In this document: one piece after another, positions 1 through 64,000 of the stretch
Layout of the letters: every line of letters begins with the position of its first letter
Numbering within the stretch: the stretch's first letter is position 1
Source of the DNA: Escherichia phage AnYang
Strand: one strand, 5' to 3'
Sequence record: MK234886
DNA length: 64,000 bases
Translations under genes and position numbers: made by a program
Notes under the pieces: generated by a model
Database searches by the model: none
Seen by the model: the letters and a program-made list of their open reading frames with translations, nothing else
What the model was told of the DNA's origin: nothing

Positions 1-181
1 CAAAGGATTGAGACGTAAATCCAGGTTCTGGCCACTTTTTAATACCGTAGTTCAAACGACGAGTATAAGCCATATGATATACACGTTTCAGAAGCTCGTT
101 ATCCTTTTCACGAGCAATAATAGCTTCTTTAGCTTTAGTAGAATCAATAGCAGCAATTTCGTTTAAAATATCTAAAATCAT
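1..181 (-). CDS. 30: DNA ligase (gene 30), N-terminal fragment; ORF continues beyond window start
   Basis: Manual minus-strand translation MILDILNEIAAIDSTKAKEAIIAREKDNELLKRVYHMAYTRRLNYGIKKWPEPG matches the remembered T4 DNA ligase N-terminus; ATG at 181 preceded by GAGGTGA. Confidence 0.8.
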   Translation of the reverse strand, partial: MILDILNEIAAIDSTKAKEAIIAREKDNELLKRVYHMAYTRRLNYGIKKWPEPGFTSQSF

Positions 182-191
182 AATCACCTCA

Positions 192-470
192 TTAGTCATG
201 GATTCTATTATAAGCCACATCAGCCAAAAGCAAGTCTAATCGCTTATGATAAGAGAACACAAATCTCATTCGCCCGTCGGATTTGAACTTGGACATAAAG
301 TGGACATAAATGAATCCCTGTTCGACGCATTCACGCCAAACAGGATGGTCTTTAGCCGGATTTACATCAAATGAGTAATTATGATTCACATGACGAATAA
401 ACTGGTTTACATGACCATAATCCATTGTAGTGGTAGGACCATAGTCTGAAATTGTATGAACTACAAACAT
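192..470 (-). CDS. hypothetical protein; start moved to internal ATG at 470
   Basis: ORF track 192..521; the ATG at 470 lies just past the upstream stop (TAATATG junction), suggesting translational coupling. Confidence 0.35.
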   Translation of the reverse strand: MFVVHTISDYGPTTTMDYGHVNQFIRHVNHNYSFDVNPAKDHPVWRECVEQGFIYVHFMSKFKSDGRMRFVFSYHKRLDLLLADVAYNRIHD

Positions 471-471
471 A

Positions 472-1110
472 TTAACCTCGAGCAATCCATTCAACTGCGG
501 CATTATTACGAAGGGATTCAATTGCTGCGATATCGTCCCATGAATTAACCTTTACGGCCAAATTAGGTTTAAAGTCGCGTTCACCACGAGCTAACCAATA
601 AACTTGGATATCCATGAGAACATTAGATGCGGCATCACAGTGGTGAGCCAAATCATCAACATAAAACTTAATACGTTTACCGTACGTATTTTTAGCTCTT
701 ATGAAGAGGTCTTCTTTTGATTCTGAATGACCGCACATCAGAATCTCCTTGAATGCGCCAGGGAACAAAGCATTCAAATTGAATTGTCTATTCAGCAGAG
801 CATCAATTGAGTCGCCTAGCGCAGTCACGGCTACAAAATCGAAGTCTTTTTTGAGCTTGTTGATATGTTTTAATGCGTCCATGTAAGGAGACAGATAACG
901 AATAAAATCCGACTGATTATATTTCTCGATTAAACGAGCGCCCAATTCATTATCGCAATTAAACAGCTCGCCTGGAGATAAGAAACGTTCGTCCTGAATC
1001 ATATTCAAAATATGTTCTAAAGGCAAATTATATTTCTGTGCGAAATAAGGCAAGCCGGACTGCCAACTTAAACATACTCCATCGATATCTGTTAAGATAA
1101 CTGGTTTCAT
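472..1110 (-). CDS. HAD-superfamily hydrolase-like protein (putative phosphatase/nucleotidase)
   Basis: N-terminal ILTDIDGV (DxDG motif I), later T, K and YVDDL motifs; ATGA overlap with the upstream NADAR-like ORF. Confidence 0.45.
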   Translation of the reverse strand: MKPVILTDIDGVCLSWQSGLPYFAQKYNLPLEHILNMIQDERFLSPGELFNCDNELGARLIEKYNQSDFIRYLSPYMDALKHINKLKKDFDFVAVTALGDSIDALLNRQFNLNALFPGAFKEILMCGHSESKEDLFIRAKNTYGKRIKFYVDDLAHHCDAASNVLMDIQVYWLARGERDFKPNLAVKVNSWDDIAAIESLRNNAAVEWIARG

Positions 1111-1559
1111 AATAAATCTCTCAATTTGTTTAGGATGTCGATAAACTCTTTTTCAGTTAGTATTGTATCACATTCTGTAAGGTGGCTTGCCATCGAATGC
1201 TTTAAAACTTTACCTTTAGTGGATTGTAACGCATCGCGGAATCCTTTGTTCTGGAGCGCTGCTTCAAAATACGCACTTTCGTAAAGCTCTTTCCACGCTG
1301 TGGAGTATCTTGAAAACGGAGTTCCAAGCCAGAACAACGTGCCACGGTCCTGAGCCCTAGCATAAGCTCGTCCAGCTTTTTGCGCGTCCAACCCAGACAT
1401 CTCAAATATACGTCTTTGCTGTTCAACATTTTTCACCTTACACCCTTGGAGGAATCCTTCGAGTCCACCAAATTGGATACCGTCCATAACGAAAGGCCAT
1501 TTGGCAAAGTTACTTAATGCACATGATGGCCATGGGAAGTTGCTTCTGATTTCAATCAT
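1107..1559 (-). CDS. NADAR/YbiA-like (DUF1768) domain protein
   Basis: Motif LSNFAKWPFVMDGIQFGGLEGFLQGCK resembles the FSNFAAWP..DG..E..Q..K core of E. coli YbiA as I recall it; size 150 aa. Confidence 0.5.
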   Translation of the reverse strand: MIEIRSNFPWPSCALSNFAKWPFVMDGIQFGGLEGFLQGCKVKNVEQQRRIFEMSGLDAQKAGRAYARAQDRGTLFWLGTPFSRYSTAWKELYESAYFEAALQNKGFRDALQSTKGKVLKHSMASHLTECDTILTEKEFIDILNKLRDLL

Positions 1560-1750
1560 AGTCTTTTAAGGCTTTTGATAACTTCTAATTCAGACCCAAT
1601 ACGAACATCTTCAGTTCCATCGACCCATAGGACGGTGTAGGCTTCTTTAATAGTAACATTACCTAATTTAAAAGCAGGTAGAACCTTGGAAATCATACCA
1701 GGAATACCTATACCCTTTAATTGGACTGTTTGCGATAAGAATAGTTGCAT
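1556..1750 (-). CDS. hypothetical protein (64 aa)
   Basis: ORF track; start/stop overlaps with both neighbours. Confidence 0.3.
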   Translation of the reverse strand: MQLFLSQTVQLKGIGIPGMISKVLPAFKLGNVTIKEAYTVLWVDGTEDVRIGSELEVIKSLKRL

Positions 1751-2037
1751 TAGAACCTCATCTGAAAGCCGTGCGATTTAACATTGCCACCATAGATGTC
1801 AGAGGTATTGACTTCACGTGCAGCGCTTGGGTCGATATTGATGTCGTGGTTGAGCTTAGTGATTGCTAGGGTATCACGACCATTAACAGTACGGAATTCT
1901 ACAGGGCATACAACATCGGCATAAGCCTTAATAGATTCACGAGTAGGTTGTTTGTCGGCAGGAACGTCTTTACCTGCTTTAGAGAAAACAACTTCACAGA
2001 AATTTTTACGAGTATCGAAATAAGTGGTCATAAACAT
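1750..2037 (-). CDS. hypothetical protein; start moved to ATG at 2037
   Basis: The ORF-track N-terminal extension covers the promoter/SD region; ATG at 2037 follows a GAGGA Shine-Dalgarno. Confidence 0.4.
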   Translation of the reverse strand: MFMTTYFDTRKNFCEVVFSKAGKDVPADKQPTRESIKAYADVVCPVEFRTVNGRDTLAITKLNHDINIDPSAAREVNTSDIYGGNVKSHGFQMRF

Positions 2038-2068
2038 AATATTTTCCTCATCATTAGTTGATAAATCT

Positions 2069-2097
2069 ATAGTATCATGCCTACCGGAGATGTACAC
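2069..2097 (-). promoter_or_regulatory. T4-type early promoter
   Basis: Minus strand: -35 GTGTAC (2092..2097), 17-nt spacer, -10 TACTAT (2069..2074); followed by the conserved leader AGAxCTATCAACTAATGAGGA. Confidence 0.5.
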
Positions 2098-2115
2098 CCT
2101 TTTTTTAAAGATTTA

Positions 2116-2144
2116 GAAACAAAAATGGGACTCCGAAGAGTCCC
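2116..2144 (-). terminator. intrinsic terminator
   Basis: Minus strand: GGGACTC-TTCG-GAGTCCC hairpin followed by ATTTTTGTTT. Confidence 0.7.
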
Positions 2145-2149
2145 ATAAC

Positions 2150-2311
2150 TTATGCCTGAGGCTTACCAAAGCAAGCAGCATCTGCACGCAATACCGCACG
2201 AGCACGAGCTTGAAGCTTATCAACTACCTGATCGATACGCTTGTTGGACGCACGCTTGTAACCAGCGCGTTTAGAGGTACCGTCAACTACTTTAACTTCT
2301 TTCTTAGCCAT
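2150..2311 (-). CDS. small basic protein (53 aa), not in ORF track
   Basis: Manual translation MAKKEVKVVDGTSKRAGYKRASNKRIDQVVDKLQARARAVLRADAACFGKPQA; followed by an intrinsic terminator. Confidence 0.35.
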   Translation of the reverse strand: MAKKEVKVVDGTSKRAGYKRASNKRIDQVVDKLQARARAVLRADAACFGKPQA

Positions 2312-2578
2312 TTTAAATCTCTTAAATTAGAATGCAGGACTTATTGGCGTTGCCTGCGCAAGCCCTCAAGGGGAACATAGGTTTCAAATATTTAACGACA
2401 GGATAACCGTAAACCTCGTCATCATACCGACCACGACTTAGACAGATAACCTTTTTCTGACGCGTGATAGTACAAAATACATTCAAGAGGTACACCGTAA
2501 AATTGTCGGGGCGGTACTTCTAAAATATACCGATTCGTAAATCGGTAATCAGACAATTCGACGGCTCCTCGATTTAAT

Positions 2579-2827
2579 TTACTTCAGGGTAATAATAAAA
2601 TGACGTACTGCTTTACGAGCCGCTGAAGCCAAAGGCTTAGCAAATTTCAGTTCATCTTTAGCTTCCAGTTCAGCAGCCAGAGTAGCCTGAGCCGGATTAA
2701 GATGTTTGAAATAACGCAGGATTTCCAGTGCTTCGGCTTCAACATCAATAGATGCGCCATAGTTTTCGTGACCGTTGTTCCAAGCGTTGCGTTGCAGTTC
2801 AAGAGCGTGATTCAGTTGTTTGTTCAT
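2579..2827 (-). CDS. rIII: rIII lysis-inhibition accessory protein
   Basis: 82 aa, matches my recollection of T4 rIII; lies between gene 31 and the 30.x-like ORFs as in T4. Confidence 0.75.
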   Translation of the reverse strand: MNKQLNHALELQRNAWNNGHENYGASIDVEAEALEILRYFKHLNPAQATLAAELEAKDELKFAKPLASAARKAVRHFIITLK

Positions 2828-2965
2828 TTTAGTTTCTCAATTCGAGATAAAGATTGGCGAGCACGTTCGTCTCAGTATTTCCAGCTGAGTTGTATCTCGC
2901 CGTATGGAAGAGGCTAACCCCATACACCAACCGAAGTTCTGTATGACATCAACCTCTTCGTAATT

Positions 2966-3289
2966 TTATTTATACAAGCAAGGAATTGCTTTATAATGAC
3001 AGGTAACGAATTTTTGTTTAATTTCTTTAGGCTGCTTAATACCTAGAGCAACTAAAGGATGAGGCACGTTAGCAATCTTACCAACAGGAAGTGGAGTCAA
3101 ATCACCTACTTCACAAAAATCTTCAGGGACATCAGGTCCCACAGAATAAATTTCACAAAGTTCAGGGATTTCGCCTTGATGGAGTTTGCCAATAACGATA
3201 CCAGATGCAGTAGTTTCTTCATCACCAGCTTGTTTTGGTTCGGAAACGAGAATAACATATTCTCCGACCGCTTTAATAGGAAGTTCCAT
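2966..3289 (-). CDS. 31: gp31 co-chaperonin (GroES-like) for capsid protein folding
   Basis: [15 protein letters not shown]...[23 protein letters not shown] is near-identical to remembered T4 gp31. Confidence 0.9.
2967..2974 (-). promoter_or_regulatory. candidate T4 late promoter upstream of rIII
   Basis: TATAAATA on the minus strand overlapping the 3' end of gene 31. Confidence 0.4.
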
Positions 3290-3347
3290 ATTTAATCCAT
3301 ATTGTTTTGTTGATAGATTAATAATAACACGCTATTCTTAAAGCATA

Positions 3348-3644
3348 TTACAGGACAAGCAGAGTTTCGGTCTGAAGGCCGTTAACAGAAATCAGCTTAT
3401 CGAAACGGAATGAACGCCATTGTTGAAGGTCGACATCAAAAACATATAGAGAATTACGTGGACCCTGTTTACCTGTTTGAGATTTGAAGTCTTCCTTTTT
3501 AGGAAGAAGGTCTAAGTCACGAGTGCATTTAAGACGACGGATATTACCATTAATCTTTTCAAACACCACTTCGTGAGTACCCACAGACAAAATAGTCTTG
3601 ACTTTTTCACGGAGACGAATAGTTTCTTGTTCAGTTAAAATCAT
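3348..3644 (-). CDS. hypothetical protein (31.1-like position)
   Basis: ORF track; synteny between 31 and cd. Confidence 0.4.
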   Translation of the reverse strand: MILTEQETIRLREKVKTILSVGTHEVVFEKINGNIRRLKCTRDLDLLPKKEDFKSQTGKQGPRNSLYVFDVDLQQWRSFRFDKLISVNGLQTETLLVL

Positions 3645-3646
3645 AA

Positions 3647-3880
3647 TTATTCCAGAATAGTTTTGATAGTGGTTGCGTTACGCTCTTTTAGAGCTCTTAA
3701 TAGGTTATGACAATTTTCAAGAATAGGCACCGTTTTGTAGTTCATGTTGGCATAAACCCACTCGGATTTATAGTACGATTTCCAACGAGAGAAAAAGTAC
3801 TTTTTATATTCTACTGAATAGGCTATCAGGTTTTCACCTTTTGAGTTCAGACCTGAAAACTTAACTAAACGAAATTTCAT
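3647..3880 (-). CDS. hypothetical protein (31.2-like position)
   Basis: ORF track; synteny. Confidence 0.4.
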   Translation of the reverse strand: MKFRLVKFSGLNSKGENLIAYSVEYKKYFFSRWKSYYKSEWVYANMNYKTVPILENCHNLLRALKERNATTIKTILE

Positions 3881-4425
3881 TATTCACCACAATAGTTTTG
3901 AATTGATTCCCAGTTCAAAGAACGGAGACCTGTACGGTTATACTGGATAACTTCGATGCCTGATTCACGGAGGATATCGTCCCAACCTTCAGGATTTCGG
4001 TCATAGAGCTCAGCATAAACCAATGTTTTAATTCCTGACTGCGCAATAGACTTAGCACAATCAGCGCACGGAGATAATGTCACGTACATCGTAGCGCCAT
4101 CAATAGAACTTCCGGTACGAGCTGCAAACAAAATAGCATTCAGTTCAGCATGGATTTCATTTTTAGATGACCATGCAGCGTGAGCCATACGGTGTTCTTT
4201 AAGAAGAACGGATTTATGCGACATCCGTGTCGGGTCATACACAACACGAGTCCAGTCCTGTTCCACAGCATGGTCGCAACAGTTAACACCACCAGACGGT
4301 GAACCGTTATAGCCTGTAGAGATAATGCGACCATTCTTTTCGATAACCGCACCCACTTTCCATGAACAACATTTTGATTCTTGAGAAATCAGATATGCAA
4401 TCTGAAGGTATGTGCTTGCTTTCAT
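3880..4425 (-). CDS. cd: dCMP deaminase
   Basis: Cytidine/dCMP deaminase zinc motifs HAELNA and PCADC; 181 aa; T4 cd position. Confidence 0.85.
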   Translation of the reverse strand: MKASTYLQIAYLISQESKCCSWKVGAVIEKNGRIISTGYNGSPSGGVNCCDHAVEQDWTRVVYDPTRMSHKSVLLKEHRMAHAAWSSKNEIHAELNAILFAARTGSSIDGATMYVTLSPCADCAKSIAQSGIKTLVYAELYDRNPEGWDDILRESGIEVIQYNRTGLRSLNWESIQNYCGE

Positions 4426-4796
4426 TACATCACCACTAGATAAGCTGTATTATTGGTTTCGACACGATATAAATCGGTACGAAGTTTAGTGATAGATTTC
4501 ACACGTGAGGTTAATATACTATAACCGTCTGGGAAGCGTTTTTGTTTATCGAAAAATACCGCCGCCGGAATTCGATCACCAATTTCAACCGGAAGAACAG
4601 TAGCCAGCACAGCATCATATGTTGAAGTATGGATGCTTTGGAAATCTTCACTCAGTTTAAAAAGGTCTTTGATGTACTGAGTAGCCTTTTCAGAGAGACC
4701 TCGATGGTCTCCGTCTTCGTCAGAATGTAAGGTGGCATTAACTGCCAGTTTTAAATTAAGCATCAATATACACCCGCTGCGCTTCGACCAAACCAT
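4425..4796 (-). CDS. hypothetical protein (cd.x region)
   Basis: ORF track; true start may be internal. Confidence 0.35.
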   Translation of the reverse strand: MVWSKRSGCILMLNLKLAVNATLHSDEDGDHRGLSEKATQYIKDLFKLSEDFQSIHTSTYDAVLATVLPVEIGDRIPAAVFFDKQKRFPDGYSILTSRVKSITKLRTDLYRVETNNTAYLVVM

Positions 4797-4992
4797 CTGA
4801 ACCGAGTTTCAACTGGGTAATCTGGTCGCCATTTTTAGGATTAACGATAACCAATACCGCACGTGGTGATTCCTGAATTACTCGCAGAGTTGCGTCAGGA
4901 AAACGTATAGAAACCTTATTAATCAGGGCCTGAGCAAATTCTTTAACTTTAACTTGGAATTGCTCTACAGTAATAGGTTGTTCGCTCAGCAT
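4756..4992 (-). CDS. hypothetical protein
   Basis: ORF track. Confidence 0.35.
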   Translation of the reverse strand: MLSEQPITVEQFQVKVKEFAQALINKVSIRFPDATLRVIQESPRAVLVIVNPKNGDQITQLKLGSDGLVEAQRVYIDA

Positions 4993-5546
4993 TAGATTGT
5001 CTCCAACTTAAGTTGTTTGGTAGTGGTAGCTTGGGTAACGTCGCCTTTAACAATATAACACACTTGTTGGAACGAACCGGTCAAAAGCTCTTCAGCCTGT
5101 CGATCCGCTTGTTCCTTTGTGTTATGGCGAGAATGAACTTCAATCTTACCATTTTTAACAATAAGCACTTTCCAATCGGCCGGAGTTTTAATAGGTTTGA
5201 TTTCAGGGTTCTGGAAAACTAACTGCAATTCTTTAGGGTCTACCACTTCAATAAAGTATTCGAATTCATGGCTAAAAAAGCCCGCTGAATTAAAAAGAAC
5301 ACTATTTGCATCATCAGGATTACCTGTCATTTTGCTCGGGTCGACAAACATCATCTCGTCATATACACGAATTCGGCTTACGCGTTCACGCCCATTATGA
5401 TAATCAATTTCAACTTCAAACGGATTCATACCCACATACTTAGCAAAAGCTGTATTGAGGCCATAAGCACCGTTATTAGTGAATTTGTTTTTAGTGTATT
5501 CACCAACGAACTTGTAAAACTTACGCTCTTCAAAGAACTTACTCAT
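4992..5546 (-). CDS. hypothetical protein (184 aa)
   Basis: ORF track; early promoter at 5579..5606 upstream. Confidence 0.45.
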   Translation of the reverse strand: MSKFFEERKFYKFVGEYTKNKFTNNGAYGLNTAFAKYVGMNPFEVEIDYHNGRERVSRIRVYDEMMFVDPSKMTGNPDDANSVLFNSAGFFSHEFEYFIEVVDPKELQLVFQNPEIKPIKTPADWKVLIVKNGKIEVHSRHNTKEQADRQAEELLTGSFQQVCYIVKGDVTQATTTKQLKLETI

Positions 5547-5578
5547 TTCGATTTCCTCATTTGTTTCGGTAAGGTCAT

Positions 5579-5606
5579 CATATCACCGTCCTTGGTGAAA
5601 GTAAAC
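5579..5606 (-). promoter_or_regulatory. T4-type early promoter
   Basis: -35 GTTTAC (5601..5606), -10 GATAAT; flanking short inverted repeat. Confidence 0.45.
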
Positions 5607-5613
5607 ACCTTTT

Positions 5614-5892
5614 TTAAATAGCTTCGACAACTACCGTTTGTTTCTGGAAGTCCATTTTGCATGAAATAGCCAAAATGTGGTTATCAATTTTAAATGGAAC
5701 AATTGCAAATGCTGCACCAGGCGTGAGTTGAACAGTGATTGCATCAACTGCATCTGGGAACATGATTTCCAGAATAGCAGACAAACGACCGTGCACTTTT
5801 AGTTCAGTCGACACGTCGACAGTTTCGTATAGATAATCAGATACAATCTGACTAAAAACTACTTTAACAATTTCAGAATAAGTAGGGAACAT
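5614..5892 (-). CDS. hypothetical protein
   Basis: ORF track. Confidence 0.4.
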   Translation of the reverse strand: MFPTYSEIVKVVFSQIVSDYLYETVDVSTELKVHGRLSAILEIMFPDAVDAITVQLTPGAAFAIVPFKIDNHILAISCKMDFQKQTVVVEAI

Positions 5893-5899
5893 AATTACC

Positions 5900-6107
5900 T
5901 CAGTGTACGGTATGGACCTTCACGTTAACAATAAACCGGTCAACGACTTCAGTCAGAGGAACAAACTCAACATAGTACTCGCCTTTGTAACGTTCATTGA
6001 GGTCATTACGAAGGGCCGCTAGTGAGTTAATGAGGGTAGGAGACATATTCTGACCTACCAGTTTCTGAAGCTCTTTATAAGCTTCTTCTTCAACTTCATG
6101 GTGTTTG

Positions 6108-6115
<8 letters not shown>
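5900..6115 (-). CDS. hypothetical protein; start probably internal ATG at 6115
   Basis: ORF track 5900..6220 overlaps the upstream ORF by about 110 nt; an ATG at 6115 follows its stop. Confidence 0.3.
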
Positions 6116-7509
<1,394 letters not shown>

Positions 7510-7543
7510 AATAATTTCCTCAATTTTTATAATCCGTAGGAGC

Positions 7544-7573
7544 ATTATACTCTGCTCCCAAGAGTTTGTAAAC
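7544..7573 (-). promoter_or_regulatory. T4-type early promoter with stem-loop
   Basis: -35 GTTTAC (7568..7573), 18-nt spacer, -10 TATAAT (7544..7549) inside inverted repeat GGAGCA...TGCTCC. Confidence 0.6.
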
Positions 7574-7676
7574 TACTTTCCAAAAATACCATTCATACAC
7601 AGGCTGAACACGATACCAAAGCAAAAGAATGCAGCGCCAAATCTAACGGCATCCCAACCGCAAACACATGTCTCAA

Positions 7677-7967
7677 TCATTTGCACTTCTCCTCTTTTAG
7701 GCCGGAACGATAATAACATAACATAGATTTCTGGTCTTGTACATATCTTTTTACGTCATTCAACCAAATACGATGTTCTTGGGAATCTTCAAATGGCATT
7801 CCAACCCAAGCTTTACCATCGATTACCTTAACCTGCCATTTAACATTATGTTCGGCGATAGGTTGTGGCCATGAAGGATGCAGTTGTTGCTTAGGCACTA
7901 CAGGGATGTCCTGGGCACATCCAACTAACAAGCCAATAGATAATACTACCACAGATAATTTAATCAT
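7677..7967 (-). CDS. o-spanin (Rz1-like outer-membrane lipoprotein; pseT.2 equivalent)
   Basis: Signal peptide with lipobox LLVGC; immediately downstream of the i-spanin candidate; T4 pseT.2/pseT.3 position. Confidence 0.65.
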   Translation of the reverse strand: MIKLSVVVLSIGLLVGCAQDIPVVPKQQLHPSWPQPIAEHNVKWQVKVIDGKAWVGMPFEDSQEHRIWLNDVKRYVQDQKSMLCYYRSGLKEEKCK

Positions 7968-8317
7968 TCTGTAATGCTCCTGAAGTCTTCTGTAAAGGAA
8001 TCGAAGGACTTGTTGATTTGTTTTTCGACCAGTCCTGGCTTACTTGCCACCACGTGCGCCTTCTTCGAATCTTTACGGAGCTTTTCATTTTCTACCTTAA
8101 TTTTATCCATTCGGGCATTCATTTCAGTAGTACGGAATTCAATATCCGAGTATTGGCCACGAAGGTCATCCACGGCTTCGGCGTTCTGTTTGGCCGTTTG
8201 CTGGGTTGTTTTCAGTTCTTCGGTTAATGTATCAATACGGCTTGATTGATACGAAATAAAACCGTAAGCACCTACTGCAATGGCTCCAGCTAAAAGGTAA
8301 ATACTTAATTTAGACAT
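7964..8317 (-). CDS. i-spanin (Rz-like; pseT.3 equivalent)
   Basis: N-terminal transmembrane helix followed by a charged, coiled-coil-like sequence. Confidence 0.65.
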   Translation of the reverse strand: MSKLSIYLLAGAIAVGAYGFISYQSSRIDTLTEELKTTQQTAKQNAEAVDDLRGQYSDIEFRTTEMNARMDKIKVENEKLRKDSKKAHVVASKPGLVEKQINKSFDSFTEDFRSITE

Positions 8318-8820
8318 TTGGTAATAATCTCGATGATGTCATCACGTGACAGGGAATTAATAAGAACTGTTTTAGGATTTTCACACTGAATTTTATATGT
8401 TTCAAACATAAAACAGAGTTCTTCAGCGGTATGGTAAGGACTTGAAATACCAAGGCGATTAAACTTGTCGCTTAATGGGTCACAAATCAAATAGAAAGTG
8501 ATGCCTGAGATTTTAACATTAGGTTGGCTAATATTAATGAACACCTCGGCATCGTACTTGGAAAGGTTATTTTGGAGAAACTCAACCATAGAGTTGACAG
8601 CTTCAGGCATAGCCTCGCGCTTTTCTTCCGCATAACGGGTAGAGTATTCTTTTTGCTTGATTTTCTTTTTAGCATTTTTAGCTAAAGTAACACGAAGATC
8701 GGTCAGGTAACCTACTGCACGAGAACCTTTAAAAACTTGGATACCGTCAGTAGAGTCACCAAAAGCCTTAACAACCATTTCGTTAGTAATCATCTGCATA
8801 TTCATTTGTTTTCTCCTCAT
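8305..8820 (-). CDS. alc: Alc-like protein (transcription-termination factor on cytosine DNA), by synteny
   Basis: 171 aa ORF between rnlA and the spanins, where T4 has alc; early promoter 8835..8863 upstream. Confidence 0.5.
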   Translation of the reverse strand: MRRKQMNMQMITNEMVVKAFGDSTDGIQVFKGSRAVGYLTDLRVTLAKNAKKKIKQKEYSTRYAEEKREAMPEAVNSMVEFLQNNLSKYDAEVFINISQPNVKISGITFYLICDPLSDKFNRLGISSPYHTAEELCFMFETYKIQCENPKTVLINSLSRDDIIEIITKCLN

Positions 8821-8834
8821 TAGTTGGTAAGTCT

Positions 8835-8863
8835 ATACTAACACATCATGAGGAGATGTAAAC
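8835..8863 (-). promoter_or_regulatory. T4-type early promoter
   Basis: -35 GTTTAC (8858..8863), 17-nt spacer, -10 TAGTAT (8835..8840). Confidence 0.6.
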
Positions 8864-10011
8864 TACTCTACCACAATTTCTTTCAAATATTTTTCAGGGA
8901 TTTGGGCTTTATGGTTTTTCAAGAACACAGAGTTAATCTGGTCTACAACCGTATCATAATTAATACCACCCACGTACGCCTGCATAAGAATAGAGAACAA
9001 CCCTGGGAAATCCTTAAGGATTAGCTGTCCGGTAACGGCGTAGTCTTTACGGTCGCGGCCTTTGAGTTGAGAGTAAGCTGCTTCCAACAAAGCCAATGAT
9101 TGTTCTAGGTAATCTAAATGGGTACGTTCAAAGGCATCGATTTTCTCAATAGCAAACGAATCTGTACTGAACAGACCACGAAGGTCATCAGTTCCACCTG
9201 CCACTACAACTTCAAACAACCGTTCGTTATTGTTAATGGAATCTTTGGTATGATGTAGTGCACTGTACCAGGCGGTTTTGAGTTTAAAGAACGTACCATC
9301 TTTCAGTACAAAGATGAAACCTTCAATACCCTCTTGTTTACGGATGTTTTCTACGAAATCACCCTCAGCGAGCTCATAGCTTTCAACCAAATGCTTACGC
9401 AGCGCGCCGTCCTTAAACAATTCAGCATACGGAATATACTCACCTGTTTCATTATTACGAACGTTCAACAGGATGAGGTTTGTTTCTTGGTAAGCCAGCA
9501 CGATACGGTTGGTAGGTGCAACATATTCAAGGTTGCAGGTATACCCAGCTTTGGTGATTTCTTCTAGACGTGCGGCAAAAGCCTCATTCTCAGGGAGACG
9601 AAGGAAACGTAAAGAATCATATACCATCGATGAATGGATAGAGCCTTTAGATTTAACAGAAAGATACTGACGGTCCATGAATGTAGAAATCAGAGAACCA
9701 TCTTCCTTAGCCATTACGAGGTCGATATTTTCTGGCGACAAATCCAGACCGATAGTCAGTGGGTTTTCGTCAAGGTTAAAGAACTTTTGCATAGGACGAG
9801 CAGCAATACGTACCGGACCGTTCTCGTCCATTTCAAACATAATGCCTCGGCACTCTAGTGCTCCGTCCTCCAACCAATCAGAGTATGATGCATAGTTATA
9901 ACTAAAGATGCGATAGTTGACTCCTAGCGCACTCTGAAAGTCTTTAAAGAAGAACTTAGATTTAGTCGAGTTTTTAACCAGGGCCATCAAGTTATCATAT
10001 AATTCAATCAT
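8863..10011 (-). CDS. rnlA: RNA ligase 1
   Basis: Close match to remembered T4 Rnl1 (YRIFSYNYASYSDWL, ALECRGIMFEM, EDGSL). Confidence 0.85.
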   Translation of the reverse strand: MIELYDNLMALVKNSTKSKFFFKDFQSALGVNYRIFSYNYASYSDWLEDGALECRGIMFEMDENGPVRIAARPMQKFFNLDENPLTIGLDLSPENIDLVMAKEDGSLISTFMDRQYLSVKSKGSIHSSMVYDSLRFLRLPENEAFAARLEEITKAGYTCNLEYVAPTNRIVLAYQETNLILLNVRNNETGEYIPYAELFKDGALRKHLVESYELAEGDFVENIRKQEGIEGFIFVLKDGTFFKLKTAWYSALHHTKDSINNNERLFEVVVAGGTDDLRGLFSTDSFAIEKIDAFERTHLDYLEQSLALLEAAYSQLKGRDRKDYAVTGQLILKDFPGLFSILMQAYVGGINYDTVVDQINSVFLKNHKAQIPEKYLKEIVVE

Positions 10012-10015
10012 TGCT

Positions 10016-10429
10016 TTATCCTTTTAATCGGTGTTGGGTATTCCAAGGTGGATTAAATTTCTTTATGAACATTGGCTCTTCAAGAGACATGGTCTCAACT
10101 GACATAGTTCCAAGTTCGTTAGTCATCGACAGATTAAAGCACTGCCGTGCATAGAACTCTACCTTTTTACCTGCCATTAATGCTTCATGAATCAGAATGG
10201 ACTTAGTCGAATCCGACGTTTGGTCCTTACGATTAATAGCGGTTCGGTAGTAGTTGATGCGCTTACGAAGATTTTTAGTCTTCCCGATGTAGACTAGTAT
10301 ATCATCAACCGCTATAGCATATATGACATTTTGTTTATTTGGTGCTGTGAGTGGAGCAATGCTGGCGTCATCTTGGAGTTCTAGGGTGACGTACTTGATA
10401 AAGCTAAATTCGTCTGCGATTTCTTTCAT
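10016..10429 (-). CDS. denA: endonuclease II (GIY-YIG family)
   Basis: 137 aa with VYIGKTKNLRKRINYY; sits between nrdB and rnlA as in T4. Confidence 0.7.
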   Translation of the reverse strand: MKEIADEFSFIKYVTLELQDDASIAPLTAPNKQNVIYAIAVDDILVYIGKTKNLRKRINYYRTAINRKDQTSDSTKSILIHEALMAGKKVEFYARQCFNLSMTNELGTMSVETMSLEEPMFIKKFNPPWNTQHRLKG

Positions 10430-10455
10430 AGCAATAAGGGGCCGAAGCCCCGTCC

Positions 10456-11664
10456 TTAAAAATATTTCTTGTATGATGTCATTACCTTTTCATCAACATC
10501 ATTATCAATTTGTGCTACAAGGTAAGAACTGATTTCCACTTCCTGAGGAGCAGCCTGTACAGCATCAGAGTTCAGGTATTCGCGAATCCAAGGATATGGA
10601 TGGCGGGTAGGAGCATCAGTAATAGGACATGGTAAGCCACACTGCTTCATACGAGAAACTGTCAGGTAATCGACAAAAGCACCCATGTTCTGAGTATTTA
10701 ATCCAGGGCAAGTGCCATCTTTGAACAGGTGAGCGGCCCATTCTTTTTCTTGGCGGTTAACTTCCATGAAAATATCAACTGCTTCTTGTTCACACTCTTG
10801 GGCAATTTTAACCCATTCGTCGCCATCAGTACCAAGTTGAAGCTGACGAATAATGTACTGGGTACCTTTAAGGTGGAGCTGTTCATCACGTGCAATGAAC
10901 TTCATAATCTTGGCATTACCTTCCATGATTTCCATGTTTTTATGGAAGTTAAAGGTACATGCGAAAGATACATAAAAACGAATAGCTTCCAATGCGTTGA
11001 TTACGTGCAGGCAGAGGTAAAGAGAACGCATCAGTTCACGTTTCCAATACATCTCATGCTCTATGGCATCTTCAATATCATCTTCGTCTGCGTTAATTTC
11101 TTTTTGGTACTCAATATCAGCTTTAGCATTCTGCCAATATCTAGTTTTCTTTAAAACATCGTCATAATAACGACCAATGGATTCGGCACGTTTCATGATG
11201 GCGTCATCTAACAGAATTTCATCAAATACCTTAGATGGGTCTGTATAGAGGTTACGCATTATATGGGTATACGAACGTGAGTGAATAGTCTCACTAAAGG
11301 TCCATGTAGCAACCCATGTATCAAGGCTAGGGTCAGAAATCAATGCTTGGAGAGCAGCAGAAGGAGCCCGTCCCTGGATACTATCCAGAAGTGATTGATA
11401 CTTCAGGTTATTGGTAAAAATATTTTGCTGGAATTGTGGAAGCTTATTAAACTGGGCAGCATCCATCATCAAGTTAACTTCTTCTGGTCGCCAGAAAAAA
11501 CTCAACTGCTTTTCACAAAGCTCTTCGAATACTTTATGGCGTTGGATATCATAACGAGCAATACCCAATCCTGAACCAAAGAACATCGGTTCGACTAAAA
11601 CATCAACTGGGGTGGTATTAAAAACTGTAGACATATTATTCTCATTTGTTAGTGACTCATCCAT
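10456..11664 (-). CDS. nrdB: ribonucleotide reductase small subunit, uninterrupted
   Basis: 402 aa ferritin-like R2 protein immediately downstream of nrdA; no intron-sized interruption. Confidence 0.9.
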   Translation of the reverse strand: MDESLTNENNMSTVFNTTPVDVLVEPMFFGSGLGIARYDIQRHKVFEELCEKQLSFFWRPEEVNLMMDAAQFNKLPQFQQNIFTNNLKYQSLLDSIQGRAPSAALQALISDPSLDTWVATWTFSETIHSRSYTHIMRNLYTDPSKVFDEILLDDAIMKRAESIGRYYDDVLKKTRYWQNAKADIEYQKEINADEDDIEDAIEHEMYWKRELMRSLYLCLHVINALEAIRFYVSFACTFNFHKNMEIMEGNAKIMKFIARDEQLHLKGTQYIIRQLQLGTDGDEWVKIAQECEQEAVDIFMEVNRQEKEWAAHLFKDGTCPGLNTQNMGAFVDYLTVSRMKQCGLPCPITDAPTRHPYPWIREYLNSDAVQAAPQEVEISSYLVAQIDNDVDEKVMTSYKKYF

Positions 11665-11687
11665 GAGTCAATTATAATCAGATTTTA

Positions 11688-13943
11688 TTAAAGCTTACAT
11701 GCTGCACAATCGTCGGCTTTAGGAGTTTCGATTTCGTAATCGTCAGTACCAGAACCATCACGGGTATTGTGATAATAGAGATTTTTTCCGCCATAATACC
11801 AGAAATATAGCAGGTCATCAAGCATTACAGACATCGGAACTTTTCCTTTTGGAAAAATCTGCGGGTCATAATAAGTGTTTGCTGATGCCGATTGACAAAC
11901 CCATTTCAACATAATCGCCACCTGCGTAAGATAAGGTTTATTACCTTTCTTAGCGAGGGTCCAAGCGTAATCGTAGAGCCCTTGATTATGTTCTACATTA
12001 GGAACTACCTGCCGGAAGTTACCTTCTTTAGATTCTTTAATACTTACTGGGCCACGCGGAGGTTCGATACCGTTTGTAGAGTTGGAAACCTGGCTGCTTG
12101 ATTCACACGGCATAAGTGCTGATAATGTGCTATTACGGATGCCATGTTTAGCCAAGTCTTCCCGCAACGACGTCCAGTCGCAAACATAGTTAGGGGCTGC
12201 GATTTGGTCAATCTTTTTATTGTACCAGTCGATAGGTAATTCGCCTCGAGACCATTTAGTGTCTGAATAATACTCGCAAGGTCCTTTTTCTTCGGCCAGC
12301 TTGATGGATGCTCGGATAAGTCCATATTGTAATCTCTCAAACAGTTCGTGAGTTAAATCGTTAGCGTCTTCATAAGAAGCAAAGTTGCTTGCCAACCAAG
12401 CAGCGTAGTTCGTAACACCTACACCCAGGTTACGACGTTTCTTAGCCTTAAGAGCTTCAGGAACAGGATAATCTTGGTAGTCCAACAGGTTATCAAGTGC
12501 ACGTACTTGTACTTCAGCCAGCTCATTGATTTTGTCTTGGTCTTGCCAATCGAAGTTATCCAGCACAAATGCAGACAACGTACACAATCCGATTTCAGCG
12601 TCCGGACTATTCACGTCAGTAGTCGGGATAGCAATTTCACAACACAAGTTGCTCTGGCGAATAGGAGCTTTCTCACGAATAAATGGTGTGAAGTTGTTAG
12701 TGTTATCAACGAACTGAGGATAAATTCGTGCAGTGCCTGAACGTTCAGTCATGAACAATTCAAAAAGGTCACGTGCTTTAATACGTTTCTTACGAATACT
12801 AGGGTCTTTTTCAGCAGCTTCATACAATTCACGGAAACGGTCTTGGTCTTCGAAATAAGAATGGTAAAGCTCACCACTCATTTCATGAGGACTAAACAGG
12901 GTAATGTAATCATTTTTGCCGAAACGTTCCATCATAAGGTCATTCAACTGGATTCCGTAGTCCATATGACGAATACGGTTCTCATCGACACCCTTGTTGT
13001 TTTTCAGAACGAGCAGATTCTCAACTTCCAAATGCCAAATAGGATAATAAGCAGTAGCAGCGCCGCCACGGATTCCACCTTGTGAACATGATTTAACAGC
13101 AGTCTGGAAATGTTTCCAGAATGGAATAACACCAGTATGTTTGACTTCGCCCATGCCAATACGAGAACCTTCAGCACGAATCATACCAACGTTGATACCA
13201 ATACCTGCACGTTTAGAAATGTATTCAATTATTGAGTTAGCAGTTTTGTTAATAGATTTCAGTGAGTCGCCTGCTTCAATAACCACACAAGAACTAAATT
13301 GACGGGTTGGTGTACGTGCTCCGGCCATAATAGGAGTAGGCAACGAAACCTGACGAGTACTTACAGCATCATAAAAACGGATAATATGCGCTAAACGATT
13401 ACCCGGCTCTTCTTGGTGCAACGCCATACCAATGCACATAATAGCGAACTGAGGAGTTTCGTAGATTTTACCGGTTGTTTTATCTTTAACCAAATATTTC
13501 TCTTTCAGCTGCATTGCGCCTGCATAGGTCAATTCAAAGTCACGTTCATGCTTGATATGAGATTCTAAGAAAGTAATTTCTTCTGCAGAATATCGAGACA
13601 GCAATTCGGGGTCATATTTACCTTCGTTAACACAATAGGAAATATGGTCGATAAAACTACGTGGTTCAAACTGGCCGTAAACTTCTTTACGCAGTGCAAA
13701 CATCAATTGCTTTGCAGCAACATATTGGTAATCAGGCTCTTCAACCGAAATAAGGTTGGCTGCTACCTTAACAGTCAGATTCTGGATATCTTTGGTAGTC
13801 ATACCATCACGAAGATGAGATTTGATTTCTTCGTATAATTCATAGGGGTCGATTTGGGTTCCTTCACAGCCCCAAGTCAGAACTTTAATAATTTTTTGTG
13901 CGTCAAAATCTTGGGATACACCACTACTTTTTTGTACTTGCAT
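11688..13943 (-). CDS. nrdA: ribonucleotide reductase large subunit
   Basis: 751 aa class I RNR alpha subunit; C-terminal CAACKL-type tail. Confidence 0.9.
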   Translation of the reverse strand: MQVQKSSGVSQDFDAQKIIKVLTWGCEGTQIDPYELYEEIKSHLRDGMTTKDIQNLTVKVAANLISVEEPDYQYVAAKQLMFALRKEVYGQFEPRSFIDHISYCVNEGKYDPELLSRYSAEEITFLESHIKHERDFELTYAGAMQLKEKYLVKDKTTGKIYETPQFAIMCIGMALHQEEPGNRLAHIIRFYDAVSTRQVSLPTPIMAGARTPTRQFSSCVVIEAGDSLKSINKTANSIIEYISKRAGIGINVGMIRAEGSRIGMGEVKHTGVIPFWKHFQTAVKSCSQGGIRGGAATAYYPIWHLEVENLLVLKNNKGVDENRIRHMDYGIQLNDLMMERFGKNDYITLFSPHEMSGELYHSYFEDQDRFRELYEAAEKDPSIRKKRIKARDLFELFMTERSGTARIYPQFVDNTNNFTPFIREKAPIRQSNLCCEIAIPTTDVNSPDAEIGLCTLSAFVLDNFDWQDQDKINELAEVQVRALDNLLDYQDYPVPEALKAKKRRNLGVGVTNYAAWLASNFASYEDANDLTHELFERLQYGLIRASIKLAEEKGPCEYYSDTKWSRGELPIDWYNKKIDQIAAPNYVCDWTSLREDLAKHGIRNSTLSALMPCESSSQVSNSTNGIEPPRGPVSIKESKEGNFRQVVPNVEHNQGLYDYAWTLAKKGNKPYLTQVAIMLKWVCQSASANTYYDPQIFPKGKVPMSVMLDDLLYFWYYGGKNLYYHNTRDGSGTDDYEIETPKADDCAACKL

Positions 13944-14071
13944 AATTTCCTCAATATGTTAGGTTCTATAATTATTCTATCATAGAACCTGTTAAGCATG
14001 GACTGATATTTATAGAATGAAATTCAGTCCGACCATAATAACCAAAAACAGAGTACAGATTATTTGAATTT

Positions 14072-15760
<1,689 letters not shown>

Positions 15761-15785
15761 TTTATTCTCCTTAGTTGATAAGGCT

Positions 15786-15815
15786 ATAGTATCACTACCA
15801 TAGCCTGGTGTAAAC
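15786..15815 (-). promoter_or_regulatory. T4-type early promoter with stem-loop
   Basis: -35 GTTTAC (15810..15815), -10 TACTAT (15786..15791); inverted repeat AGGCTAT...ATAGCCT. Confidence 0.6.
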
Positions 15816-16043
15816 TTATTTTTGAATTAAGCCCATATAAAATTTAGCGTCTTCCGGGTGCATACCGTCACAATACTCGTCAGCCATAAAGCGGGTAAGG
15901 TCTTCAAGAGGACCTTGGACTTCAATTTGCATACTGCAGAATTGCGTATCTTTAATATAGGTCATAACTAAAGAAGGATAACGATTACGGATAACTTCGT
16001 AAGTGTATTCAAAATCAACGATATCAATATTAACCTTAGCCAT
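15816..16043 (-). CDS. hypothetical protein (frd.x position)
   Basis: ORF track; SD GAGGA; promoter 16074..16102 upstream. Confidence 0.4.
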
Positions 16044-16073
16044 TTTATTTTCCTCATGTAGTTGATAGGTTCT

Positions 16074-16102
16074 ATAGTATCATGTTTAAAGGCATTGTAA
16101 AC
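16074..16102 (-). promoter_or_regulatory. T4-type early promoter
   Basis: -35 GTTTAC (16097..16102), 17-nt spacer, -10 TACTAT (16074..16079). Confidence 0.6.
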
Positions 16103-16111
16103 CATTAAATG

Positions 16112-16138
16112 CCAAAAAGGGAAGACCGAAGTCTTCCC
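16112..16138 (-). terminator. intrinsic terminator downstream of gene 32
   Basis: GGGAAGAC-TTCG-GTCTTCCC hairpin followed by a TTTTT run. Confidence 0.75.
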
Positions 16139-16154
16139 ATTATAAATCAATAAC

Positions 16155-17066
16155 TTATAGACCAGCTAACAGGTCGTCCAGACCATCGTCATCAGAAGGA
16201 CTTACTGACGGCTCAGGAGTAGTGGAACGAGCAGGTGTAGACGGTTTGGAATCATATGCATCAAGGTCTGCACTGAATGCGTCCAGGTCATCACCAATCT
16301 TATCAGCGGCTGCAGATGCGACAGCGGCAGCACCACCAAGAGCAGCTGTACCAACAACTTTCTTAAACTTAGCTTCGTTAGTTTCGAATGATTTGAACTC
16401 GAGCAGTTTAGAAAGGTCGTGCATTTCTTCCATCAATTTAGCTTGGTAAGCTTCATCATTGATGTTAGGAATTTCAGACTGACCCATGAATTTGGAATCG
16501 TCATAGTTCTTGAAGTCGCCAACTTTCTTAGATTTCAGTACGAAGTTCGCACCATCAAACGGACATGTTACGTCAACCGGCACTTCACCGATATCAGTAT
16601 CAACTTCAACCATCTGGTTGATTTTATCCATAATTTTCTGACCGAAACGGAATTTAAACACTTTACCTTCGTTAGCAGGCACTGCACTATCCTTAATAAC
16701 AAGGATGTTAGCCCAGAAGGAAGTTTTACGTTTCATCAGTTTGTATTCGGCATTATTAGTATTAAAGGTATCATTCTGGTTCATGTATTTACATACAGGA
16801 CATGAATCGAAATCACCATGAGTAGACGTACATGATTCGATATACCACTGACCATTTTTCTTAAAACCATGGTTAACAAGCTTAACGAATGGGGATGGAT
16901 TAGCTTCGTTTTTCGAAGGAAGGAATCGAATAACTGCGGTTCCTACGCCATTGTCATCTTTCAATTTCCATTCGGATTTGTCATCAGACGAGAAAGAAGA
17001 GCCACCTTTCATTGCAGACAGTTGAGCAGCAAGTTCAGCAGGATTACGGCGTTTAAACATAGACAT
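16155..17066 (-). CDS. 32: gp32 single-stranded DNA-binding protein
   Basis: MFKR..AELAAQ, WKLK, zinc site CxxC and acidic C-terminal DDLL tail; near-identical to remembered T4 gp32. Confidence 0.95.
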
Positions 17067-17110
17067 ATTATTTACCTTATTTGATATATTTAATAAATTT
17101 ATTAACAGTT
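17067..17110 (-). promoter_or_regulatory. candidate gene 32 translational operator (A/U-rich leader)
   Basis: Leader AAUAAAUUUAUUAAAUAUAUCAAAUAAGGUAAAUAAUAUG is A/U-rich and unstructured, as expected for gp32 autoregulation. Confidence 0.4.
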
Positions 17111-17164
17111 GTTGTTATCACGTTTACCTTGATAACTAGGTTTTGAAGATGAAGTAATTATATA

Positions 17165-17809
17165 TCACTTCGAATAAAGCATTTTTAACTTAATGAATTC
17201 AGGGTCATCATTAGGAACCCAACCCTCATTAAATTGTTTAATCATACTCTTTGATGTAGTTTCACTAACATTTATACCAGAGTTAATGAGACGCCTCCAT
17301 CCACAAGCTCTTCCACTAGAATTAATTATACAATAATTAGTATAAGCAATATCACTAAGCATCCAATCTAAAGGGTTTGCTCTAGAAGTTTTCCAAGGAC
17401 GGTAATCGGGTTGATTCATATAGTTAGCAGCTTTCATATGGGCTCTAACTTCAGGACGTTTGGCTGGGTGAGTGCATCCAAAGACTCCAAATCCGCCACC
17501 GGCATAAACCAAATTAAAATAATCATCATTATCTCTAGCTTGAACTTCCAATTGTTCTGAACGTTCAATATTAATAACAATATCAAATGGCGTTATAGCC
17601 AAAATTTCAACAATAGGTTTTTCTTCTTCGAGGGCCTCTTTAAATCTTGATTGCTCGCAAGAGGTCCAATACTCTTTACCTTTACAGTCAATAATCACGC
17701 CATTTTCAAAAGTACAATTAGTTTTAGAACCTATGTACGAAAACGGCTTAATATTATTAGCCTGACGATTAAGCCAAGTCATTTTATAAACTATATTCAA
17801 AATTGACAA
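17165..17809 (-). CDS. hypothetical protein (T4 segG position); possible degenerate GIY-YIG-like N-terminus
   Basis: ORF track start is a TTG; N-terminus IVYKMTWLNRQANNIKPFSYIGS weakly resembles GIY..YIG, but the real start is uncertain. Confidence 0.35.
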   Translation of the reverse strand: MSILNIVYKMTWLNRQANNIKPFSYIGSKTNCTFENGVIIDCKGKEYWTSCEQSRFKEALEEEKPIVEILAITPFDIVINIERSEQLEVQARDNDDYFNLVYAGGGFGVFGCTHPAKRPEVRAHMKAANYMNQPDYRPWKTSRANPLDWMLSDIAYTNYCIINSSGRACGWRRLINSGINVSETTSKSMIKQFNEGWVPNDDPEFIKLKMLYSK

Positions 17810-18450
17810 CTCTTAATAGTCTCAATGAATAATTTTCTTGCCTCTACAGCATCTATTATAAGAATTTTTTTGTAAGCATTTAATTTAGTCGAATACTTAG
17901 ACCACACTAAATCGTTAGTCTTTTCATCGTGCTTATCAATTATACCCATAAATGAATCAAGCAAAATAAACGTTTCGAATGAAATCACATTTGATTGAAG
18001 GAGCTTAAAAATATAGCTCGAGTTAACTTTTTTATTATAATCAAAAATTTCAGAAAGCGCTTGAACTTCCACTTTCTTACTAAAATAATAAATGTTTTTG
18101 ATATCATCCTCAAAAACTTGTTTTATTCTTTTAAGTCTACCGATATATTCTCGGTAAAAGACTAAGGCGTCAGCATCACTGATGTCGCCAATCCATGCGT
18201 CTTGGTTAGCCACCAAGTTACTCATGAAGATAAGAGCAAGCTCTTTCAAAGTGTATTTATCACTCAATTTCTCAAAGAAATATTTGTCACGACGTTTTTG
18301 ATAAGCCGTATCAGAGATTCGCATGACCCAGTTATATTTTATAACGTCGTATTTGGCATTGAAGTGATGTTTAAGTTGCAAATATAAAGAATACACGCTC
18401 TTACCATTCACCATACGATTGCTGTTTGGTGGCATACGAATCTTAATCAT
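17797..18450 (-). CDS. 59: gp59 helicase loader
   Basis: 217 aa, near-identical to remembered T4 gp59. Confidence 0.9.
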   Translation of the reverse strand: MIKIRMPPNSNRMVNGKSVYSLYLQLKHHFNAKYDVIKYNWVMRISDTAYQKRRDKYFFEKLSDKYTLKELALIFMSNLVANQDAWIGDISDADALVFYREYIGRLKRIKQVFEDDIKNIYYFSKKVEVQALSEIFDYNKKVNSSYIFKLLQSNVISFETFILLDSFMGIIDKHDEKTNDLVWSKYSTKLNAYKKILIIDAVEARKLFIETIKSCQF

Positions 18451-19129
18451 GATATTTCCATCCGGTCCACTTATCGCTTTTTAATCTGTAACTAACCAAA
18501 CTATTAGATATTCCGAATTTGGAAGCCACTTCAGAACATGAATCATAACATATTCCATCGATAAGCAATTTCTTTTTGTATAAGTCTTTAAAAGATTGTG
18601 GCCTAGGTCCTGTATTTGCCTTAAGAAGAGCAGCTCTTGTACTATCAGGCATTTTAGGTCCTTTCTTACCTGCTCTGGATTTACTTAGAGCTTTTCGATG
18701 TGCATCGGTAAGATTAATACCTTTATTTGGTGAAGGTATATTTCTAAGTCTTCTTGTTATAGAAACTTTTTTACAAACACTATCAGGTCGTGGAATACCT
18801 AATTTAGATTTACTTATAGCAAGTTTATGTTCTTCAGATATTTTCTTACCAAGTCCACCTTTACCGCCAACAACCAAATTATAAGTATTCGGGTCTGAAA
18901 CAAATTCTTCGTTAACGAGTTCTCGCTCTTTATCAAAGGCCTCCTCTTGGGAATCCATAACAAAGAGAATTTCTTTTTCAAAATTCTCTATACCATGTTT
19001 TAATATAGCCTTCTTAATTAACTTACCTGAACCCATATAATGGTCATGGCGTTTGGTTTCTTTATGCACACCGATATAAATTTTACCATTCAATTTATTG
19101 GTTACTTTATATACGGTGTGTTTAATCAT
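18443..19129 (-). CDS. freestanding GIY-YIG homing endonuclease (Seg-like)
   Basis: YKVTNKLNGKIYIGVHKE GIY-YIG motif with repeated basic NUMOD-like segments; inserted between 59 and 33. Confidence 0.7.
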   Translation of the reverse strand: MIKHTVYKVTNKLNGKIYIGVHKETKRHDHYMGSGKLIKKAILKHGIENFEKEILFVMDSQEEAFDKERELVNEEFVSDPNTYNLVVGGKGGLGKKISEEHKLAISKSKLGIPRPDSVCKKVSITRRLRNIPSPNKGINLTDAHRKALSKSRAGKKGPKMPDSTRAALLKANTGPRPQSFKDLYKKKLLIDGICYDSCSEVASKFGISNSLVSYRLKSDKWTGWKYHD

Positions 19130-19428
19130 AACAAGAAATCCAGAGTATTAGTCTTTTGCGTTCTGGCCATTGAAGGTCGAAGCAAGTTATCATCAATGGC
19201 TTCGTTCATAATTTTATCAATAATTCCTGCAGGCAAATAACGAGCAAAGTTACCTTCAGGGATGCTGTTCTCTTCCAACCATGCGGTAGCCGCTTCGAGG
19301 TAACTACAACCTTCAGCCTCAACAAAGGCCTCAATATCAAGGCCATTCTGTTGTTTGTTTACCAATACATGGACGGGTTCGGAAGCGGTATTAACCGCTC
19401 CATCAAAATCATTCAAAGATTGTGTCAT
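19126..19428 (-). CDS. 33: gp33 late-transcription co-activator
   Basis: C-terminus EENSIPE...IDDNLLRPS..KTNTLDFLL matches remembered T4 gp33. Confidence 0.85.
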   Translation of the reverse strand: MTQSLNDFDGAVNTASEPVHVLVNKQQNGLDIEAFVEAEGCSYLEAATAWLEENSIPEGNFARYLPAGIIDKIMNEAIDDNLLRPSMARTQKTNTLDFLL

Positions 19429-19687
19429 ACAGTTCTACCACTTCAGTTTTTTCGTCTTCGAAACGTTCACGAGTGCCTTTATGGTACAAGGAGAACAGCT
19501 GGTTAAACATTTTACCATCTACACCAAGTTCAGTCTTAGCACGGTCTTTGATATCTTTAATTTCGTCACCGTAAGCTTCCATTTTTAATTTAGTATCGGA
19601 AGCCGACTTAATCAGTTGTGCCAATGTGTTACCATGTTCTTCTTGATTGAATTCAACTTTCACTTTTTCTTTAGCCATTATATTCAC
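19409..19687 (-). CDS. dsbA: DsbA-like double-stranded DNA-binding protein, by synteny
   Basis: About 90 aa between 33 and rnh as in T4. Confidence 0.55.
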   Translation of the reverse strand: MNIMAKEKVKVEFNQEEHGNTLAQLIKSASDTKLKMEAYGDEIKDIKDRAKTELGVDGKMFNQLFSLYHKGTRERFEDEKTEVVELYDTIFE

Positions 19688-19688
19688 C

Positions 19689-20636
19689 TTAATAAAAATC
19701 AGCTACTGTAGCGGTTAGTTTAGACAAACCGGATTTAACGAAATAAGGATAAACTTTAGATTTCGAAGGTTTGTTATACGTATTATATCTTTCAGTAATT
19801 AAAGCAACAATATCATCTGGAATAAAGTCCATATCAATTAAGATTTGGTTTTCACAGAAACGTTCATATTGTTCTTCAGTAAGAAGTGTTTTAATTATAT
19901 CATGGTCATAATAATTAAGAGCAATTGCTTCAAGTTCCTTGGCACGAGTGCTAGGAGTACGTTCGCCTTCAACCATTGTCAACCAGTAATCACCACGAAC
20001 TTTAATACTCGCAACGTTATCTTTACGGTCGCCTTTAACTACTTTAGTTACACAATCAAGCAAGGCATCGCCAGATTTCGTTTTGACGAATTTTTTCTGC
20101 ATTGGAGACCATTGTTTTACCCCAGGGAATTTATGAAGTTGGGTAAAGTCACCATCCGAAGAACCGATCATAACAGGATGGCCTAAAGCCGTGAGGATGC
20201 GAGTCAATACAGCAATATGGTCATCAGCTTCGATTGTATCGATATTCATAACAATATAAGGCATGTTTTGTTCCAGTTCATCAACAATAATATGCATTGC
20301 AGTGAATAAACCTTCCCAATCAAATGGTGATTCGTCACGTGCCTTAGCACGGTTTTTCTTATAATAAGAAGAATAACGACGACGCCAATAACCTGATTTA
20401 GAGTTATCGACACAAATGATTAATTGGTTGTAACCTTGTTTTTTAAAGTCTTTAATGTTTTTCTTAATTGAATTCAACACGAGATGTCGAAGCATTGCTG
20501 TAGTTACTTTAGGAAATCCAGCATTTTCACCAAATTCTTGGAAAGCCGCAGCCATAATGATTTGGCTGAAGTCTAACAACAAGAATCCATCTTTTTGTTG
20601 GTCTTCTTCAGGAAGTAAAAAATCTAAATCGTTCAT
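19689..20636 (-). CDS. rnh: RNase H (5'-3' exonuclease/flap endonuclease)
   Basis: Strong match to remembered T4 RNase H; start set to ATG 20636 because the ORF-track start lies inside the promoter -10. Confidence 0.9.
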   Translation of the reverse strand: MNDLDFLLPEEDQQKDGFLLLDFSQIIMAAAFQEFGENAGFPKVTTAMLRHLVLNSIKKNIKDFKKQGYNQLIICVDNSKSGYWRRRYSSYYKKNRAKARDESPFDWEGLFTAMHIIVDELEQNMPYIVMNIDTIEADDHIAVLTRILTALGHPVMIGSSDGDFTQLHKFPGVKQWSPMQKKFVKTKSGDALLDCVTKVVKGDRKDNVASIKVRGDYWLTMVEGERTPSTRAKELEAIALNYYDHDIIKTLLTEEQYERFCENQILIDMDFIPDDIVALITERYNTYNKPSKSKVYPYFVKSGLSKLTATVADFY

Positions 20637-20667
20637 ATGAACCTCTGTCCAATTAGTGTAGAGGTTC

Positions 20668-20696
20668 ATTATATCATGACCCTAGAAGAAGTAAAC
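20668..20696 (-). promoter_or_regulatory. T4-type early promoter (rnh)
   Basis: -35 GTTTAC (20691..20696), 17-nt spacer, -10 TATAAT (20668..20673). Confidence 0.6.
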
Positions 20697-20703
20697 ACTT
20701 TGC

Positions 20704-20711
20704 TATAAATA
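20704..20711 (+). promoter_or_regulatory. T4 late promoter (gene 34)
   Basis: Exact TATAAATA about 33 nt upstream of the gene 34 ATG. Confidence 0.7.
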
Positions 20712-20743
20712 GTTCTATACCCTGAAAACGAAAAGGAAATAAA

Positions 20744-23700
20744 ATGGCTGATATTTTAAAACCTGCATTCCGTGCTACATCCGGACTCGATGCTGCGGGC
20801 GAGAAAGTTATCAATGTTGCCAAAGCCGATTACAATGTATTAGATGATGGCGTCAACGTTGAATTCTTTATAGATGAGAACACCATCCAGGCGTACGACG
20901 AGACGCGCGGATATAAGAAAGGGTTTGCAGTAATCCATGACCAACGTATCTGGGTTTCTCAACGTGATATCGATGCTCCTGCAGGAACTTTTACTCCGGG
21001 CTATTGGACCGCTACCCGTACCGACCCTAAATGGATTACCGTAGCATCTCCTACACGCCAGCTGGCTTCCGGTGAATATATTGCGGTGGATTCCGCTGCT
21101 AGCTTTACTACATTTACCCTGCCTCCGAACCCTACTGATGGCGATACCGTTGTAATTAAAGATATTGGTGGACGTGTTGGTTATAACGAAATCAAGGTCC
21201 AATCTAGTTCTGCTCCTGGCGGCGGTAACCAGAAAATTGTTCGTTTTGGTAATCAGTTTACTGAGACCTTAATTACGAAGCCTTTTTCTTATAACATGAT
21301 TATCTTTGCTAACCGTCTTTGGCATTTCTGGGAAGCCGGTAATGAAGAACGTGGTATTCGGGTAGAACCGAACATGGCCCAGTTCCAATCACAAGCAGGT
21401 GATAACGTTCTTCGTCGTTATACTTCAGGTGCAGTAATTAAGTTTACCCTTCCTAAGTATGCGAACCAAGGCGATATGATTAAAACCGTTGATATTGATG
21501 GTTTAGGAAGTAAATTCCACTTAATCGTTGAAACGTTTGATGCTTCGTCTGCATTAGGTAAACCTGGTCAGCATAGCATGGAATTCCGTACCTCCGGTGA
21601 TGGATTCTTTGTTTATAACTCTACCGAAAAATTATGGTATGTTTGGGACGGCGACCGTCAAACTCGTTTACGTGTAATTCGTGACGATGTTGAGCTCTTG
21701 GCTAATGAAAGTGTTATTGTTTTTGGCCCTAATAATACAACGCCGCAGACGATTAATATCACATTACCCACAAGCGTAGCGCAGGGCGATACAATTAAAA
21801 TAGCGTTGAACTATCTTCGTAAAGCCCAGACAGTAAATATTAAGGCTGCTGTAGGAGACAAAATAGCTTCTTCGGTTCAATTGCTCCAGTTCCCTAAACG
21901 CTCTGAATATCCGCCGGATACTGAATGGGTTCTGAATGATGTGCTGACCTTCAATGGTAACTTGAGTTATACTCCTGTTATTGAGCTTAGCTATATTGAA
22001 GATTCTACTACAGATGCCAAATATTGGGTTGTGGCTCAGAACGTTCCTACTGTAGAACGTGTGGATTCTAAGGATGATTTAACCCGTGCTCGTCTTGGTG
22101 TTATTGCTCTAGCGTCACAGACCCAAGCAAACGTAGACCATGAAAATAATCCTGAAAAAGAACTGGCTATCACTCCACAGACTTTAGCCAATCGTGTAGC
22201 GACTGAATCACGTCGTGGTATTGCTCGTATTGCTACAACTGCTCAGGTAAACCAGAATACTGGATTTGCATTCCAGGACGATTTGATTATTTCTCCTAAG
22301 AAATTAAACGAACGTACTGCTACCGAAACTCGTCGTGGTGTAGCTGAAATTGCTACGCAACAGGAAACTGATGCAGGTGTTGATGATACAACCATTATCA
22401 CTCCTAAGAAGCTACAGACGCGCCAGGGAACTGAAACCCTGTCCGGTATAGTAAAATACGTATCCACCACAGGAACCACTCCTGCGACTTCTAGAGCAAC
22501 TGTAGGTACTAACGTTTATAATAAGAACACAACTACTTTGGTTATTTCTCCTAAAGCTTTAGACCAATATAAAGCTAACTACGAGAACCAAGGCGCTGTA
22601 TATCTTGCAACTGCCCCGGAAGTTAATGCTGGTACTACTAATCCTGGATTCCAGAATGCTGTAGTTACTCCTGAAATGTTACACCAACGTGTGGCCCTTG
22701 ATAGTCGTACAGGTTTAATTGAAATTGCTACGCAAGCAGAAACTGATACTGGAACTGATTATACTCGTGCGGTAACGCCTAAGACGTTAAATGATAGAAA
22801 GGCTACAGAGACTTTAACGGGTATTGCTCGTATTGGTACTCAAGTAGAATTTGATGCAGGTGTATTAGATAATGTTATTTCAACTCCGTTGAAAGTTAAA
22901 ACAAGATTTAATGATACTGCTAGAACTTCTGTCTCAGCAGCCAGTGGTTTGATTGAATCAGGAACCTTATGGAACCATTATACACTAGATATCCGTGAAG
23001 CAAGTAATACTCAACGTGGTACGGCTCGTTTGGCTACCCAAACTGAAGTTAATACTGGTACTGATGACAAAACAATCATCACTCCACTTAAGCTTCAAGC
23101 TAAAAAGGCTACCGAAAACGCTGAAGGTATTATCCAACTCGCTACTCAGGCCGAAGTTATTGATGGTACGGTAAGTAATAAAGCGTTTAGTCCTAAGCAT
23201 TACAAATATATCGTCCAACAGGAAAAATCCTGGGAAGCTACTTCTGCTCGTAGAGGATATGTTAAATTAACCACAGGTACAGCCACTTGGGAAGGTGACG
23301 ATACTAATGGTTCTGTTGCTAACCTAGCTAAATTTGAAGATAACGGCTTTGCTATTTCCCCTCTTCAAATGAACACTGCTTTAACTCATTATCTTCCGAT
23401 TAAAGGTAAGGCTTTTGACAGTGATAAATTAGATGGATTTGATTCTACGCAGTTTATTCGTCGTGATATAGCACAAGATATTAATGCTAATATGACATTT
23501 AAACAGCCTGTAAGAATTGAAAACACTTTAGCGGTCACCGGTGCGGTTAATTTGAGTGGCTCTGTTATTTCAAATAATACTACATTAACCGGTTCTACTA
23601 CAGTCAATAGCAATTCTACTATGGGTGCTTTGAATTACATTGAGTTCACTTCAGAATCTCAAGGTGCGGGTACTTGGAACTCTCAACACAATAGTAATGT

Positions 23701-24622
23701 TAAAGCTCCTGTATTTTTAAATATAACTACAGGTCCAGGCTCTTCTAAATACGTTCCTATCGTAAAGCAACGGTATAAAACTGGGACATTTAGTTTTGGT
23801 ACTTTAATAAATGAGTCCGAAGCAAGTCCGGACGAAGGTTCATTTGTATTGCATTATATTGATGAAGCCCAGACACAAAGAAGATGGACCTTCCGTAGAG
23901 ACGGTTCCCTACTTTTATCAGCAGGTGACTTAACTCTATACAATGGTAATGCTACTATTAATGGCGGGTTAAGTGTAACTAAAGCATCCGGTATTACTAC
24001 TACGGGATTGGTTGCTTCCTCTTCATCAAGATTTGATGGCAGTGTTGCAATTAATAATACATTAACTGTTCGAGACCCTTTGACAGCTAATGGTGGTTTA
24101 ACGGTTAATTCAAGAATTCGTTCACAAGGTACTAAACCTGCCGACCTTTATTCCAGAAAACCTAATGCAGATAATACCGGTTTCTGGTCCGTTGACGTTA
24201 ATGATTCAGCTACATATAATCAGTTCCCAGGTTATTTTAAAATGGTTGAAAAAACTAACGAAGTAACAGGACTGCCGTATTTGGTTCGTGGTGAAGAAGT
24301 TAAATCGCCTGGTACGTTAACTCAGTTCGGTAACACTCTGAATTCGCTTTACCAAGATTGGATTACCTATCCAAATACTGCAGACGGAAGCACTACTCGT
24401 TGGACTCGTACTTGGCAGCAAAATAAAAATGCTTGGTCTGGATTTGTTCAGGTATTTGATGGCGGTAACCCACCACAACCGTCCGATATCGGTGCTTTGC
24501 CTTCTGACAACGCTTCAATGAGTAACTTGACCATTCGTGATTGGTTACGTATCGGTAACGTACGTATGGTTCCGGACCCGGTAACTCGTTCTGTTAAATT
24601 CGAATGGATTGATACACCATAA
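20744..24622 (+). CDS. 34: gp34 long tail fibre proximal subunit
   Basis: 1292 aa; N-terminus resembles T4 gp34; late promoter 20704..20711; internal repeat motifs. Confidence 0.9.
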   Translation: MADILKPAFRATSGLDAAGEKVINVAKADYNVLDDGVNVEFFIDENTIQAYDETRGYKKGFAVIHDQRIWVSQRDIDAPAGTFTPGYWTATRTDPKWITVASPTRQLASGEYIAVDSAASFTTFTLPPNPTDGDTVVIKDIGGRVGYNEIKVQSSSAPGGGNQKIVRFGNQFTETLITKPFSYNMIIFANRLWHFWEAGNEERGIRVEPNMAQFQSQAGDNVLRRYTSGAVIKFTLPKYANQGDMIKTVDIDGLGSKFHLIVETFDASSALGKPGQHSMEFRTSGDGFFVYNSTEKLWYVWDGDRQTRLRVIRDDVELLANESVIVFGPNNTTPQTINITLPTSVAQGDTIKIALNYLRKAQTVNIKAAVGDKIASSVQLLQFPKRSEYPPDTEWVLNDVLTFNGNLSYTPVIELSYIEDSTTDAKYWVVAQNVPTVERVDSKDDLTRARLGVIALASQTQANVDHENNPEKELAITPQTLANRVATESRRGIARIATTAQVNQNTGFAFQDDLIISPKKLNERTATETRRGVAEIATQQETDAGVDDTTIITPKKLQTRQGTETLSGIVKYVSTTGTTPATSRATVGTNVYNKNTTTLVISPKALDQYKANYENQGAVYLATAPEVNAGTTNPGFQNAVVTPEMLHQRVALDSRTGLIEIATQAETDTGTDYTRAVTPKTLNDRKATETLTGIARIGTQVEFDAGVLDNVISTPLKVKTRFNDTARTSVSAASGLIESGTLWNHYTLDIREASNTQRGTARLATQTEVNTGTDDKTIITPLKLQAKKATENAEGIIQLATQAEVIDGTVSNKAFSPKHYKYIVQQEKSWEATSARRGYVKLTTGTATWEGDDTNGSVANLAKFEDNGFAISPLQMNTALTHYLPIKGKAFDSDKLDGFDSTQFIRRDIAQDINANMTFKQPVRIENTLAVTGAVNLSGSVISNNTTLTGSTTVNSNSTMGALNYIEFTSESQGAGTWNSQHNSNVKAPVFLNITTGPGSSKYVPIVKQRYKTGTFSFGTLINESEASPDEGSFVLHYIDEAQTQRRWTFRRDGSLLLSAGDLTLYNGNATINGGLSVTKASGITTTGLVASSSSRFDGSVAINNTLTVRDPLTANGGLTVNSRIRSQGTKPADLYSRKPNADNTGFWSVDVNDSATYNQFPGYFKMVEKTNEVTGLPYLVRGEEVKSPGTLTQFGNTLNSLYQDWITYPNTADGSTTRWTRTWQQNKNAWSGFVQVFDGGNPPQPSDIGALPSDNASMSNLTIRDWLRIGNVRMVPDPVTRSVKFEWIDTP
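22190..23170 (+). repeat. tandem degenerate peptide repeats inside gp34
   Basis: Recurrent about 40-aa units: TESRRGIARIATTAQV, TETRRGVAEIATQQETD, LDSRTGLIEIATQAETD, TETLTGIARIGTQVEFD, NTQRGTARLATQTEVN, ENAEGIIQLATQAEV. Confidence 0.6.
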
Positions 24623-24630
24623 GAGGTAAT

Positions 24631-25755
24631 ATGGAAAGATTTATGGCTGAATTTGGACAAGATTATGTTCAAATTCCTGTACTATCTGAAAATAATGCCG
24701 TTAGTTATAAACTTAGTATAGCAGGGAGCTGTACTAAGTCCACTAAAAAGGCTTATATCAAATTTCAAGATGAGGACTTCGGTCCTCAGAATTTCCAATC
24801 TGGCCTAAATTTGGTTGAAATAGACCCGACAAATAACACAATAGTAACTACAAAATCATACGCATTTACCAAAGACCATGATGTTATTTCCCAAGCGTTT
24901 ATAACTTATATTTCGTCTATACCTGCCGGTAGAATTGTTTGCTTTATTTCTTCCGGTAAATTAAACGCCTCACAGATATTAATTGATTGGTTTAGAGCTT
25001 CCGGTTCTGCAGCGTTTCCAGATAAATGGCTTATTGATAAAGTGGATACTTCTTATTCAGCTTTTTATGTTTCAGGAAGAAATGCTATTGTAATGGAACA
25101 TGTGCTTTATAACGATGGCGTTTTGGTAGAAGACGTTTCCACCCCATTAGAAGTCGTTTATGACAACTTTAATGATGTAGGAGGAACTGGGTTCCCTGTT
25201 AGAGTCGTTGAAGATGAAAACACTTACTATAGTGGAGCTACTCAAGAAATTAAAAGGTTTCCTACCGAATCCACTATAACTCCTTGTGCCGGTTATAATA
25301 TGGTTCCTGGAGATTTCTTTTATCTTAAATTCCAAATGACCTATGACCAGGCTTTAAAAGATTTAGGGACGACCCAGATGTCCATACGTTTTTTTAATGG
25401 TCAGGAAATGCTTCAATCCACTGATATCAATATTCCTGTAGGAGCGGGCTCTCCACCTGCAGGCGCATGGATGTCTTTTGAGCGCGTAATAGAAGTTCCG
25501 CCGAATGCTAATGGTTTTACATTATATTGTAGAAAAACTGTCTCAGGCGGAGTAGGAGGTGTTAGGAATGTTATGTTTGGTGAAATAGCTAGACCTGAAG
25601 ATACACCTAAATCCGCTGAAATTGGTGTTAATGGTATTCGTATGAGCTATGGTACCGAAACCCGTTCAATGGGTAATGTTATTGCACAATTGAATGATAA
25701 ATCATCTGGTAATGCAGGTAAAGTATTTGTTCAAGAATTTAAAGAAAAATATTAA
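24631..25755 (+). CDS. 35: gp35 long tail fibre hinge protein
   Basis: 374 aa, coupled to gene 34; synteny and size. Confidence 0.8.
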   Translation: MERFMAEFGQDYVQIPVLSENNAVSYKLSIAGSCTKSTKKAYIKFQDEDFGPQNFQSGLNLVEIDPTNNTIVTTKSYAFTKDHDVISQAFITYISSIPAGRIVCFISSGKLNASQILIDWFRASGSAAFPDKWLIDKVDTSYSAFYVSGRNAIVMEHVLYNDGVLVEDVSTPLEVVYDNFNDVGGTGFPVRVVEDENTYYSGATQEIKRFPTESTITPCAGYNMVPGDFFYLKFQMTYDQALKDLGTTQMSIRFFNGQEMLQSTDINIPVGAGSPPAGAWMSFERVIEVPPNANGFTLYCRKTVSGGVGGVRNVMFGEIARPEDTPKSAEIGVNGIRMSYGTETRSMGNVIAQLNDKSSGNAGKVFVQEFKEKY

Positions 25756-25777
25756 GGGACCTTACGGTCCCTTTTTG
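25756..25777 (+). terminator. intrinsic terminator downstream of gene 35
   Basis: GGGACC-TTAC-GGTCCC hairpin followed by TTTTTG. Confidence 0.7.
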
Positions 25778-25778
25778 C

Positions 25779-25786
25779 TATAAATA
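25779..25786 (+). promoter_or_regulatory. T4 late promoter (genes 36-38)
   Basis: Exact TATAAATA about 26 nt upstream of the gene 36 ATG, just after the gene 35 terminator. Confidence 0.7.
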
Positions 25787-25811
25787 CGTTATCTAATAAA
25801 GAGGAATAACT

Positions 25812-26459
25812 ATGGCTGATTTAAAATTAGGCTCAACTGCTGGAGGTTCCGTTATATGGCACCAAGGTAACTTTCCGTTGACGCCGGTATCAAATGATAT
25901 TTTATATAAGACCTACAAAATCTATACCGAATTTAATAAGCCTCAAGCCGCAGATAACGACTTTGTTTCTAAAGCAGCAGGTGGTTCTTACAAAGGGACT
26001 GTTAACTTTGAAAAGGGATTAATGTTTAATGATTCCACTGGTTATGGAATCAAACTTGGTGCAAGAAATGGCGGACAACCTTTTACTGCTTCATTTAAGA
26101 TTAAAGGGCCTTTTGGCTTTGAAACTGAAACAGGAACCCCGTTTGTAATCTTTGACCCAACCACTACGGTAGGAGCTAACCGACTTACTGTAATGGGTGA
26201 TATCCTAGGTCGTCAAATTAAAGACGAATCTGGAAGAGTATTTTCTCCAGGGAATACTCCTACTAAGGCCCAGGTGGGTTTAAGCGATGTAGATAACGCA
26301 AAACAGGTCCAAATAAATAATAGTAACATACAATCCATGGCTGGTGTTCTTTCAGCCCCGAATTTCATATCTAGGAACCCAGGAACATTGAACGAACACG
26401 TTCCTCGTATTGACCAGGTTGTTCTTAGAGGTACATCTGAAGATTTTGGATATTATTAA
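25812..26459 (+). CDS. 36: gp36 long tail fibre distal connector
   Basis: 215 aa; late promoter 25779..25786; synteny and size. Confidence 0.8.
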   Translation: MADLKLGSTAGGSVIWHQGNFPLTPVSNDILYKTYKIYTEFNKPQAADNDFVSKAAGGSYKGTVNFEKGLMFNDSTGYGIKLGARNGGQPFTASFKIKGPFGFETETGTPFVIFDPTTTVGANRLTVMGDILGRQIKDESGRVFSPGNTPTKAQVGLSDVDNAKQVQINNSNIQSMAGVLSAPNFISRNPGTLNEHVPRIDQVVLRGTSEDFGYY

Positions 26460-26467
26460 GAGGCATT

Positions 26468-29400
26468 ATGGCTACTTTAAAATCGATACAATTTAAAAGA
26501 AGTAAAATAGCAGGAGCCAAGCCTACTGCAGCTCAGTTAGATGAAGGCGAACTGGCTATTAACTTGCGTGACCGCACTATTTTTACCAAGTCAGACCAGG
26601 GACAGATTATTGATTTAGGTTTTGCGAAGGGTGGAACTATTGATGGGGATGTTCTTCAAAACGGGACATTTAACCTTAACGGTAACCAATTTGTTTATGC
26701 CGGTAAATATATTGAATTTTTACCTAAGACTGCCGGTAACGGTGCCTGGGCTAACCAACATCTGAATAAAGCCCCTATCTTTACAGATTTGAGTTCAACT
26801 ACTTCAACTTCTGAATACCACCCTTTGATTAAGCAACGTTATAAAGACGGCACTTTTTCAGCAGGTACATTAGTAAGCGAAGGCAGTTTTAAATTCCATT
26901 ATATCAATGAAACGGGTGATTCAAAATATTGGACGTTTAATCGTAATGGTAGTTTTATTGTAGATAATGGCAATATTGAGGTCCGCGCAGGTAATATTAA
27001 CTCGGCCAATGGTGTTATCACTGGTCCTGAAATTGTTACTAAAAATATTAATTTCAGTACAAAACCCTTTGTAGCTAATGCCAACATCGGCTATGACTGG
27101 GTTTCTTTGCCCACCTGGGTTTATAACCCACCAGCTGATGGTTCTGATGATACTACTAACGGTTTAAACTATTTGCGTAAATTACGCGCATCAAGTGCAT
27201 CAAGTATTTTCCATGAAATTGCTGATTGTCGCAAAGGTAAGCCACAAGAAATTTCTTGGTGGACTGGTGTCGGTCCTTCGTCTTTCCAATGGGCTTTTGA
27301 TAACTCTGGACGTATTACTGCAGGTAAATCTATTTCTGTCGGTCTTCCTGATAATGGTGCAAATGGACGTTATCCACTTGAGTCTGCAATTTCTATTGGT
27401 ATTGCAATTGGTGATAACGATACTGGTATTAAATGGGTCCGTGACGGTGTTTATGACCTGATGGCTAATGGTATTTCATCTGCTACCATTTTGAATAACG
27501 GTATTAATAGCACTAAGAAATTGATGGTTGGTTATAGCCGTGATTCGGGTACTACATGGGATTTCCCAAATACCAACCAGGCTATGTTCACTGCACGTAC
27601 TGATGTTGATGGCAATAATAACGGTGATGGTCAGACTCATATCGGTTATAGCAGCAATGCCAAGATGTATCACTATTTCCGTGGCACGGGTCGTATGTCT
27701 GTTAGCATGGGTGATGGACTTCTTGTTGAGCCAGGTATTTTAGATATTAAAACCGGTACTAATACGTTATCTTTCCGCGCCGATGGTACCGTAGCTTCAA
27801 CACAAAGAACAAAATTTGATAATGGCCTAATGCTTAACTCTAATACCAGAAATGACGGTATTACATTTACTGCTGCTTCATCCATTGACGGCACTAAACA
27901 GATTTTATGGGAAGGCGGTACTCGAGCAGGTCAGAATAAGAGTTATGTAACTGTTAAAGCATGGGGTAATTCATTTAACGCCACTGGCGATAAATATCGT
28001 GAAACTGTATTTGAAGTTAGTGACGGGCAAGGATACCATTTTTATTCTCAACGGGGCGCGCCTACAAATGATGAAACTGTTGGCCCTGTATTAATGCAAA
28101 TTGCAGGTTCTTTAAATGCAAGAGGAACATTAAACACTGATAGCAATCTTTATGTGAAAGGATTAAGTACACATGAAGGTACCGTAACCATGAATAACGG
28201 CCTTCGCTTAACAGGCGGCGCTAATATAAGTGGCCAAGTTAAAATTGGCGGTGTTAATGATGCATTGAGAATTTGGAACGACCGATATGGTGCCGTTTTC
28301 CGTCGCTCAGAAACATCATTACATATTATCCCAACCAATGAAAATGAAGGGGAAAACGGTCCGATAAGCAACCTTCGTCCGTTTAGTATTGAATTAGGTA
28401 CCGGTGCCATTAATATAGGCCATTCTTTAATGATAGGCAACTCGGCACGCGCCGATGGCCTGTTGAATATTGATACCAAAGCATTCTTGATTACAATTAA
28501 CAGTCATTCGAAAATTAACCCTAACTATCGTATGGACCTGGAAAACGGTGCTTATATAAATGCTTTGATGGATTCAAATGGTCGTTCAGCTGGTGCAGGT
28601 TCATTTGCTTCCCAGAATAACGAAAACGTCCGCGCGCCATTTTATATGAATATCGACCGTGATGATACCAGCACTTATGTTCCTATGATAAAACAACGTT
28701 ATGTTCAGGGCAATGGTTGTTTTTCGATAGGTACTTTGCTTAATAACGGTAATTTCCGTGTTCATTACCATGCAGGCGGCGATGGTGGTTCTACCGGTGC
28801 TCAGATTGCTGATTACGGTTGGGAATTCACTAAATCCGGTGATTTTGTATCCCCTAAACGCGTTTCTGCTGGTGGTACAGTTTATCTTGGCACCGATGGT
28901 AATATTACGGGTGGTTCATTACCTAACTTTGCTAACTTGAACTTGACATTAGACCGTAAAGTCAATACCCGAATGGTTTCTTATTCAGGTACTGGCGGTT
29001 GGTATAAATTAGCCACTGTAACAATGCCACAATCCACTTCAACCGTCACATTCGAAATTGCTGGTGGAAATGGTTATAATATTAACACTCCACACCAATG
29101 CGTTACTTCGAAAATTGTTTTAAGAACTTCGAATAACAATCCGAAAGGTGTTAACGCGGTTGTTTGGTCGATGGATGTTGCTCAAGGTATTAAAAATGTC
29201 GCAACTGTTAATACATCAGGTGATGTTTATGACATTTATGTAAATGTAGGTACATATGCTCAGGCTCTAGCAGTTTCTTATTATGCTACTCCTAATGCAA
29301 CCATCAACCAGATATTTGCTTCAGATTCATCCGGCGCAACAGAAACTGCAGTTGAACTTCCAGCCGAGGCTATCCAAGGGGTGGTTGCTAGTGTTCTGAA

Positions 29401-30439
29401 TAACTTGGCTCCTACCCCGACCGGCGTGAAGCGTTATGAAGCTGATTCCGAAATAGCTATTAACAACCAAACCGGTATTCGTATCAGAAGTAACTACGAT
29501 AAAGCGGGTTCTAATGCTTTAATGATGCGAAATGATGGTGGAAGTTTTTATATTCTTATAACTGATAAAAACGCAACCGATGGCGCTGCAACAGTTAACG
29601 GTGATTGGAACTCATTGCGTCCTTTTACAATAAGCATGACTACCGGTGAAGTATCAATGAATAATGGTACAATTCATCGTGGTTCCTCTTTGTTCTACAA
29701 TGGCATAAACGTCAAAGATAACGGTTCGATTAACTTTGATAAATCAGGCGCAAACCCGAGAAACATGCGTATATTCCATGCTGGTGATGGCACACGCGGA
29801 AACCGTATTGAAATTGCTGATGACTCAAGCTATATTGTTTATTTCGAAAAAACTCCGGCCGGAGCAAACCGTTCTTCATATAATAGCTGCGAAGTTAACG
29901 GTATAACTACCCTTAGCGTCGGAACTAAGATTAACACCCCACAAATTGGAGCATTTGGTGTCAATACAACAAATGGATGGGGTGGTAACTCCATTGCAAT
30001 TGGTGATAGCGATACAGGTTTCAGACAAGTTGGTGATGGTCTTTTAGAAGCTTGGGCTAACAACGTTAAAGTTGTACGTTTTACTTCTAGTGAAGTATAC
30101 TCCGAGAAAAACGTCAATGCTCCTAACGTTTATATTCGTTCTGATATCAGATTGAAATCAAACTTCAAGCCTATTGAAAATGCTCTTGAAAAGGTTGAAC
30201 AGCTCGACGGTTTAATCTATGATAAAGCAGAGTATATTGGCGGTGAAGCGGTTCAAACTGAAGCAGGTGTTATTGCTCAGAAACTTAAAGAAGTATTACC
30301 TGAAGCAGTGCATGAATCTTTAGATTCGCAGGAAAATATGGTTCTGACAGTTTCGACTCAGGCACAAGTTGCTCTGTTAATTGAAGCAGTTAAAACCCTG
30401 TCGGCTAAAGTTAGAGAACTTGAAGCTAAATTAAATTAA
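26468..30439 (+). CDS. 37: gp37 long tail fibre distal subunit with C-terminal intramolecular-chaperone-like domain
   Basis: 1323 aa; last about 99 aa (SDIRLKSNFKPIENALEKV...) resemble peptidase S74 / endosialidase-chaperone domains. Confidence 0.85.
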   Translation: MATLKSIQFKRSKIAGAKPTAAQLDEGELAINLRDRTIFTKSDQGQIIDLGFAKGGTIDGDVLQNGTFNLNGNQFVYAGKYIEFLPKTAGNGAWANQHLNKAPIFTDLSSTTSTSEYHPLIKQRYKDGTFSAGTLVSEGSFKFHYINETGDSKYWTFNRNGSFIVDNGNIEVRAGNINSANGVITGPEIVTKNINFSTKPFVANANIGYDWVSLPTWVYNPPADGSDDTTNGLNYLRKLRASSASSIFHEIADCRKGKPQEISWWTGVGPSSFQWAFDNSGRITAGKSISVGLPDNGANGRYPLESAISIGIAIGDNDTGIKWVRDGVYDLMANGISSATILNNGINSTKKLMVGYSRDSGTTWDFPNTNQAMFTARTDVDGNNNGDGQTHIGYSSNAKMYHYFRGTGRMSVSMGDGLLVEPGILDIKTGTNTLSFRADGTVASTQRTKFDNGLMLNSNTRNDGITFTAASSIDGTKQILWEGGTRAGQNKSYVTVKAWGNSFNATGDKYRETVFEVSDGQGYHFYSQRGAPTNDETVGPVLMQIAGSLNARGTLNTDSNLYVKGLSTHEGTVTMNNGLRLTGGANISGQVKIGGVNDALRIWNDRYGAVFRRSETSLHIIPTNENEGENGPISNLRPFSIELGTGAINIGHSLMIGNSARADGLLNIDTKAFLITINSHSKINPNYRMDLENGAYINALMDSNGRSAGAGSFASQNNENVRAPFYMNIDRDDTSTYVPMIKQRYVQGNGCFSIGTLLNNGNFRVHYHAGGDGGSTGAQIADYGWEFTKSGDFVSPKRVSAGGTVYLGTDGNITGGSLPNFANLNLTLDRKVNTRMVSYSGTGGWYKLATVTMPQSTSTVTFEIAGGNGYNINTPHQCVTSKIVLRTSNNNPKGVNAVVWSMDVAQGIKNVATVNTSGDVYDIYVNVGTYAQALAVSYYATPNATINQIFASDSSGATETAVELPAEAIQGVVASVLNNLAPTPTGVKRYEADSEIAINNQTGIRIRSNYDKAGSNALMMRNDGGSFYILITDKNATDGAATVNGDWNSLRPFTISMTTGEVSMNNGTIHRGSSLFYNGINVKDNGSINFDKSGANPRNMRIFHAGDGTRGNRIEIADDSSYIVYFEKTPAGANRSSYNSCEVNGITTLSVGTKINTPQIGAFGVNTTNGWGGNSIAIGDSDTGFRQVGDGLLEAWANNVKVVRFTSSEVYSEKNVNAPNVYIRSDIRLKSNFKPIENALEKVEQLDGLIYDKAEYIGGEAVQTEAGVIAQKLKEVLPEAVHESLDSQENMVLTVSTQAQVALLIEAVKTLSAKVRELEAKLN

Positions 30440-30444
30440 GAAAA

Positions 30445-30470
30445 GGGCCTTCGGCCCTCTAAGGATTTTT
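30445..30470 (+). terminator. hairpin / weak terminator downstream of gene 37
   Basis: GGGCC-TTCG-GCCC hairpin; the T-run is displaced by about 8 nt. Confidence 0.35.
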
Positions 30471-30472
30471 TA

Positions 30473-31261
30473 ATGGCAATTGTAGGAATACCTGGTTGGA
30501 TTGGTGAATCTGCAGTGAATGAAACTGGACAACGCTGGATGGATGCTGCTATGCGTGATGTGCGAGTTGCAGTACCGGGTTGGATGGGTTCGATGGCTAA
30601 CCAATCAAAAGAAATTTACTTATCTATAGGGGCTAATAACTCTTATGACAGAAATACGCTAATTAATTGGATGAGAGCCCAAGGCGGTGCGCCTGTGGTT
30701 ATTACTATAACCGGGAATATAGTATCAAATAGCCGTGGAAACCCGTGTCTGGAATTCCCTAGCAACTTACCTAATGCTTATATACAACTTAATATTAATA
30801 GTGGTGTAACCGTTTATGGTCGAGGAGGTAATGGTTCTACTAATGGTACTGCAGGCCAAGCAGGCGGTACAGCAATCCATAACGCCGCTGGAACCAAATT
30901 GCGTATTCGAAACAATGGTGCTATCGCTGGCGGTGGCGGCGGTGGCGGTGCTGTATCGTTACAGAACAGCTATCCGACTAACGGTACCTGTGGCGGCGGT
31001 GGTGGTAGACCATTCGGCGTCGGTGGGAAAATAGGGTCTGATGCCATATTGTCCGGTGCAAACGCATCTCTAACTGCCGCTGGCTCAGGTGGTACCACGG
31101 TCCAATACGGTGCAGGTAACGGCGGTAATGTTGGTGCTGGCGGTGGACGAGGATGGGGCAAAAACGTTTATACCTCTGCAGGCGGTTCAGCTGGTGCAGC
31201 CGTTACAGGCAATGCTCCTTCTTGGCAGAACGTAGGAACCATCTACGGAAGCCGTGTGTAA
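30473..31261 (+). CDS. 38: gp38 receptor-recognising adhesin, T2-type with glycine-rich motifs
   Basis: 262 aa; MAIVGIPGWIGESAVNETGQRW N-terminus and GGGGGG tracts match remembered T2-type gp38. Confidence 0.85.
   Translation: MAIVGIPGWIGESAVNETGQRWMDAAMRDVRVAVPGWMGSMANQSKEIYLSIGANNSYDRNTLINWMRAQGGAPVVITITGNIVSNSRGNPCLEFPSNLPNAYIQLNINSGVTVYGRGGNGSTNGTAGQAGGTAIHNAAGTKLRIRNNGAIAGGGGGGGAVSLQNSYPTNGTCGGGGGRPFGVGGKIGSDAILSGANASLTAAGSGGTTVQYGAGNGGNVGAGGGRGWGKNVYTSAGGSAGAAVTGNAPSWQNVGTIYGSRV
30890..31150 (+). repeat. glycine-rich motif repeats in gp38 (GGC/GGT codon tracts)
   Basis: Runs GGGGGGG and GGGGG with short variable segments between them. Confidence 0.6.
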
Positions 31262-31272
31262 TACTTCTGTAT

Positions 31273-31280
31273 TATAAATA
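31273..31280 (+). promoter_or_regulatory. T4 late promoter (holin t)
   Basis: Exact TATAAATA 19 nt upstream of the t ATG. Confidence 0.7.
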
Positions 31281-31298
31281 TCTTTAAAGGAGAAAAGT

Positions 31299-31952
31299 AT
31301 GGAACCAAAAGTAGGATTTTCATTATCAGACCTACTTTTTGGACTTCTTGATAGAATTTTTAAAGATACTTCTTCCGGGAAAGTAGTTTTTTCCCGGGTC
31401 CTAGTCGTGGTATTATTGTTCTTTATGGCACTGGTTTGGTATAAAGGCGAGTATATTCTAAACTTTTACAAAGAGACAACTTATGCCTCTTATACTGAAA
31501 TGATTAGACAAGACCAGGACAATAGATTTAAAATTGCGGCTATCGAGCAGCTCCGAATAGTGCATTCTTCTTCAGGCGCAGACTTCACAGCAATATATTC
31601 TTTTAGACCAACCAACATGAATTATTTTGTGGATATGGTGGCTTACGAGGGTAAATTACCGGAAACGGTAGACGCAAAAAACACGGGAGGGTTTCCAATT
31701 GACAAAACGTCAATAGAATATATGGCGGGAGTTAACGGGAACTATTTTGAATCAAGTACTGAAACTGTATTTCTTCCTACAAAGAAGAAAACACAATTCA
31801 CGTATATGTTTTCGTGCCCGTTTTTTAATTTGGATAACGTCTACGCCGGCTCGATATCGTTGTACTGGTATGATATCAAACCGGATTTAGGATTTCCTAG
31901 ACTTTCGTCTATGTGCGGTCAAGCCGGAAGGACATTAGGTCGAACACGTTAG
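31299..31952 (+). CDS. t: holin T
   Basis: 217 aa; LSDLLFGLLDRIFKD, one transmembrane segment, matches remembered T4 gpt; late promoter 31273..31280. Confidence 0.9.
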   Translation: MEPKVGFSLSDLLFGLLDRIFKDTSSGKVVFSRVLVVVLLFFMALVWYKGEYILNFYKETTYASYTEMIRQDQDNRFKIAAIEQLRIVHSSSGADFTAIYSFRPTNMNYFVDMVAYEGKLPETVDAKNTGGFPIDKTSIEYMAGVNGNYFESSTETVFLPTKKKTQFTYMFSCPFFNLDNVYAGSISLYWYDIKPDLGFPRLSSMCGQAGRTLGRTR

Positions 31953-32224
31953 AAATTGGAGGTATACATCATTAAATAACGGTGTATATCTTCATACCCT
32001 TCATTAAATTGCTCAATAAGAGTTTCACGCTCATCTTCAGTTAAAGACTTAAATAATTTGTTATAAGACAAACCATTAAGTTCCTTTCCATGTTCATTAC
32101 GAATACCTAACTCATTCAAAAAGGCAATAAACTCATCACGACGTTGCATGATGTCTTCACAATCCGTTTTAATCAAAATGGAAACAATAGTGGCAATTTC
32201 GGAAACGATTTCAATTTTAGTCAT
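31949..32224 (-). CDS. asiA: AsiA anti-sigma70 factor
   Basis: 91 aa, matches remembered T4 AsiA (ASILIK, FIAFLNE, FNEG..YRYL.MYT). Confidence 0.9.
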   Translation of the reverse strand: MTKIEIVSEIATIVSILIKTDCEDIMQRRDEFIAFLNELGIRNEHGKELNGLSYNKLFKSLTEDERETLIEQFNEGYEDIHRYLMMYTSNF

Positions 32225-32265
32225 AATATTCTCTTCAATTCAGTACGACATTATCTGATAGGGCT

Positions 32266-32294
32266 ATACTAACATATCCTTAGGGATTGTAAAC
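32266..32294 (-). promoter_or_regulatory. T4-type early promoter (asiA)
   Basis: -35 GTTTAC (32289..32294), 17-nt spacer, -10 TAGTAT (32266..32271). Confidence 0.6.
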
Positions 32295-32527
32295 ATGTTC
32301 TTCGTTCTTTTTAACATATTCCTGATACATCTCTTCTATTGGTTCCTGGAACTTAAAATCAGCTCCCAGGAATTCCTCAAAGCACTCCTGCTCACGCGTA
32401 CGCATGCCTGTTACGGTATTCTCTAAGTTATGGCTCATAGCCTTTACCCTTATGTTTCTGTTTGCGATTGGACTCTTTAAAATTTTTCTTCTTGTCCTTA
32501 TGGACAGAAGCCTTATTGAAATCGTGC

Positions 32528-32809
32528 TTAGCTACCAGATTGTTCACGTAATTTCCTTAATTGATATTCAAGAGAGCTGATAATTTCTTTATTAGTTGCA
32601 ATATACATATCACGTAGGAACGGCTTCAAACCTTCCATATTCCCATGGATTGTCTTAGAACTAATATTCTTTATATATTCGTGGTCTAAAGCATCCCAAG
32701 CCGGTTGGTTGACATAAGTTCCCCAATTATCTTCCACCATAACAATCAGACGTTTAATATGGTTAATATGGGCTTCGATTGCATCAATCTGGAGTTGTTT
32801 AAGATTCAT
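32528..32809 (-). CDS. hypothetical protein at the position of T4 arn
   Basis: 93 aa ORF directly after asiA; assignment is by position only. Confidence 0.35.
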   Translation of the reverse strand: MNLKQLQIDAIEAHINHIKRLIVMVEDNWGTYVNQPAWDALDHEYIKNISSKTIHGNMEGLKPFLRDMYIATNKEIISSLEYQLRKLREQSGS

Positions 32810-33297
32810 TAGTAAAGGTCCTCAGAGTAAAGTTCTTTTTCACTACCACCACGTTCAATACGTACTTGTCCAGCGTAAGTTGCAATAATCATTGCTTCTT
32901 CGCGAGTCCAATAGTTTGAATATTGGTCAATAAATCCTTGGTCGTCACCACAAACATGGTCCGACACAAGTTTATCACTTACCTGGTCAAGCACTTCTGC
33001 CATATCTTTAGAATAATGACGAGCGCCAGGAATAACCAGAGTCCCACCATCTTTTAACTTAAAGCGGTTGGCTGCACACACAATCCGACGCTGATATTTT
33101 TCATTATTGTTCCAATAGGCAATCTGCCAACAGATTTCAGGAACCTCTTCTAAAACATCCTCTTCTGTATATTCGGTGTAGTCGCCATAGGCCTGTAATT
33201 TAGCTGCTAAGCTTTCAGGCGTCTCACGAGAAAGAGCTTTATCTAACAAGGCCATACGGTCTTTAAAGGATAATTCTTTGCCTTTTAATGGATTCAT
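32809..33297 (-). CDS. hypothetical protein (162 aa)
   Basis: ORF track. Confidence 0.4.
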
Positions 33298-33641
33298 TTG
33301 AAAATCACCTTATGGCCGTTATCTTTAGCGAATTCTTGAATTTTAGTGGCGGTTTCAATTAAATCACCTTTATAATAGGATGATAATTTAATATCAACTG
33401 TTTGGCCTTCGCCATACGAAGTTATATTTACTTTTTCTATAAAAATAATCTCAAGAAATCGCAATAACTGCATACCAAATTCAAGATGAACATTATCAAT
33501 CTGGAGATTAAGTTGGTAAATTTTCTTAATACCACTTACCAGAGCTACGCGCTCGTCCCAATCATTACGCTGCTCTTCAATCAATTTAAGGGAATGACCT
33601 TCACCGTCCCAGTCAAGTTCCATAGGAATCATTTGAACCAT
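33294..33641 (-). CDS. hypothetical protein (115 aa)
   Basis: ORF track. Confidence 0.4.
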
Positions 33642-33958
33642 CCTTTAACACGCTGCCATAAAGTTTTCTGTTGAGCTTTATTAACACCAATTGAACGAAT
33701 AACCGGCTGTGATTCCTGGTATTCTTTATAGTCGGCTTTATAAACTTCATAAGCGGCCGGAACAAAGGTGCTGATTGCTGCCATAAAGTTCTTACGAATT
33801 CCCATAGAAGCTTCAGAACCACCACGGATGATTAAGTATTTACCTGCTTTAATCTTAACAATAGTGCCGAGATAAGCGCCATGGTACCAAATGTCCCAAC
33901 CTTCTTGAGTAGGTTCTGCACAACGACGAAGTTCATTAACAATATTCAGCTTGTTCAT
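33629..33958 (-). CDS. hypothetical protein (109 aa)
   Basis: ORF track. Confidence 0.4.
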   Translation of the reverse strand: MNKLNIVNELRRCAEPTQEGWDIWYHGAYLGTIVKIKAGKYLIIRGGSEASMGIRKNFMAAISTFVPAAYEVYKADYKEYQESQPVIRSIGVNKAQQKTLWQRVKGWFK

Positions 33959-33976
33959 AATAATTTCCTCAGTCAG

Positions 33977-34609
33977 TTAAATTGCGTTGGTTACGGTTTT
34001 GATAACTTCAGATGATACGTTTTGGAAGTCGATATAAGTATTCTTACCACCAGTCTTAATCTTAACATCAAGATTCAAGGAAGTAAACACTTGTTTTTCT
34101 TTATCAGTCATATTATAACCGAAGATGCGCATCATTCCGTCACGACGGACTTCGATTTGACGAATACCATTGGTACGTTTGGCGAATCGAACTTCAAGGT
34201 TGCTACGGTTTTCAGCAATTTCACGAATCTCGATACGGTCTTCTAATAAAGCTTTAACTTCATCAGCCAGTGTTACCATTTCAGGAGTAACACCACGTGA
34301 ACTACGCGTTTTACGTTTTTCCAACATCTCTGGGGCATTTTCAGAAGCGAACAGGTCAGCAGCTTTTTGAACTAGGTCCATTGCTTCACCCGTAGCCACT
34401 AAACCATCACCAGATTTTTCGATGAATCCTTTCTTAATCAATACACCGATGTTAGAGTTAACTACCGCAGCACTAAATTGCTCACTCAGGGCTTCACGGA
34501 CTTCGCCTGAAGTGATGAAGTTATGCTTGATGATATGTACTAAGATCGAAGCAGTTTTTTCATTCAGGACGTCTTCAGAAGCTTTGATGATATAAGTAAT
34601 TTTAGACAT
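33977..34609 (-). CDS. motA: MotA middle-promoter transcription activator
   Basis: MSKITYIIKAS.DVLNEKTA...GVLIKKG..EKSGDGL; strong match to remembered T4 MotA. Confidence 0.9.
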   Translation of the reverse strand: MSKITYIIKASEDVLNEKTASILVHIIKHNFITSGEVREALSEQFSAAVVNSNIGVLIKKGFIEKSGDGLVATGEAMDLVQKAADLFASENAPEMLEKRKTRSSRGVTPEMVTLADEVKALLEDRIEIREIAENRSNLEVRFAKRTNGIRQIEVRRDGMMRIFGYNMTDKEKQVFTSLNLDVKIKTGGKNTYIDFQNVSSEVIKTVTNAI

Positions 34610-34682
34610 TTTAATCTCCGATAACCATTTATTTGATAGGTCTATAATAACATTATCATAGACCTTTGTATATAATTTTTAA

Positions 34683-34922
34683 TTAAATTGCGCTTTTAAC
34701 ATAATCAACATAAGCTTCAACAACTTTCTTAGAAGAAATTTTAGCTTGACCACGACCATTACCAGTTTTTAAATTTTTCTTAACAACCACTTTATCTGAC
34801 TTAACACCCCATACATGGATATAAGTATCTAAATCACAATCAAAGAACATTGCATGATCGGTATTAGCGTTGTAGAAAAAAGAATTAATATTTAAGGTTT
34901 TCATTTTGTATCTCCATTTCAC
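34683..34922 (-). CDS. hypothetical protein (79 aa)
   Basis: ORF track; promoter 34943..34971 upstream. Confidence 0.4.
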   Translation of the reverse strand: MKWRYKMKTLNINSFFYNANTDHAMFFDCDLDTYIHVWGVKSDKVVVKKNLKTGNGRGQAKISSKKVVEAYVDYVKSAI

Positions 34923-34942
34923 TCTGTTGTTTTGATAGGTCT

Positions 34943-34971
34943 ATAGTATCATGTTTAAAGCAGAAGTAAAC
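34943..34971 (-). promoter_or_regulatory. T4-type early promoter
   Basis: -35 GTTTAC (34966..34971), 17-nt spacer, -10 TACTAT (34943..34948). Confidence 0.6.
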
Positions 34972-34987
34972 ACTTTTTTTCACTAAA

Positions 34988-35013
34988 CCCAAAAAAGGAA
35001 CCCGAAGGTTCCT
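34988..35013 (-). terminator. intrinsic terminator downstream of gene 52
   Basis: GGAACC-TTCG-GGTTCC hairpin followed by TTTTTTGGG. Confidence 0.7.
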
Positions 35014-35117
35014 TACTTTTTAAAGTGGGCCGCTATTAAACCTATAGCTAAGCCTGTCGCCAGGCCTAGAATAACAGCAAAGATACAGAGTAACAAGAAC
35101 TCGACTCCAAGGCTCAT
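35013..35117 (-). CDS. small hydrophobic peptide (34 aa), not in ORF track
   Basis: Manual translation MSLGVEFLLLCIFAVILGLATGLAIGLIAAHFKK; ATGA overlap with the gene 52 stop; terminator immediately downstream. Confidence 0.3.
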   Translation of the reverse strand: MSLGVEFLLLCIFAVILGLATGLAIGLIAAHFKK

Positions 35118-36442
35118 AGAGCCTCCAAATCTTTAACATACTCAGTTACCACATCAGTGGTTTTCCAGTATTGGTGCTCTTCTTTCTTAGCTTTAGCTTC
35201 GAGGGCCAGTTTCTTGGCTTCATCGGATGTGATATGGAAAATGTTCATTGCAACCAGTTTATCGGCATATTCGCCATAGACTTTATTACCAGCCAATTCT
35301 TCGGTTAAAACCTTACGAGTCTTACCTTGGATAACCACTACGCCATCAATAACATCTTTGATGAATGTAGCTTTAGCCAATGCCAGTTTAAAAGCTTCTT
35401 CGGTTTCGATGATTTTACCATCAATACGTTTCTGTACAAAGGTCTTACGGACCTCAACGAAATCACGAATCAGTTCAACTGCATCTTCGTAAACCTTAAG
35501 TTTACCTTTTTCATTAATGACGGTCAGGTTTTGTGAACGACGTTCGATTAACCCGAAGTCCTTCATGATTTTTTCGTGCTTCTTATTTTCTTCGGTAGGC
35601 AATTCGTATTCTTTACGAATCTTAACCTTGAAGCCAAAACCGTTCTCGTCACAGTCATCATCATATGTGATATACCCTTTGTCTTCCAGAGGGTCTAATA
35701 TCTTGGCCACATATGTTTCACGGTCATACTTATACGGAATTTCCGTGATATGCATTTGGGTTCGAGATGTGAACTTATACGTTCCACGAATCTCATAACT
35801 ACCAGGCTCAATCTCAACAACTTCACCACGGAATTCAGGATAAGCCACTTTGGGTTTGGTTACTCGTTTTTCCTGAAGAACTTGCAATACAGCTTTCTTA
35901 ACAGAATCAAAACTATGAGGAAGAATATTAGTTGCATAACCAGTTGCAATACCGGAAACGCCATTAAGAAGAACAGTAGGAATAATAGGCAGATAAAAAG
36001 CCGGTGGCTTATGTTCGACATCCGCATGAACCGGAGCATATTCTGTGTCCTTATAAACTTTTGCAAAGTTACTTCCTATACGAGCAAAAATATAACGAGA
36101 GGCCGCAGCTTTTTGAACCAATCGGGAACCAAAGTTACCTTGACCGTCTAACAATGGATAGTTGTTGTTCCATGTGTTGGCCATCAAAGCCCCTGCTTCC
36201 TGAGCAGAACCTTCGCCGTGGTGATATCCAAGGTCGGCTACGCCGCCAGCAATAGAAGCTAGTTTGTGGAATTTTTCTTTATTACCACGAGCCATATCAA
36301 GACAACGAGCCACTACAAAACGTTGTACAGGTTTAAAGCCATCAATCATATTTGGAATGGCTCGGTTTTCGACAGTATACATTGCATAAGCCAATGCTTC
36401 ATTGTCGATAATACTTTTTAAACCACGAGATGTTAATTCCAT
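35114..36442 (-). CDS. 52: gp52 topoisomerase II medium subunit (GyrA-like)
   Basis: 442 aa; N-terminus AYAMYTVENRAIP..DGFKPVQR is a type IIA topoisomerase signature. Confidence 0.9.
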   Translation of the reverse strand: MELTSRGLKSIIDNEALAYAMYTVENRAIPNMIDGFKPVQRFVVARCLDMARGNKEKFHKLASIAGGVADLGYHHGEGSAQEAGALMANTWNNNYPLLDGQGNFGSRLVQKAAASRYIFARIGSNFAKVYKDTEYAPVHADVEHKPPAFYLPIIPTVLLNGVSGIATGYATNILPHSFDSVKKAVLQVLQEKRVTKPKVAYPEFRGEVVEIEPGSYEIRGTYKFTSRTQMHITEIPYKYDRETYVAKILDPLEDKGYITYDDDCDENGFGFKVKIRKEYELPTEENKKHEKIMKDFGLIERRSQNLTVINEKGKLKVYEDAVELIRDFVEVRKTFVQKRIDGKIIETEEAFKLALAKATFIKDVIDGVVVIQGKTRKVLTEELAGNKVYGEYADKLVAMNIFHITSDEAKKLALEAKAKKEEHQYWKTTDVVTEYVKDLEAL

Positions 36443-36446
36443 AATT

Positions 36447-36587
36447 TTACCATACTAGTGAATGAATAGCCATAATAACATCGGAAATAAAAAGCACAAC
36501 TTGGATAAGTCCGAACATTACTCCATAATACAGTGCTACTAATAAAGCAGCAAGGGCTAACGAGTAGCCCAAGATTTTCTTAATCAT
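36447..36587 (-). CDS. small membrane peptide (46 aa), not in ORF track
   Basis: Manual translation MIKKILGYSLALAALLVALYYGVMFGLIQVVLFISDVIMAIHSLVW. Confidence 0.3.
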   Translation of the reverse strand: MIKKILGYSLALAALLVALYYGVMFGLIQVVLFISDVIMAIHSLVW

Positions 36588-36741
36588 TTTTAATCATCTT
36601 AAGTAAACCGACAGAAGTAGAAAGAACCCAGCCAATAAACAGAAAACTTAAGAATATCGGACCAGGGGTCCACACACCTAAAAAGAAGCAAACTGAACAG
36701 ACAATAGCCATAATAAGTTCAATAAAAACTAGGATAATCAT
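36580..36741 (-). CDS. small membrane protein (53 aa), not in ORF track; ac-like position
   Basis: Manual translation MIILVFIELIMAIVCSVCFFLGVWTPGPIFLSFLFIGWVLSTSVGLLKMIKND; SD GAGGA. Confidence 0.35.
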   Translation of the reverse strand: MIILVFIELIMAIVCSVCFFLGVWTPGPIFLSFLFIGWVLSTSVGLLKMIKND

Positions 36742-36751
36742 ATTTTCCTCA

Positions 36752-36829
36752 TTAGCGTCCGAAGACGCCTTTAGTTTTAAGATTGTTACGATAGAACTGC
36801 ATCACATGTTCGTTATGGAAATTGCTCAT
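36752..36829 (-). CDS. stp: Stp peptide (25 aa)
   Basis: Manual translation [25 protein letters not shown] matches the remembered T4 Stp peptide; ATG overlaps the ndd stop. Confidence 0.7.
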
Positions 36830-37278
36830 TAGTACGCCTGCAGAATGAATTTAAAGTTATCAGCCAACATACGGTTCATTTCTTCTAGTGTCTGGAGGTC
36901 GGAACTATGATTACGAGTGAAAGCCATTGCAATTTGACCCTTACCAAAACCTGTAGTCAGAGGTTTCATCTTAGAAGCTGGTACATAAAGAACTTCATAC
37001 ACAACACCGTTCACTGCCATAGTGCGGGCTGATTGAGAACGTTTCTTACGAATGTTAGCCACGATACCATCAAGACCTTGAGCCGAACGTTGATTACCGA
37101 CATAAAAACGAGCCGCTACGACACGAGAATCAGCTCCACCTTTAACAAAGAAGTAGAAGCCTGGCTGGGCAGAGATTTCTTTAGAAGGTTTACCATTTTG
37201 GTATTCACCGTTCTTAACATAAGCAACAGTAGTAGCACCAGCAGACAGAACGTTACGGCGAGTCATATAAGTATTCAT
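36829..37278 (-). CDS. ndd: Ndd nucleoid-disruption protein
   Basis: C-terminal half ([41 protein letters not shown]) matches remembered T4 Ndd. Confidence 0.85.
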
Positions 37279-37327
37279 ATCAATTTCCTCAGTAGATTAA
37301 TGTTTTGTTATCCAGTCAACGAGAACC

Positions 37328-37356
37328 ATTATAACATGATTCTCGAGGTTGTAAAC
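37328..37356 (-). promoter_or_regulatory. T4-type early promoter with stem-loop (ndd)
   Basis: -35 GTTTAC (37351..37356), 17-nt spacer, -10 TATAAT (37328..37333); inverted repeat GAGAA...TTCTC. Confidence 0.6.
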
Positions 37357-37724
37357 TATTTTTGTAGCTGTTCTAAAATAAATCCGCTCGTATAAAAGGT
37401 AGCATTATAAACCTTGTTCAGCGGGTTCAAAGCACGTCCATAGGTATCACATAATTCTTTGATAACATTTTCATAACTCACATAATAGCCGCTATGATAA
37501 TACGGGTCCATACTCATACGAAATTTAATGAACCGATAAAAGCCTGTTTCCGGGTCTTGAACGAAAACGAAATCAGCACTCATCATAATTTTTGAATCTA
37601 CGCCAGGAATCATACTTTGATTGAATGCCACCGATGCATCCTGAAGGCTGAGTTGTTTAAAGAACATTACCTTAGCATTACCAAAAAAGATTTTAGACAT
37701 GATAATTTCCTTATTCAGCGTCAA
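37356..37724 (-). CDS. hypothetical protein (122 aa)
   Basis: ORF track. Confidence 0.4.
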   Translation of the reverse strand: MTLNKEIIMSKIFFGNAKVMFFKQLSLQDASVAFNQSMIPGVDSKIMMSADFVFVQDPETGFYRFIKFRMSMDPYYHSGYYVSYENVIKELCDTYGRALNPLNKVYNATFYTSGFILEQLQK

Positions 37725-37923
37725 CAGAAATAGCCATCAGTTCATCAACAGTAAGACACTGTACACTAGGGCCTACGCAAAAACGCTTAGTTGAATCATA
37801 AAGGTCTGTAGCATTTACAGGCTGTAATTCACCACCAACTTGCAAAGGAGAAATGCGAATCAGTTGTTGACCATTATGTAATACAAAGCTCTCACCAACT
37901 GCAACATCTTTAAAAAGTTTCAT
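37711..37923 (-). CDS. hypothetical protein; start moved to ATG 37923
   Basis: ORF-track extension covers the SD and promoter leader; SD GAGGA. Confidence 0.4.
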   Translation of the reverse strand: MKLFKDVAVGESFVLHNGQQLIRISPLQVGGELQPVNATDLYDSTKRFCVGPSVQCLTVDELMAISVDAE

Positions 37924-37933
37924 AATATTTTCC

Positions 37934-38044
37934 TCAGAAGTTAAAGAATACACGTATATGGTCAATCATAAAAACGATTGGGAAAATGCTCAATACCATT
38001 AACAACACAAACATGTTCCAAATTGCTTTAAGTAAGTTTTTCAT
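37934..38044 (-). CDS. small hydrophobic peptide (36-38 aa), not in ORF track
   Basis: Manual translation M(IM)KNLLKAIWNMFVLLMVLSIFPIVFMIDHIRVFFNF downstream of the promoter at 38071..38099. Confidence 0.25.
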   Translation of the reverse strand: MKNLLKAIWNMFVLLMVLSIFPIVFMIDHIRVFFNF

Positions 38045-38070
38045 AATCATCTCCATTAGTTGATAGGTCT

Positions 38071-38099
38071 ATAGTATCATGATTAATGGAGATGTATAC
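38071..38099 (-). promoter_or_regulatory. T4-type early promoter with stem-loop
   Basis: -35 GTATAC (38094..38099), -10 TACTAT (38071..38076); 11-bp inverted repeat CATCTCCATTA/TAATGGAGATG encloses the -10. Confidence 0.5.
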
Positions 38100-38189
38100 T
38101 GATTTATGCCAATTTCCACAACAATAAACTAAAACATACGCAAATCACTGGGATACAGGCCAACCAAATAAGGCACCACATTTTGCTAC

Positions 38190-38456
38190 TCAAAACACCA
38201 CCTCTTTTATCTCAATCAATCCCCTGTACAATGCAGTGCGGAGGTCATAAAGAATATCTATGCCATCAACATTATCCAGTTTTCCATCAATAAGCTTTTT
38301 TAAATCTTCCTTGGATGCGATTAAGGGACGGAGAAATTTACAATCAGACAGAGATAACTCTGTAGTAACATCATCACCTTCGCCTGACGCGTCATACATA
38401 GCGGCAACAACCATACCTGTAACTTTGTGTTTAGCGTAATATAATTTGATATCCAT
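38190..38456 (-). CDS. hypothetical protein; start moved to ATG 38456
   Basis: Promoter 38485..38514 and SD GAGGA precede the internal Met. Confidence 0.4.
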   Translation of the reverse strand: MDIKLYYAKHKVTGMVVAAMYDASGEGDDVTTELSLSDCKFLRPLIASKEDLKKLIDGKLDNVDGIDILYDLRTALYRGLIEIKEVVF

Positions 38457-38484
38457 TTTGTTCTCCTCATTAGTTGATAGGAAG

Positions 38485-38514
38485 ATAGTAACACCATCCA
38501 TGGCGTATGTAAAC
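38485..38514 (-). promoter_or_regulatory. T4-type early promoter
   Basis: -35 GTTTAC (38509..38514), 18-nt spacer, -10 TACTAT (38485..38490). Confidence 0.6.
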
Positions 38515-38526
38515 ACTTATTTTAAA

Positions 38527-39108
38527 TTATAAGGCGAGATACCAGCCGTTGTAATTGCTCTTACGGACTAGCTTTTTGATGGCTTCTCTGTCACCAGAGA
38601 ACTTAGGAGTGAACAGGATGTCGCCTGCCTCATTTACTGAAGTGTCGAATATGATTATACAGTCTGCAACTTTATGATTCAAGAGCGGTCCCAGGTTAAT
38701 CCCTGTTCCATAAGGGAAGTCACCAGAGTATCCTGTAGTGCAGGAAATCCACTTAGAATCTGATTGGTGAGTCTTGACCTCTACACGTAGTCCACAATAC
38801 ATAGGATGGGCTAAAACATCCCATGCATAGGTATAAGGGTCGTCATGGTCTTCTAGACCACTGTTAACGTATCCTTTCAACCAATCGGCAACCATGTACT
38901 CGGCATACGTTGCAATGACACACCGAGTCAATACTTCTTTCTTATCTTGGGACGGGTCTTGGCTTAAGGAATACAATACGGTATCCTTAATCTTAACCTT
39001 CATTTCGCCTGTTAAATCAGATGTCTTCAGGGTAAATGTCGGCATCGCTGCCAATCGGAGTAGTCCCGGGTTCGTCTTCACCATAAATGCCTCGAATATG
39101 AAGTTCAC
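38527..39108 (-). CDS. hypothetical protein (near the T4 denB position)
   Basis: ORF track; overlaps the upstream ORF, so the true start is probably internal. Confidence 0.4.
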   Translation of the reverse strand: MNFIFEAFMVKTNPGLLRLAAMPTFTLKTSDLTGEMKVKIKDTVLYSLSQDPSQDKKEVLTRCVIATYAEYMVADWLKGYVNSGLEDHDDPYTYAWDVLAHPMYCGLRVEVKTHQSDSKWISCTTGYSGDFPYGTGINLGPLLNHKVADCIIIFDTSVNEAGDILFTPKFSGDREAIKKLVRKSNYNGWYLAL

Positions 39109-39325
39109 CGTAATAAATTCGGTCGTCGGGTTCTAAAGTATCAGAATCAATTAAAGGAAATTCACCTTCGACCACCTCATCGCATTCTAAAAAAGCGTAA
39201 TGAACATCGCCAGGGTGTTTAACGAGCTTAGCACAATAAACAGTACCTGCTTTATGGAACCCACGCAAATTAGAAATCTTGATATCACGTTCGCCGACAT
39301 TTAGGTAATTAATCATTTTACTCAC
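39017..39325 (-). CDS. hypothetical protein (102 aa)
   Basis: ORF track. Confidence 0.4.
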   Translation of the reverse strand: MSKMINYLNVGERDIKISNLRGFHKAGTVYCAKLVKHPGDVHYAFLECDEVVEGEFPLIDSDTLEPDDRIYYGELHIRGIYGEDEPGTTPIGSDADIYPEDI

Positions 39326-39515
39326 CGAAATAAGAAATACGAACTTCTAAACAATGAGCATAAGCACCCATCGCATCCAGTTGTGCAATCAGTAACCCTT
39401 GTTGACGAACATCTAGAGTTTCAAAAACACCACCTTTAATAAAGGTTTCTAGTGCATTAATTTTAAGAACCAATTGGTCGTATTCTTCAACTACACGTGC
39501 TTGGTAACCTAACAT
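39318..39515 (-). CDS. hypothetical protein (65 aa)
   Basis: ORF track; SD AAGAGGA. Confidence 0.35.
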   Translation of the reverse strand: MLGYQARVVEEYDQLVLKINALETFIKGGVFETLDVRQQGLLIAQLDAMGAYAHCLEVRISYFGE

Positions 39516-39551
39516 AATTTCCTCTTAGGAGGCCGAAGCCTCCATTTAGTT

Positions 39552-40583
39552 TTAACGTAAATCTGATTTAAACTGATCGGTAACGTCTTCCAGAACTTCA
39601 TAATAACATACGCGCATTTTAGCATCACCATAATCAACAGGAATACTAACAACATCACGTGGGTTAACTTTACACGAAACTACACGGTTGTTTGAATTAC
39701 CGAATGCGCCGATATAGCTACGAGAGCAAACGTGCAGACCACTTGAACAAGTTACTTCATCATCGTCATTTACACGAGAACGTGGCATTTTAACCGGTTT
39801 GCCTGGTGAGTTATCAAATGTACCGGTACGGCAGTCGGTGTAATCAGAGTTAACTACCTTCCACGTAATAAAGTGACCATCTTCGGTGATTTTGATATCG
39901 TTTGCAACCAGGAAGTCGAACAAACGTTGTACAGCTTTTTCGCTTGGGTTTTCTAACAGGTTTTCAAGGAAAGGCAGGTAGAATTCGAAGTCTTCACCAT
40001 TTTCCATTGAAGCAATAATACGGTCGATTAACCCTGAACGAAGTTCGATACCTTGATACATCAAGCGTCCACCTTCAATACGAACGTTGCCTTTAACAAA
40101 TGCCTTAACAGCTTCTTTAATGGAAATCAGTTTAATCGCATCATCAAAACGGGATTCTTTAAGAGCCTGTACGATGGCATCAAAATGTTTGTTCTTATTA
40201 GTGGTGTTCCATACTGTACGGCCTTCAGTGATGGACACGAATTTAGAACTAGCGTTCCAAATAATTTCTGGACGAGAACCGCCAATAGTAACTTCAACAG
40301 GAACTGCACGAGGCTCGTTAGGAACCGTTACTTTGATATTTCCGGTAATAACCACTTCTGTTGGGGCATTAAGAGGTACAGTAGGTGCTTTTTTAAGAGA
40401 TTCGGCCAAAGAATTAGCCACTTGAGAACGTTTAGCTTCTTCAGCATTTTTCAGGACTTTACGAATGGTATCAACCGAAACACTATACCAGTCAGCTAGT
40501 TCTTGCTGAGTATAATTACCGGATTTATAGAGGGAAACTACTTTCTCTTGTTCAGATTTAGCCAGACACTTAATATTGTACAT
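39552..40583 (-). CDS. rIIB: rIIB
   Basis: Extensive match to remembered T4 rIIB (MYNIKCL, GNYTQQELADW, FEFYLPFLENLLENPS, HVCS.SYI). Confidence 0.9.
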   Translation of the reverse strand: MYNIKCLAKSEQEKVVSLYKSGNYTQQELADWYSVSVDTIRKVLKNAEEAKRSQVANSLAESLKKAPTVPLNAPTEVVITGNIKVTVPNEPRAVPVEVTIGGSRPEIIWNASSKFVSITEGRTVWNTTNKNKHFDAIVQALKESRFDDAIKLISIKEAVKAFVKGNVRIEGGRLMYQGIELRSGLIDRIIASMENGEDFEFYLPFLENLLENPSEKAVQRLFDFLVANDIKITEDGHFITWKVVNSDYTDCRTGTFDNSPGKPVKMPRSRVNDDDEVTCSSGLHVCSRSYIGAFGNSNNRVVSCKVNPRDVVSIPVDYGDAKMRVCYYEVLEDVTDQFKSDLR

Positions 40584-40597
40584 AATATTTCCTTAGA

Positions 40598-42808
40598 TTA
40601 AGCCGCTTCCACGGCTTTCATGAATTTAACGATTTGAGCTACAGAAGCCTCGGTAATGGATGTTCCACGACGATACATGTAGTCCGAAACTAAATGGTAA
40701 TCAGATTCAAACTGTACAGTCATTTTATCATTGTTACTTGAAGCATTATTGGTTAACGTATTAAACGTATTGTTACAAATTCTCTTGGTGATATTCAATT
40801 TATCATCAGTGATATATCCATGGAAATTCATATAACGGAATATATCATAGAAATTACTCAGACGAGTATATGCTTCAGTCACCGGCTTATCACTAAAATA
40901 CTTGGTCATGAAACCGAGCTCAGGGAACTTGGCAATAATTTCAAGGTAATACCGAGCACGGGTATTACTACCAAGGTAATCATCAACATCTACCGCATCT
41001 AGAGCTTCGGTATAGGCTTCTAATGTAGCTTCCATCAAGCATTCACACTGGCCTAACTTTTTAATCTTTTTGGCAATCTGAGGGCGAATGATATGGAATT
41101 CTGTTACACCAATCAAATTAGCCATACGACACATAGTAGTGGTGTTGATGTCAAAGATACCATAAGCTTCGTCCATACCAAAGATATCAGAACGACTGCC
41201 AAACAGCACGTAACCTGTAATTTCTTCTGCTTCTGCGGCGGTCAAATACATGGTCTCTGTTTGCCAACGCCCATCTTTAATGAACCAACGATAAGCACTT
41301 GGTGTTTTAGGACGAGGTTCTGATGAGCGAACAGTAACCGGAATCCATGGCTTAACAATTTTATTCAGTTCAGAGACTTTATAAAAATGAATTGTGTCAC
41401 CTTTAAAAAGTTCTTTAACCTTTTCAAGCTGCTGCATTTGCAGCAAAGAATTAGGGTCGACAAAAATAAGGTCTGTTCCGTATTTAGGAATATTGTGCTC
41501 TTTAACAATTTTCTTGGCTGAAGCACTGCTGTCCATTGCCAGGGCCCAAAGTCCTCGAACTAATGGCACACGGCCCTTTTCATCATCATAAACAACATGG
41601 ATTTCTTTCTTATTAATGCCTAATAAACTACTAAGTCCTGCTACTGAAGAAGTATTACCACTCGGCTTAATTCGTTTCAAACGTGGGTCCATACAAACTT
41701 CATAAACAACGCCTAAATTAAGAAGGTCGTTTTGGAGTGTATAACGCTGGTATAATTTCTCGTATGTTAATTTTTCAGTTGTGAACTGTTTAGTAATGCC
41801 TCTTTTAGAAAGATAATCACGGGCACTATAACCGAGATTAGAAAGGTCACGATAAACATGACGTGGATTATCGGATTCAACCCATTCCTTCGTATCATTT
41901 TTAAAGACCACTGCATCCAGTGCTTCGATACGGGTTGCAATATTTTCCATCGTGCGTTTATCAAGAGACAGCACTTCACGAGACGGAGCAATATCCAGTG
42001 AACCCATAGGGAACTTAATATAAACTACGTCATGTCGAGTACGCATCCATGTGCCTTTATTATAAGCTGAATCTAATGGGTAGACAATACCACCATAAAC
42101 AGCATAAAGACCACTTCGTTCGAAATCACCATAACCTGTATCGGTTACTGGGTAGTAGTCTTCGAATTCAGGGAAATAATCAACTTCAACGCCATCAACA
42201 TCACCAAGACCAACAAATGGGCGCATGATATAACGAATTTCGGTTTCAAACTTACGGAAATCCGATTCATCTACAGGAACTGTGATTTCAATGCCTGTTT
42301 TATCATCAGGGCCCATAGGCTCTACAAATGTAGGTTTAATCTGTGGACCATCACCGTCCATATAAGCTACGTAACCACGAACTTCACCGTTATGCCATGA
42401 CGTGATATTAAACGTTTCCGTATAACTGAACGGAGATTTTGAACCAAGGCCAAATCCACCGATGAAATCGTTAGAAGAGGTTTTAGAAGAAGCAAAATAA
42501 GAATTATACAGACCTGGTTCTTCATCATTACCACGAATCTGGAAATCACTCATGCCTGGACCGAAATCACGGCATACGAAACGTGGGTCCAGTTTACCAG
42601 GAACCTGTACTTTCCAGCGTTCTGTATTGCCATTCAGCATATGGGCATCAATCATGTTAGTAATTAGTTCACGTACTACAGCACGTACTTTATTACTATA
42701 AAGGTCTGATGACAGAATTTTAAAGACCTTAGGCGAGGCCTGGATAGTAAACCCTGTGGACTTAGCACCATTACCAATGATTTGTTCTTTTTCGGTTTCA
42801 ATAATCAT
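40598..42808 (-). CDS. rIIA: rIIA
   Basis: 736 aa directly upstream of rIIB; size and synteny match T4 rIIA. Confidence 0.9.
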   Translation of the reverse strand: MIIETEKEQIIGNGAKSTGFTIQASPKVFKILSSDLYSNKVRAVVRELITNMIDAHMLNGNTERWKVQVPGKLDPRFVCRDFGPGMSDFQIRGNDEEPGLYNSYFASSKTSSNDFIGGFGLGSKSPFSYTETFNITSWHNGEVRGYVAYMDGDGPQIKPTFVEPMGPDDKTGIEITVPVDESDFRKFETEIRYIMRPFVGLGDVDGVEVDYFPEFEDYYPVTDTGYGDFERSGLYAVYGGIVYPLDSAYNKGTWMRTRHDVVYIKFPMGSLDIAPSREVLSLDKRTMENIATRIEALDAVVFKNDTKEWVESDNPRHVYRDLSNLGYSARDYLSKRGITKQFTTEKLTYEKLYQRYTLQNDLLNLGVVYEVCMDPRLKRIKPSGNTSSVAGLSSLLGINKKEIHVVYDDEKGRVPLVRGLWALAMDSSASAKKIVKEHNIPKYGTDLIFVDPNSLLQMQQLEKVKELFKGDTIHFYKVSELNKIVKPWIPVTVRSSEPRPKTPSAYRWFIKDGRWQTETMYLTAAEAEEITGYVLFGSRSDIFGMDEAYGIFDINTTTMCRMANLIGVTEFHIIRPQIAKKIKKLGQCECLMEATLEAYTEALDAVDVDDYLGSNTRARYYLEIIAKFPELGFMTKYFSDKPVTEAYTRLSNFYDIFRYMNFHGYITDDKLNITKRICNNTFNTLTNNASSNNDKMTVQFESDYHLVSDYMYRRGTSITEASVAQIVKFMKAVEAA

Positions 42809-42815
42809 ATTTTTC

Positions 42816-43019
42816 TCAATTCAGGTTACGTTTAAAAAGGTCTGCCACTTCAAGGAGCTCGTCCTTAGTAGCGATGTCGTTGAGTATTTTATATCTGATT
42901 TCTTTAAAGCGTTCTTTAAAATCCTCAGCCGCATTGATATCAAAAAATCGCTGGATTAATCGGAATTCTTTATGGACTGCTTTATCGAACAAATCAATAT
43001 TCACTTTAAAGTTTGTCAT
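42816..43019 (-). CDS. hypothetical protein (rIIA.1-like position)
   Basis: ORF track. Confidence 0.4.
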   Translation of the reverse strand: MTNFKVNIDLFDKAVHKEFRLIQRFFDINAAEDFKERFKEIRYKILNDIATKDELLEVADLFKRNLN

Positions 43020-43329
43020 TTTTAACTACCTCATGTTGAACATATTCTCTGGTAGAACCAAGTTCAGCCAGAATTCTTCTCATAGAACCCATTGTACTTT
43101 TGTGCTCTCTGTGGCGATACATTATCTCTAAAACCTTTTCCTGGACCACAGGAGAGAGCGCCTGGTTATCTTTAATCTTTAAGGCAATAGATTTTACAGC
43201 CTTAAGGTATTCAAGTCCCTTACCGCTTGTAGTCACTACTCCTTCATCTTTACAGTTACGAATAGCCGTTTCCATAAAGGATAAAGCCAGGTTGTCAGTA
43301 TTCACTATACTGTTATCTTGCATAATCAT
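43006..43329 (-). CDS. hypothetical protein
   Basis: ORF track trimmed to the ATG after SD GAGGTGA. Confidence 0.4.
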   Translation of the reverse strand: MIMQDNSIVNTDNLALSFMETAIRNCKDEGVVTTSGKGLEYLKAVKSIALKIKDNQALSPVVQEKVLEIMYRHREHKSTMGSMRRILAELGSTREYVQHEVVKNDKL

Positions 43330-43375
43330 ATTCTCACCTCTAGATAATCCTATCACAGTTTTGTTATGTTGTAAA

Positions 43376-43397
43376 CCCCGAAAAGGGCCCGAAGGCC
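43376..43397 (-). terminator. intrinsic terminator
   Basis: GGGCC-TTCG-GGCCC hairpin followed by TTTTCGGGG; an early promoter follows. Confidence 0.55.
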
Positions 43398-43402
43398 CTT
43401 AA

Positions 43403-43555
43403 TTATTCAATTTTGTAGACTTGTCCTCGAACTTGATAAAATTCGCCTTCCCAGGTTTCTACCATAATGGTCACGTACTCTGCGAACAAAGGTCTCTTCT
43501 CAGCCCAGAGATATCCAAATTCACCGGTGGCTAGCGTTATCCAGTACTTTCTCAT
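43403..43555 (-). CDS. hypothetical small protein (about 50 aa)
   Basis: ORF track 43403..43690 overlaps gene 39; the internal Met downstream of the gene 39 stop is the likely start; terminator follows. Confidence 0.3.
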   Translation of the reverse strand: MRKYWITLATGEFGYLWAEKRPLFAEYVTIMVETWEGEFYQVRGQVYKIE

Positions 43556-43598
43556 AAAGTCTCCTAATTGTATGGCACTCATGTACCATACATATTTA

Positions 43599-45416
43599 TT
43601 ACGACATCCAGGCCTTACGGAGTTGAGGGTCATTTCCGAGGAGCATTTCGAACTGTTCTTTCCAATCTTCAGGCAATTGAACCACATCAAATTTAGGGTC
43701 TTGAATCATTCGACGGTATTCAGCCTTCTCAAGAGAACCTAGTCCTTTGATATAACGAATAGAATGTTTTGGTAGAGAGTCCTTAGCTTTGGTATAACTA
43801 GGAACATCATAGAACCATTCCTGTTCTTTACCAACCTGGGCAATAATCACCGGAGTTTTACAGAATCGTACTCGACCCTGTTCGAACAATTCAGGCCATT
43901 GACTAAAGAAGGCTAGCAATGATGGATAAATCGAACCAGTACCATCCACATCAGCATCAGTCATGATAGCGATATTACGATAGTTAGTTTTCTCTGCGGG
44001 TTCGCCAATAACCAGTCCAGTGATTGCACAGATATCAAATAGTTCCTTGTTCTTCATGATATCTGTTGCTGTCATTCCCCAGGTATTCATAACCTTACCA
44101 CGTAATGGATACCCGCCTTGAAGGTCTTTATTACGAACTTCAATGAAAGGACCCATAGCGGAATCACCTTCGGTTAGGAACAGGGTTGTATCAGCATCTT
44201 TGCCGTATAAGTTAGCTTTAATATGCTTATGGACCTTGGCTTTAGAAGCTTTCTTAGCGGCTTTAGTTTCGGCAGCCTTTTCAGCTGCTAATTTACGTGC
44301 TAAAGCAGCTTCAACGATAGGCATAATCAACCCTTCGTCTTTAAGAATATACTGTGAGATTTTCTTTGCATCAATTTGAATATGGTTACGAATTTCACCG
44401 AATGGTGACGTCAAACGTTCTTTAGTCTGGGAATCAAAACGCATATTACTCATATCGCGAATGAACATCAGCATAGTTAAGCATTCTTTAACTCGTGCCT
44501 TACTTACTTCGATGCCTTTATATTTCTTCTTGATGCCTGGCAAGAGATGTTCGCAGATATCATCAAACACACATTCAACATGATGACCACCGTTCTTAGT
44601 ATGAATATTGTTCACATAAGTTAGGTGACGGAATCCATCTGGAGATGTAGTAAATGCCAATGAGACATTATCGGTTTCTTGAATTACTACATCTTTACCA
44701 AATTGATTGGCATACTTTTTAAAGTTGCCATCTACTTTTTTACCATTAAAAGTAAATTGAATATCAGGATAAATTACAGCTAGAGTTTTAAGACGATCTA
44801 GAGTAATATCCAGATAAATTTGTGATAGAGAGTTCTCTTCAAAATGATTAAAGTCTGGAGTGAATATAACCGAAGTACCCTTACCTTTAGATTTCTTAGT
44901 AGACCAACCTTTGTTTTCCATTCCATTGGAACAGTTAACTGTAATTTCATTCTCGCCATCAGAGGTGATGCCTGTGAACAAAACAGAGAAGATATTAGTT
45001 AAACTACTACCGACACCATTCATGCCGCCTGTCTTACGCTCTGCATCATCTCCAAAGTTACCACCTGCCTTTGGGATAGTCCATGCAGCTACAGGACCTG
45101 GGATTTGTTCACCATTTTGATCGATGACCATTGCTTGTGGAATACCACGACCATTATCAGAAACTGAAACCTGGTTATTCTTAATTTGAACATCAATTTT
45201 ATTTGCGAACTTAAAATTGGTGCGAATAGCTTCATCGACAGAGTTATCAATGATTTCGTCAATTAATTTAACCAGTCCAGGAACATAGTTCACCTGAGTA
45301 AAATTACCAAACAGGAATCGACCGTGAGCTTCATTAGCACTGGAGCCAATATACATCCCACTACGTTTTTTGATATGTTCAATGTCGGACAGTACTTTAA
45401 TTTCATTCTTAATCAT
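43599..45416 (-). CDS. 39: gp39 topoisomerase II large subunit (GyrB-like ATPase), unsplit
   Basis: 605 aa single ORF with GHKL ATPase and TOPRIM features; no gene 60 split. Confidence 0.9.
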   Translation of the reverse strand: MIKNEIKVLSDIEHIKKRSGMYIGSSANEAHGRFLFGNFTQVNYVPGLVKLIDEIIDNSVDEAIRTNFKFANKIDVQIKNNQVSVSDNGRGIPQAMVIDQNGEQIPGPVAAWTIPKAGGNFGDDAERKTGGMNGVGSSLTNIFSVLFTGITSDGENEITVNCSNGMENKGWSTKKSKGKGTSVIFTPDFNHFEENSLSQIYLDITLDRLKTLAVIYPDIQFTFNGKKVDGNFKKYANQFGKDVVIQETDNVSLAFTTSPDGFRHLTYVNNIHTKNGGHHVECVFDDICEHLLPGIKKKYKGIEVSKARVKECLTMLMFIRDMSNMRFDSQTKERLTSPFGEIRNHIQIDAKKISQYILKDEGLIMPIVEAALARKLAAEKAAETKAAKKASKAKVHKHIKANLYGKDADTTLFLTEGDSAMGPFIEVRNKDLQGGYPLRGKVMNTWGMTATDIMKNKELFDICAITGLVIGEPAEKTNYRNIAIMTDADVDGTGSIYPSLLAFFSQWPELFEQGRVRFCKTPVIIAQVGKEQEWFYDVPSYTKAKDSLPKHSIRYIKGLGSLEKAEYRRMIQDPKFDVVQLPEDWKEQFEMLLGNDPQLRKAWMS

Positions 45417-45464
45417 GTTATTTCCTCATGTAGTAGGAGAATATTATCCCATTTCACTTAAAGC

Positions 45465-45482
45465 ATAAAAGGGCCGAAGCCC
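45465..45482 (-). terminator. intrinsic terminator downstream of the lipoprotein gene
   Basis: GGGC-TTCG-GCCC hairpin followed by TTTT. Confidence 0.5.
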
Positions 45483-45743
45483 TTAATCAAATCGAATGGT
45501 CGACTTTTTAAAGAATAACCCGGAACAAACTGTCCCTTCAACCCTTTTACCTGTCGGCCCTACAGCAATAAAGCCTGTACGTTGGAAATCATCTTCAGAG
45601 CAGCCAAATAGGTTGTATCCTGTGATTTGGATTTGTTCGTAGCCATTTGCATCCAATACACGGGTAGCATTATCGGCATCAGTACAACCAACCAACGAAA
45701 CTGCTAGTACAAGAGCTGCAATAGAACGATTAATATATTTCAT
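45483..45743 (-). CDS. putative lipoprotein (86 aa)
   Basis: Signal peptide with lipobox LVGC; terminator hairpin downstream. Confidence 0.5.
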   Translation of the reverse strand: MKYINRSIAALVLAVSLVGCTDADNATRVLDANGYEQIQITGYNLFGCSEDDFQRTGFIAVGPTGKRVEGTVCSGLFFKKSTIRFD

Positions 45744-45749
45744 AATTTC

Positions 45750-45926
45750 TCACTTAGTCAGCAGGTCGTAAAACCCACCATTAACATGTTTAGGGGCCGA
45801 GACTAACCGAACAGCCAGCCGATGGCAATCAGGACAAACATCATTATCTCTTTCAGAGATTTTCTTGATTTTTTCGTATTCTTTTGCACAGTCTTCAGAT
45901 TGGCATTTATAATCATAAAGTGGCAT
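45750..45926 (-). CDS. FmdB-like zinc-ribbon protein (58 aa), not in ORF track
   Basis: Manual translation MPLYDYKCQSEDCAKEYEKIKKISERDNDVCPDCHRLAVRLVSAPKHVNGGFYDLLTK; CxxxxC...CPxC; SD AAGGAA. Confidence 0.4.
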   Translation of the reverse strand: MPLYDYKCQSEDCAKEYEKIKKISERDNDVCPDCHRLAVRLVSAPKHVNGGFYDLLTK

Positions 45927-45927
45927 A

Positions 45928-46335
45928 TTATTCCTTAAAGTGAGCTTTCAACATCTGGTAAACGGTCCAGGCTTCAGAGTTATTAGAGATAGTGATTTTA
46001 GTCAAAGGGAAATCACTCGGTTCGGACGGTTCATCACTATCATCGTAGTCATAATCACGGTCTTCATCCAATTCTTCGTCGCACTCAACTTCAACCATTT
46101 CGGTAAAAAATTTCCTCTCACTAGCGTATATAACCATATCTTTATTATCGCCGTAAACCAGGTCGAAGTTGGTTACACATCCATTTGAAATTTTAACCGG
46201 GGAAAAACCTTCACCTTCAATAATAACATCGGCTACAATATTATTGATACCTCTACGACGGAATTCAGCTTCTGCCGCATCATCTTTAAAATAGTACCAT
46301 TTACCTTTTTCAAATTCAGGTTCTTGATTAAGCAT
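45928..46335 (-). CDS. hypothetical protein with strongly acidic C-terminal segment
   Basis: ORF track trimmed to internal Met; C-terminal DEELDEDRDYDYDDSDEPSEPSDF. Confidence 0.4.
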   Translation of the reverse strand: MLNQEPEFEKGKWYYFKDDAAEAEFRRRGINNIVADVIIEGEGFSPVKISNGCVTNFDLVYGDNKDMVIYASERKFFTEMVEVECDEELDEDRDYDYDDSDEPSEPSDFPLTKITISNNSEAWTVYQMLKAHFKE

Positions 46336-46546
46336 TGTAAGTTTCCTTCCAGAAGTCGGTGCCTTCAGCAGTGATTTCACGGAACACTGCATAGATAGGG
46401 GTTTTATCGCCTTGATTTTCGTATACATAAACCGACGATAAATGAGAAAACGTATCAGAATGTTCCTTTTGAACCACGATTAAATCCGGGTTGAACAGAA
46501 CATCTTCAAATTCTTCACGAGTCGAGTTCACAGTAACTTTAGCCAT
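46328..46546 (-). CDS. hypothetical protein (72 aa)
   Basis: ORF track. Confidence 0.4.
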   Translation of the reverse strand: MAKVTVNSTREEFEDVLFNPDLIVVQKEHSDTFSHLSSVYVYENQGDKTPIYAVFREITAEGTDFWKETYNA

Positions 46547-46620
46547 TTTATTTTCCTCTCATTTGTTGATAGGGTAATCTTATCACTACCCTACCATATT
46601 GTATACTGTTTTTTTAAACT

Positions 46621-47187
46621 TTATGCGCGATGAATATTGGCATATTCAACAATAAAGCTTTCAGGGACCACCTTAAAGGTTCCAAGGAATACGATGTTAT
46701 AGAGTTTAACACCTTCTTCAACCCATTGGTCTGTGATATAACCGGACATGCTAGTGGTTTCATAAGTACCGAAAATTTCGTCATAGTATTCAAACGGCTT
46801 AGGGGAAACGAAAAAGACACCCGCGCCTAATTCCCATTTAAAATGGACACCCACATGAGACTGGTCAATAGTTTCAACGTCTTGAGCTACTACGCCACGG
46901 ATATCATTGCTTTCACATACATACCCATCATGGGATTCAACTTCTTCAACTACAGGAGCGATGTATCCAGTGAATTCAGTTGATTCCAAGAATTTAGCAC
47001 GCACATAAGCGAATTGAGTTTCAGTCTGGCCATTTTTAGGAATGATACGCACTTTTACTTCAGAATTTTCTTCACTGATACCTTCTTTAAGTTGGATGCT
47101 AACAACTTCAACTAAATGGCCTGCAGCTTTTGAACGAGACTTTTTGGATACACGAACAATACCGCCGATATCGGAAATAGTAATCAT
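46621..47187 (-). CDS. hypothetical protein, paralog A of a tandem pair
   Basis: C-terminal GYITDQWVEEGVKLYNIVFLGTFKVVPE shared with the adjacent ORF; own early promoter 47229..47257. Confidence 0.45.
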   Translation of the reverse strand: MITISDIGGIVRVSKKSRSKAAGHLVEVVSIQLKEGISEENSEVKVRIIPKNGQTETQFAYVRAKFLESTEFTGYIAPVVEEVESHDGYVCESNDIRGVVAQDVETIDQSHVGVHFKWELGAGVFFVSPKPFEYYDEIFGTYETTSMSGYITDQWVEEGVKLYNIVFLGTFKVVPESFIVEYANIHRA

Positions 47188-47228
47188 AATTTTCTCTCTT
47201 GGTTAAAAGTTTATTCTCCGTAAGAGCC

Positions 47229-47257
47229 ATTATAACATGGCTCTCGATAAAGTAAAC
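47229..47257 (-). promoter_or_regulatory. T4-type early promoter with stem-loop
   Basis: -35 GTTTAC (47252..47257), 17-nt spacer, -10 TATAAT (47229..47234); inverted repeat AGAGCCAT/ATGGCTCT. Confidence 0.6.
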
Positions 47258-47259
47258 TA

Positions 47260-47808
47260 CTAATTCAATACATTAACCACTGCATTACGAGGTACTACAC
47301 TAAAATCACCTGCATGGACAACGTTCAGCAGCTCAACACCGTCTTCAACCCACTGGTCTGTTACCCAACCACAGATAGGATTATCAAAAGGACGACGGAT
47401 AGACACAGCAACACACAGCAGGTCAGTAGGGTCTTGTTCTTCAACTTCTTGGAACAGGATGAACTCTGCTTCATAAACCAAGATTTTCTCTATTTTGTTA
47501 TTATCTAATCGACGGCCGTGGATGACGTAAGATTTGGCAAACCAGTCACTTTTGGTAAATTCTTCAACAATAAATTCGCCTTCGCCAAAAACATCAGTCA
47601 GAGTTTTATGGCCGGAAATCAAGGCATTAGTTTTAATTTCAGGTTCAACCAGTTTATAGGTTTTGCCGATTTTGATAGTCTGAGTAGTCATAGTGGTTTC
47701 CTTAATTTCCAGTGGTTTAACAGGGCATACATAAGTGCTTAAAACATCAAAATCAATCAGTTTAGCTGCCGGATTTGGAGTGTATTTAGGGTTGTAATTA
47801 AATTTCAT
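47260..47808 (-). CDS. hypothetical protein, paralog B of a tandem pair
   Basis: C-terminal CGWVTDQWVEDGVELLNVVHAGDFSVVPR shared with paralog A. Confidence 0.45.
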   Translation of the reverse strand: MKFNYNPKYTPNPAAKLIDFDVLSTYVCPVKPLEIKETTMTTQTIKIGKTYKLVEPEIKTNALISGHKTLTDVFGEGEFIVEEFTKSDWFAKSYVIHGRRLDNNKIEKILVYEAEFILFQEVEEQDPTDLLCVAVSIRRPFDNPICGWVTDQWVEDGVELLNVVHAGDFSVVPRNAVVNVLN

Positions 47809-48314
47809 ATTGTTCTCAATTCAATAAAATCTACGAGTTCAGCATGGGATTTGCGGAACATTACTTGGCGGCCACCAATGACAACCTCATCTTCTGGTAT
47901 TTCGTAAACAGCAAGATAGAATCCTTTAGAAGATAATTCAGCACGCTCTTCACGAGTAAACCAGCGCATCATATCATACTCGCTGGCAAAGGCAAAATGG
48001 TAGAGGTTAACAAACCAACCTGGAATGTAGTTATCTACACCTTTATAATCTTCATGTTCGAATTTGGTTTTAATTACCATATTAGAATTTTTAACCAACA
48101 ATTCGTCTTGACTTGGTAGTGGAATATTTTTATTATTGGTATGATGGTGTCTAAAATTAGGTCTGTCGAAACCTACTTCCAATAACCAACCTTCACTCCA
48201 TTCGTCAAATGAGCCTCTATACGGGGTTAATTGGCGGCATTGTTGACGAGTGATTGCGATAACATCGCTGTTGTCTAGGATACTGAACGATGACTCCACT
48301 CGATAAATTTTCAT
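47805..48314 (-). CDS. hypothetical protein (169 aa)
   Basis: ORF track; promoter 48342..48370. Confidence 0.45.
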   Translation of the reverse strand: MKIYRVESSFSILDNSDVIAITRQQCRQLTPYRGSFDEWSEGWLLEVGFDRPNFRHHHTNNKNIPLPSQDELLVKNSNMVIKTKFEHEDYKGVDNYIPGWFVNLYHFAFASEYDMMRWFTREERAELSSKGFYLAVYEIPEDEVVIGGRQVMFRKSHAELVDFIELRTI

Positions 48315-48341
48315 TTTGTTCTCCTCATGTTGATAGGGTAG

Positions 48342-48370
48342 ATAATATCATGTCATGAGGAGAAGTAAAC
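48342..48370 (-). promoter_or_regulatory. T4-type early promoter with stem-loop
   Basis: -35 GTTTAC (48365..48370), -10 TATTAT; inverted repeat CTCCTCATG/CATGAGGAG. Confidence 0.5.
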
Positions 48371-48374
48371 ACTT

Positions 48375-49049
48375 TTATCGATTTTTTACACTTAACGGGT
48401 CAGGATTCTCAGGGACATCTTCCAGGCCCAAGGCGTATCGTTGGGCATATTTAAGCATCAAGATATCCTTAGCACAGTCATGGATGGAGTCATGAGCAAC
48501 AAAGCCGTTCAATGTTCCGTTAGGCAGAGGACACATGCTCAATCCACGAGTCAATGAATATGCTTCAATAGCCGTACGGATGTCACGTTGGTTCCAGAAT
48601 TTAACCGGTTCTAATTTGCTGGTATCGATTTCATTCTCAGGGACACCTTCAGAACGATAAGCATCGCGAATAAGGTCGACTAAGATAGGAAAGTCAAATG
48701 ACATTCCACGACACCACATCTGTGATTTCCATTGGTCCACTTCGTTTTTACGGCAGTATTCCAGGAAATTACCAAGGCCGATAGAAGTGCTCACATCAAT
48801 TTCAGATGGCGCCAGGTTTTTACGTGCTTCAGGCCCTTGCTCTTTCCACCACTGTAACGTGCTTTTAGAAAACAGTCGTCTATCACGTTGAGAAGCGAGG
48901 TCAAATTTAATACGAAGGCCCCGTCGAGTAAGCTCTTCAAACGTTTCTACAACCTCTGGATTAGGGTCATAAGCAATTACCGCGAGGTCGATAACCGCCG
49001 CGTTTTGGGTAGTGGCAAAGGTTTCAAAGTCAATAATTATATCTTTCAT
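48375..49049 (-). CDS. dexA: DexA-like 3'-5' exonuclease A
   Basis: 224 aa with DnaQ-like N-terminus IIDFETF; located upstream of dda as in T4. Confidence 0.65.
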   Translation of the reverse strand: MKDIIIDFETFATTQNAAVIDLAVIAYDPNPEVVETFEELTRRGLRIKFDLASQRDRRLFSKSTLQWWKEQGPEARKNLAPSEIDVSTSIGLGNFLEYCRKNEVDQWKSQMWCRGMSFDFPILVDLIRDAYRSEGVPENEIDTSKLEPVKFWNQRDIRTAIEAYSLTRGLSMCPLPNGTLNGFVAHDSIHDCAKDILMLKYAQRYALGLEDVPENPDPLSVKNR

Positions 49050-49285
49050 TTAACATACCTCATAAGGTCACGGATTTGACCGACGGTGTAGTCTTCAATA
49101 TAAACCGAAGAGATATTGTCGTCCATCAGTTTTTGTACAGCAATAAAATCGTATTCAATCTCTTTAAGAGAATGCAAGACCTTATGAGCCTTGCCACGGA
49201 TATTGGTATCGTCTTGGTTGACCTTAATAATATATTCTGTTTCAAATTTCAACTTATAAAATTGGTCTTTAGTTACTTTAATCAT
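49046..49285 (-). CDS. hypothetical protein; start probably ATG 49285
   Basis: ORF track 49046..49336 overlaps the dda 3' end; an internal Met lies just past the dda stop. Confidence 0.35.
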   Translation of the reverse strand: MIKVTKDQFYKLKFETEYIIKVNQDDTNIRGKAHKVLHSLKEIEYDFIAVQKLMDDNISSVYIEDYTVGQIRDLMRYVK

Positions 49286-49292
49286 ATTTTCC

Positions 49293-50624
49293 TCAAACGT
49301 AATAAGCATCAGTACGAGCACGAGTAATACTAACATAAGCTAGCTGTGAAGCTAAACTCACATCAGCCATATGCATACACGGCGTATAGATGAAACTGTT
49401 CTGGACCGTGAGGCCTTGGGATTTATGAACAGTGCTCACAGGAAGAGCTCGAACCTTAGTAAACATTCTCTTAGCTTTCCAAAAATCAGCCCACTTAGGT
49501 TTCTTACCACTACCACGCATGGCTTTGTACTCAGTAGCAACCTTAGCCAAGAAATAATGGAACTTCTCAACCGAAGCCTCATCAATAACCTTTAAGTGCT
49601 CTACGTAATACTCATCATCTTCATCGATAGATTCTACTTGGAGGTCCCAGTAATTAATCATTTGTCGAGTGCCTACATCCTTAGCAGACAAGAACAATGA
49701 GGTGTGGTTCACATCTAGAATACGAACCATTTGACCATTATTAAAAATGGTTTCAGAGAATTTCTTACCGTCGTATTCAAGTTCCTTCATAAAAGGCTCT
49801 TGCATTACCAGGATTTCACCTTTGATATAAGGTGCATCGGTTTCGTAAAGCTTTTTACGAATAATGCTATTCAGCTTTTCAACCGATTTATTTGTATAAG
49901 CAAACATCCTATTTTCAAATAAGGCATCCGCGTCTTTTACAATGGAAAAATAATTCATCATAAAATCTTTTAAAGCGGTTTGGGATTTAAAGCCATGAAC
50001 ACCATGTCCTTCGAATACACAATCTCTAAACCATCCACCATTACGGATTTCAGTAGCAACCTCAATGATAGGAGCATTACTACGCATTACTTCGGTCAAA
50101 TGCAATTGCTTGATTTTTGGATGAGTAAAGAACGGAGACAACTGTGGACTACCATCACTTCCAGGTTCCACTGGCTGTAGCTGAGCTCTGTCGCCAATCC
50201 CTAATACAGTACACCATGGAGGCACGGAAGATTCAATAATCTTAAACAGCTTACCGTCAATCATCGAGCCTTCATCAACAACTAGCACATTACATTTACT
50301 CAAATCAGGAGCTTCGCGTTGTTCAAAGATGTCCTGGTCTTCGTATGTGGTAGGGTTAATCTTTAAGATTCTATGGATTGTTGATGCTTCTTGACCTGCG
50401 AGTTTCGACAACACCTTTTTGGCCGCATGAGTGGGTGCAGTCAAAATAACTCCGAGTTCACCATTCTTGACTAGATGGTCAAGAATAAATTTGGTAAGGG
50501 TTGTTTTACCCGTACCGGCTGGACCGTTCAATGTAATCCATTCGCCCTTACGTCGTTTAATAGCTTCAATGATTTCTTTAAAAGCCGTCCTCTGGCCAAT
50601 GTTCAAGTCTTCAAATGTAATCAT
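49293..50624 (-). CDS. dda: Dda DNA helicase (SF1B)
   Basis: 443 aa; Walker A GPAGTGKTT; close match to remembered T4 Dda throughout. Confidence 0.9.
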   Translation of the reverse strand: MITFEDLNIGQRTAFKEIIEAIKRRKGEWITLNGPAGTGKTTLTKFILDHLVKNGELGVILTAPTHAAKKVLSKLAGQEASTIHRILKINPTTYEDQDIFEQREAPDLSKCNVLVVDEGSMIDGKLFKIIESSVPPWCTVLGIGDRAQLQPVEPGSDGSPQLSPFFTHPKIKQLHLTEVMRSNAPIIEVATEIRNGGWFRDCVFEGHGVHGFKSQTALKDFMMNYFSIVKDADALFENRMFAYTNKSVEKLNSIIRKKLYETDAPYIKGEILVMQEPFMKELEYDGKKFSETIFNNGQMVRILDVNHTSLFLSAKDVGTRQMINYWDLQVESIDEDDEYYVEHLKVIDEASVEKFHYFLAKVATEYKAMRGSGKKPKWADFWKAKRMFTKVRALPVSTVHKSQGLTVQNSFIYTPCMHMADVSLASQLAYVSITRARTDAYYV

Positions 50625-50920
50625 GCCAATTTTACTCGCTTAACATATAAAGTGTCTAAAACTAATTTAAGTTCTCGGGCTCGTTCTTCGGTAGGATACA
50701 CGGTTTTGGTTTCCCACTTGTTAAACCACCATTTTCTAGGTGTGCACACTGTTTCAATGCGTCCCCTACTTAAATATTGTTTTGTATTGTATGAATACCC
50801 AGCGCATTCGAAATCAGCAGCGGCTTTTGTGGAATATAAGGTCACCTTTCCGTCATATTCCAATGGAATTTCATACCCGTCTTTGTCCTTGTGAACCAAT
50901 ACATATGCGTAATACATCAC
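50621..50920 (-). CDS. hypothetical protein (dda.1-like position)
   Basis: ORF track. Confidence 0.4.
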   Translation of the reverse strand: MMYYAYVLVHKDKDGYEIPLEYDGKVTLYSTKAAADFECAGYSYNTKQYLSRGRIETVCTPRKWWFNKWETKTVYPTEERARELKLVLDTLYVKRVKLA

Positions 50921-50921
50921 G

Positions 50922-51671
50922 TTAACCTCTAATCAGTGAAAAAATTGAAGCATTCAGCGGAAGACCTTTTTTCAACTTCAATTTGTCAATAAAAGAAAGG
51001 TGTTCTAAACGCTCCAGACCTTGAATAATTTTATCATACATATCGTAACGCGTTTCTGCTTCAGACAATTTAAACTTGACGCGCCAATCAGGCCCACCAA
51101 TTAAAGATTTAAGGCCTTTTTCCATAGTACCGATTGAAGCATTAGAACCATGGATACGAGCTTTAACCGCGATGACAGAAGGGGTCTTATCAGTAGCTCC
51201 TGATTTAATAAGGTCCTTAAGACGTTTTTCACGCTTTTTAAGGCCTCTTTGGGTATCTTTAATATTTTTAACGATTTTACGAATTTTATAATAATTATCG
51301 GGGGTAACTTTAAAACTATTAGGCATTTTAGAACTACCTGAAATACGGGACGCTAAACGAGTCTGTGCACGTTTCAATTCATCTAAAGACAAATCAGCGC
51401 GCAACCAGTTGTACTTAACTTTAACCGGGATTACATTACCTTCGATATAACCTATATCGTTGTTAAAGCGTTCAAAAGAAATCTTATCACTATCTGAATT
51501 CTCATCAAAGCGCTCGCCTGAATATGCACACACTTTTTGTTCAAGAAGTCTACGAACGTACTTACTAGACAGGTTAAAGTCCTTACCACGTTTTTTGGCA
51601 GAGGCTTTAGTGTGTTCGCGACGTTTGTAAACCTTTAACTCAAATTCATCAGTAGTTTTAATAGTAGGCAT
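50922..51671 (-). CDS. hypothetical protein at the T4 srd position
   Basis: 249 aa between dda.1 and the ModA/B-like genes; promoter 51712..51740; call by synteny only. Confidence 0.45.
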   Translation of the reverse strand: MPTIKTTDEFELKVYKRREHTKASAKKRGKDFNLSSKYVRRLLEQKVCAYSGERFDENSDSDKISFERFNNDIGYIEGNVIPVKVKYNWLRADLSLDELKRAQTRLASRISGSSKMPNSFKVTPDNYYKIRKIVKNIKDTQRGLKKREKRLKDLIKSGATDKTPSVIAVKARIHGSNASIGTMEKGLKSLIGGPDWRVKFKLSEAETRYDMYDKIIQGLERLEHLSFIDKLKLKKGLPLNASIFSLIRG

Positions 51672-51711
51672 AATATTTTTCTCATCTTACGGACGATTAG
51701 TTGATAGGTCT

Positions 51712-51740
51712 ATAGTATCACGTTGCTTGATAAAGTAAAC
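51712..51740 (-). promoter_or_regulatory. T4-type early promoter
   Basis: -35 GTTTAC (51735..51740), 17-nt spacer, -10 TACTAT (51712..51717). Confidence 0.6.
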
Positions 51741-51809
51741 ACTTTTTTGCTTTAAATTTTCGACGGTATAATGAATCAAGGACTTTGCCTTTCAATTAAA
51801 CCGGGTGGT

Positions 51810-52424
51810 TCAGTAAGAAAGAACGGAAAGATTCCAAATGGTGTAATTATTCCATTTAGGATTTCTCTCAATAGAGTCTACGCGCAGCGTAGTTCCCGCA
51901 GGGAACATCATCTCATCTTCATCATTTATTAATTGTAAGTTTGCTACACGGGTAGATTCAGGAAATGCGCCTGGGAACTCTTCAGGGGGTGCGGCACATA
52001 ACATTTTAAAGATTTCTTCCTGATAATTGTACACAAATGGTGCATCATTAATACAAAAGATATTAAATGTGCCGTAGAAGTTATAAGATGCGAAGTTACG
52101 AGCTACATTGAAATCTTTTGAGAAGCTCATTACTCGGTCGAATTCAATTACGGCACCTACACACATTGTGGACTCTAGATACTTCATAGTCTTTTTAGAT
52201 ATACCGCGATAGAGCTTATCAGGCACTACAGAAGTCAGGTTCTTACGAATAATTTTGTTCAGAGTTTCCTGGATATTATCTGGTTTATTTTCCATGCACT
52301 GCCAGAGCGTGCTCTGTTCTAAATCAGAATAAACCTCATCAATTTCTATCTGAGTATTCTCACGGAAATCATCGCATTTGGCGTTGTTGATAAATTCTGC
52401 TAATTTATGGCTCGGATATAACAT
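51810..52424 (-). CDS. ModA/ModB-like mono-ADP-ribosyltransferase (R-S-E class)
   Basis: LYRGIS (Arg), MSFSKD (Ser-x-Ser), EDEMMF (Glu); about 204 aa; paralog of the adjacent gene. Confidence 0.65.
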   Translation of the reverse strand: MLYPSHKLAEFINNAKCDDFRENTQIEIDEVYSDLEQSTLWQCMENKPDNIQETLNKIIRKNLTSVVPDKLYRGISKKTMKYLESTMCVGAVIEFDRVMSFSKDFNVARNFASYNFYGTFNIFCINDAPFVYNYQEEIFKMLCAAPPEEFPGAFPESTRVANLQLINDEDEMMFPAGTTLRVDSIERNPKWNNYTIWNLSVLSY

Positions 52425-52449
52425 ATTATTCTCCTCAGTTGGTAGAAAG

Positions 52450-52479
52450 ATAGTACCACAAGCTTCCTTGCCTGTAAAC
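52450..52479 (-). promoter_or_regulatory. T4-type early promoter
   Basis: -35 GTTTAC (52474..52479), 18-nt spacer, -10 TACTAT (52450..52455). Confidence 0.55.
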
Positions 52480-53048
52480 TAAAAATCCAACATTTTTAAA
52501 TGAATTGTTTTGTACTCGATTTCGCACGGGTCTCTTTTGACGGTTTCGATTTCAACAATCTCGAATCGTGATAGGCCGGAGACCATGAACTCACATTCAG
52601 TTTCAACCATATCATAGAGGTCAATACGAGTTTCATCAATTTCAAGGTCGTCTACATTCCCTGCAAGAACAAGGTCGATAGCATGGTTGTAGTAGTCGAA
52701 AATGAACGGTGCATTCCTGAGACTTAAAATGGTTTTGGTTCCGTATTCCCATGCCCCTGCGAACTGACGAGCCTGAGAGTATTGTGTACTAAAAGAAGTA
52801 ACGCGACCAGGAGACCATTGACAACCTACTGAAAGGAGCTCTAATTGCTCAAGTTCTCTGGTGGTAATCCCACGATACAACTCTACCGGAACCGCTGAAG
52901 TAACATGCTTACGGACTAGTTTGTCGAGGTCGTAATGGAAGTTAGGGTCCTTTTTAGCATCCAGACATTTCTCTAACAACGCTTGTTCAGATTTTGAAAA
53001 TTTGGAATTGATTCGGTCTTGATAAAGACATTTTTGTTCGATGTTCAT
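52479..53048 (-). CDS. ModA/ModB-like mono-ADP-ribosyltransferase (R-S-E class)
   Basis: LYRGIT, TSFST, ECEFMV; about 189 aa; promoter 53073..53101. Confidence 0.65.
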   Translation of the reverse strand: MNIEQKCLYQDRINSKFSKSEQALLEKCLDAKKDPNFHYDLDKLVRKHVTSAVPVELYRGITTRELEQLELLSVGCQWSPGRVTSFSTQYSQARQFAGAWEYGTKTILSLRNAPFIFDYYNHAIDLVLAGNVDDLEIDETRIDLYDMVETECEFMVSGLSRFEIVEIETVKRDPCEIEYKTIHLKMLDF

Positions 53049-53072
53049 ATGACCTCCAGTGATTTAGAGGTC

Positions 53073-53101
53073 ATTATAACATGAAGGGAGGAGGTGTAAA
53101 C
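53073..53101 (-). promoter_or_regulatory. T4-type early promoter with stem-loop
   Basis: -35 GTTTAC (53096..53101), 17-nt spacer, -10 TATAAT (53073..53078); inverted repeat GACCTC/GAGGTC. Confidence 0.6.
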
Positions 53102-53337
53102 TACTTAAACACACCAAGTGGGACGCCAAACACTGCAATGTCAGCAGCCATGCCTAATGAGGATTGGGTATATGAAGTATAGGAGCTTTTTGATTCATAA
53201 GAGCTTTTTGTTTCTGGCGCCTTGGCCGTAATCTTAGGAGCTTTTGCCTGAATATTTTTTTGCTCGATTTCCTTACGAGCTTGTTTACGGTCGATATCCA
53301 ACGTCGATGTAGGTATATTAGTTAGCCAATTCATCAT
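53101..53337 (-). CDS. hypothetical protein
   Basis: ORF track; start uncertain. Confidence 0.35.
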   Translation of the reverse strand: MMNWLTNIPTSTLDIDRKQARKEIEQKNIQAKAPKITAKAPETKSSYESKSSYTSYTQSSLGMAADIAVFGVPLGVFK

Positions 53338-53522
53338 TTTACCCAAGGAGCCCATGGAGGAGGGTCTAAGTAATAAGAAGCTAGGTCGCTAAGAGCATCT
53401 TTAGGCAACTTAAAACCATGCTTCTGTATAATCATATCAAGCTCATTGACGAGGTCAACAGGCGGCTCCTGAGTTGTTTCAGGCTCAGGGTCCGGAATGA
53501 CAAACATATCAAATAGGTCCAT
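53334..53522 (-). CDS. hypothetical protein (62 aa)
   Basis: ORF track. Confidence 0.35.
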   Translation of the reverse strand: MDLFDMFVIPDPEPETTQEPPVDLVNELDMIIQKHGFKLPKDALSDLASYYLDPPPWAPWVK

Positions 53523-54013
53523 TAGTAACCACCGATAGGACCGTACTCGTACATACGAGCTCGCACCTTAGCATCAAAAATAGCGTCTTCAGTCATGGTA
53601 AAGCGCAATCCAATATCAAAGTGTTTCCAAATCTGACGTTCGACTTCAGTAAGGTCTTCGGTAGCGGAAATCAGATAAGTACGACCTTTAAGACGTTCGT
53701 TGGACATTCTATCGGTATCTTTATAGAAAATATCCATTGTTCCTTCGGTATATGGGTCTGCCGGATAACGATAACCCTTGATATGTAATGCTTCAGCCAG
53801 GCTAAAAGGACAACCTTCAGCAACATCAACATTTTTGTTATGGTAAGCCTTCATCATAATATTTTCTGGCAGCTTAATATCTTTTAATCGTGTTTCTAAC
53901 TGGGTTATAGAATTCGTACCATTATCGACAAGGATAAGACACGCCGTAGCATCATAAGGACGCGTTTGTCCTGCAGAATCACGAACAAAGAATTCTAGTT
54001 CATAAACTTTCAT
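53522..54013 (-). CDS. hypothetical protein (163 aa)
   Basis: ORF track. Confidence 0.45.
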
Positions 54014-54163
54014 TATGTTTTCCTCTTCTTAGTTTACCTACTAAAGGACCATCCGGAATTTTATTTTCTTGGATGTATTTCTCGTTTTCTTCCATCATTT
54101 TACTACCAATTTTAAGAAGCAAATCTAATGCCTCTTTAGCACGTTCTTCAGCCTCTTTAATAG

Positions 54164-54364
54164 TCATGATTTATCCCCATAGATATCACGCATAATCCTA
54201 AGGGCTTCGCGTTCTAATTTCTTTTCGCGTTCTTCACGGATACCTTTAAGAATCCATTCTTCGGAGTCACGTTTCATTTCTGCATTGGCTTGGTCTAACC
54301 ATCCGTCATCAAGATAATCACCAGGACGATCTAGCCAATCTTTAAGCCATGATAAAGGTTTCAT
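54164..54364 (-). CDS. hypothetical protein (66 aa)
   Basis: ORF track. Confidence 0.35.
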
Positions 54365-54681
54365 TAATCACACGAGCTGGACGATGAGCCACAGCTTCCC
54401 GAGTCAGAATAAGACGAATCGCCGGTCCATGAACTAACAGCTGCCGCAACCATAATAGGAGTAGTATCAATATGGCTTGTGCGACGAGCTTCTAGATGTT
54501 CTTTAAACTTTTTAGAATTCAAAGGAAGAGCGCCTGGCCCCACATTACCAGCTTTTTCAGGTTGACGGGTAACTTCTTCCATCATACCATCGCCCACATA
54601 AACATATTCCTTCGGACCTGAGATAGGAACCATCCCTTCACCGGGTTTGGTCTTGAAAAAATTCTTAAGCCAACGAATCAT
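54364..54681 (-). CDS. hypothetical protein with Ser/Cys-rich C-terminus
   Basis: ORF track; C-terminal SSYSDSGSCGSSSSSCD. Confidence 0.4.
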   Translation of the reverse strand: MIRWLKNFFKTKPGEGMVPISGPKEYVYVGDGMMEEVTRQPEKAGNVGPGALPLNSKKFKEHLEARRTSHIDTTPIMVAAAVSSWTGDSSYSDSGSCGSSSSSCD

Positions 54682-54895
54682 AGGAAACCTCGTTTAAATT
54701 CAACTTTATCGATATCATCAGTCTCGTGACGGATTTCGGCATTAAATTCGATAGAACCGTCTTCATGCATCATAAATGAATGGACAATAACTTCGGTATA
54801 CCAAGGCGTATAGAAGTACTTTTTCAATACGTGGTTAGCTATAATTTCATCCAGACCTTTATTAGGTTTAATCCAACGATTTAACATAGTGTTCT
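54678..54895 (-). CDS. hypothetical protein; start trimmed to internal Met
   Basis: ORF-track N-terminus overlaps soc and the terminator hairpin. Confidence 0.35.
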
Positions 54896-54949
54896 CCTCT
54901 ATAAGATAAGACCATCTTAACACAACCTTCCTGGAAAGTAAACCCTTAA

Positions 54950-54975
54950 AACCAAAAAAGGAACCCGAAGGTTCC
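54950..54975 (-). terminator. intrinsic terminator downstream of soc
   Basis: GGAACC-TTCG-GGTTCC hairpin followed by TTTTTTGG. Confidence 0.7.
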
Positions 54976-54981
54976 TTATAA

Positions 54982-55215
54982 TTAAACAATATCAGTTGGC
55001 GTAAACATCGCCGCGTTTTTGGTCTTCCAGTCAGCAGCATCAGTCACTACGGTTGAGTAGGCTGCAACGGCTGAAGGGAAAGTCTGATAATGAGCATTAG
55101 CGATACGATGTTCGTTAGAATAGATTTCAAACGGGACAGAAACCTCGGTACCTTTAACTTCTTTACCTTCACCAGCCGGATGCGTAAAGGTTTTGATATT
55201 AACGAAACCACCCAT
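54982..55215 (-). CDS. soc: Soc small outer capsid protein
   Basis: GFVNIKTF...AHYQTFPS..AAYSTV matches remembered T4 Soc; late promoter at 55247..55254; terminator downstream. Confidence 0.8.
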   Translation of the reverse strand: MGGFVNIKTFTHPAGEGKEVKGTEVSVPFEIYSNEHRIANAHYQTFPSAVAAYSTVVTDAADWKTKNAAMFTPTDIV

Positions 55216-55246
55216 AATAAACTCCTTTGTTGTTTAATTACAGGTG

Positions 55247-55254
55247 TATTTATA
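55247..55254 (-). promoter_or_regulatory. T4 late promoter (soc)
   Basis: Plus-strand tatttata is TATAAATA on the minus strand, about 32 nt upstream of the soc start. Confidence 0.6.
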
Positions 55255-55945
55255 TATCTCTAAAAGAGTATATTAAATTTTTGAGAGCACTTGCGGTAAC
55301 GTCATATTTACCTTTAAGTTCTTTGACTACAGGACCTGTAGTTGGTTTACCTAATGAAAGCCAAATATTATAGATTTCGCTTTTCAATGGTTCATGCCAA
55401 TGAGGAGCAGTTCGTTGAGCTTTAGAAGTGGCTTCAGATATTAATTTATTCCCACCATTCTCATAAAACTCTTTCATTATTTCTGATTGACGAGCTTTAC
55501 GTTCAGGCCTATTCTGAGCTATAGCTTGAGCCTTCCTCATTTTAATCTTAGTTTCAGGTTTATTTAATCTAAGCTTGTGCTCTATACACTGTTCTTCAGT
55601 CCATTTATGTCCTTCGCTGCCAGCGCCACCTGGTAATATATTCAAGCATTCGTTAGGATGCTTTTCTCTTATTTTGGCTATTAAAAGTCTTTCATGATTA
55701 AAAGATTCTTCTAAATTTTGGTGGCCTACAAACCAACGTATTTTATATTTTAGACCATACTTTTTATACATATTCCATAAGATTTTGCCAGAACCTGGAT
55801 ATCTATCTTTATTTGGATTTAGTATAAAGGTTTCATGTTTACCACCATACCAAAAGACGCCTTTCGGCGTCCTAATTTTTATCAAATAAGTTCTATAAAA
55901 CTTAGCCTTAATAGCCACGGTCCTGCCTTGCAAAGTTTTCAGCAT
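55250..55945 (-). CDS. freestanding GIY-YIG-like homing endonuclease (segF-like position)
   Basis: YLIKIRTPKGVFWYGGKHE N-terminus with basic helix-rich C-terminal half; adjacent to gene 56 as T4 segF. Confidence 0.55.
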   Translation of the reverse strand: MLKTLQGRTVAIKAKFYRTYLIKIRTPKGVFWYGGKHETFILNPNKDRYPGSGKILWNMYKKYGLKYKIRWFVGHQNLEESFNHERLLIAKIREKHPNECLNILPGGAGSEGHKWTEEQCIEHKLRLNKPETKIKMRKAQAIAQNRPERKARQSEIMKEFYENGGNKLISEATSKAQRTAPHWHEPLKSEIYNIWLSLGKPTTGPVVKELKGKYDVTASALKNLIYSFRDI

Positions 55946-56426
55946 TCTTCAGATAATAAAGTTTAAACATTTCTTCAGCCGACATATTCAGGCCAATAGC
56001 CATATTGAATACGAAGTGCATAATATCAATGAGTTCAAATTTAATTTCAAGCTGGTCTTCAGGAGACATTTCTGAAATAGGTTTGGCTTGTGCTTCCGGG
56101 TAACGGGCTTTCCATTTTTTCCATACAGCAGATGCATCTTTCTCACCTTTAGACATTTCACCGAGGGAAGTCAGAAGTTCACGGAATTCATCGTCAATAC
56201 AATCTTTCTGTTCACGCATCCAAGCAACAACATCACCGGCTGTCGCTAATTTGTCCGGATGGTAACAATATTCACGGTCATTAGCCAAACGGACCTGTAA
56301 TGATTTCTGCATATCAAGCATAACCTGCAGAGGGTCTTTATCTTCGTGAATCAGAGCATTAAAATAAGCTTCCTCAGCTTTATCAACACCGTCAATCAGG
56401 TTTGCGCATTCGTTAAAGTATGCCAT
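55908..56426 (-). CDS. 56: gp56 dCTPase/dUTPase (MazG-like)
   Basis: 172 aa; size and position match T4 gp56; EE-rich MazG-type motifs. Confidence 0.85.
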   Translation of the reverse strand: MAYFNECANLIDGVDKAEEAYFNALIHEDKDPLQVMLDMQKSLQVRLANDREYCYHPDKLATAGDVVAWMREQKDCIDDEFRELLTSLGEMSKGEKDASAVWKKWKARYPEAQAKPISEMSPEDQLEIKFELIDIMHFVFNMAIGLNMSAEEMFKLYYLKNAENFARQDRGY

Positions 56427-56519
56427 TATATTTTTTCCTTTTTCAATTCATTAGTAAGTTAGATAATTATAAACTGTTTAGATTAAAGCGAATAAATATT
56501 AATTTAACAGGAGGATAAC

Positions 56520-56720
56520 ATGGGTAGTATTTTTTACCAAATCTGGAAATTGGCCGAAAAGAAAGACAAGAAAATGATGTTAGGTTTTCTTGCGCTAGAC
56601 GTATTCCTTTGGAATCTTCTGGTAGTTCCTGTAGCCGCTAGCCAAGGTATAATTTTACCAGCGGTTACAATGGAACACGTGTTAAGCATAATTGGATTCT
56701 TTACCGGAATCCACGCTTAA
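56520..56720 (+). CDS. small hydrophobic protein (66 aa) on the plus strand
   Basis: Strong SD AGGAGGATAACATG; predicted membrane helices; the only plus-strand ORF with an SD in a minus-strand block. Confidence 0.35.
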   Translation: MGSIFYQIWKLAEKKDKKMMLGFLALDVFLWNLLVVPVAASQGIILPAVTMEHVLSIIGFFTGIHA

Positions 56721-57745
56721 ATTTTGGAATATTTTGAAAGTCTCATTTTTGCCATTAGACCTTGGGCGATATTTGCTTTCATATATGCCAGTACATCATT
56801 TATATCGGCTTTATCTTTCATAACCATATCATTTATATCTTTAGAAGGCCATGGAGCCTTGTCCCAGAATAGAACCCTTTCGCCAGCATCAACTAATCGT
56901 TGCATACGCTTAATTGTGTCAGGATGGCGGGGTTCATTGTCCATTACCCAGGCACGAGTTTCTTTACACGGAACCATAGCCAAGTCCAACGACCCACCAG
57001 TAATTGCTATTGCATTAGGTACGAATAATGAATCAATAGGACCTTCCATTACCCACACCAACTGACGTTCGTCAACTGTATCCATTCCATATATTTTTGT
57101 AGCTTGGTCATGAGCTTTTATTGTAATATATTTTTGTGGAGCATCTTTACGTAAGGCTCGACCCTGAAAACTTTCAATTTGTTTATTCTTATTGAAAATT
57201 GGAATAACCAAACGAGGTTCAGGCATTTCTTTAGAATAGGTCCCTGGATTCACAGAGTTAACTAATGCAGGCCATTCTTTAGTAAACCATAGCCGATTCC
57301 ATTTGTTTTCAGGAATGCAACGTAGTGTTACGTATTTGATGATAGGATGGTCCTTTGGCATCCTATCTAATCGTTCACAGAAATTAAGCTTTTCGATGAC
57401 AGGCATCTTAGCTTTAATTTTTTCAGATATCTCCACCTTAGGTGCAGCTTGTCTCCCGAACGATTGCTCTTTATGTTTCTCAAGAATATATTCACGATAT
57501 AAATCAGGCTCGTATTCGTATAGATACTTCTTAATTCCTGCTGAATAGTCACAGTTAAAACAGTGCAGCATTACGGAGCCGTCATTAGCAGGATAGGCCC
57601 AAAAACGAGCTTTGTTCTCATCTTTTAGGGAGTCACCGCATACACGACAACGACAGTTTAATTTAAAATCACTACCAGTTACTTGTCTGAATTTAGGTTG
57701 GTAATTCAAGGCACGTACAGCAAATTCTCTATCGACATATGACAT
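56717..57745 (-). CDS. 61: gp61 DNA primase
   Basis: 342 aa; N-terminal zinc ribbon CRCRVCGDS...CFNC; size identical to T4 gp61. Confidence 0.9.
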   Translation of the reverse strand: MSYVDREFAVRALNYQPKFRQVTGSDFKLNCRCRVCGDSLKDENKARFWAYPANDGSVMLHCFNCDYSAGIKKYLYEYEPDLYREYILEKHKEQSFGRQAAPKVEISEKIKAKMPVIEKLNFCERLDRMPKDHPIIKYVTLRCIPENKWNRLWFTKEWPALVNSVNPGTYSKEMPEPRLVIPIFNKNKQIESFQGRALRKDAPQKYITIKAHDQATKIYGMDTVDERQLVWVMEGPIDSLFVPNAIAITGGSLDLAMVPCKETRAWVMDNEPRHPDTIKRMQRLVDAGERVLFWDKAPWPSKDINDMVMKDKADINDVLAYMKANIAQGLMAKMRLSKYSKI

Positions 57746-57783
57746 TATTTTTCCTTGGGCTCTAAATTAATAGAGCCATTATA

Positions 57784-57945
57784 TCATTCGTTTTCGGATT
57801 TTTCTTTACGCTTTTTAGATGGGATTTGTTCAGGCCCTTTGTTGACGACCGCGCCTGAGGTAGTTCCGGAGGCAATAGCAGTAGGATTACCACCTGCATC
57901 ACCTGCGACCATATCTTCGTTCATAACTTCTTTAAAAGATTTCAT
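57784..57945 (-). CDS. small hydrophilic protein (53 aa), not in ORF track
   Basis: Manual translation MKSFKEVMNEDMVAGDAGGNPTAIASGTTSGAVVNKGPEQIPSKKRKEKSENE; SD AGGAG; TATAAATA late-promoter motif just upstream. Confidence 0.3.
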   Translation of the reverse strand: MKSFKEVMNEDMVAGDAGGNPTAIASGTTSGAVVNKGPEQIPSKKRKEKSENE

Positions 57946-57958
57946 AGGCTCCTGGCCT

Positions 57959-57966
57959 TATTTATA
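57959..57966 (-). promoter_or_regulatory. candidate T4 late promoter
   Basis: TATAAATA on the minus strand 14 nt upstream of the 53-aa ORF 57784..57945. Confidence 0.4.
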
Positions 57967-58153
57967 TTACGAAAATAGCTTTATCACCATTTGCATCAGT
58001 GACTTCATAGGTATCTTCGTTGTAAAGTGGAATAATCCAAGTCACACCATCACCAGCAATAATATGGATAGCTTCTTGGTCTTTTGATACGATTTCATAT
58101 TCTTCGAATAATTCGAATACAGAAATCTTAGAGCCCGTACACATTGCACTCAT
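57962..58153 (-). CDS. hypothetical protein (63 aa)
   Basis: ORF track. Confidence 0.35.
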   Translation of the reverse strand: MSAMCTGSKISVFELFEEYEIVSKDQEAIHIIAGDGVTWIIPLYNEDTYEVTDANGDKAIFVI

Positions 58154-58349
58154 ATTGTTCCCTTCTTTTAATCAGTTGACGATGAGCCTTTTTAAGTTTG
58201 CGAAGCTGACGTTTAGTTGGCCGCGCAACATAAGCTTGAGTAGTTACTCGTCCAAAAACACCGTACTTAGGTGAAGGAGAATCGATAAAGACTTCCCACT
58301 GACAAGAGTAACTATACACTGCTTTAGAGAATTGAGTTAAGACAAACAT
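58128..58349 (-). CDS. small basic protein, paralog of 59137..59376
   Basis: Shared C-terminal PTKRQ[IL]R basic motif with the 79-aa ORF. Confidence 0.4.
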   Translation of the reverse strand: MFVLTQFSKAVYSYSCQWEVFIDSPSPKYGVFGRVTTQAYVARPTKRQLRKLKKAHRQLIKRREQYECNVYGL

Positions 58350-58350
58350 A

Positions 58351-58791
58351 TTAACCTCGATTCATAAAGGCATTAAAAATCTGGTCATCGATTGAATAAA
58401 CCGGGGCCTCCAGAATTTTCAACAGACTATTTTTGATGTACTTGCTAGGGATATCCATATTAACGCCGTCATTCAATTCGTTGTCCGGGAGGATGTCTTT
58501 AAATTCAAATCCATCAAACTCAACCTTGTCGGGAATACCTTCAGCGAAAAAATAAACCAATTGGTGCATTGCATTGCACGAAAATAATTTAGACCTCACC
58601 GCAATAAGTTCTTGCCAATGGTTTAATTCTCTGTTAAGAAGTTTATGAGCCATTGTAATTCTATCATCACTATCAACAAGAAAATAACCTAGGTATTGGT
58701 GGTCGTCGCTCCAATACATCCGGTATGCTTGTGCATTTGGATTTTTACAACGAAGTTTTTTGATAACTAAATTTCTGTTAATCTTATTCAC
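58351..58791 (-). CDS. hypothetical protein (146 aa)
   Basis: ORF track. Confidence 0.45.
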   Translation of the reverse strand: MNKINRNLVIKKLRCKNPNAQAYRMYWSDDHQYLGYFLVDSDDRITMAHKLLNRELNHWQELIAVRSKLFSCNAMHQLVYFFAEGIPDKVEFDGFEFKDILPDNELNDGVNMDIPSKYIKNSLLKILEAPVYSIDDQIFNAFMNRG

Positions 58792-59077
58792 CTGTCACCT
58801 CTTTAACGATATTTTTGTTATCGAAATTGGCATCGCAATACAAAACATAGTTATATTGCATAACACCACCTGAAGCTAATTGGTCTGACACTTCTTTAGC
58901 CATATTAGGGCGGTCGCGTTTAGTGATGTTCATGATATCGGCATAAATCTGGTGTTCAACCGATTCTTGGTCTGCAGTCATAGACCATTCACAAAGGTCT
59001 TTATCCAATCCAGCCGTAACTGGAGCCGTACCACATGATGCTACTGTAAGGATTGCTGCGATTAATAACTTTTTCAT
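58784..59077 (-). CDS. putative secreted lipoprotein; start moved to ATG 59077
   Basis: MKKLLIAAILTVASCG signal peptide with lipobox; promoter 59106..59135. Confidence 0.45.
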   Translation of the reverse strand: MKKLLIAAILTVASCGTAPVTAGLDKDLCEWSMTADQESVEHQIYADIMNITKRDRPNMAKEVSDQLASGGVMQYNYVLYCDANFDNKNIVKEVTGE

Positions 59078-59105
59078 TTTTAACTCCTCGTTAGTTGATA
59101 GGTCT

Positions 59106-59135
59106 ATAGTATCACTACCATAGACCGTTGTAAAC
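59106..59135 (-). promoter_or_regulatory. T4-type early promoter with stem-loop
   Basis: -35 GTTTAC (59130..59135), 18-nt spacer, -10 TACTAT (59106..59111); inverted repeat GGTCTAT/ATAGACC. Confidence 0.6.
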
Positions 59136-59136
59136 A

Positions 59137-59376
59137 CTATTTCAGCGAATCTTCCAAATAAATTTTACGGAATTTACGTTTTGTCTGACGAATCTGACGC
59201 TTAGTAGGCTTCACAGGAAAATCGAAGAACTCTACGTATTCTTGTTCATAATCGTTGTGACCGACTGAAAGAACCAGTTCCCAGTTGCTTACAGTACGTT
59301 GGATAAACATATTATGCTTACCAAAGGATTTATTCCAAAAAGAACTAGGAGTTGGTTTCATTAATACAATATTCAT
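59137..59376 (-). CDS. small basic protein, paralog of 58128..58349
   Basis: C-terminal VKPTKRQIRQTKRKFRK. Confidence 0.4.
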   Translation of the reverse strand: MNIVLMKPTPSSFWNKSFGKHNMFIQRTVSNWELVLSVGHNDYEQEYVEFFDFPVKPTKRQIRQTKRKFRKIYLEDSLK

Positions 59377-59517
59377 TTATTCCTCGCCTTCATGTTTATG
59401 GGCAATTTCTTCGAATTCGCTGTCACAGTCTAAACAGGTTGCGTTATCCCAAGCATCAAATACCGCTTGGTCTTCGCAGACCGAACAACCACATACTACA
59501 CATTCAAATTCTTCCAT
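59377..59517 (-). CDS. Cys-rich acidic peptide (46 aa), not in ORF track
   Basis: Manual translation MEEFECVVCGCSVCEDQAVFDAWDNATCLDCDSEFEEIAHKHEGEE; start abuts the dmd stop. Confidence 0.35.
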   Translation of the reverse strand: MEEFECVVCGCSVCEDQAVFDAWDNATCLDCDSEFEEIAHKHEGEE

Positions 59518-59721
59518 TTAGATTTCCTCAATGCGGGCATCATATTCAAAAACTTTATTGTCATCAACAAAGGCTTTCACCAGCGCATTATTCACTTCTG
59601 CATACTGCACTGTAACCCATTCAATCATATTTTGGTCACTAACATCCAGAACGGTTTCTTTGGTAAACATATTACCATTTTCAAACCAACCAATAAACAC
59701 TACTTTCTCTAATTTAGGCAT
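59518..59721 (-). CDS. dmd: Dmd-like antitoxin (inhibitor of RnlA/LsoA toxins)
   Basis: KVVFIGWFENGNMFTKE...QYAEVNNALVKAF.DD matches my recollection of T4 Dmd; about 67 aa. Confidence 0.7.
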   Translation of the reverse strand: MPKLEKVVFIGWFENGNMFTKETVLDVSDQNMIEWVTVQYAEVNNALVKAFVDDNKVFEYDARIEEI

Positions 59722-60039
59722 TTAGATTTCCTCACAGAAAGCCCATTCGGCATGATAAACCGTAGCGCCTTTAGTATCATTTAAACAAACCACATCTACC
59801 GGAGCAATTACACGATAAAGACGGGGTTCTCCTCCCACTGAACGAGCTGCACGTCCAGCATAAATCTTAGCCAAACCGATATCTTCAGTAAAGAACACAC
59901 GATTTAGGTTTTTCTTACGACCGGTTTCAGACAAAACTCCTGTTTCCTCAGGAGGACAAAGCATATTACCGATATTAGCAACACTACAACTTCCATGATA
60001 ATACACTTTATATTCTGCTTTACAGTCGATGGTTTTCAT
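59722..60039 (-). CDS. Arr-like minimal ADP-ribosyltransferase candidate (H-Y-[ED] class)
   Basis: YYHGSCSVANIGNML / RVFFTEDIGLAKIYAG / RLYRVIAPVD align by eye with the Arr rifampin ADP-ribosyltransferase core as I recall it; own promoter 60064..60092. Confidence 0.5.
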   Translation of the reverse strand: MKTIDCKAEYKVYYHGSCSVANIGNMLCPPEETGVLSETGRKKNLNRVFFTEDIGLAKIYAGRAARSVGGEPRLYRVIAPVDVVCLNDTKGATVYHAEWAFCEEI

Positions 60040-60063
60040 TTTGTTCTCCAAGTTGATAGGTCT

Positions 60064-60092
60064 ATAGTATCACGCCTACAGGAGATGTAAAC
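60064..60092 (-). promoter_or_regulatory. T4-type early promoter (drives the Arr-like ORF and dmd)
   Basis: -35 GTTTAC (60087..60092), 17-nt spacer, -10 TACTAT (60064..60069). Confidence 0.6.
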
Positions 60093-60099
60093 CCTTAAA

Positions 60100-60122
60100 A
60101 ACAAAAAAGGAGCCGAAGCTCC
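60100..60122 (-). terminator. intrinsic terminator downstream of gene 41
   Basis: GGAGC-TTCG-GCTCC hairpin followed by TTTTTTG. Confidence 0.7.
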
Positions 60123-61562
60123 TTAAAATTTGATAGATGCGGCTAAATCGTCCAAATCACTTCTATTAACACGCGTCTGTCGATTGACCTCGGCTTGACG
60201 ATTCATCTCACCTGTAGCCTCACGAACAGTGTTCACTGGACCTGGATTGGAATCATCTTCAACTTCGTACCAACGTTGATTTCCTTTCTTAACACCAATC
60301 TTAAATTTGTTGTAGTAGCTCTTATCACCATAACGAGATTTAAGCTGCTTAACCATCTGCATACCCATTTGGGCAAACTCTTCTGTCTCGACCACACCTA
60401 ACATGAAGTCTGCAGTATGTGCAATACCAAAGGATTCGGCAATATCAGCCATATCGATTTCGGCTGCAACGTTCGCACCACGAGTAGTCTGGGCTGCAGT
60501 CCACAACAATAATTTCTTTTCTACTGCAAGTCCACGTAGTTCTTCGGCTACCATCTTAATCAATCCGTAACTGTTTTCAGAGAAAACTTTCGTACGAGAC
60601 GATGCACAGATGGCCAAGTAGTCGACGATAACGACCTGTGGGACAAAGTTTTGTTTGAGCTTATATTCGTTTAATAATGCACGGAATGTATCGGCATTAG
60701 CACCACCAGTAGGGTACTGTTTAATCTTTAAACGTCCTAAGGTAGCAGTCGAACGCCATTTATCCATCTTAGCTTTATATTCAGGCCATGATACGTGACC
60801 ATCATCGATATCATCCAGTGACACATCCAGAAGGTTGGCATCGATACGCTTAGCACATACTTCCTCTGCCATCTCCATGGAGATATAAAGAACATCGTAA
60901 CCAGATTGAAGGTAATCAGCAGCCAATGAACACAGACCAAGAGACTTACCTACGTTTGTTCCTGCCAACAATACGTTTTCAGTACCAAACTCGGCACCAC
61001 CTTTAGTAATCTTATTCAGAATATTAAGACGGAACGGAACCTTACGTGCTTTATCGGAATAACTTTTGAATCGTTCTTCATAGTCATCCATCCAGTCATG
61101 ACCTAATTCAGAATCGAAACAAATCGATAATGCATCACGCATGATATCTGGAATAGCGCCAATACCTGGAAGTTTTCTATTTTGTTGCTCAACCGGAAGG
61201 TCTGCATTAGTTTGGATTTCAATGATTTTTGAAGTTGCATTATACATCGCTGCTTTCTGAACGTATTTCTCCGTCTCTTTAACCAACCATTCTTGGTCTT
61301 CAGGTCCAGCATTCAGTGAGCTTAAAAGCTCTTTAGCTCCTTGATGTTCGACTTCTGAAAGCGTGCTGTTATCTAATGCAATGCTCAATGCGTTCTTAGA
61401 AGGCACTGCATTATATTCATTGACGTGTTTTTTAATTTCTTTGAAAAGGGTCTTTGCAGGACCCTGGTCAAAATAAGAATCATTCATATAAGGCCAGACC
61501 TTAGTGAAATAATCACTATTGCCTAGCAGTTGAGCCAAAATAGTTTCTACCACTTCCACCAC
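60123..61562 (-). CDS. 41: gp41 replicative DNA helicase (DnaB-like)
   Basis: 479 aa; RecA-like helicase motifs (GTNVGKS Walker A); size and synteny with 61 and uvsX. Confidence 0.9.
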   Translation of the reverse strand: MVEVVETILAQLLGNSDYFTKVWPYMNDSYFDQGPAKTLFKEIKKHVNEYNAVPSKNALSIALDNSTLSEVEHQGAKELLSSLNAGPEDQEWLVKETEKYVQKAAMYNATSKIIEIQTNADLPVEQQNRKLPGIGAIPDIMRDALSICFDSELGHDWMDDYEERFKSYSDKARKVPFRLNILNKITKGGAEFGTENVLLAGTNVGKSLGLCSLAADYLQSGYDVLYISMEMAEEVCAKRIDANLLDVSLDDIDDGHVSWPEYKAKMDKWRSTATLGRLKIKQYPTGGANADTFRALLNEYKLKQNFVPQVVIVDYLAICASSRTKVFSENSYGLIKMVAEELRGLAVEKKLLLWTAAQTTRGANVAAEIDMADIAESFGIAHTADFMLGVVETEEFAQMGMQMVKQLKSRYGDKSYYNKFKIGVKKGNQRWYEVEDDSNPGPVNTVREATGEMNRQAEVNRQTRVNRSDLDDLAASIKF

Positions 61563-61876
61563 CTCTTAGATTTAATTTTATCCAGTTCTTCTTGTATTTG
61601 CATTGTAACACATTTTTCTACATGAAGCGCTAGCTCTTCTTTTCGGTCTTCGGAAGGTGTTCCGAAATCAACCGACACTTTTCCATCTTTCTCAATAACA
61701 ATATTCATCACATAAACGATGTGAGCAGTGCCATCCGGTAAAGTAAGCATAATTTCCTGCTTAACAGAACCCATTGACTTACGGATTATATCTAATGATT
61801 TCTCATAATAACGAGGGTCACTAGGACCCTCTTCGGCATCTTTAACAAAATTATCTAAATCAGATAAATCAGTCAT
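61547..61876 (-). CDS. hypothetical protein at the T4 gene 40 position
   Basis: 109 aa between 41 and uvsX; synteny only. Confidence 0.4.
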   Translation of the reverse strand: MTDLSDLDNFVKDAEEGPSDPRYYEKSLDIIRKSMGSVKQEIMLTLPDGTAHIVYVMNIVIEKDGKVSVDFGTPSEDRKEELALHVEKCVTMQIQEELDKIKSKRWWKW

Positions 61877-63050
61877 GGTCGCTCACAAAATTCATGTTTT
61901 CTAAATCGCTTTCGATGTCAGCGGCGCTTTGGGTATTTCCACCTAATTTAACAGCAACGTTTTTAGAGACACGAGAGTTAATAAGGTCGTTCACTGCATC
62001 GTCAACTTCTTTAATAGAATTAATTGCACCAAGCTTATACTTATTCTCGATTGCTTCACGGAACGGAGCGTGTTTAAACAGAGGTCCCCAGAACTCAACA
62101 CAATCGGTAGCTTTAGCACGCCATGCTTTTTCTTCTTGAACCATTTCACCTGTGGTTTCGTCAAGGAATGCACGATTATACCAACCAGCTTTAGGTTTCA
62201 CGACAAAGCCGATATCGGTAGCCATTTCAAGCAGACCAGAGAACGGGTCGATACCACCTTCGAAGTTAACGGTGATAGGGAACGTTGATTTCTCTTTAAC
62301 CGTACGAGATTTCTCTGCTTTCAGTGTGAAGTCATAACCAGTGAGCTCAGTACCATCTTTAACTTGGCGTTTAGAGATAAAGAACACGGTAGAAGCAGAG
62401 TACAGAATACCAGTACCACCACCCATAATCTCTTTAGGATACATTCCACCAATTTCCATAGCCGTGTGGTTAATTGCTACGCAAGGGATATCCTTGATGG
62501 TCAGATAAGGTGTTACGATACGGAACAGAGATTTCAGTGACTTAGCACGAGTCATATCACCTACAACTTTCTCGTTCAAAGCATCTTCGGTTTCTTTCTT
62601 AGAAGCAGTGTTACCAATGGAGTCGATAAAGATAATAACCTTTTCGCCACGAGTAATTTCTTCTAACTGGTTGGTCATATCAACTTTAAGCTGTTCGACT
62701 GACTGGATTGGTGTATGAACCACACGTTCCAAATCAACACCCATCGAACGGAAATAAGATTCTGAAGCACCAAACTCAGAGTCATAGAACAAACAAATTG
62801 CGTCTGGATATTTCTTCATATATGCCGCAACCATGGTAAGTCCAAACAACGTTTTAAAGTGTTTAGATGGGGCAGCAAAGATTGTCAAACCTGATTGTAA
62901 GCCTGCATTCAATGCACCGCCTAATGCAATATTCAGCATAGGGATACGAGTAGGAACTTCGTCACGACCATTAAACAATTTAGATTTGGTCAGGTCGGCA
63001 GTCATTTTAGAAGTAGAAGCTTTAATCAAACGGGATTTTAAATCGGACAT
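61869..63050 (-). CDS. uvsX: UvsX recombinase (RecA/Rad51-like)
   Basis: 393 aa; RecA-fold with Walker A region; size and position match T4 UvsX. Confidence 0.9.
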   Translation of the reverse strand: MSDLKSRLIKASTSKMTADLTKSKLFNGRDEVPTRIPMLNIALGGALNAGLQSGLTIFAAPSKHFKTLFGLTMVAAYMKKYPDAICLFYDSEFGASESYFRSMGVDLERVVHTPIQSVEQLKVDMTNQLEEITRGEKVIIFIDSIGNTASKKETEDALNEKVVGDMTRAKSLKSLFRIVTPYLTIKDIPCVAINHTAMEIGGMYPKEIMGGGTGILYSASTVFFISKRQVKDGTELTGYDFTLKAEKSRTVKEKSTFPITVNFEGGIDPFSGLLEMATDIGFVVKPKAGWYNRAFLDETTGEMVQEEKAWRAKATDCVEFWGPLFKHAPFREAIENKYKLGAINSIKEVDDAVNDLINSRVSKNVAVKLGGNTQSAADIESDLENMNFVSDHD

Positions 63051-63127
63051 TATATTTTTCCATAGGCACCATTATATTTTACTCACGTTTTAAGATAGGG
63101 TAATTATATCACTTCACATTTACAGCG

Positions 63128-63991
63128 TTAAAGGACCACGTCCTCATAACTTGGCATTTCGTGCTCAGAATGGATGTGGGCACCGAAATAAATGAATTCA
63201 GCCAGTCCAGGATGGAATACTAAACCAGGATTCTCATGATAAATGATATGAGGTCTTGATTTCAGAATCTGGTAATATTCAACCTTACTCGGTTTGAATT
63301 TAATAATCTCTACATCAGGACGATAGTCTTCACGTTTAAATGAATCATTCGGATCGGTGATATAAAGACGAGCACCTTCAGCCGCAGCTTGGTCTACAAC
63401 TCTTTCGAATTGATAACACTTATCAGAGATACGGAACGGATGGAAAATACCATCAATTTTAATAGGCGCTAGACCTTCAGAGTAACGCTCAATTACTGCG
63501 GGATTAATTACCTTTTGGTCTACAAAAATCTTATCAGAGGACGCACCTCGTGACACCAGGACGTCTTTCTGACATTGATTCAGGACTGTAGTATAAATCG
63601 AACGTTCAACTGAAGACACGTCGATATCAATGAACTCATCAATATAATAACGAGGAACTTCAGGGTCCATTGTAATGTTAAAGTTGAATTGTACAGTCTG
63701 AGTGCCATCATAACCTGTGATATCGGTTACTAATCCTGAGCAGTCATAGTATTCGATTAATGAATCAACGACGAACTCGTTTTCAGACCAAAAATGTTTA
63801 CGGGTTTCATAAGCATTTTCTTTATACCAAAGCGGCACAAAATTCAGTTCAGGAAACAATTCAATACATTCTTTGATATCGCTCGAATTTCTAGGATAAG
63901 CCAGATAATCACCTGGGCGAGCACGGTTTAAATGGAGTTGAAAATTGCCGTCCTTAAGGACGGCATATTCACCTGTTTCGTAACTACGCAT
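63128..63991 (-). CDS. hypothetical protein at the T4 beta-gt position; may extend beyond window end
   Basis: 287 aa ORF with no resemblance to my recollection of T4 beta-glucosyltransferase; first Met is 10 nt from the window edge. Confidence 0.45.
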   Translation of the reverse strand: MRSYETGEYAVLKDGNFQLHLNRARPGDYLAYPRNSSDIKECIELFPELNFVPLWYKENAYETRKHFWSENEFVVDSLIEYYDCSGLVTDITGYDGTQTVQFNFNITMDPEVPRYYIDEFIDIDVSSVERSIYTTVLNQCQKDVLVSRGASSDKIFVDQKVINPAVIERYSEGLAPIKIDGIFHPFRISDKCYQFERVVDQAAAEGARLYITDPNDSFKREDYRPDVEIIKFKPSKVEYYQILKSRPHIIYHENPGLVFHPGLAEFIYFGAHIHSEHEMPSYEDVVL

Positions 63992-64000
63992 ACTGAAAAT

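What the first reader, a model, noticed from the sequence alone, without database searches (positions are those of the whole stretch)
59722..60092. Arr-like minimal ADP-ribosyltransferase ORF inserted between dmd and gene 41
A 105-aa ORF with its own early promoter carries YYHGSCSVANIGNML, RVFFTEDIGLAKIYAG and RLYRVIAPVD. By eye these align with the H-G-[ST] / Tyr / acidic core of the Arr rifampin ADP-ribosyltransferase minimal fold as I remember it. That fold class (H-Y-E) differs from the R-S-E phage transferases Alt/ModA/ModB, two of which are also present in this window. To my recollection T4 has no gene between dmd and 41, so this looks like an acquired cargo gene beside a known anti-toxin, a plausible position for a host- or defence-targeting effector.
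Basis: partly seen in the sequence, partly recalled or inferred. Interest (0 to 1): 0.7.

Follow-up and report, generated by a model that had tools for sequence, protein, structure and literature searches.

The report
Arr-related phage early ADP-ribosyltransferase gene
This is a real, very conserved 105-residue early gene of T4-like phages that encodes a stripped-down relative of the rifampin ADP-ribosyltransferase Arr; it was predicted as such in a 2022 paper, and nobody yet knows what it modifies.

Summary
The ORF is real: window 59722-60039, minus strand, 105 aa. It sits between gene 41 and dmd, behind a T4-type early promoter, and is under strong purifying selection. An AlphaFold model (pLDDT 87.5) has an ADP-ribosyltransferase (ART) fold. 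Its best PDB matches are Arr, KptA/Tpt1 and AcrIF11. Profile comparison shows specific homology to Arr over strands 1-4 (hhalign 96.8%, E 2e-10).

It is not an Arr equivalog. The catalytic Tyr is Phe and the catalytic Asp position is hydrophobic. Arr's rifamycin lid is shortened and its C-terminal helix is absent.

It is not acquired cargo. The gene occurs in 608 phage records (Escherichia, Klebsiella, Acinetobacter, Aeromonas and Vibrio phages). The same domain is embedded in giant phage polyvalent proteins, and it is almost absent from bacterial genomes. T4 lacks the gene. Here dmd looks like the mobile cassette, because 16-nt direct repeats flank it.

Iyer et al. 2022 described what is very probably this ART-Dmd pair as a possible toxin-antitoxin module. 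My data argue against obligate pairing, since Dmd is adjacent in only 10 of 61 loci.

Most likely it is an immediate-early NAD+-dependent effector acting on a conserved host target. The acceptor is unknown. The prediction is already published, so interest is moderate.

The parts
59722..60039 (-). CDS of the 105-aa Arr-related ADP-ribosyltransferase (ortholog of JS98 gp034 / RB69 ORF040c; PHROG 2110). Stop codon included.
   Evidence: ORF list and sequence. PHROG 2110 at E 1.5e-60. JS98 annotation. AF2 model with ART fold. hhalign to Arr at 96.8%.
60046..60049 (-). Shine-Dalgarno GGAG, 6 nt upstream of the ATG.
   Evidence: Read directly from the sequence.
60064..60091 (-). T4-type early promoter: (G)TTTACA, 16 nt, TACTAT with TG just upstream. 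It drives the ART-dmd-downstream early unit.
   Evidence: Promoter scan. T4 has the same kind of promoter directly in front of dmd, and ART homologs in other lineages have one too.
60097..60124 (-). Intrinsic-terminator-like hairpin AAGGAGC-TTCG-GCTCCTT plus a T-run, closing gene 41. Together with the promoter it forms a PeSL-like composite terminator-promoter.
   Evidence: Terminator scan. PeSL concept from PMC2839356 and PMC4122927.
59518..59721 (-). dmd (antitoxin against RnlA/LsoA). Its start codon abuts the ART stop codon, and its SD (GAGGA) lies in the last ART codons.
   Evidence: Pfam Dmd at E 5e-22. PHROG 2102. Junction sequence.
59719..59734 (-). First copy of the 16-nt direct repeat TGAGGAAATCTAAATG (ART/dmd junction).
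   Evidence: read.
59515..59530 (-). Second copy of the 16-nt direct repeat TGAGGAAATCTAAATG (junction of dmd and the 46-aa ORF).
   Evidence: Related phages L015 and L020 have the ART followed directly by the 46-aa ORF.

Best explanation
The ORF encodes a phage-specific, minimal NAD+-dependent mono-ADP-ribosyltransferase. It is homologous to Arr over the NAD-binding half of the fold. It is made in the first minutes of infection from a T4-type early promoter.

Inferred mechanism:
- NAD+ sits in a pocket formed by H15-G16-S17 (strand 1), F49 and T51 (strand 2), A57 (pocket floor, equal to Arr Ala57) and Y60 (equivalent to the second nicotinamide-stacking Tyr of PARP/DT).
- The invariant D-loop E38-x-G40-R41-K42-K43-N44 is shared in part with Arr (E40-x-G42-R43). 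It gates the pocket and recognises the acceptor.
- No catalytic acid is conserved at the Arr D84 / PARP Glu position. Transfer is therefore probably substrate-assisted, onto a carboxylate or phosphate nucleophile.

The acceptor is not rifamycin. It is a highly conserved host component, or a host-defence component or signal. The enzyme serves host takeover or counter-defence, just as the same domain does when delivered inside injected polyvalent proteins of other phages. It works independently of Dmd.

Status of each step:
- Shown: the gene, its expression signals, the fold, the homology, the residue conservation and the distribution.
- Inferred: catalytic activity, mechanism, acceptor class and biological role.
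- My split for the acceptor: protein about 0.4; nucleic-acid or nucleotide phosphate about 0.35; other small molecule about 0.1; non-catalytic binder about 0.15.
For: Fold:
- AF2 model pLDDT 87.5.
- Foldseek PDB top hits are Arr 2hw2 and 9iaf, then KptA/Tpt1 and ART toxins.

Homology to Arr:
- Pfam Arr-ms is weak for the window protein (15.1 bits). It is above the gathering score for relatives (26.9-31.5 bits), and 29 of 57 multidomain relatives match at E<=1e-4.
- hhalign of the family against Arr gives 96.8%, E 2e-10, over residues 11-84.
- A family profile finds only Arr chains in the whole PDB sequence set (E 1e-3).

Residue conservation in 100 representatives that are <=50% identical to each other:
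- H15 and G16 100%; S/T17 100%; E38 99%; R41 97%; F49 98%; T51 97%; A57 99%; Y60 99%.

Early expression: promoter in the window and in other lineages.

Purifying selection.

Effector context:
- 57 of 149 representatives are multidomain.
- Partner domains are ART-PolyVal, NUDIX, portal, 2H/Acb1-like, CHAP, GNAT, Toprim, LPD23 and ddrB-ParB.

Phage restriction: only 5 loci in 185,579 species genomes. Two of them lie on T4-sized contigs (167 and 178 kb) that look like phage genomes.

Against: - No biochemical data exist for any member (literature searches).
- The canonical catalytic triad is incomplete (F for Y; hydrophobic for D/E). An NAD/ADPr-binding but non-catalytic protein is therefore not excluded.
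- The window protein itself scores below the Pfam and NCBIfam cut-offs.
- The D-loop is the least confident part of the model (pLDDT 71-80).
- Nothing in the data identifies the acceptor.
Confidence: 0.6

Rival explanations
1. Toxin-antitoxin pair. The ART is a toxin that is neutralised by the adjacent Dmd, as proposed for 'p0068-family ART + Dmd' by Iyer et al. 2022.
For: - In the window the two genes are translationally juxtaposed (TAA-ATG, with the SD inside the ART 3' end) and share one early promoter.
- Dmd is a bona fide antitoxin-like protein (Pfam).
Against: - Only 10 of 61 IMG/VR loci with the ART have Dmd within 3 kb.
- In Pseudotevenvirus, Biquartavirus, Acinetobacter phages and other lineages the ART sits elsewhere with unrelated neighbours.
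- Near-identical contexts exist with Dmd (L018) and without it (L019).
- T4 has Dmd without the ART.
- ART proteins that are >=99% identical sit next to Dmd alleles only about 54% identical, so the two do not co-vary.
Confidence: 0.08
2. KptA/Tpt1-like or nucleic-acid-directed enzyme. It ADP-ribosylates a terminal or 2'-phosphate of RNA (or DNA, or a nucleotide second messenger). The role would be RNA repair, end-capping or destruction of an immune signal.
For: - The nearest relatives, Arr and KptA, both use non-protein acceptors.
- There is no catalytic acid, but there is an invariant basic D-loop R41-K42-K43 and R63.
- In polyvalent proteins the domain is fused or adjacent to NUDIX (3 cases) and to a 2H/Acb1-like phosphoesterase (1 case), which process ADPr derivatives or cyclic nucleotides.
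- It neighbours dmd here and rnlB in RB16.
- Iyer et al. also speculate on RNA substrates.
Against: - The N-terminal RNA-binding lobe of Tpt1, which carries most of its R-H-R-R tetrad (established knowledge), is absent. The protein is only 105 aa.
- Strand 2 has Phe, not the His of the H-H-h clade.
- The NUDIX and 2H fusions are a small minority.
- The rnlB and dmd proximity lies in hyperplastic early regions and is not conserved.
Confidence: 0.25
3. A genuine Arr. It inactivates rifamycin-type antibiotics, protecting host RNA polymerase during infection.
For: Sequence and fold are closest to Arr. Iyer et al. note true Arr-family genes in some actinophages.
Against: - NCBIfam rifampin_ARR equivalog scores 12.9 bits against a cut-off of 130.
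- Homology stops at strand 4.
- The Arr lid around N86-K91 is shortened by 4-6 residues.
- The C-terminal helix alpha2 (residues 112-143, carrying the rifamycin contacts L130 and L133) has no counterpart.
- The H-Y-D motif is H-F-hydrophobic in this family.
Confidence: 0.02
4. A non-catalytic NAD+/ADP-ribose-derivative binder. It would act as a sponge or decoy, for example against NAD-derived immune signals or NAD-consuming defences.
For: The NAD-pocket residues are invariant while the classical catalytic acid is missing and Tyr is replaced by Phe. The protein is small and made early.
Against: - Active ARTs without a catalytic acid are well known (KptA; H-Y-I/L PARPs; the motif is described).
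- The domain is embedded among enzymatic effector domains in polyvalent proteins. A single injected copy would make a poor stoichiometric sponge.
Confidence: 0.1

Closest known systems
Arr / Arr-ms / Arr-2 rifampin ADP-ribosyltransferase (PF12120; PDB 2HW2, 9IAF, 9IBA)
   Same: - Single-domain minimal ART fold.
- Homologous over strands 1-4: H-G-[ST], the E-x-G-R D-loop motif, [VI]-[YF]-x-T on strand 2, the Ala57 pocket floor, and the G-G/R-G turn before strand 3.
- Arr chains are the only PDB sequences found by the family profile.
   Different: - 105 aa against about 140-150 aa.
- Tyr49 is Phe and Asp84 is Leu/Ile/Val.
- A Tyr (Y60) stands where Arr has Gly60.
- The lid loop is shortened and the C-terminal rifamycin-binding helix is absent.
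- Scores are below the Pfam and NCBIfam cut-offs.
- The family is phage-restricted rather than bacterial chromosomal or plasmid-borne, and is expressed as a phage early gene.
'p0068-family ART + Dmd' module of Iyer, Burroughs, Anantharaman & Aravind 2022 (Viruses 14:1977, PMC9503650)
   Same: An ART gene lies immediately upstream of dmd in Escherichia, Shigella and Salmonella T4-like phages. That is exactly the arrangement in this window. It is very probably the same gene family.
   Different: - I could not verify the family assignment, because the paper's supplement is not held.
- The paper reads the pair as a type II toxin-antitoxin system. My distribution data show that the two genes occur independently.
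KptA/Tpt1 RNA 2'-phosphotransferase (NAD lobe)
   Different: It lacks the whole N-terminal RNA-binding lobe. Strand 2 has Phe, not His. No sequence-level hit.
AcrIF11 (anti-CRISPR mono-ADP-ribosyltransferase, PDB 6KYF)
   Different: No detectable sequence similarity. The target of the present family is unknown.
T4 Alt / ModA / ModB
   Same: Phage ARTs of T4-like phages that reprogram the host. ModA and ModB are early genes. Two Mod-like ORFs are in this window.
   Different: They belong to the R-S-E clade and are not homologous at sequence level. This family has H-G-S.
ART-PolyVal (PF18760) domains of polyvalent proteins
   Same: Both occur as modules of injected polyvalent proteins. They are sometimes in the same polypeptide (8 of 57).
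   Different: A different ART family (H-Y-D, Tox-ART-HYD2-like). The window protein is a solo domain.

Membership tests
ADP-ribosyltransferase (ART) superfamily | Split beta-sheet ART fold | tested here: met
ADP-ribosyltransferase (ART) superfamily | Strand-1 NAD-binding motif H-G-[ST] (or R) | tested here: met
   H15 and G16 are invariant and S/T17 is 100% in 100 representatives.
ADP-ribosyltransferase (ART) superfamily | Strand-2 aromatic residue plus nicotinamide pocket | tested here: met
   F49 (98 F, 2 Y), T51, A57 and Y60 are >=97% conserved. A57 aligns with Arr Ala57. The spacing F49+8 and F49+11 matches PARP1 Y896/S904/Y907 (PARP numbering from my own knowledge; Arr data).
ADP-ribosyltransferase (ART) superfamily | Catalytic acid (E/D/Q) at the strand-4/5 position | tested here: not met
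   Arr D84 aligns with L86 (L/I/V in 82 of 100). No conserved acidic residue follows strand 3. This also holds for active H-H-h and H-Y-I/L enzymes, so it does not exclude activity.
ADP-ribosyltransferase (ART) superfamily | NAD+-dependent ADP-ribose transfer | not testable with these tools
   Needs biochemistry.
Arr rifampin ADP-ribosyltransferase (PF12120 / NF033144) | Score above the curated family cut-offs | tested here: not met
   Pfam 15.1 bits against 25. NCBIfam equivalog 12.9 bits against 130. Relatives in polyvalent proteins do pass the Pfam gathering score (26.9-31.5 bits).
Arr rifampin ADP-ribosyltransferase (PF12120 / NF033144) | Homology to Arr detectable by profile methods | tested here: met
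   hhalign 96.8%, E 2e-10, 66 columns. hmmsearch of family profile A2 against the PDB hits only 2hw2 and 9iaf (E 1.1e-3) and 9iba (E 1.2e-2).
Arr rifampin ADP-ribosyltransferase (PF12120 / NF033144) | Catalytic H-Y-D motif (H19, Y49, D84 of MsArr) | tested here: not met
   H is met. Y is replaced by F49. D is replaced by L86.
Arr rifampin ADP-ribosyltransferase (PF12120 / NF033144) | Rifamycin-binding elements: lid loop (N86-K91) and C-terminal helix alpha2 (L130, L133) | tested here: not met
   The protein ends at the position of Arr residue 111. The lid is 4-6 residues shorter.
Arr rifampin ADP-ribosyltransferase (PF12120 / NF033144) | Rifamycin inactivation | not testable with these tools
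   Needs an MIC or in vitro assay.
KptA/Tpt1 RNA 2'-phosphotransferase | Two-lobe architecture with an N-terminal RNA-binding lobe carrying the R-H-R-R tetrad | tested here: not met
KptA/Tpt1 RNA 2'-phosphotransferase | H-H-h active-site pattern | tested here: not met
   Strand 2 has Phe, not His. The third position is hydrophobic, as in H-H-h.
ART-Dmd type II toxin-antitoxin module (Iyer et al. 2022) | ART gene immediately upstream of dmd in one operon | tested here: met
   TAA/ATG juxtaposition and a shared early promoter.
ART-Dmd type II toxin-antitoxin module (Iyer et al. 2022) | Consistent co-occurrence of toxin and antitoxin | tested here: not met
   10 of 61 loci have Dmd. T4 has Dmd alone. 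L018 and L019 differ only by Dmd. Dmd alleles diverge beside an identical ART.
ART-Dmd type II toxin-antitoxin module (Iyer et al. 2022) | Toxicity of the ART and its neutralisation by Dmd | not testable with these tools
   Needs expression experiments.
ART-Dmd type II toxin-antitoxin module (Iyer et al. 2022) | Sequence membership in the 'p0068-like' ART family | not tested
   The defining alignment or supplement is not held. Identity is inferred from the matching gene neighbourhood and host range only.
R-S-E phage ARTs (Alt/ModA/ModB) | R / S-T-S / E-x-E motifs and sequence similarity | tested here: not met
   No Pfam or PHROG match to the Mod/Alt families. Strand 1 has His, not Arg. T4 ModA and ModB match other ORFs at 51.8-53.0 kb.
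Polyvalent-protein effector domains | Occurrence as a module in large multidomain phage/MGE proteins with LPD, MuF/portal or ART-PolyVal partners | tested here: met
   This holds for relatives: 57 of 149 representatives. The window protein itself is a solo domain.

The most novel reading that the evidence does not exclude
The family is a phage-exclusive branch of the Arr/KptA lineage whose acceptor is not a protein. The acceptor would be a phosphate-bearing nucleic acid end or a nucleotide-type immune signal. It would be recognised by the invariant E-x-G-R-K-K-N loop and attacked through substrate-assisted catalysis. That would be a new enzymatic counter-defence or RNA-modification mechanism, used both by T4-like phages as an immediate-early gene and by other phages as an injected polyvalent-protein module.
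Probability: 0.25. Interest if true: 0.8.

Novelty: already known. Interest (0 to 1): 0.35.

Why it matters
The T4 paradigm of host takeover by ADP-ribosylation rests on the R-S-E enzymes Alt, ModA and ModB. This gene shows that most other T4-like phages carry, in addition, an unrelated Arr-type enzyme that T4 lacks. That is probably why it has never been studied.

Three features make it a good experimental target:
- It is extremely conserved (62-100% identity among the T4-like homologues, from Aeromonas to Escherichia phages).
- It is expressed immediately early.
- Other phages reuse the domain as an injected polyvalent-protein module.

Together these point to an important and universal host target. 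Finding the acceptor would extend the known chemistry of Arr-like enzymes beyond rifamycins. It would also settle whether Dmd has anything to do with this enzyme. The prediction itself is already in the literature and in some GenBank annotations.

Tried and rejected
- Direct sequence search of the window protein and of the close-family profile A1 against the PDB found nothing. Only the broader profile A2 reached Arr.
- P0120, a divergent homologue, gave only chance PDB hits: gamma-glutamyl hydrolase and DNMT2 at E > 0.1. I rejected these.
- A weak Pikachurin-EGF Pfam hit in 7 of 39 members (E 0.013) comes from Cys-rich composition. I rejected it.
- PADLOC defence models gave no hit for the window protein or three relatives.
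- The genome-contig scan with the broad alignment A2 failed because no stretch was conserved enough. I repeated it with A3.
- The afdb50 fold library was unavailable.
- The supplement of Iyer et al. 2022 is not held, so the 'p0068' assignment could not be verified.
- Conserved partners of the ART outside the dmd context have no Pfam or annotated PHROG function: PHROG 7439/7204 upstream, and small membrane ORFs, 30.6, PHROG 7467 and 7619 downstream.
- The 'acquired cargo' reading was rejected on distribution.
- The 'true Arr' reading was rejected on the missing rifamycin-binding elements.
- Literature searches for any experimental work on RB69 ORF040c, PHROG 2110 or Arr-like phage ARTs found none. 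The HIDEN-SEQ preprint covers only phages without this gene context.
- Model coordinates are not exposed. I could not measure the 3D proximity of E38/R41 to the NAD pocket or superpose the model on Arr residue by residue.
Full report
**1. The observation**

The window carries a 105-codon ORF on the minus strand at 59722-60039. Its ATG is preceded by GGAG. Further upstream lie a terminator-like hairpin that closes gene 41 (60124-60107) and a promoter, GTTTACA-N16-TACTAT (60091-60064), of the T4 early type.

Downstream, the stop codon TAA is followed at once by the ATG of dmd (59518-59721; Pfam Dmd E 5e-22). After dmd come a 46-aa Cys-rich ORF, a 61.4-like gene, spackle, and a gene in the position of T4 61.2.

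The window is a Dhakavirus (JS98-like) genome. The region is 95-98% identical to phages C6 and JS98. The ORF is JS98 gp034, annotated as 'similar to RB69 orf040c'.

In T4, gene 41 is followed after 58 nt by dmd, with an early promoter in between.

The ORF is certainly a gene:
- PHROG 2110 matches end to end at E 1.5e-60.
- 608 phage records encode it.
- Against JS98 it has 11 nucleotide changes, 10 at third codon positions, and no amino-acid change.

**2. What the protein is**

Pfam gives only a sub-threshold hit to Arr-ms (PF12120; 15.1 bits, E 0.026, residues 13-77). NCBIfam gives a very weak hit to the rifampin_ARR equivalog. The link is nevertheless real, on three lines of evidence.

*(a) Structure.* An AlphaFold2 model built on 39 homologues is confident (pLDDT 87.5, pTM 0.79).
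- In Foldseek its best PDB matches are Arr-ms 2hw2 and 9iaf, then KptA/Tpt1 and the cholera and typhoid toxin A chains.

*(b) Remote relatives.* An exhaustive HMMER search of 1.84 billion representatives found 245 relatives. Many of them pass Pfam's gathering score for Arr-ms (26.9-31.5 bits). Among multidomain relatives, 29 of 57 match at E <= 1e-4.

*(c) Profile comparison.*
- Comparison of the family (139 sequences) with an Arr alignment gives 96.8% probability, E 2e-10, over residues 11-84.
- A family profile searched against all PDB sequences finds only Arr-ms (E 1.1e-3) and Arr-2 (E 1.2e-2).
- In BFVD the nearest non-orthologous viral model is a 94-aa siphovirus protein that UniProt already names 'Rifampin ADP-ribosyl transferase'.

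**3. Residue-level comparison with Arr**

MsArr is described as having an H-Y-D catalytic motif (H19, Y49, D84). [quoted passage not shown] Its rifamycin contacts come from a lid around N86-K91, from the F39 loop, and from the C-terminal helix (L130, L133).

Alignments and conservation in 100 representatives that are at most 50% identical to one another give the following.

| Window residue | Conservation (of 100) | Arr-ms equivalent |
|---|---|---|
| H15-G16-S17 | H and G 100; S/T 100 | H19-G20-T21 |
| E38-x-G40-R41 | E 99; R 97 | E40-x-G42-R43 (a specific shared motif) |
| F49 | 98 Phe, 2 Tyr | Y49 |
| T51 | 97 | T51 |
| A57 | 99 | A57 |
| Y60 | 99 | G60 |
| L86 | L/I/V 82 | D84 |

- Y60 stands at the spacing of the second nicotinamide-stacking Tyr of PARP1 and diphtheria toxin (my own knowledge of those enzymes).
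- No acidic residue is conserved anywhere after strand 3.
- The lid is 4-6 residues shorter.
- The protein ends where Arr residue 111 lies, so the whole C-terminal helix is missing.

The NAD+ half of Arr is thus conserved. The rifamycin half and two of the three 'catalytic' side chains are not.

The pattern H-F-hydrophobic plus Y60 resembles active enzymes that lack a catalytic acid, such as KptA and the H-Y-I/L mono-ARTs. It fits substrate-assisted transfer to a carboxylate or phosphate. That last step is inference.

**4. Distribution and context**

*Phage records.* The gene is present in 608 phage records from Escherichia, Klebsiella, Acinetobacter, Aeromonas, Enterobacter, Cronobacter, Vibrio and other phages. 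Identity is 62-100% for all but a few of the listed hits; the lowest listed is a Vibrio phage at 32%. Several records already call it 'putative ADP-ribosyl transferase'.

*IMG/VR loci.* I retrieved 62 related loci; an ART ORF could be delimited in 61 of them, and the counts below use those.
- 18 have gene 41 just upstream.
- Only 10 have Dmd downstream.
- 12 (Pseudotevenvirus RB16/RB43 and Aeromonas Biquartavirus) have the gene behind a conserved 250-300-aa protein of unknown function (PHROG 7439/7204), near srd and rnlB.
- Acinetobacter phages and other groups have yet other neighbours.

*Promoters.* A GTTTAC[AT]-N16/17-TAT[TA]AT promoter precedes the gene in most lineages. It is often embedded in an inverted repeat. 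This is the PeSL type of composite terminator-promoter cassette, which has been proposed to drive modular shuffling in T4-type genomes (PMC2839356, PMC4122927).

*Multidomain relatives.* Of 149 listed representatives, 57 are multidomain. The ART module is C-terminal in 29, internal in 21 and N-terminal in 7. Partner domains are ART-PolyVal (8), NUDIX (3), DUF7178 (3), a portal protein plus a 2H/Acb1-like phosphoesterase, a minor tail protein, CHAP, GNAT, Toprim, LPD23 and ddrB-ParB. These are the hallmarks of injected polyvalent proteins (PMC5512222). One such 870-aa protein sits in a phage replication-gene cluster.

*Bacterial genomes.* In 185,579 species genomes only five loci were found. 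Two of them lie on T4-sized contigs (167 and 178 kb) that look like phage genomes, and one is a solo copy next to an IS in a Kaiserbacteria chromosome. The family is therefore essentially phage-exclusive. It is not a typical bacterial TA toxin or polymorphic toxin.

**5. Relation to Dmd and to the literature**

[quoted passage not shown] They speculate about RNA substrates.

The neighbourhood and host range match this locus exactly. The finding is therefore very probably already published as a prediction. I could not check the family assignment because the supplement is not held. I found no experimental study of the protein.

My data weaken the TA reading:
- The two genes occur independently (T4 has Dmd alone; 51 of 61 ART loci have no Dmd).
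- Near-identical contexts exist with Dmd (L018) and without it (L019).
- ART proteins that are >=99% identical flank Dmd alleles only about 54% identical.

dmd in the window is bracketed by a 16-nt direct repeat, TGAGGAAATCTAAATG (59719-59734 and 59515-59530). Phages L015 and L020 show the corresponding 'empty site', with the ART followed directly by the 46-aa ORF. So dmd, not the ART, looks like the cassette that comes and goes here.

**6. Most likely function**

The best-supported reading is an immediate-early, NAD+-dependent mono-ADP-ribosyltransferase. It acts on a highly conserved host or host-defence target, and is the free-standing version of a module that other phages inject as part of polyvalent proteins.

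- Shown: the gene, the promoter, the fold, the Arr homology, the conserved NAD pocket, and the phage-restricted distribution rich in polyvalent proteins.
- Inferred: activity, substrate-assisted chemistry and role.

The acceptor is open.
- A protein target is suggested by phage precedents (Alt, ModA, ModB, AcrIF11) and by the report that a Mod-like ART occupies the same position next to Dmd in some Klebsiella phages.
- A phosphate-bearing nucleic-acid or nucleotide target is suggested by the nearest relatives (Arr, KptA), the invariant basic D-loop, the missing catalytic acid and the occasional NUDIX/2H partners.

Other readings:
- A true rifamycin-inactivating role is very unlikely.
- A non-catalytic NAD/ADPr binder cannot be excluded.

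**7. Verdict**

It is partly wrong: the H-Y-acid core is not intact, the gene is not acquired cargo, and the idea is not new.

- Novelty: already known as a computational prediction and annotated as such in several genomes. Biochemically it is uncharacterised.
- Interest: moderate (0.35). The gene is a good experimental target, because it is so conserved and T4 lacks it, but the finding adds little beyond the published prediction.

What this analysis adds is the residue-level departure from Arr, the evidence against obligate Dmd pairing, and the link to polyvalent proteins.

Noticed in passing
window 59515-59530 and 59719-59734: A 16-nt direct repeat, TGAGGAAATCTAAATG, brackets dmd. Both the ART and this Dmd end in ...EEI*, whereas T4 Dmd ends ...VDCRG*. 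Related phages (L015, L020) have the ART followed directly by the 46-aa ORF, which is the 'empty site'. dmd therefore looks like a cassette gained or lost by recombination between the repeated gene junctions.
   Followed up: partly
L006, L008, L009 versus the window (dmd at 59518-59721): Phages whose ART is >=99% identical to the window's carry a Dmd allele only about 54% identical. dmd is being swapped or is diversifying beside a frozen neighbour.
   Followed up: partly
window 60064-60124; L013, L015, L016, L020, L037, L043 upstream of the ART: A composite terminator plus early promoter precedes the ART in many lineages. The -10 element often lies inside an inverted repeat (L013: TCTCCAGTAGTTG...CAACTACTGGAGA), as in PeSL cassettes. 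T4 has the same element in front of dmd.
   Followed up: partly
L005 1567-2472 (RB16p228); L003 1680-2441 (44RR ORF171c): A conserved 250-300-aa protein of unknown function (PHROG 7439/7204, no Pfam hit) lies immediately upstream of the ART in 12 Pseudotevenvirus and Aeromonas-phage loci. It may be a functional partner.
   Followed up: partly
window ~51819-52424 and ~52548-53015 (-), and 50925-51635 (-): There are two Mod-like (ModA/ModB, 33-36% identity to T4) ORFs and an Srd homologue (51% identity). The phage therefore carries R-S-E ARTs as well as the Arr-related one.
   Followed up: partly
window 58351-58791 (-): A 146-aa ORF occupies the position of T4 61.2 (AdfA, anti-DarT factor). It has only a tiny C-terminal hit to Pfam AdfA (residues 133-146, E 0.0067). 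It may be a diverged or truncated AdfA.
   Followed up: no
window 59377-59517 (-): A 46-aa acidic ORF with CxxC...CxxC spacing (PHROG 13952, unknown function) is translationally coupled to dmd. It looks like a small zinc-ribbon protein. L020 has two tandem paralogues.
   Followed up: no
GenBank KY979109 (Salmonella phage SHP1) and OM386662 (phage ESCO47), hits H26 and H31: The ART ORF is annotated there as 'clamp loader subunit DNA polymerase'. This is evidently a mis-annotation.
   Followed up: no
L074 4902-5348 (Candidatus Kaiserbacteria chromosome OY969413.1): This is the only clearly chromosomal copy of the domain found in 185,579 species genomes. It is a 148-aa solo protein next to an IS-type transposase/integrase ORF.
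   Followed up: no
L019 3289-3855; L016 3318-3608; L021 3288-3641: In dmd-less relatives the ART is followed, again stop-to-start, by different secreted or lipoprotein-like ORFs with signal peptides. The slot after the ART is a hot spot for periplasm-directed accessory genes (spackle is nearby).
   Followed up: no

Follow-up and report, generated by a model that had tools for sequence, protein, structure and literature searches.

The open reading frame (ORF) beside uvsX in Escherichia phage AnYang (record MK234886) probably encodes the glycosyltransferase that attaches the first arabinose to 5-hydroxycytosine (5hoC), i.e., the base-proximal arabinosyltransferase of the 5hoC pathway. The ORF (positions 63128..64000, minus strand) closes the window, our term for the whole 64,000-nt stretch of DNA that was analyzed, and was annotated as a putative 5-hydroxycytosine arabinosyltransferase 1, ortholog of RB69 gp47+gp46. 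Arabinosyl-5-hydroxycytosine is a recently recognized hypermodification that guards the DNA of T4-like phages against restriction enzymes, DNA glycosylases, and some CRISPR systems, and the base-proximal transferase is the least characterized step of its pathway. In 2021, the literature listed RB69p047 as "n/a" and stated that several phage groups "lack any known arabinosyl transferases." The RB69 gp46:47/DLP3 gp79 family has since been assigned computationally as arabinosyltransferase 1, with the Dhakaviruses listed among the syntenic clusters (Lee et al. 2026, PMC13326640). The identity of the gene is already explained by the 2025-2026 literature, which has filled a real gap spotted in the first-pass annotation; the accessible literature holds no proof of the enzymatic step and no demonstration of transfer activity for any family member. 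Orthology, fold, synteny, co-occurrence with Asn169-type synthases, and the absence of other known DNA glycosyltransferases were computed here; the donor, the acceptor, transfer on DNA versus nucleotides, the stereochemistry, and the mono-arabinosyl outcome are what we infer.

Within the window, the ATG at position 63991 opens a 287-aa ORF (63128..63991, minus strand). The first-pass annotation suspected that the ORF was longer, and the frame upstream of this ATG is indeed open to base 64000 (ATT TTC AGT). The relatives used for comparison (C6, JS98, IME08, and Bp7, genus Dhakavirus) share 94-97% nucleotide identity with the window (megablast), whose counterpart in phage C6 is 128878..169530 plus 1..22771. 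In these four relatives, the gene spans 894 nt and encodes 297 aa, with the N terminus MSLFIVPIFS-MRSY (MSLFIVPIFS-MRSYETG in C6 and JS98); the true start codon is therefore placed 21 nt past the window edge, with the first 7 codons outside and codons 8 to 297 plus the stop codon inside. The ATG at 63991 corresponds to an internal methionine (Met11), because the residues that precede it are conserved across the family (P7, I8, and S10 in >90% of those of the 89 members that have them); M11-R12-S13 is invariant in the 89 members. The ORF is a genuine gene and not a chance reading frame, since 290 open codons have a probability of ~2e-9 at this base composition, codon differences are mostly synonymous (26 synonymous and 3 non-synonymous against C6; 50 and 8 against JS98), and homologs occur in 349 phage records (tblastn). 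It occupies the place of beta-gt in T4, as first described, and also that of segA, and the next gene downstream in transcription is uvsX (RecA-like recombinase; 61869..63050, minus strand), a landmark outside the modification pathway.

The ORF protein falls in PHROG 3891 (E 4e-152), which has no function label, and is homologous over its full length to the RB69 gp46:47/DLP3 gp79/TH1_063 family. It is 63% identical to the homolog in Serratia phage LC53, 51% identical to the ortholog TH1_063 of Shewanella phage Thanatos (E 2e-96), and 49.5% identical to homologs in DLP-type Acinetobacter phages. RB69 ORF047c aligns with window positions 64000..63485 (69% identity) and RB69 ORF046c with 63472..63131 (64% identity); the two are collinear and in one frame, so the window gene is the intact form of a gene split in the old RB69 record, where the split is a sequencing error (Lee et al., NAR 2026, PMC13326640). 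The JS98 record labels its ortholog "similar to RB69 orf047c." An exhaustive HMMER search returned 229 cluster representatives at E≤1e-3, nearly all metagenomic. Neither the ORF protein nor any of 89 relatives matched Pfam at E≤1, and searches of NCBIfam and of PDB sequences with the ORF protein and an 89-member profile gave no family and no sequence relative. The dissimilarity to T4 beta-gt that had been remarked upon at the outset was borne out (BLASTP E 0.6; hhalign probability, 0.14%), no relation to RB69 gp3 was detected (hhalign probability, 0.2%), and no alignment to a protein of unrelated known function was found. A very divergent homolog (hhalign, 99.5%; 22% identity) that has lost almost all invariant residues occurs in Serratia phage Muldoon (4215-7925), between an Asp169 hydroxymethylcytosine (hmC)-type dCMP hydroxymethylase and two other glycosyltransferases, one of them a true beta-gt. 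Perhaps the copy in this glucosyl-hmC phage is a relic or has been repurposed.

A search for glycosyltransferase folds had been proposed as a check. The ORF protein has a GT-B fold, with two Rossmann-like beta/alpha/beta domains and an inter-domain cleft. Its best structural matches among glycosyltransferases are GT4-type retaining enzymes (sucrose-phosphate synthase 6kih, BshA, PimA, MshA, and WaaG), over 244-265 of the 297 residues at 8-11% identity. In the C-terminal domain, it appears to share with them an invariant Arg after the first strand, together with an acidic residue on the helix after a conserved loop. R197, K246, and H270-P-G do not vary among the 89 members, all of which have E or D at position 275; these residues stand at the secondary-structure positions expected for basic residues that would bind the donor diphosphate and an acidic one that would bind the ribose, as assigned by position and without superposition. 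The ORF family differs from GT4-type enzymes in that H270-P-G-x-x-E/D275 apparently replaces the EX7E motif and the C-terminal domain is much smaller; the protein matches neither PF00534 nor PF13439 in Pfam, nor the CAZy GT4/Pfam Glycos_transf_1 (PF00534) model that includes EX7E.

Genes just past the window edge were taken from the 96-97% identical genomes of C6 and JS98. In transcriptional order toward the ORF, they encode a 557-aa NTP_transferase+APH-kinase fusion (41-44% identical to RB69 gp53:52), a HAD phosphatase (63% identical to RB69 gp51), a thymidylate-kinase-like (TMK-like) P-loop protein (37% identical to RB69 gp45), and, directly upstream of the ORF, a 232-aa ThyA homolog (79% identical to RB69 gp48) whose stop codon overlaps the start of the ORF gene (ATGA) in both genomes. 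RB69 gp48 has been shown by experiment to make 5-hydroxy-dCMP (5hodCMP), and Asn at E. coli ThyA position 169 is diagnostic of a 5hodCMP synthase (Lee et al., PMC13326640). The Dhakavirus ThyA homologs carry N169, D177, and E143, whereas T4 gp42 has D169, and in C6 and JS98 the ORF gene directly adjoins this Asn169-type homolog. The same association was found in Thanatos, in LC53, and in three distant metagenomic phage lineages (glycosyltransferase identity, 38-43%; contigs of 52, 135, and 356 kb): an Asn169 ThyA homolog adjoins the family member or lies at most one gene away (adjoining it in the case of TH1_063), and a gp45-like TMK-like kinase adjoins the glycosyltransferase in all of them. 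On the 135-kb contig, the family member comes with the ThyA homolog and the kinase, but no gene for sugar activation lies within 8 kb. The Asn169 ThyA homolog has a Flavodoxin_2 (flavin reductase-like) gene as a neighbor on two metagenomic phage contigs (positions 1-523 of one and 6798-7292 of the other); the Flavodoxin_2 products are candidate suppliers of reduced flavin to the flavin-dependent 5hodCMP synthase.

Inside the window, the phage keeps the gp56 dCTPase/dUTPase (~55908..56426, minus strand; tblastn of C6 gp56 to window 56426..55911, 76% identity), as the first-pass annotation recognized, and this enzyme goes with fully substituted cytosine; C6 gp56 has Pfam dUTPase_2/PRA-PH matches. 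A weak ThyA-family match at window positions 14279-14575 is the ordinary thymidylate synthase (td) of the phage, which together with the ThyA homolog gives it two ThyA-superfamily enzymes of different chemistry.

The complete Dhakavirus genome (C6) was searched with tblastn and contains no homolog of T4 alpha-gt or beta-gt or of RB69 gp3, gp49, gp50, or gp55. With T4 gp42 as the query, the sole match in the whole genome was the ThyA homolog, and there is no gene-42-type hydroxymethylase. The proposed check for gene 42 and alpha-gt elsewhere, run on this genome, found neither, and none of the ten largest C6 proteins labeled hypothetical contains a glycosyltransferase domain. RB69 gp3-type glycosyltransferases, proposed as the second arabinosyltransferase (HY126 structure, PDB 9iqz), were found in 212 records, all Mosigvirus, Acinetobacter phages, or one Tegunavirus, with no Dhakavirus, Serratia, or Shewanella phage among them. 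The type (RB69 gp3, HY126 glycosyltransferase [PDB 9iqz, 9ir0], and Bas46 "Aat") has no detectable sequence relation to the ORF and differs from it in its length of 366 aa, recognizable GT4 sequence features, and rIIA-topoisomerase locus; it is absent from Dhakavirus, Winklervirus, and Thanatos. Published sugar counts track glycosyltransferase content: LC53 and Thanatos, in which the family of the ORF is the sole glycosyltransferase, carry one arabinose/pentose on 5hoC; RB69, Bas46, and NP, which have gp3 in addition, carry one and two arabinoses; and DLP3, with three glycosyltransferases, carries up to three. This leaves the family of the ORF as the only candidate for base-proximal transfer. 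Since the Dhakavirus genome is without a second (RB69 gp3-type) transferase, the phage DNA is predicted to carry mono-arabinosyl-5hoC and not glucosyl-hmC, a prediction that bears on host range, sequencing, and phage engineering; the accessible literature yielded no nucleoside analysis or DNA-modification measurement of a Dhakavirus.

The Dhakavirus arabinosylation cluster (C6 10219-14064) is a reduced version of that of RB69, in which the gene orthologous to the ORF is split in two in the record. Both UDP-arabinose genes named above, for the HAD phosphatase and the NTP_transferase+APH fusion, are kept in C6 and JS98; the arabinose-5-phosphate (A5P) isomerase (RB69 gp55), the U32-peptidase-like gene (gp50), gp49, and the second transferase (gp3) are missing genome-wide. 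Arabinose-5-phosphate is made in E. coli by KdsD/GutQ in Kdo metabolism, and the missing phage isomerase suggests that Dhakaviruses rely on these host enzymes for it. C6 ORF47 (166 aa), near the position of the isomerase in RB69, is 29% identical to an LC53 protein.

Taken as a pathway, cytosine replacement would begin with gp56 dCTPase, which would convert dCTP to dCMP and remove it from the pool. The flavin-dependent ThyA homolog would then hydroxylate dCMP to 5-hydroxy-dCMP, and kinases would phosphorylate the product to its triphosphate, which the phage polymerase would insert instead of C. In parallel, the HAD phosphatase and the bifunctional sugar kinase/uridylyltransferase would turn arabinose-5-phosphate into UDP-arabinofuranose (UDP-Araf). 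The ORF protein (297 aa, compact GT-B, nucleotide-sugar-dependent) would take arabinose from UDP-Araf and attach it to the 5-OH of 5hoC, and the resulting mono-arabinosyl-5hoC would shield the DNA from restriction and CRISPR nucleases.

The scheme above puts the first sugar on DNA, as in T4. It is unlikely, though worth weighing, that the first arabinose is instead added to the free nucleotide, 5-hydroxy-dCMP, on its release from the translationally coupled hydroxylase; the TMK-like kinase would then phosphorylate the bulky arabinosyl-5hodCMP, and the polymerase would insert an already glycosylated dNTP. Lee et al. (PMC13326640) say that their data do not separate mononucleotide from DNA as the target of the first arabinose, and single DLP3 glycosyltransferases supplied with UDP-Araf or UDP-Arap and 5hoC-DNA gave no arabinosylation in their assays. 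Hints that leave room for a nucleotide-level step, none of them decisive, include the ThyA(Asn169)-glycosyltransferase-kinase triad, conserved in every lineage examined even where sugar-activation genes are not nearby, and the ATGA overlap in C6. Also among them are the inactivity of isolated first glycosyltransferases on 5hoC-DNA in vitro, the ability of the phage gp1 dNMP kinase to handle 5hodCMP, and metagenomic members that are tentatively fusions of a glycosyltransferase with a TMK-like domain. At least 430 aa are present in 18 of the 260 family members retrieved. Among the long members inspected, P0231 and P0256 have a C-terminal TMK-like domain after the glycosyltransferase, and P0138, P0149, and P0217 have an N-terminal HAD-motif domain before it. 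These fusions are tentative: the hhalign probability is 52% for the kinase, whose Pfam TMK match (E 1e-4) is sub-threshold, and 0.35% for the HAD domain, in which DxDG/GDDxYD motifs can be seen; neither phmmer nor small-profile searches detected kinase or HAD domains in the long members. If the assignment of the ORF is true, the Dhakaviruses are a minimal natural system (one glycosyltransferase, no phage isomerase) for the enzyme and for the timing of the first sugar, before versus after replication.

That the ORF protein makes the donor as a UDP-pentose pyrophosphorylase (sugar-1-phosphate uridylyltransferase) and transfers nothing, a function reported for TH1_063 alone, is very unlikely. Purified TH1_063 formed UDP-xylose from UTP and xylose-1-phosphate and transferred no pentose to DNA, dCMP, dCTP, or cytosine (Brandt et al., AEM 2025, PMC12838424). 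None of these acceptors had a 5-hydroxyl, however, and a no-enzyme reaction is the only control described, which leaves room for host GalU-type contamination. The report is also at odds with fold and pathway logic. The structural neighbors of the ORF protein are GT-B enzymes, and it has no Pfam NTP_transferase match, unlike NDP-sugar pyrophosphorylases, which have a nucleotidyltransferase (Rossmann-like, GT-A-type) fold with an N-terminal GxGxR signature. A candidate for the role is already present in the cluster: the NTP_transferase+kinase protein, whose HY126 ortholog, AfhE, reportedly has UDP-arabinose pyrophosphorylase activity. Also against this reading, the family occurs on the 135-kb contig away from sugar-activation genes, and a pyrophosphorylase would leave the mono-arabinosylated phages with no transferase. 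In Thanatos, which is mono-pentosylated, TH1_063 is the only protein with a GT fold.

An arabinosyltransferase is also preferred over a GT-B-fold enzyme that acts on a nucleotide sugar without transferring it (epimerase- or mutase-like), which we regard as highly improbable. In its favor, the top Foldseek PDB matches, ahead of any glycosyltransferase, are non-hydrolyzing UDP-GlcNAc 2-epimerases (E 8e-7), and a predicted "epimerase" in the Mosigvirus cluster is mentioned in the Durham-collection paper. Such UDP-GlcNAc 2-epimerases share the GT-B fold and are not transferases. The ORF protein has no match to Pfam Epimerase_2 (PF02350) and was not placed in that class.

Equally improbable is an enzyme acting on hmC, or one that places a sugar other than arabinose (e.g., from a host UDP-hexose) on 5hoC. 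The beta-gt position of the gene would suit it, as would the loss of the RB69 A5P isomerase and U32-like gene and the minimal metagenomic cluster with no sugar activation, and Rhizobium phage RL38J1 adds hexoses to 5hoC. The isomerase is present in RB69, LC53, and other phages, so its absence means that the Dhakavirus sugar could differ from arabinose. Against this, the partner ThyA homolog is of the Asn169 5hoC type and close to the verified RB69 enzyme, gene 42 is missing, the UDP-Araf route retains its HAD phosphatase and kinase/uridylyltransferase, and arabinose-5-phosphate is available from the host. The first-pass proposal of an alternative hmC-modifying transferase accordingly stands in one half: a replacement DNA-base glycosyltransferase is the best explanation, and the acceptor is most likely not hmC. 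The predicted sugar is arabinose rather than glucose. In outline, the ORF product would work as T4 beta-gt does, being a GT-B enzyme encoded at the same genomic position with a UDP-sugar as its predicted donor and a C5-substituted cytosine as its predicted target. It shows no sequence similarity to beta-gt (GT63) or alpha-gt (GT72), is 50-100 residues shorter, and has no hmC-making gp42 partner. Its predicted acceptor is the 5-OH of 5hoC, where an aryl ether linkage would form directly on the ring, and its predicted sugar is arabinofuranose; the T4 enzymes place glucose on the hydroxymethyl of hmC.

An RNA polymerase binding protein, the product name given to the orthologs in the C6, IME341, SHP1, LC53, and Rgz1 GenBank records, is effectively refuted by the enzyme fold with its invariant polar residues and by the lack of similarity to the genuine RpbA that the same genome encodes (BLASTP over 36 residues, E 0.23), and the label was dropped. 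The real rpbA lies elsewhere in these five genomes, and the labels look like a propagated annotation error. The arabinosyltransferase assignment would set right the product names "hypothetical protein" and "RNA polymerase binding protein" in dozens of therapeutic-candidate coliphage genomes.

The spacer between the ORF stop and the uvsX start is 77 nt long (63051..63127, minus strand), as in C6 and Bp7; JS98, IME08, and IME341 have an insertion of ~125 nt there (two-piece matches). A sigma-70-like TTAACG-17-TATAAT match lies at 63131..63103, and a scan of the spacer gave 5 promoter-like sites versus 3.7 expected, which is not above chance; no terminator-like site was found on its minus strand. 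Around gp56, the protein is only 76% identical to the C6 copy while the flanking DNA is about 96% identical, and window positions 55254-55907 have no megablast match in C6; positions 55254-56426, around a pathway gene, look like the site of a local mosaic replacement. Other stretches with no megablast match to C6 are 17035-17813, 18450-19122, 23430-24092, and 26652-31259, the last and largest covering the distal long-tail-fiber gp37/gp38 region and probably reflecting host-range variation.
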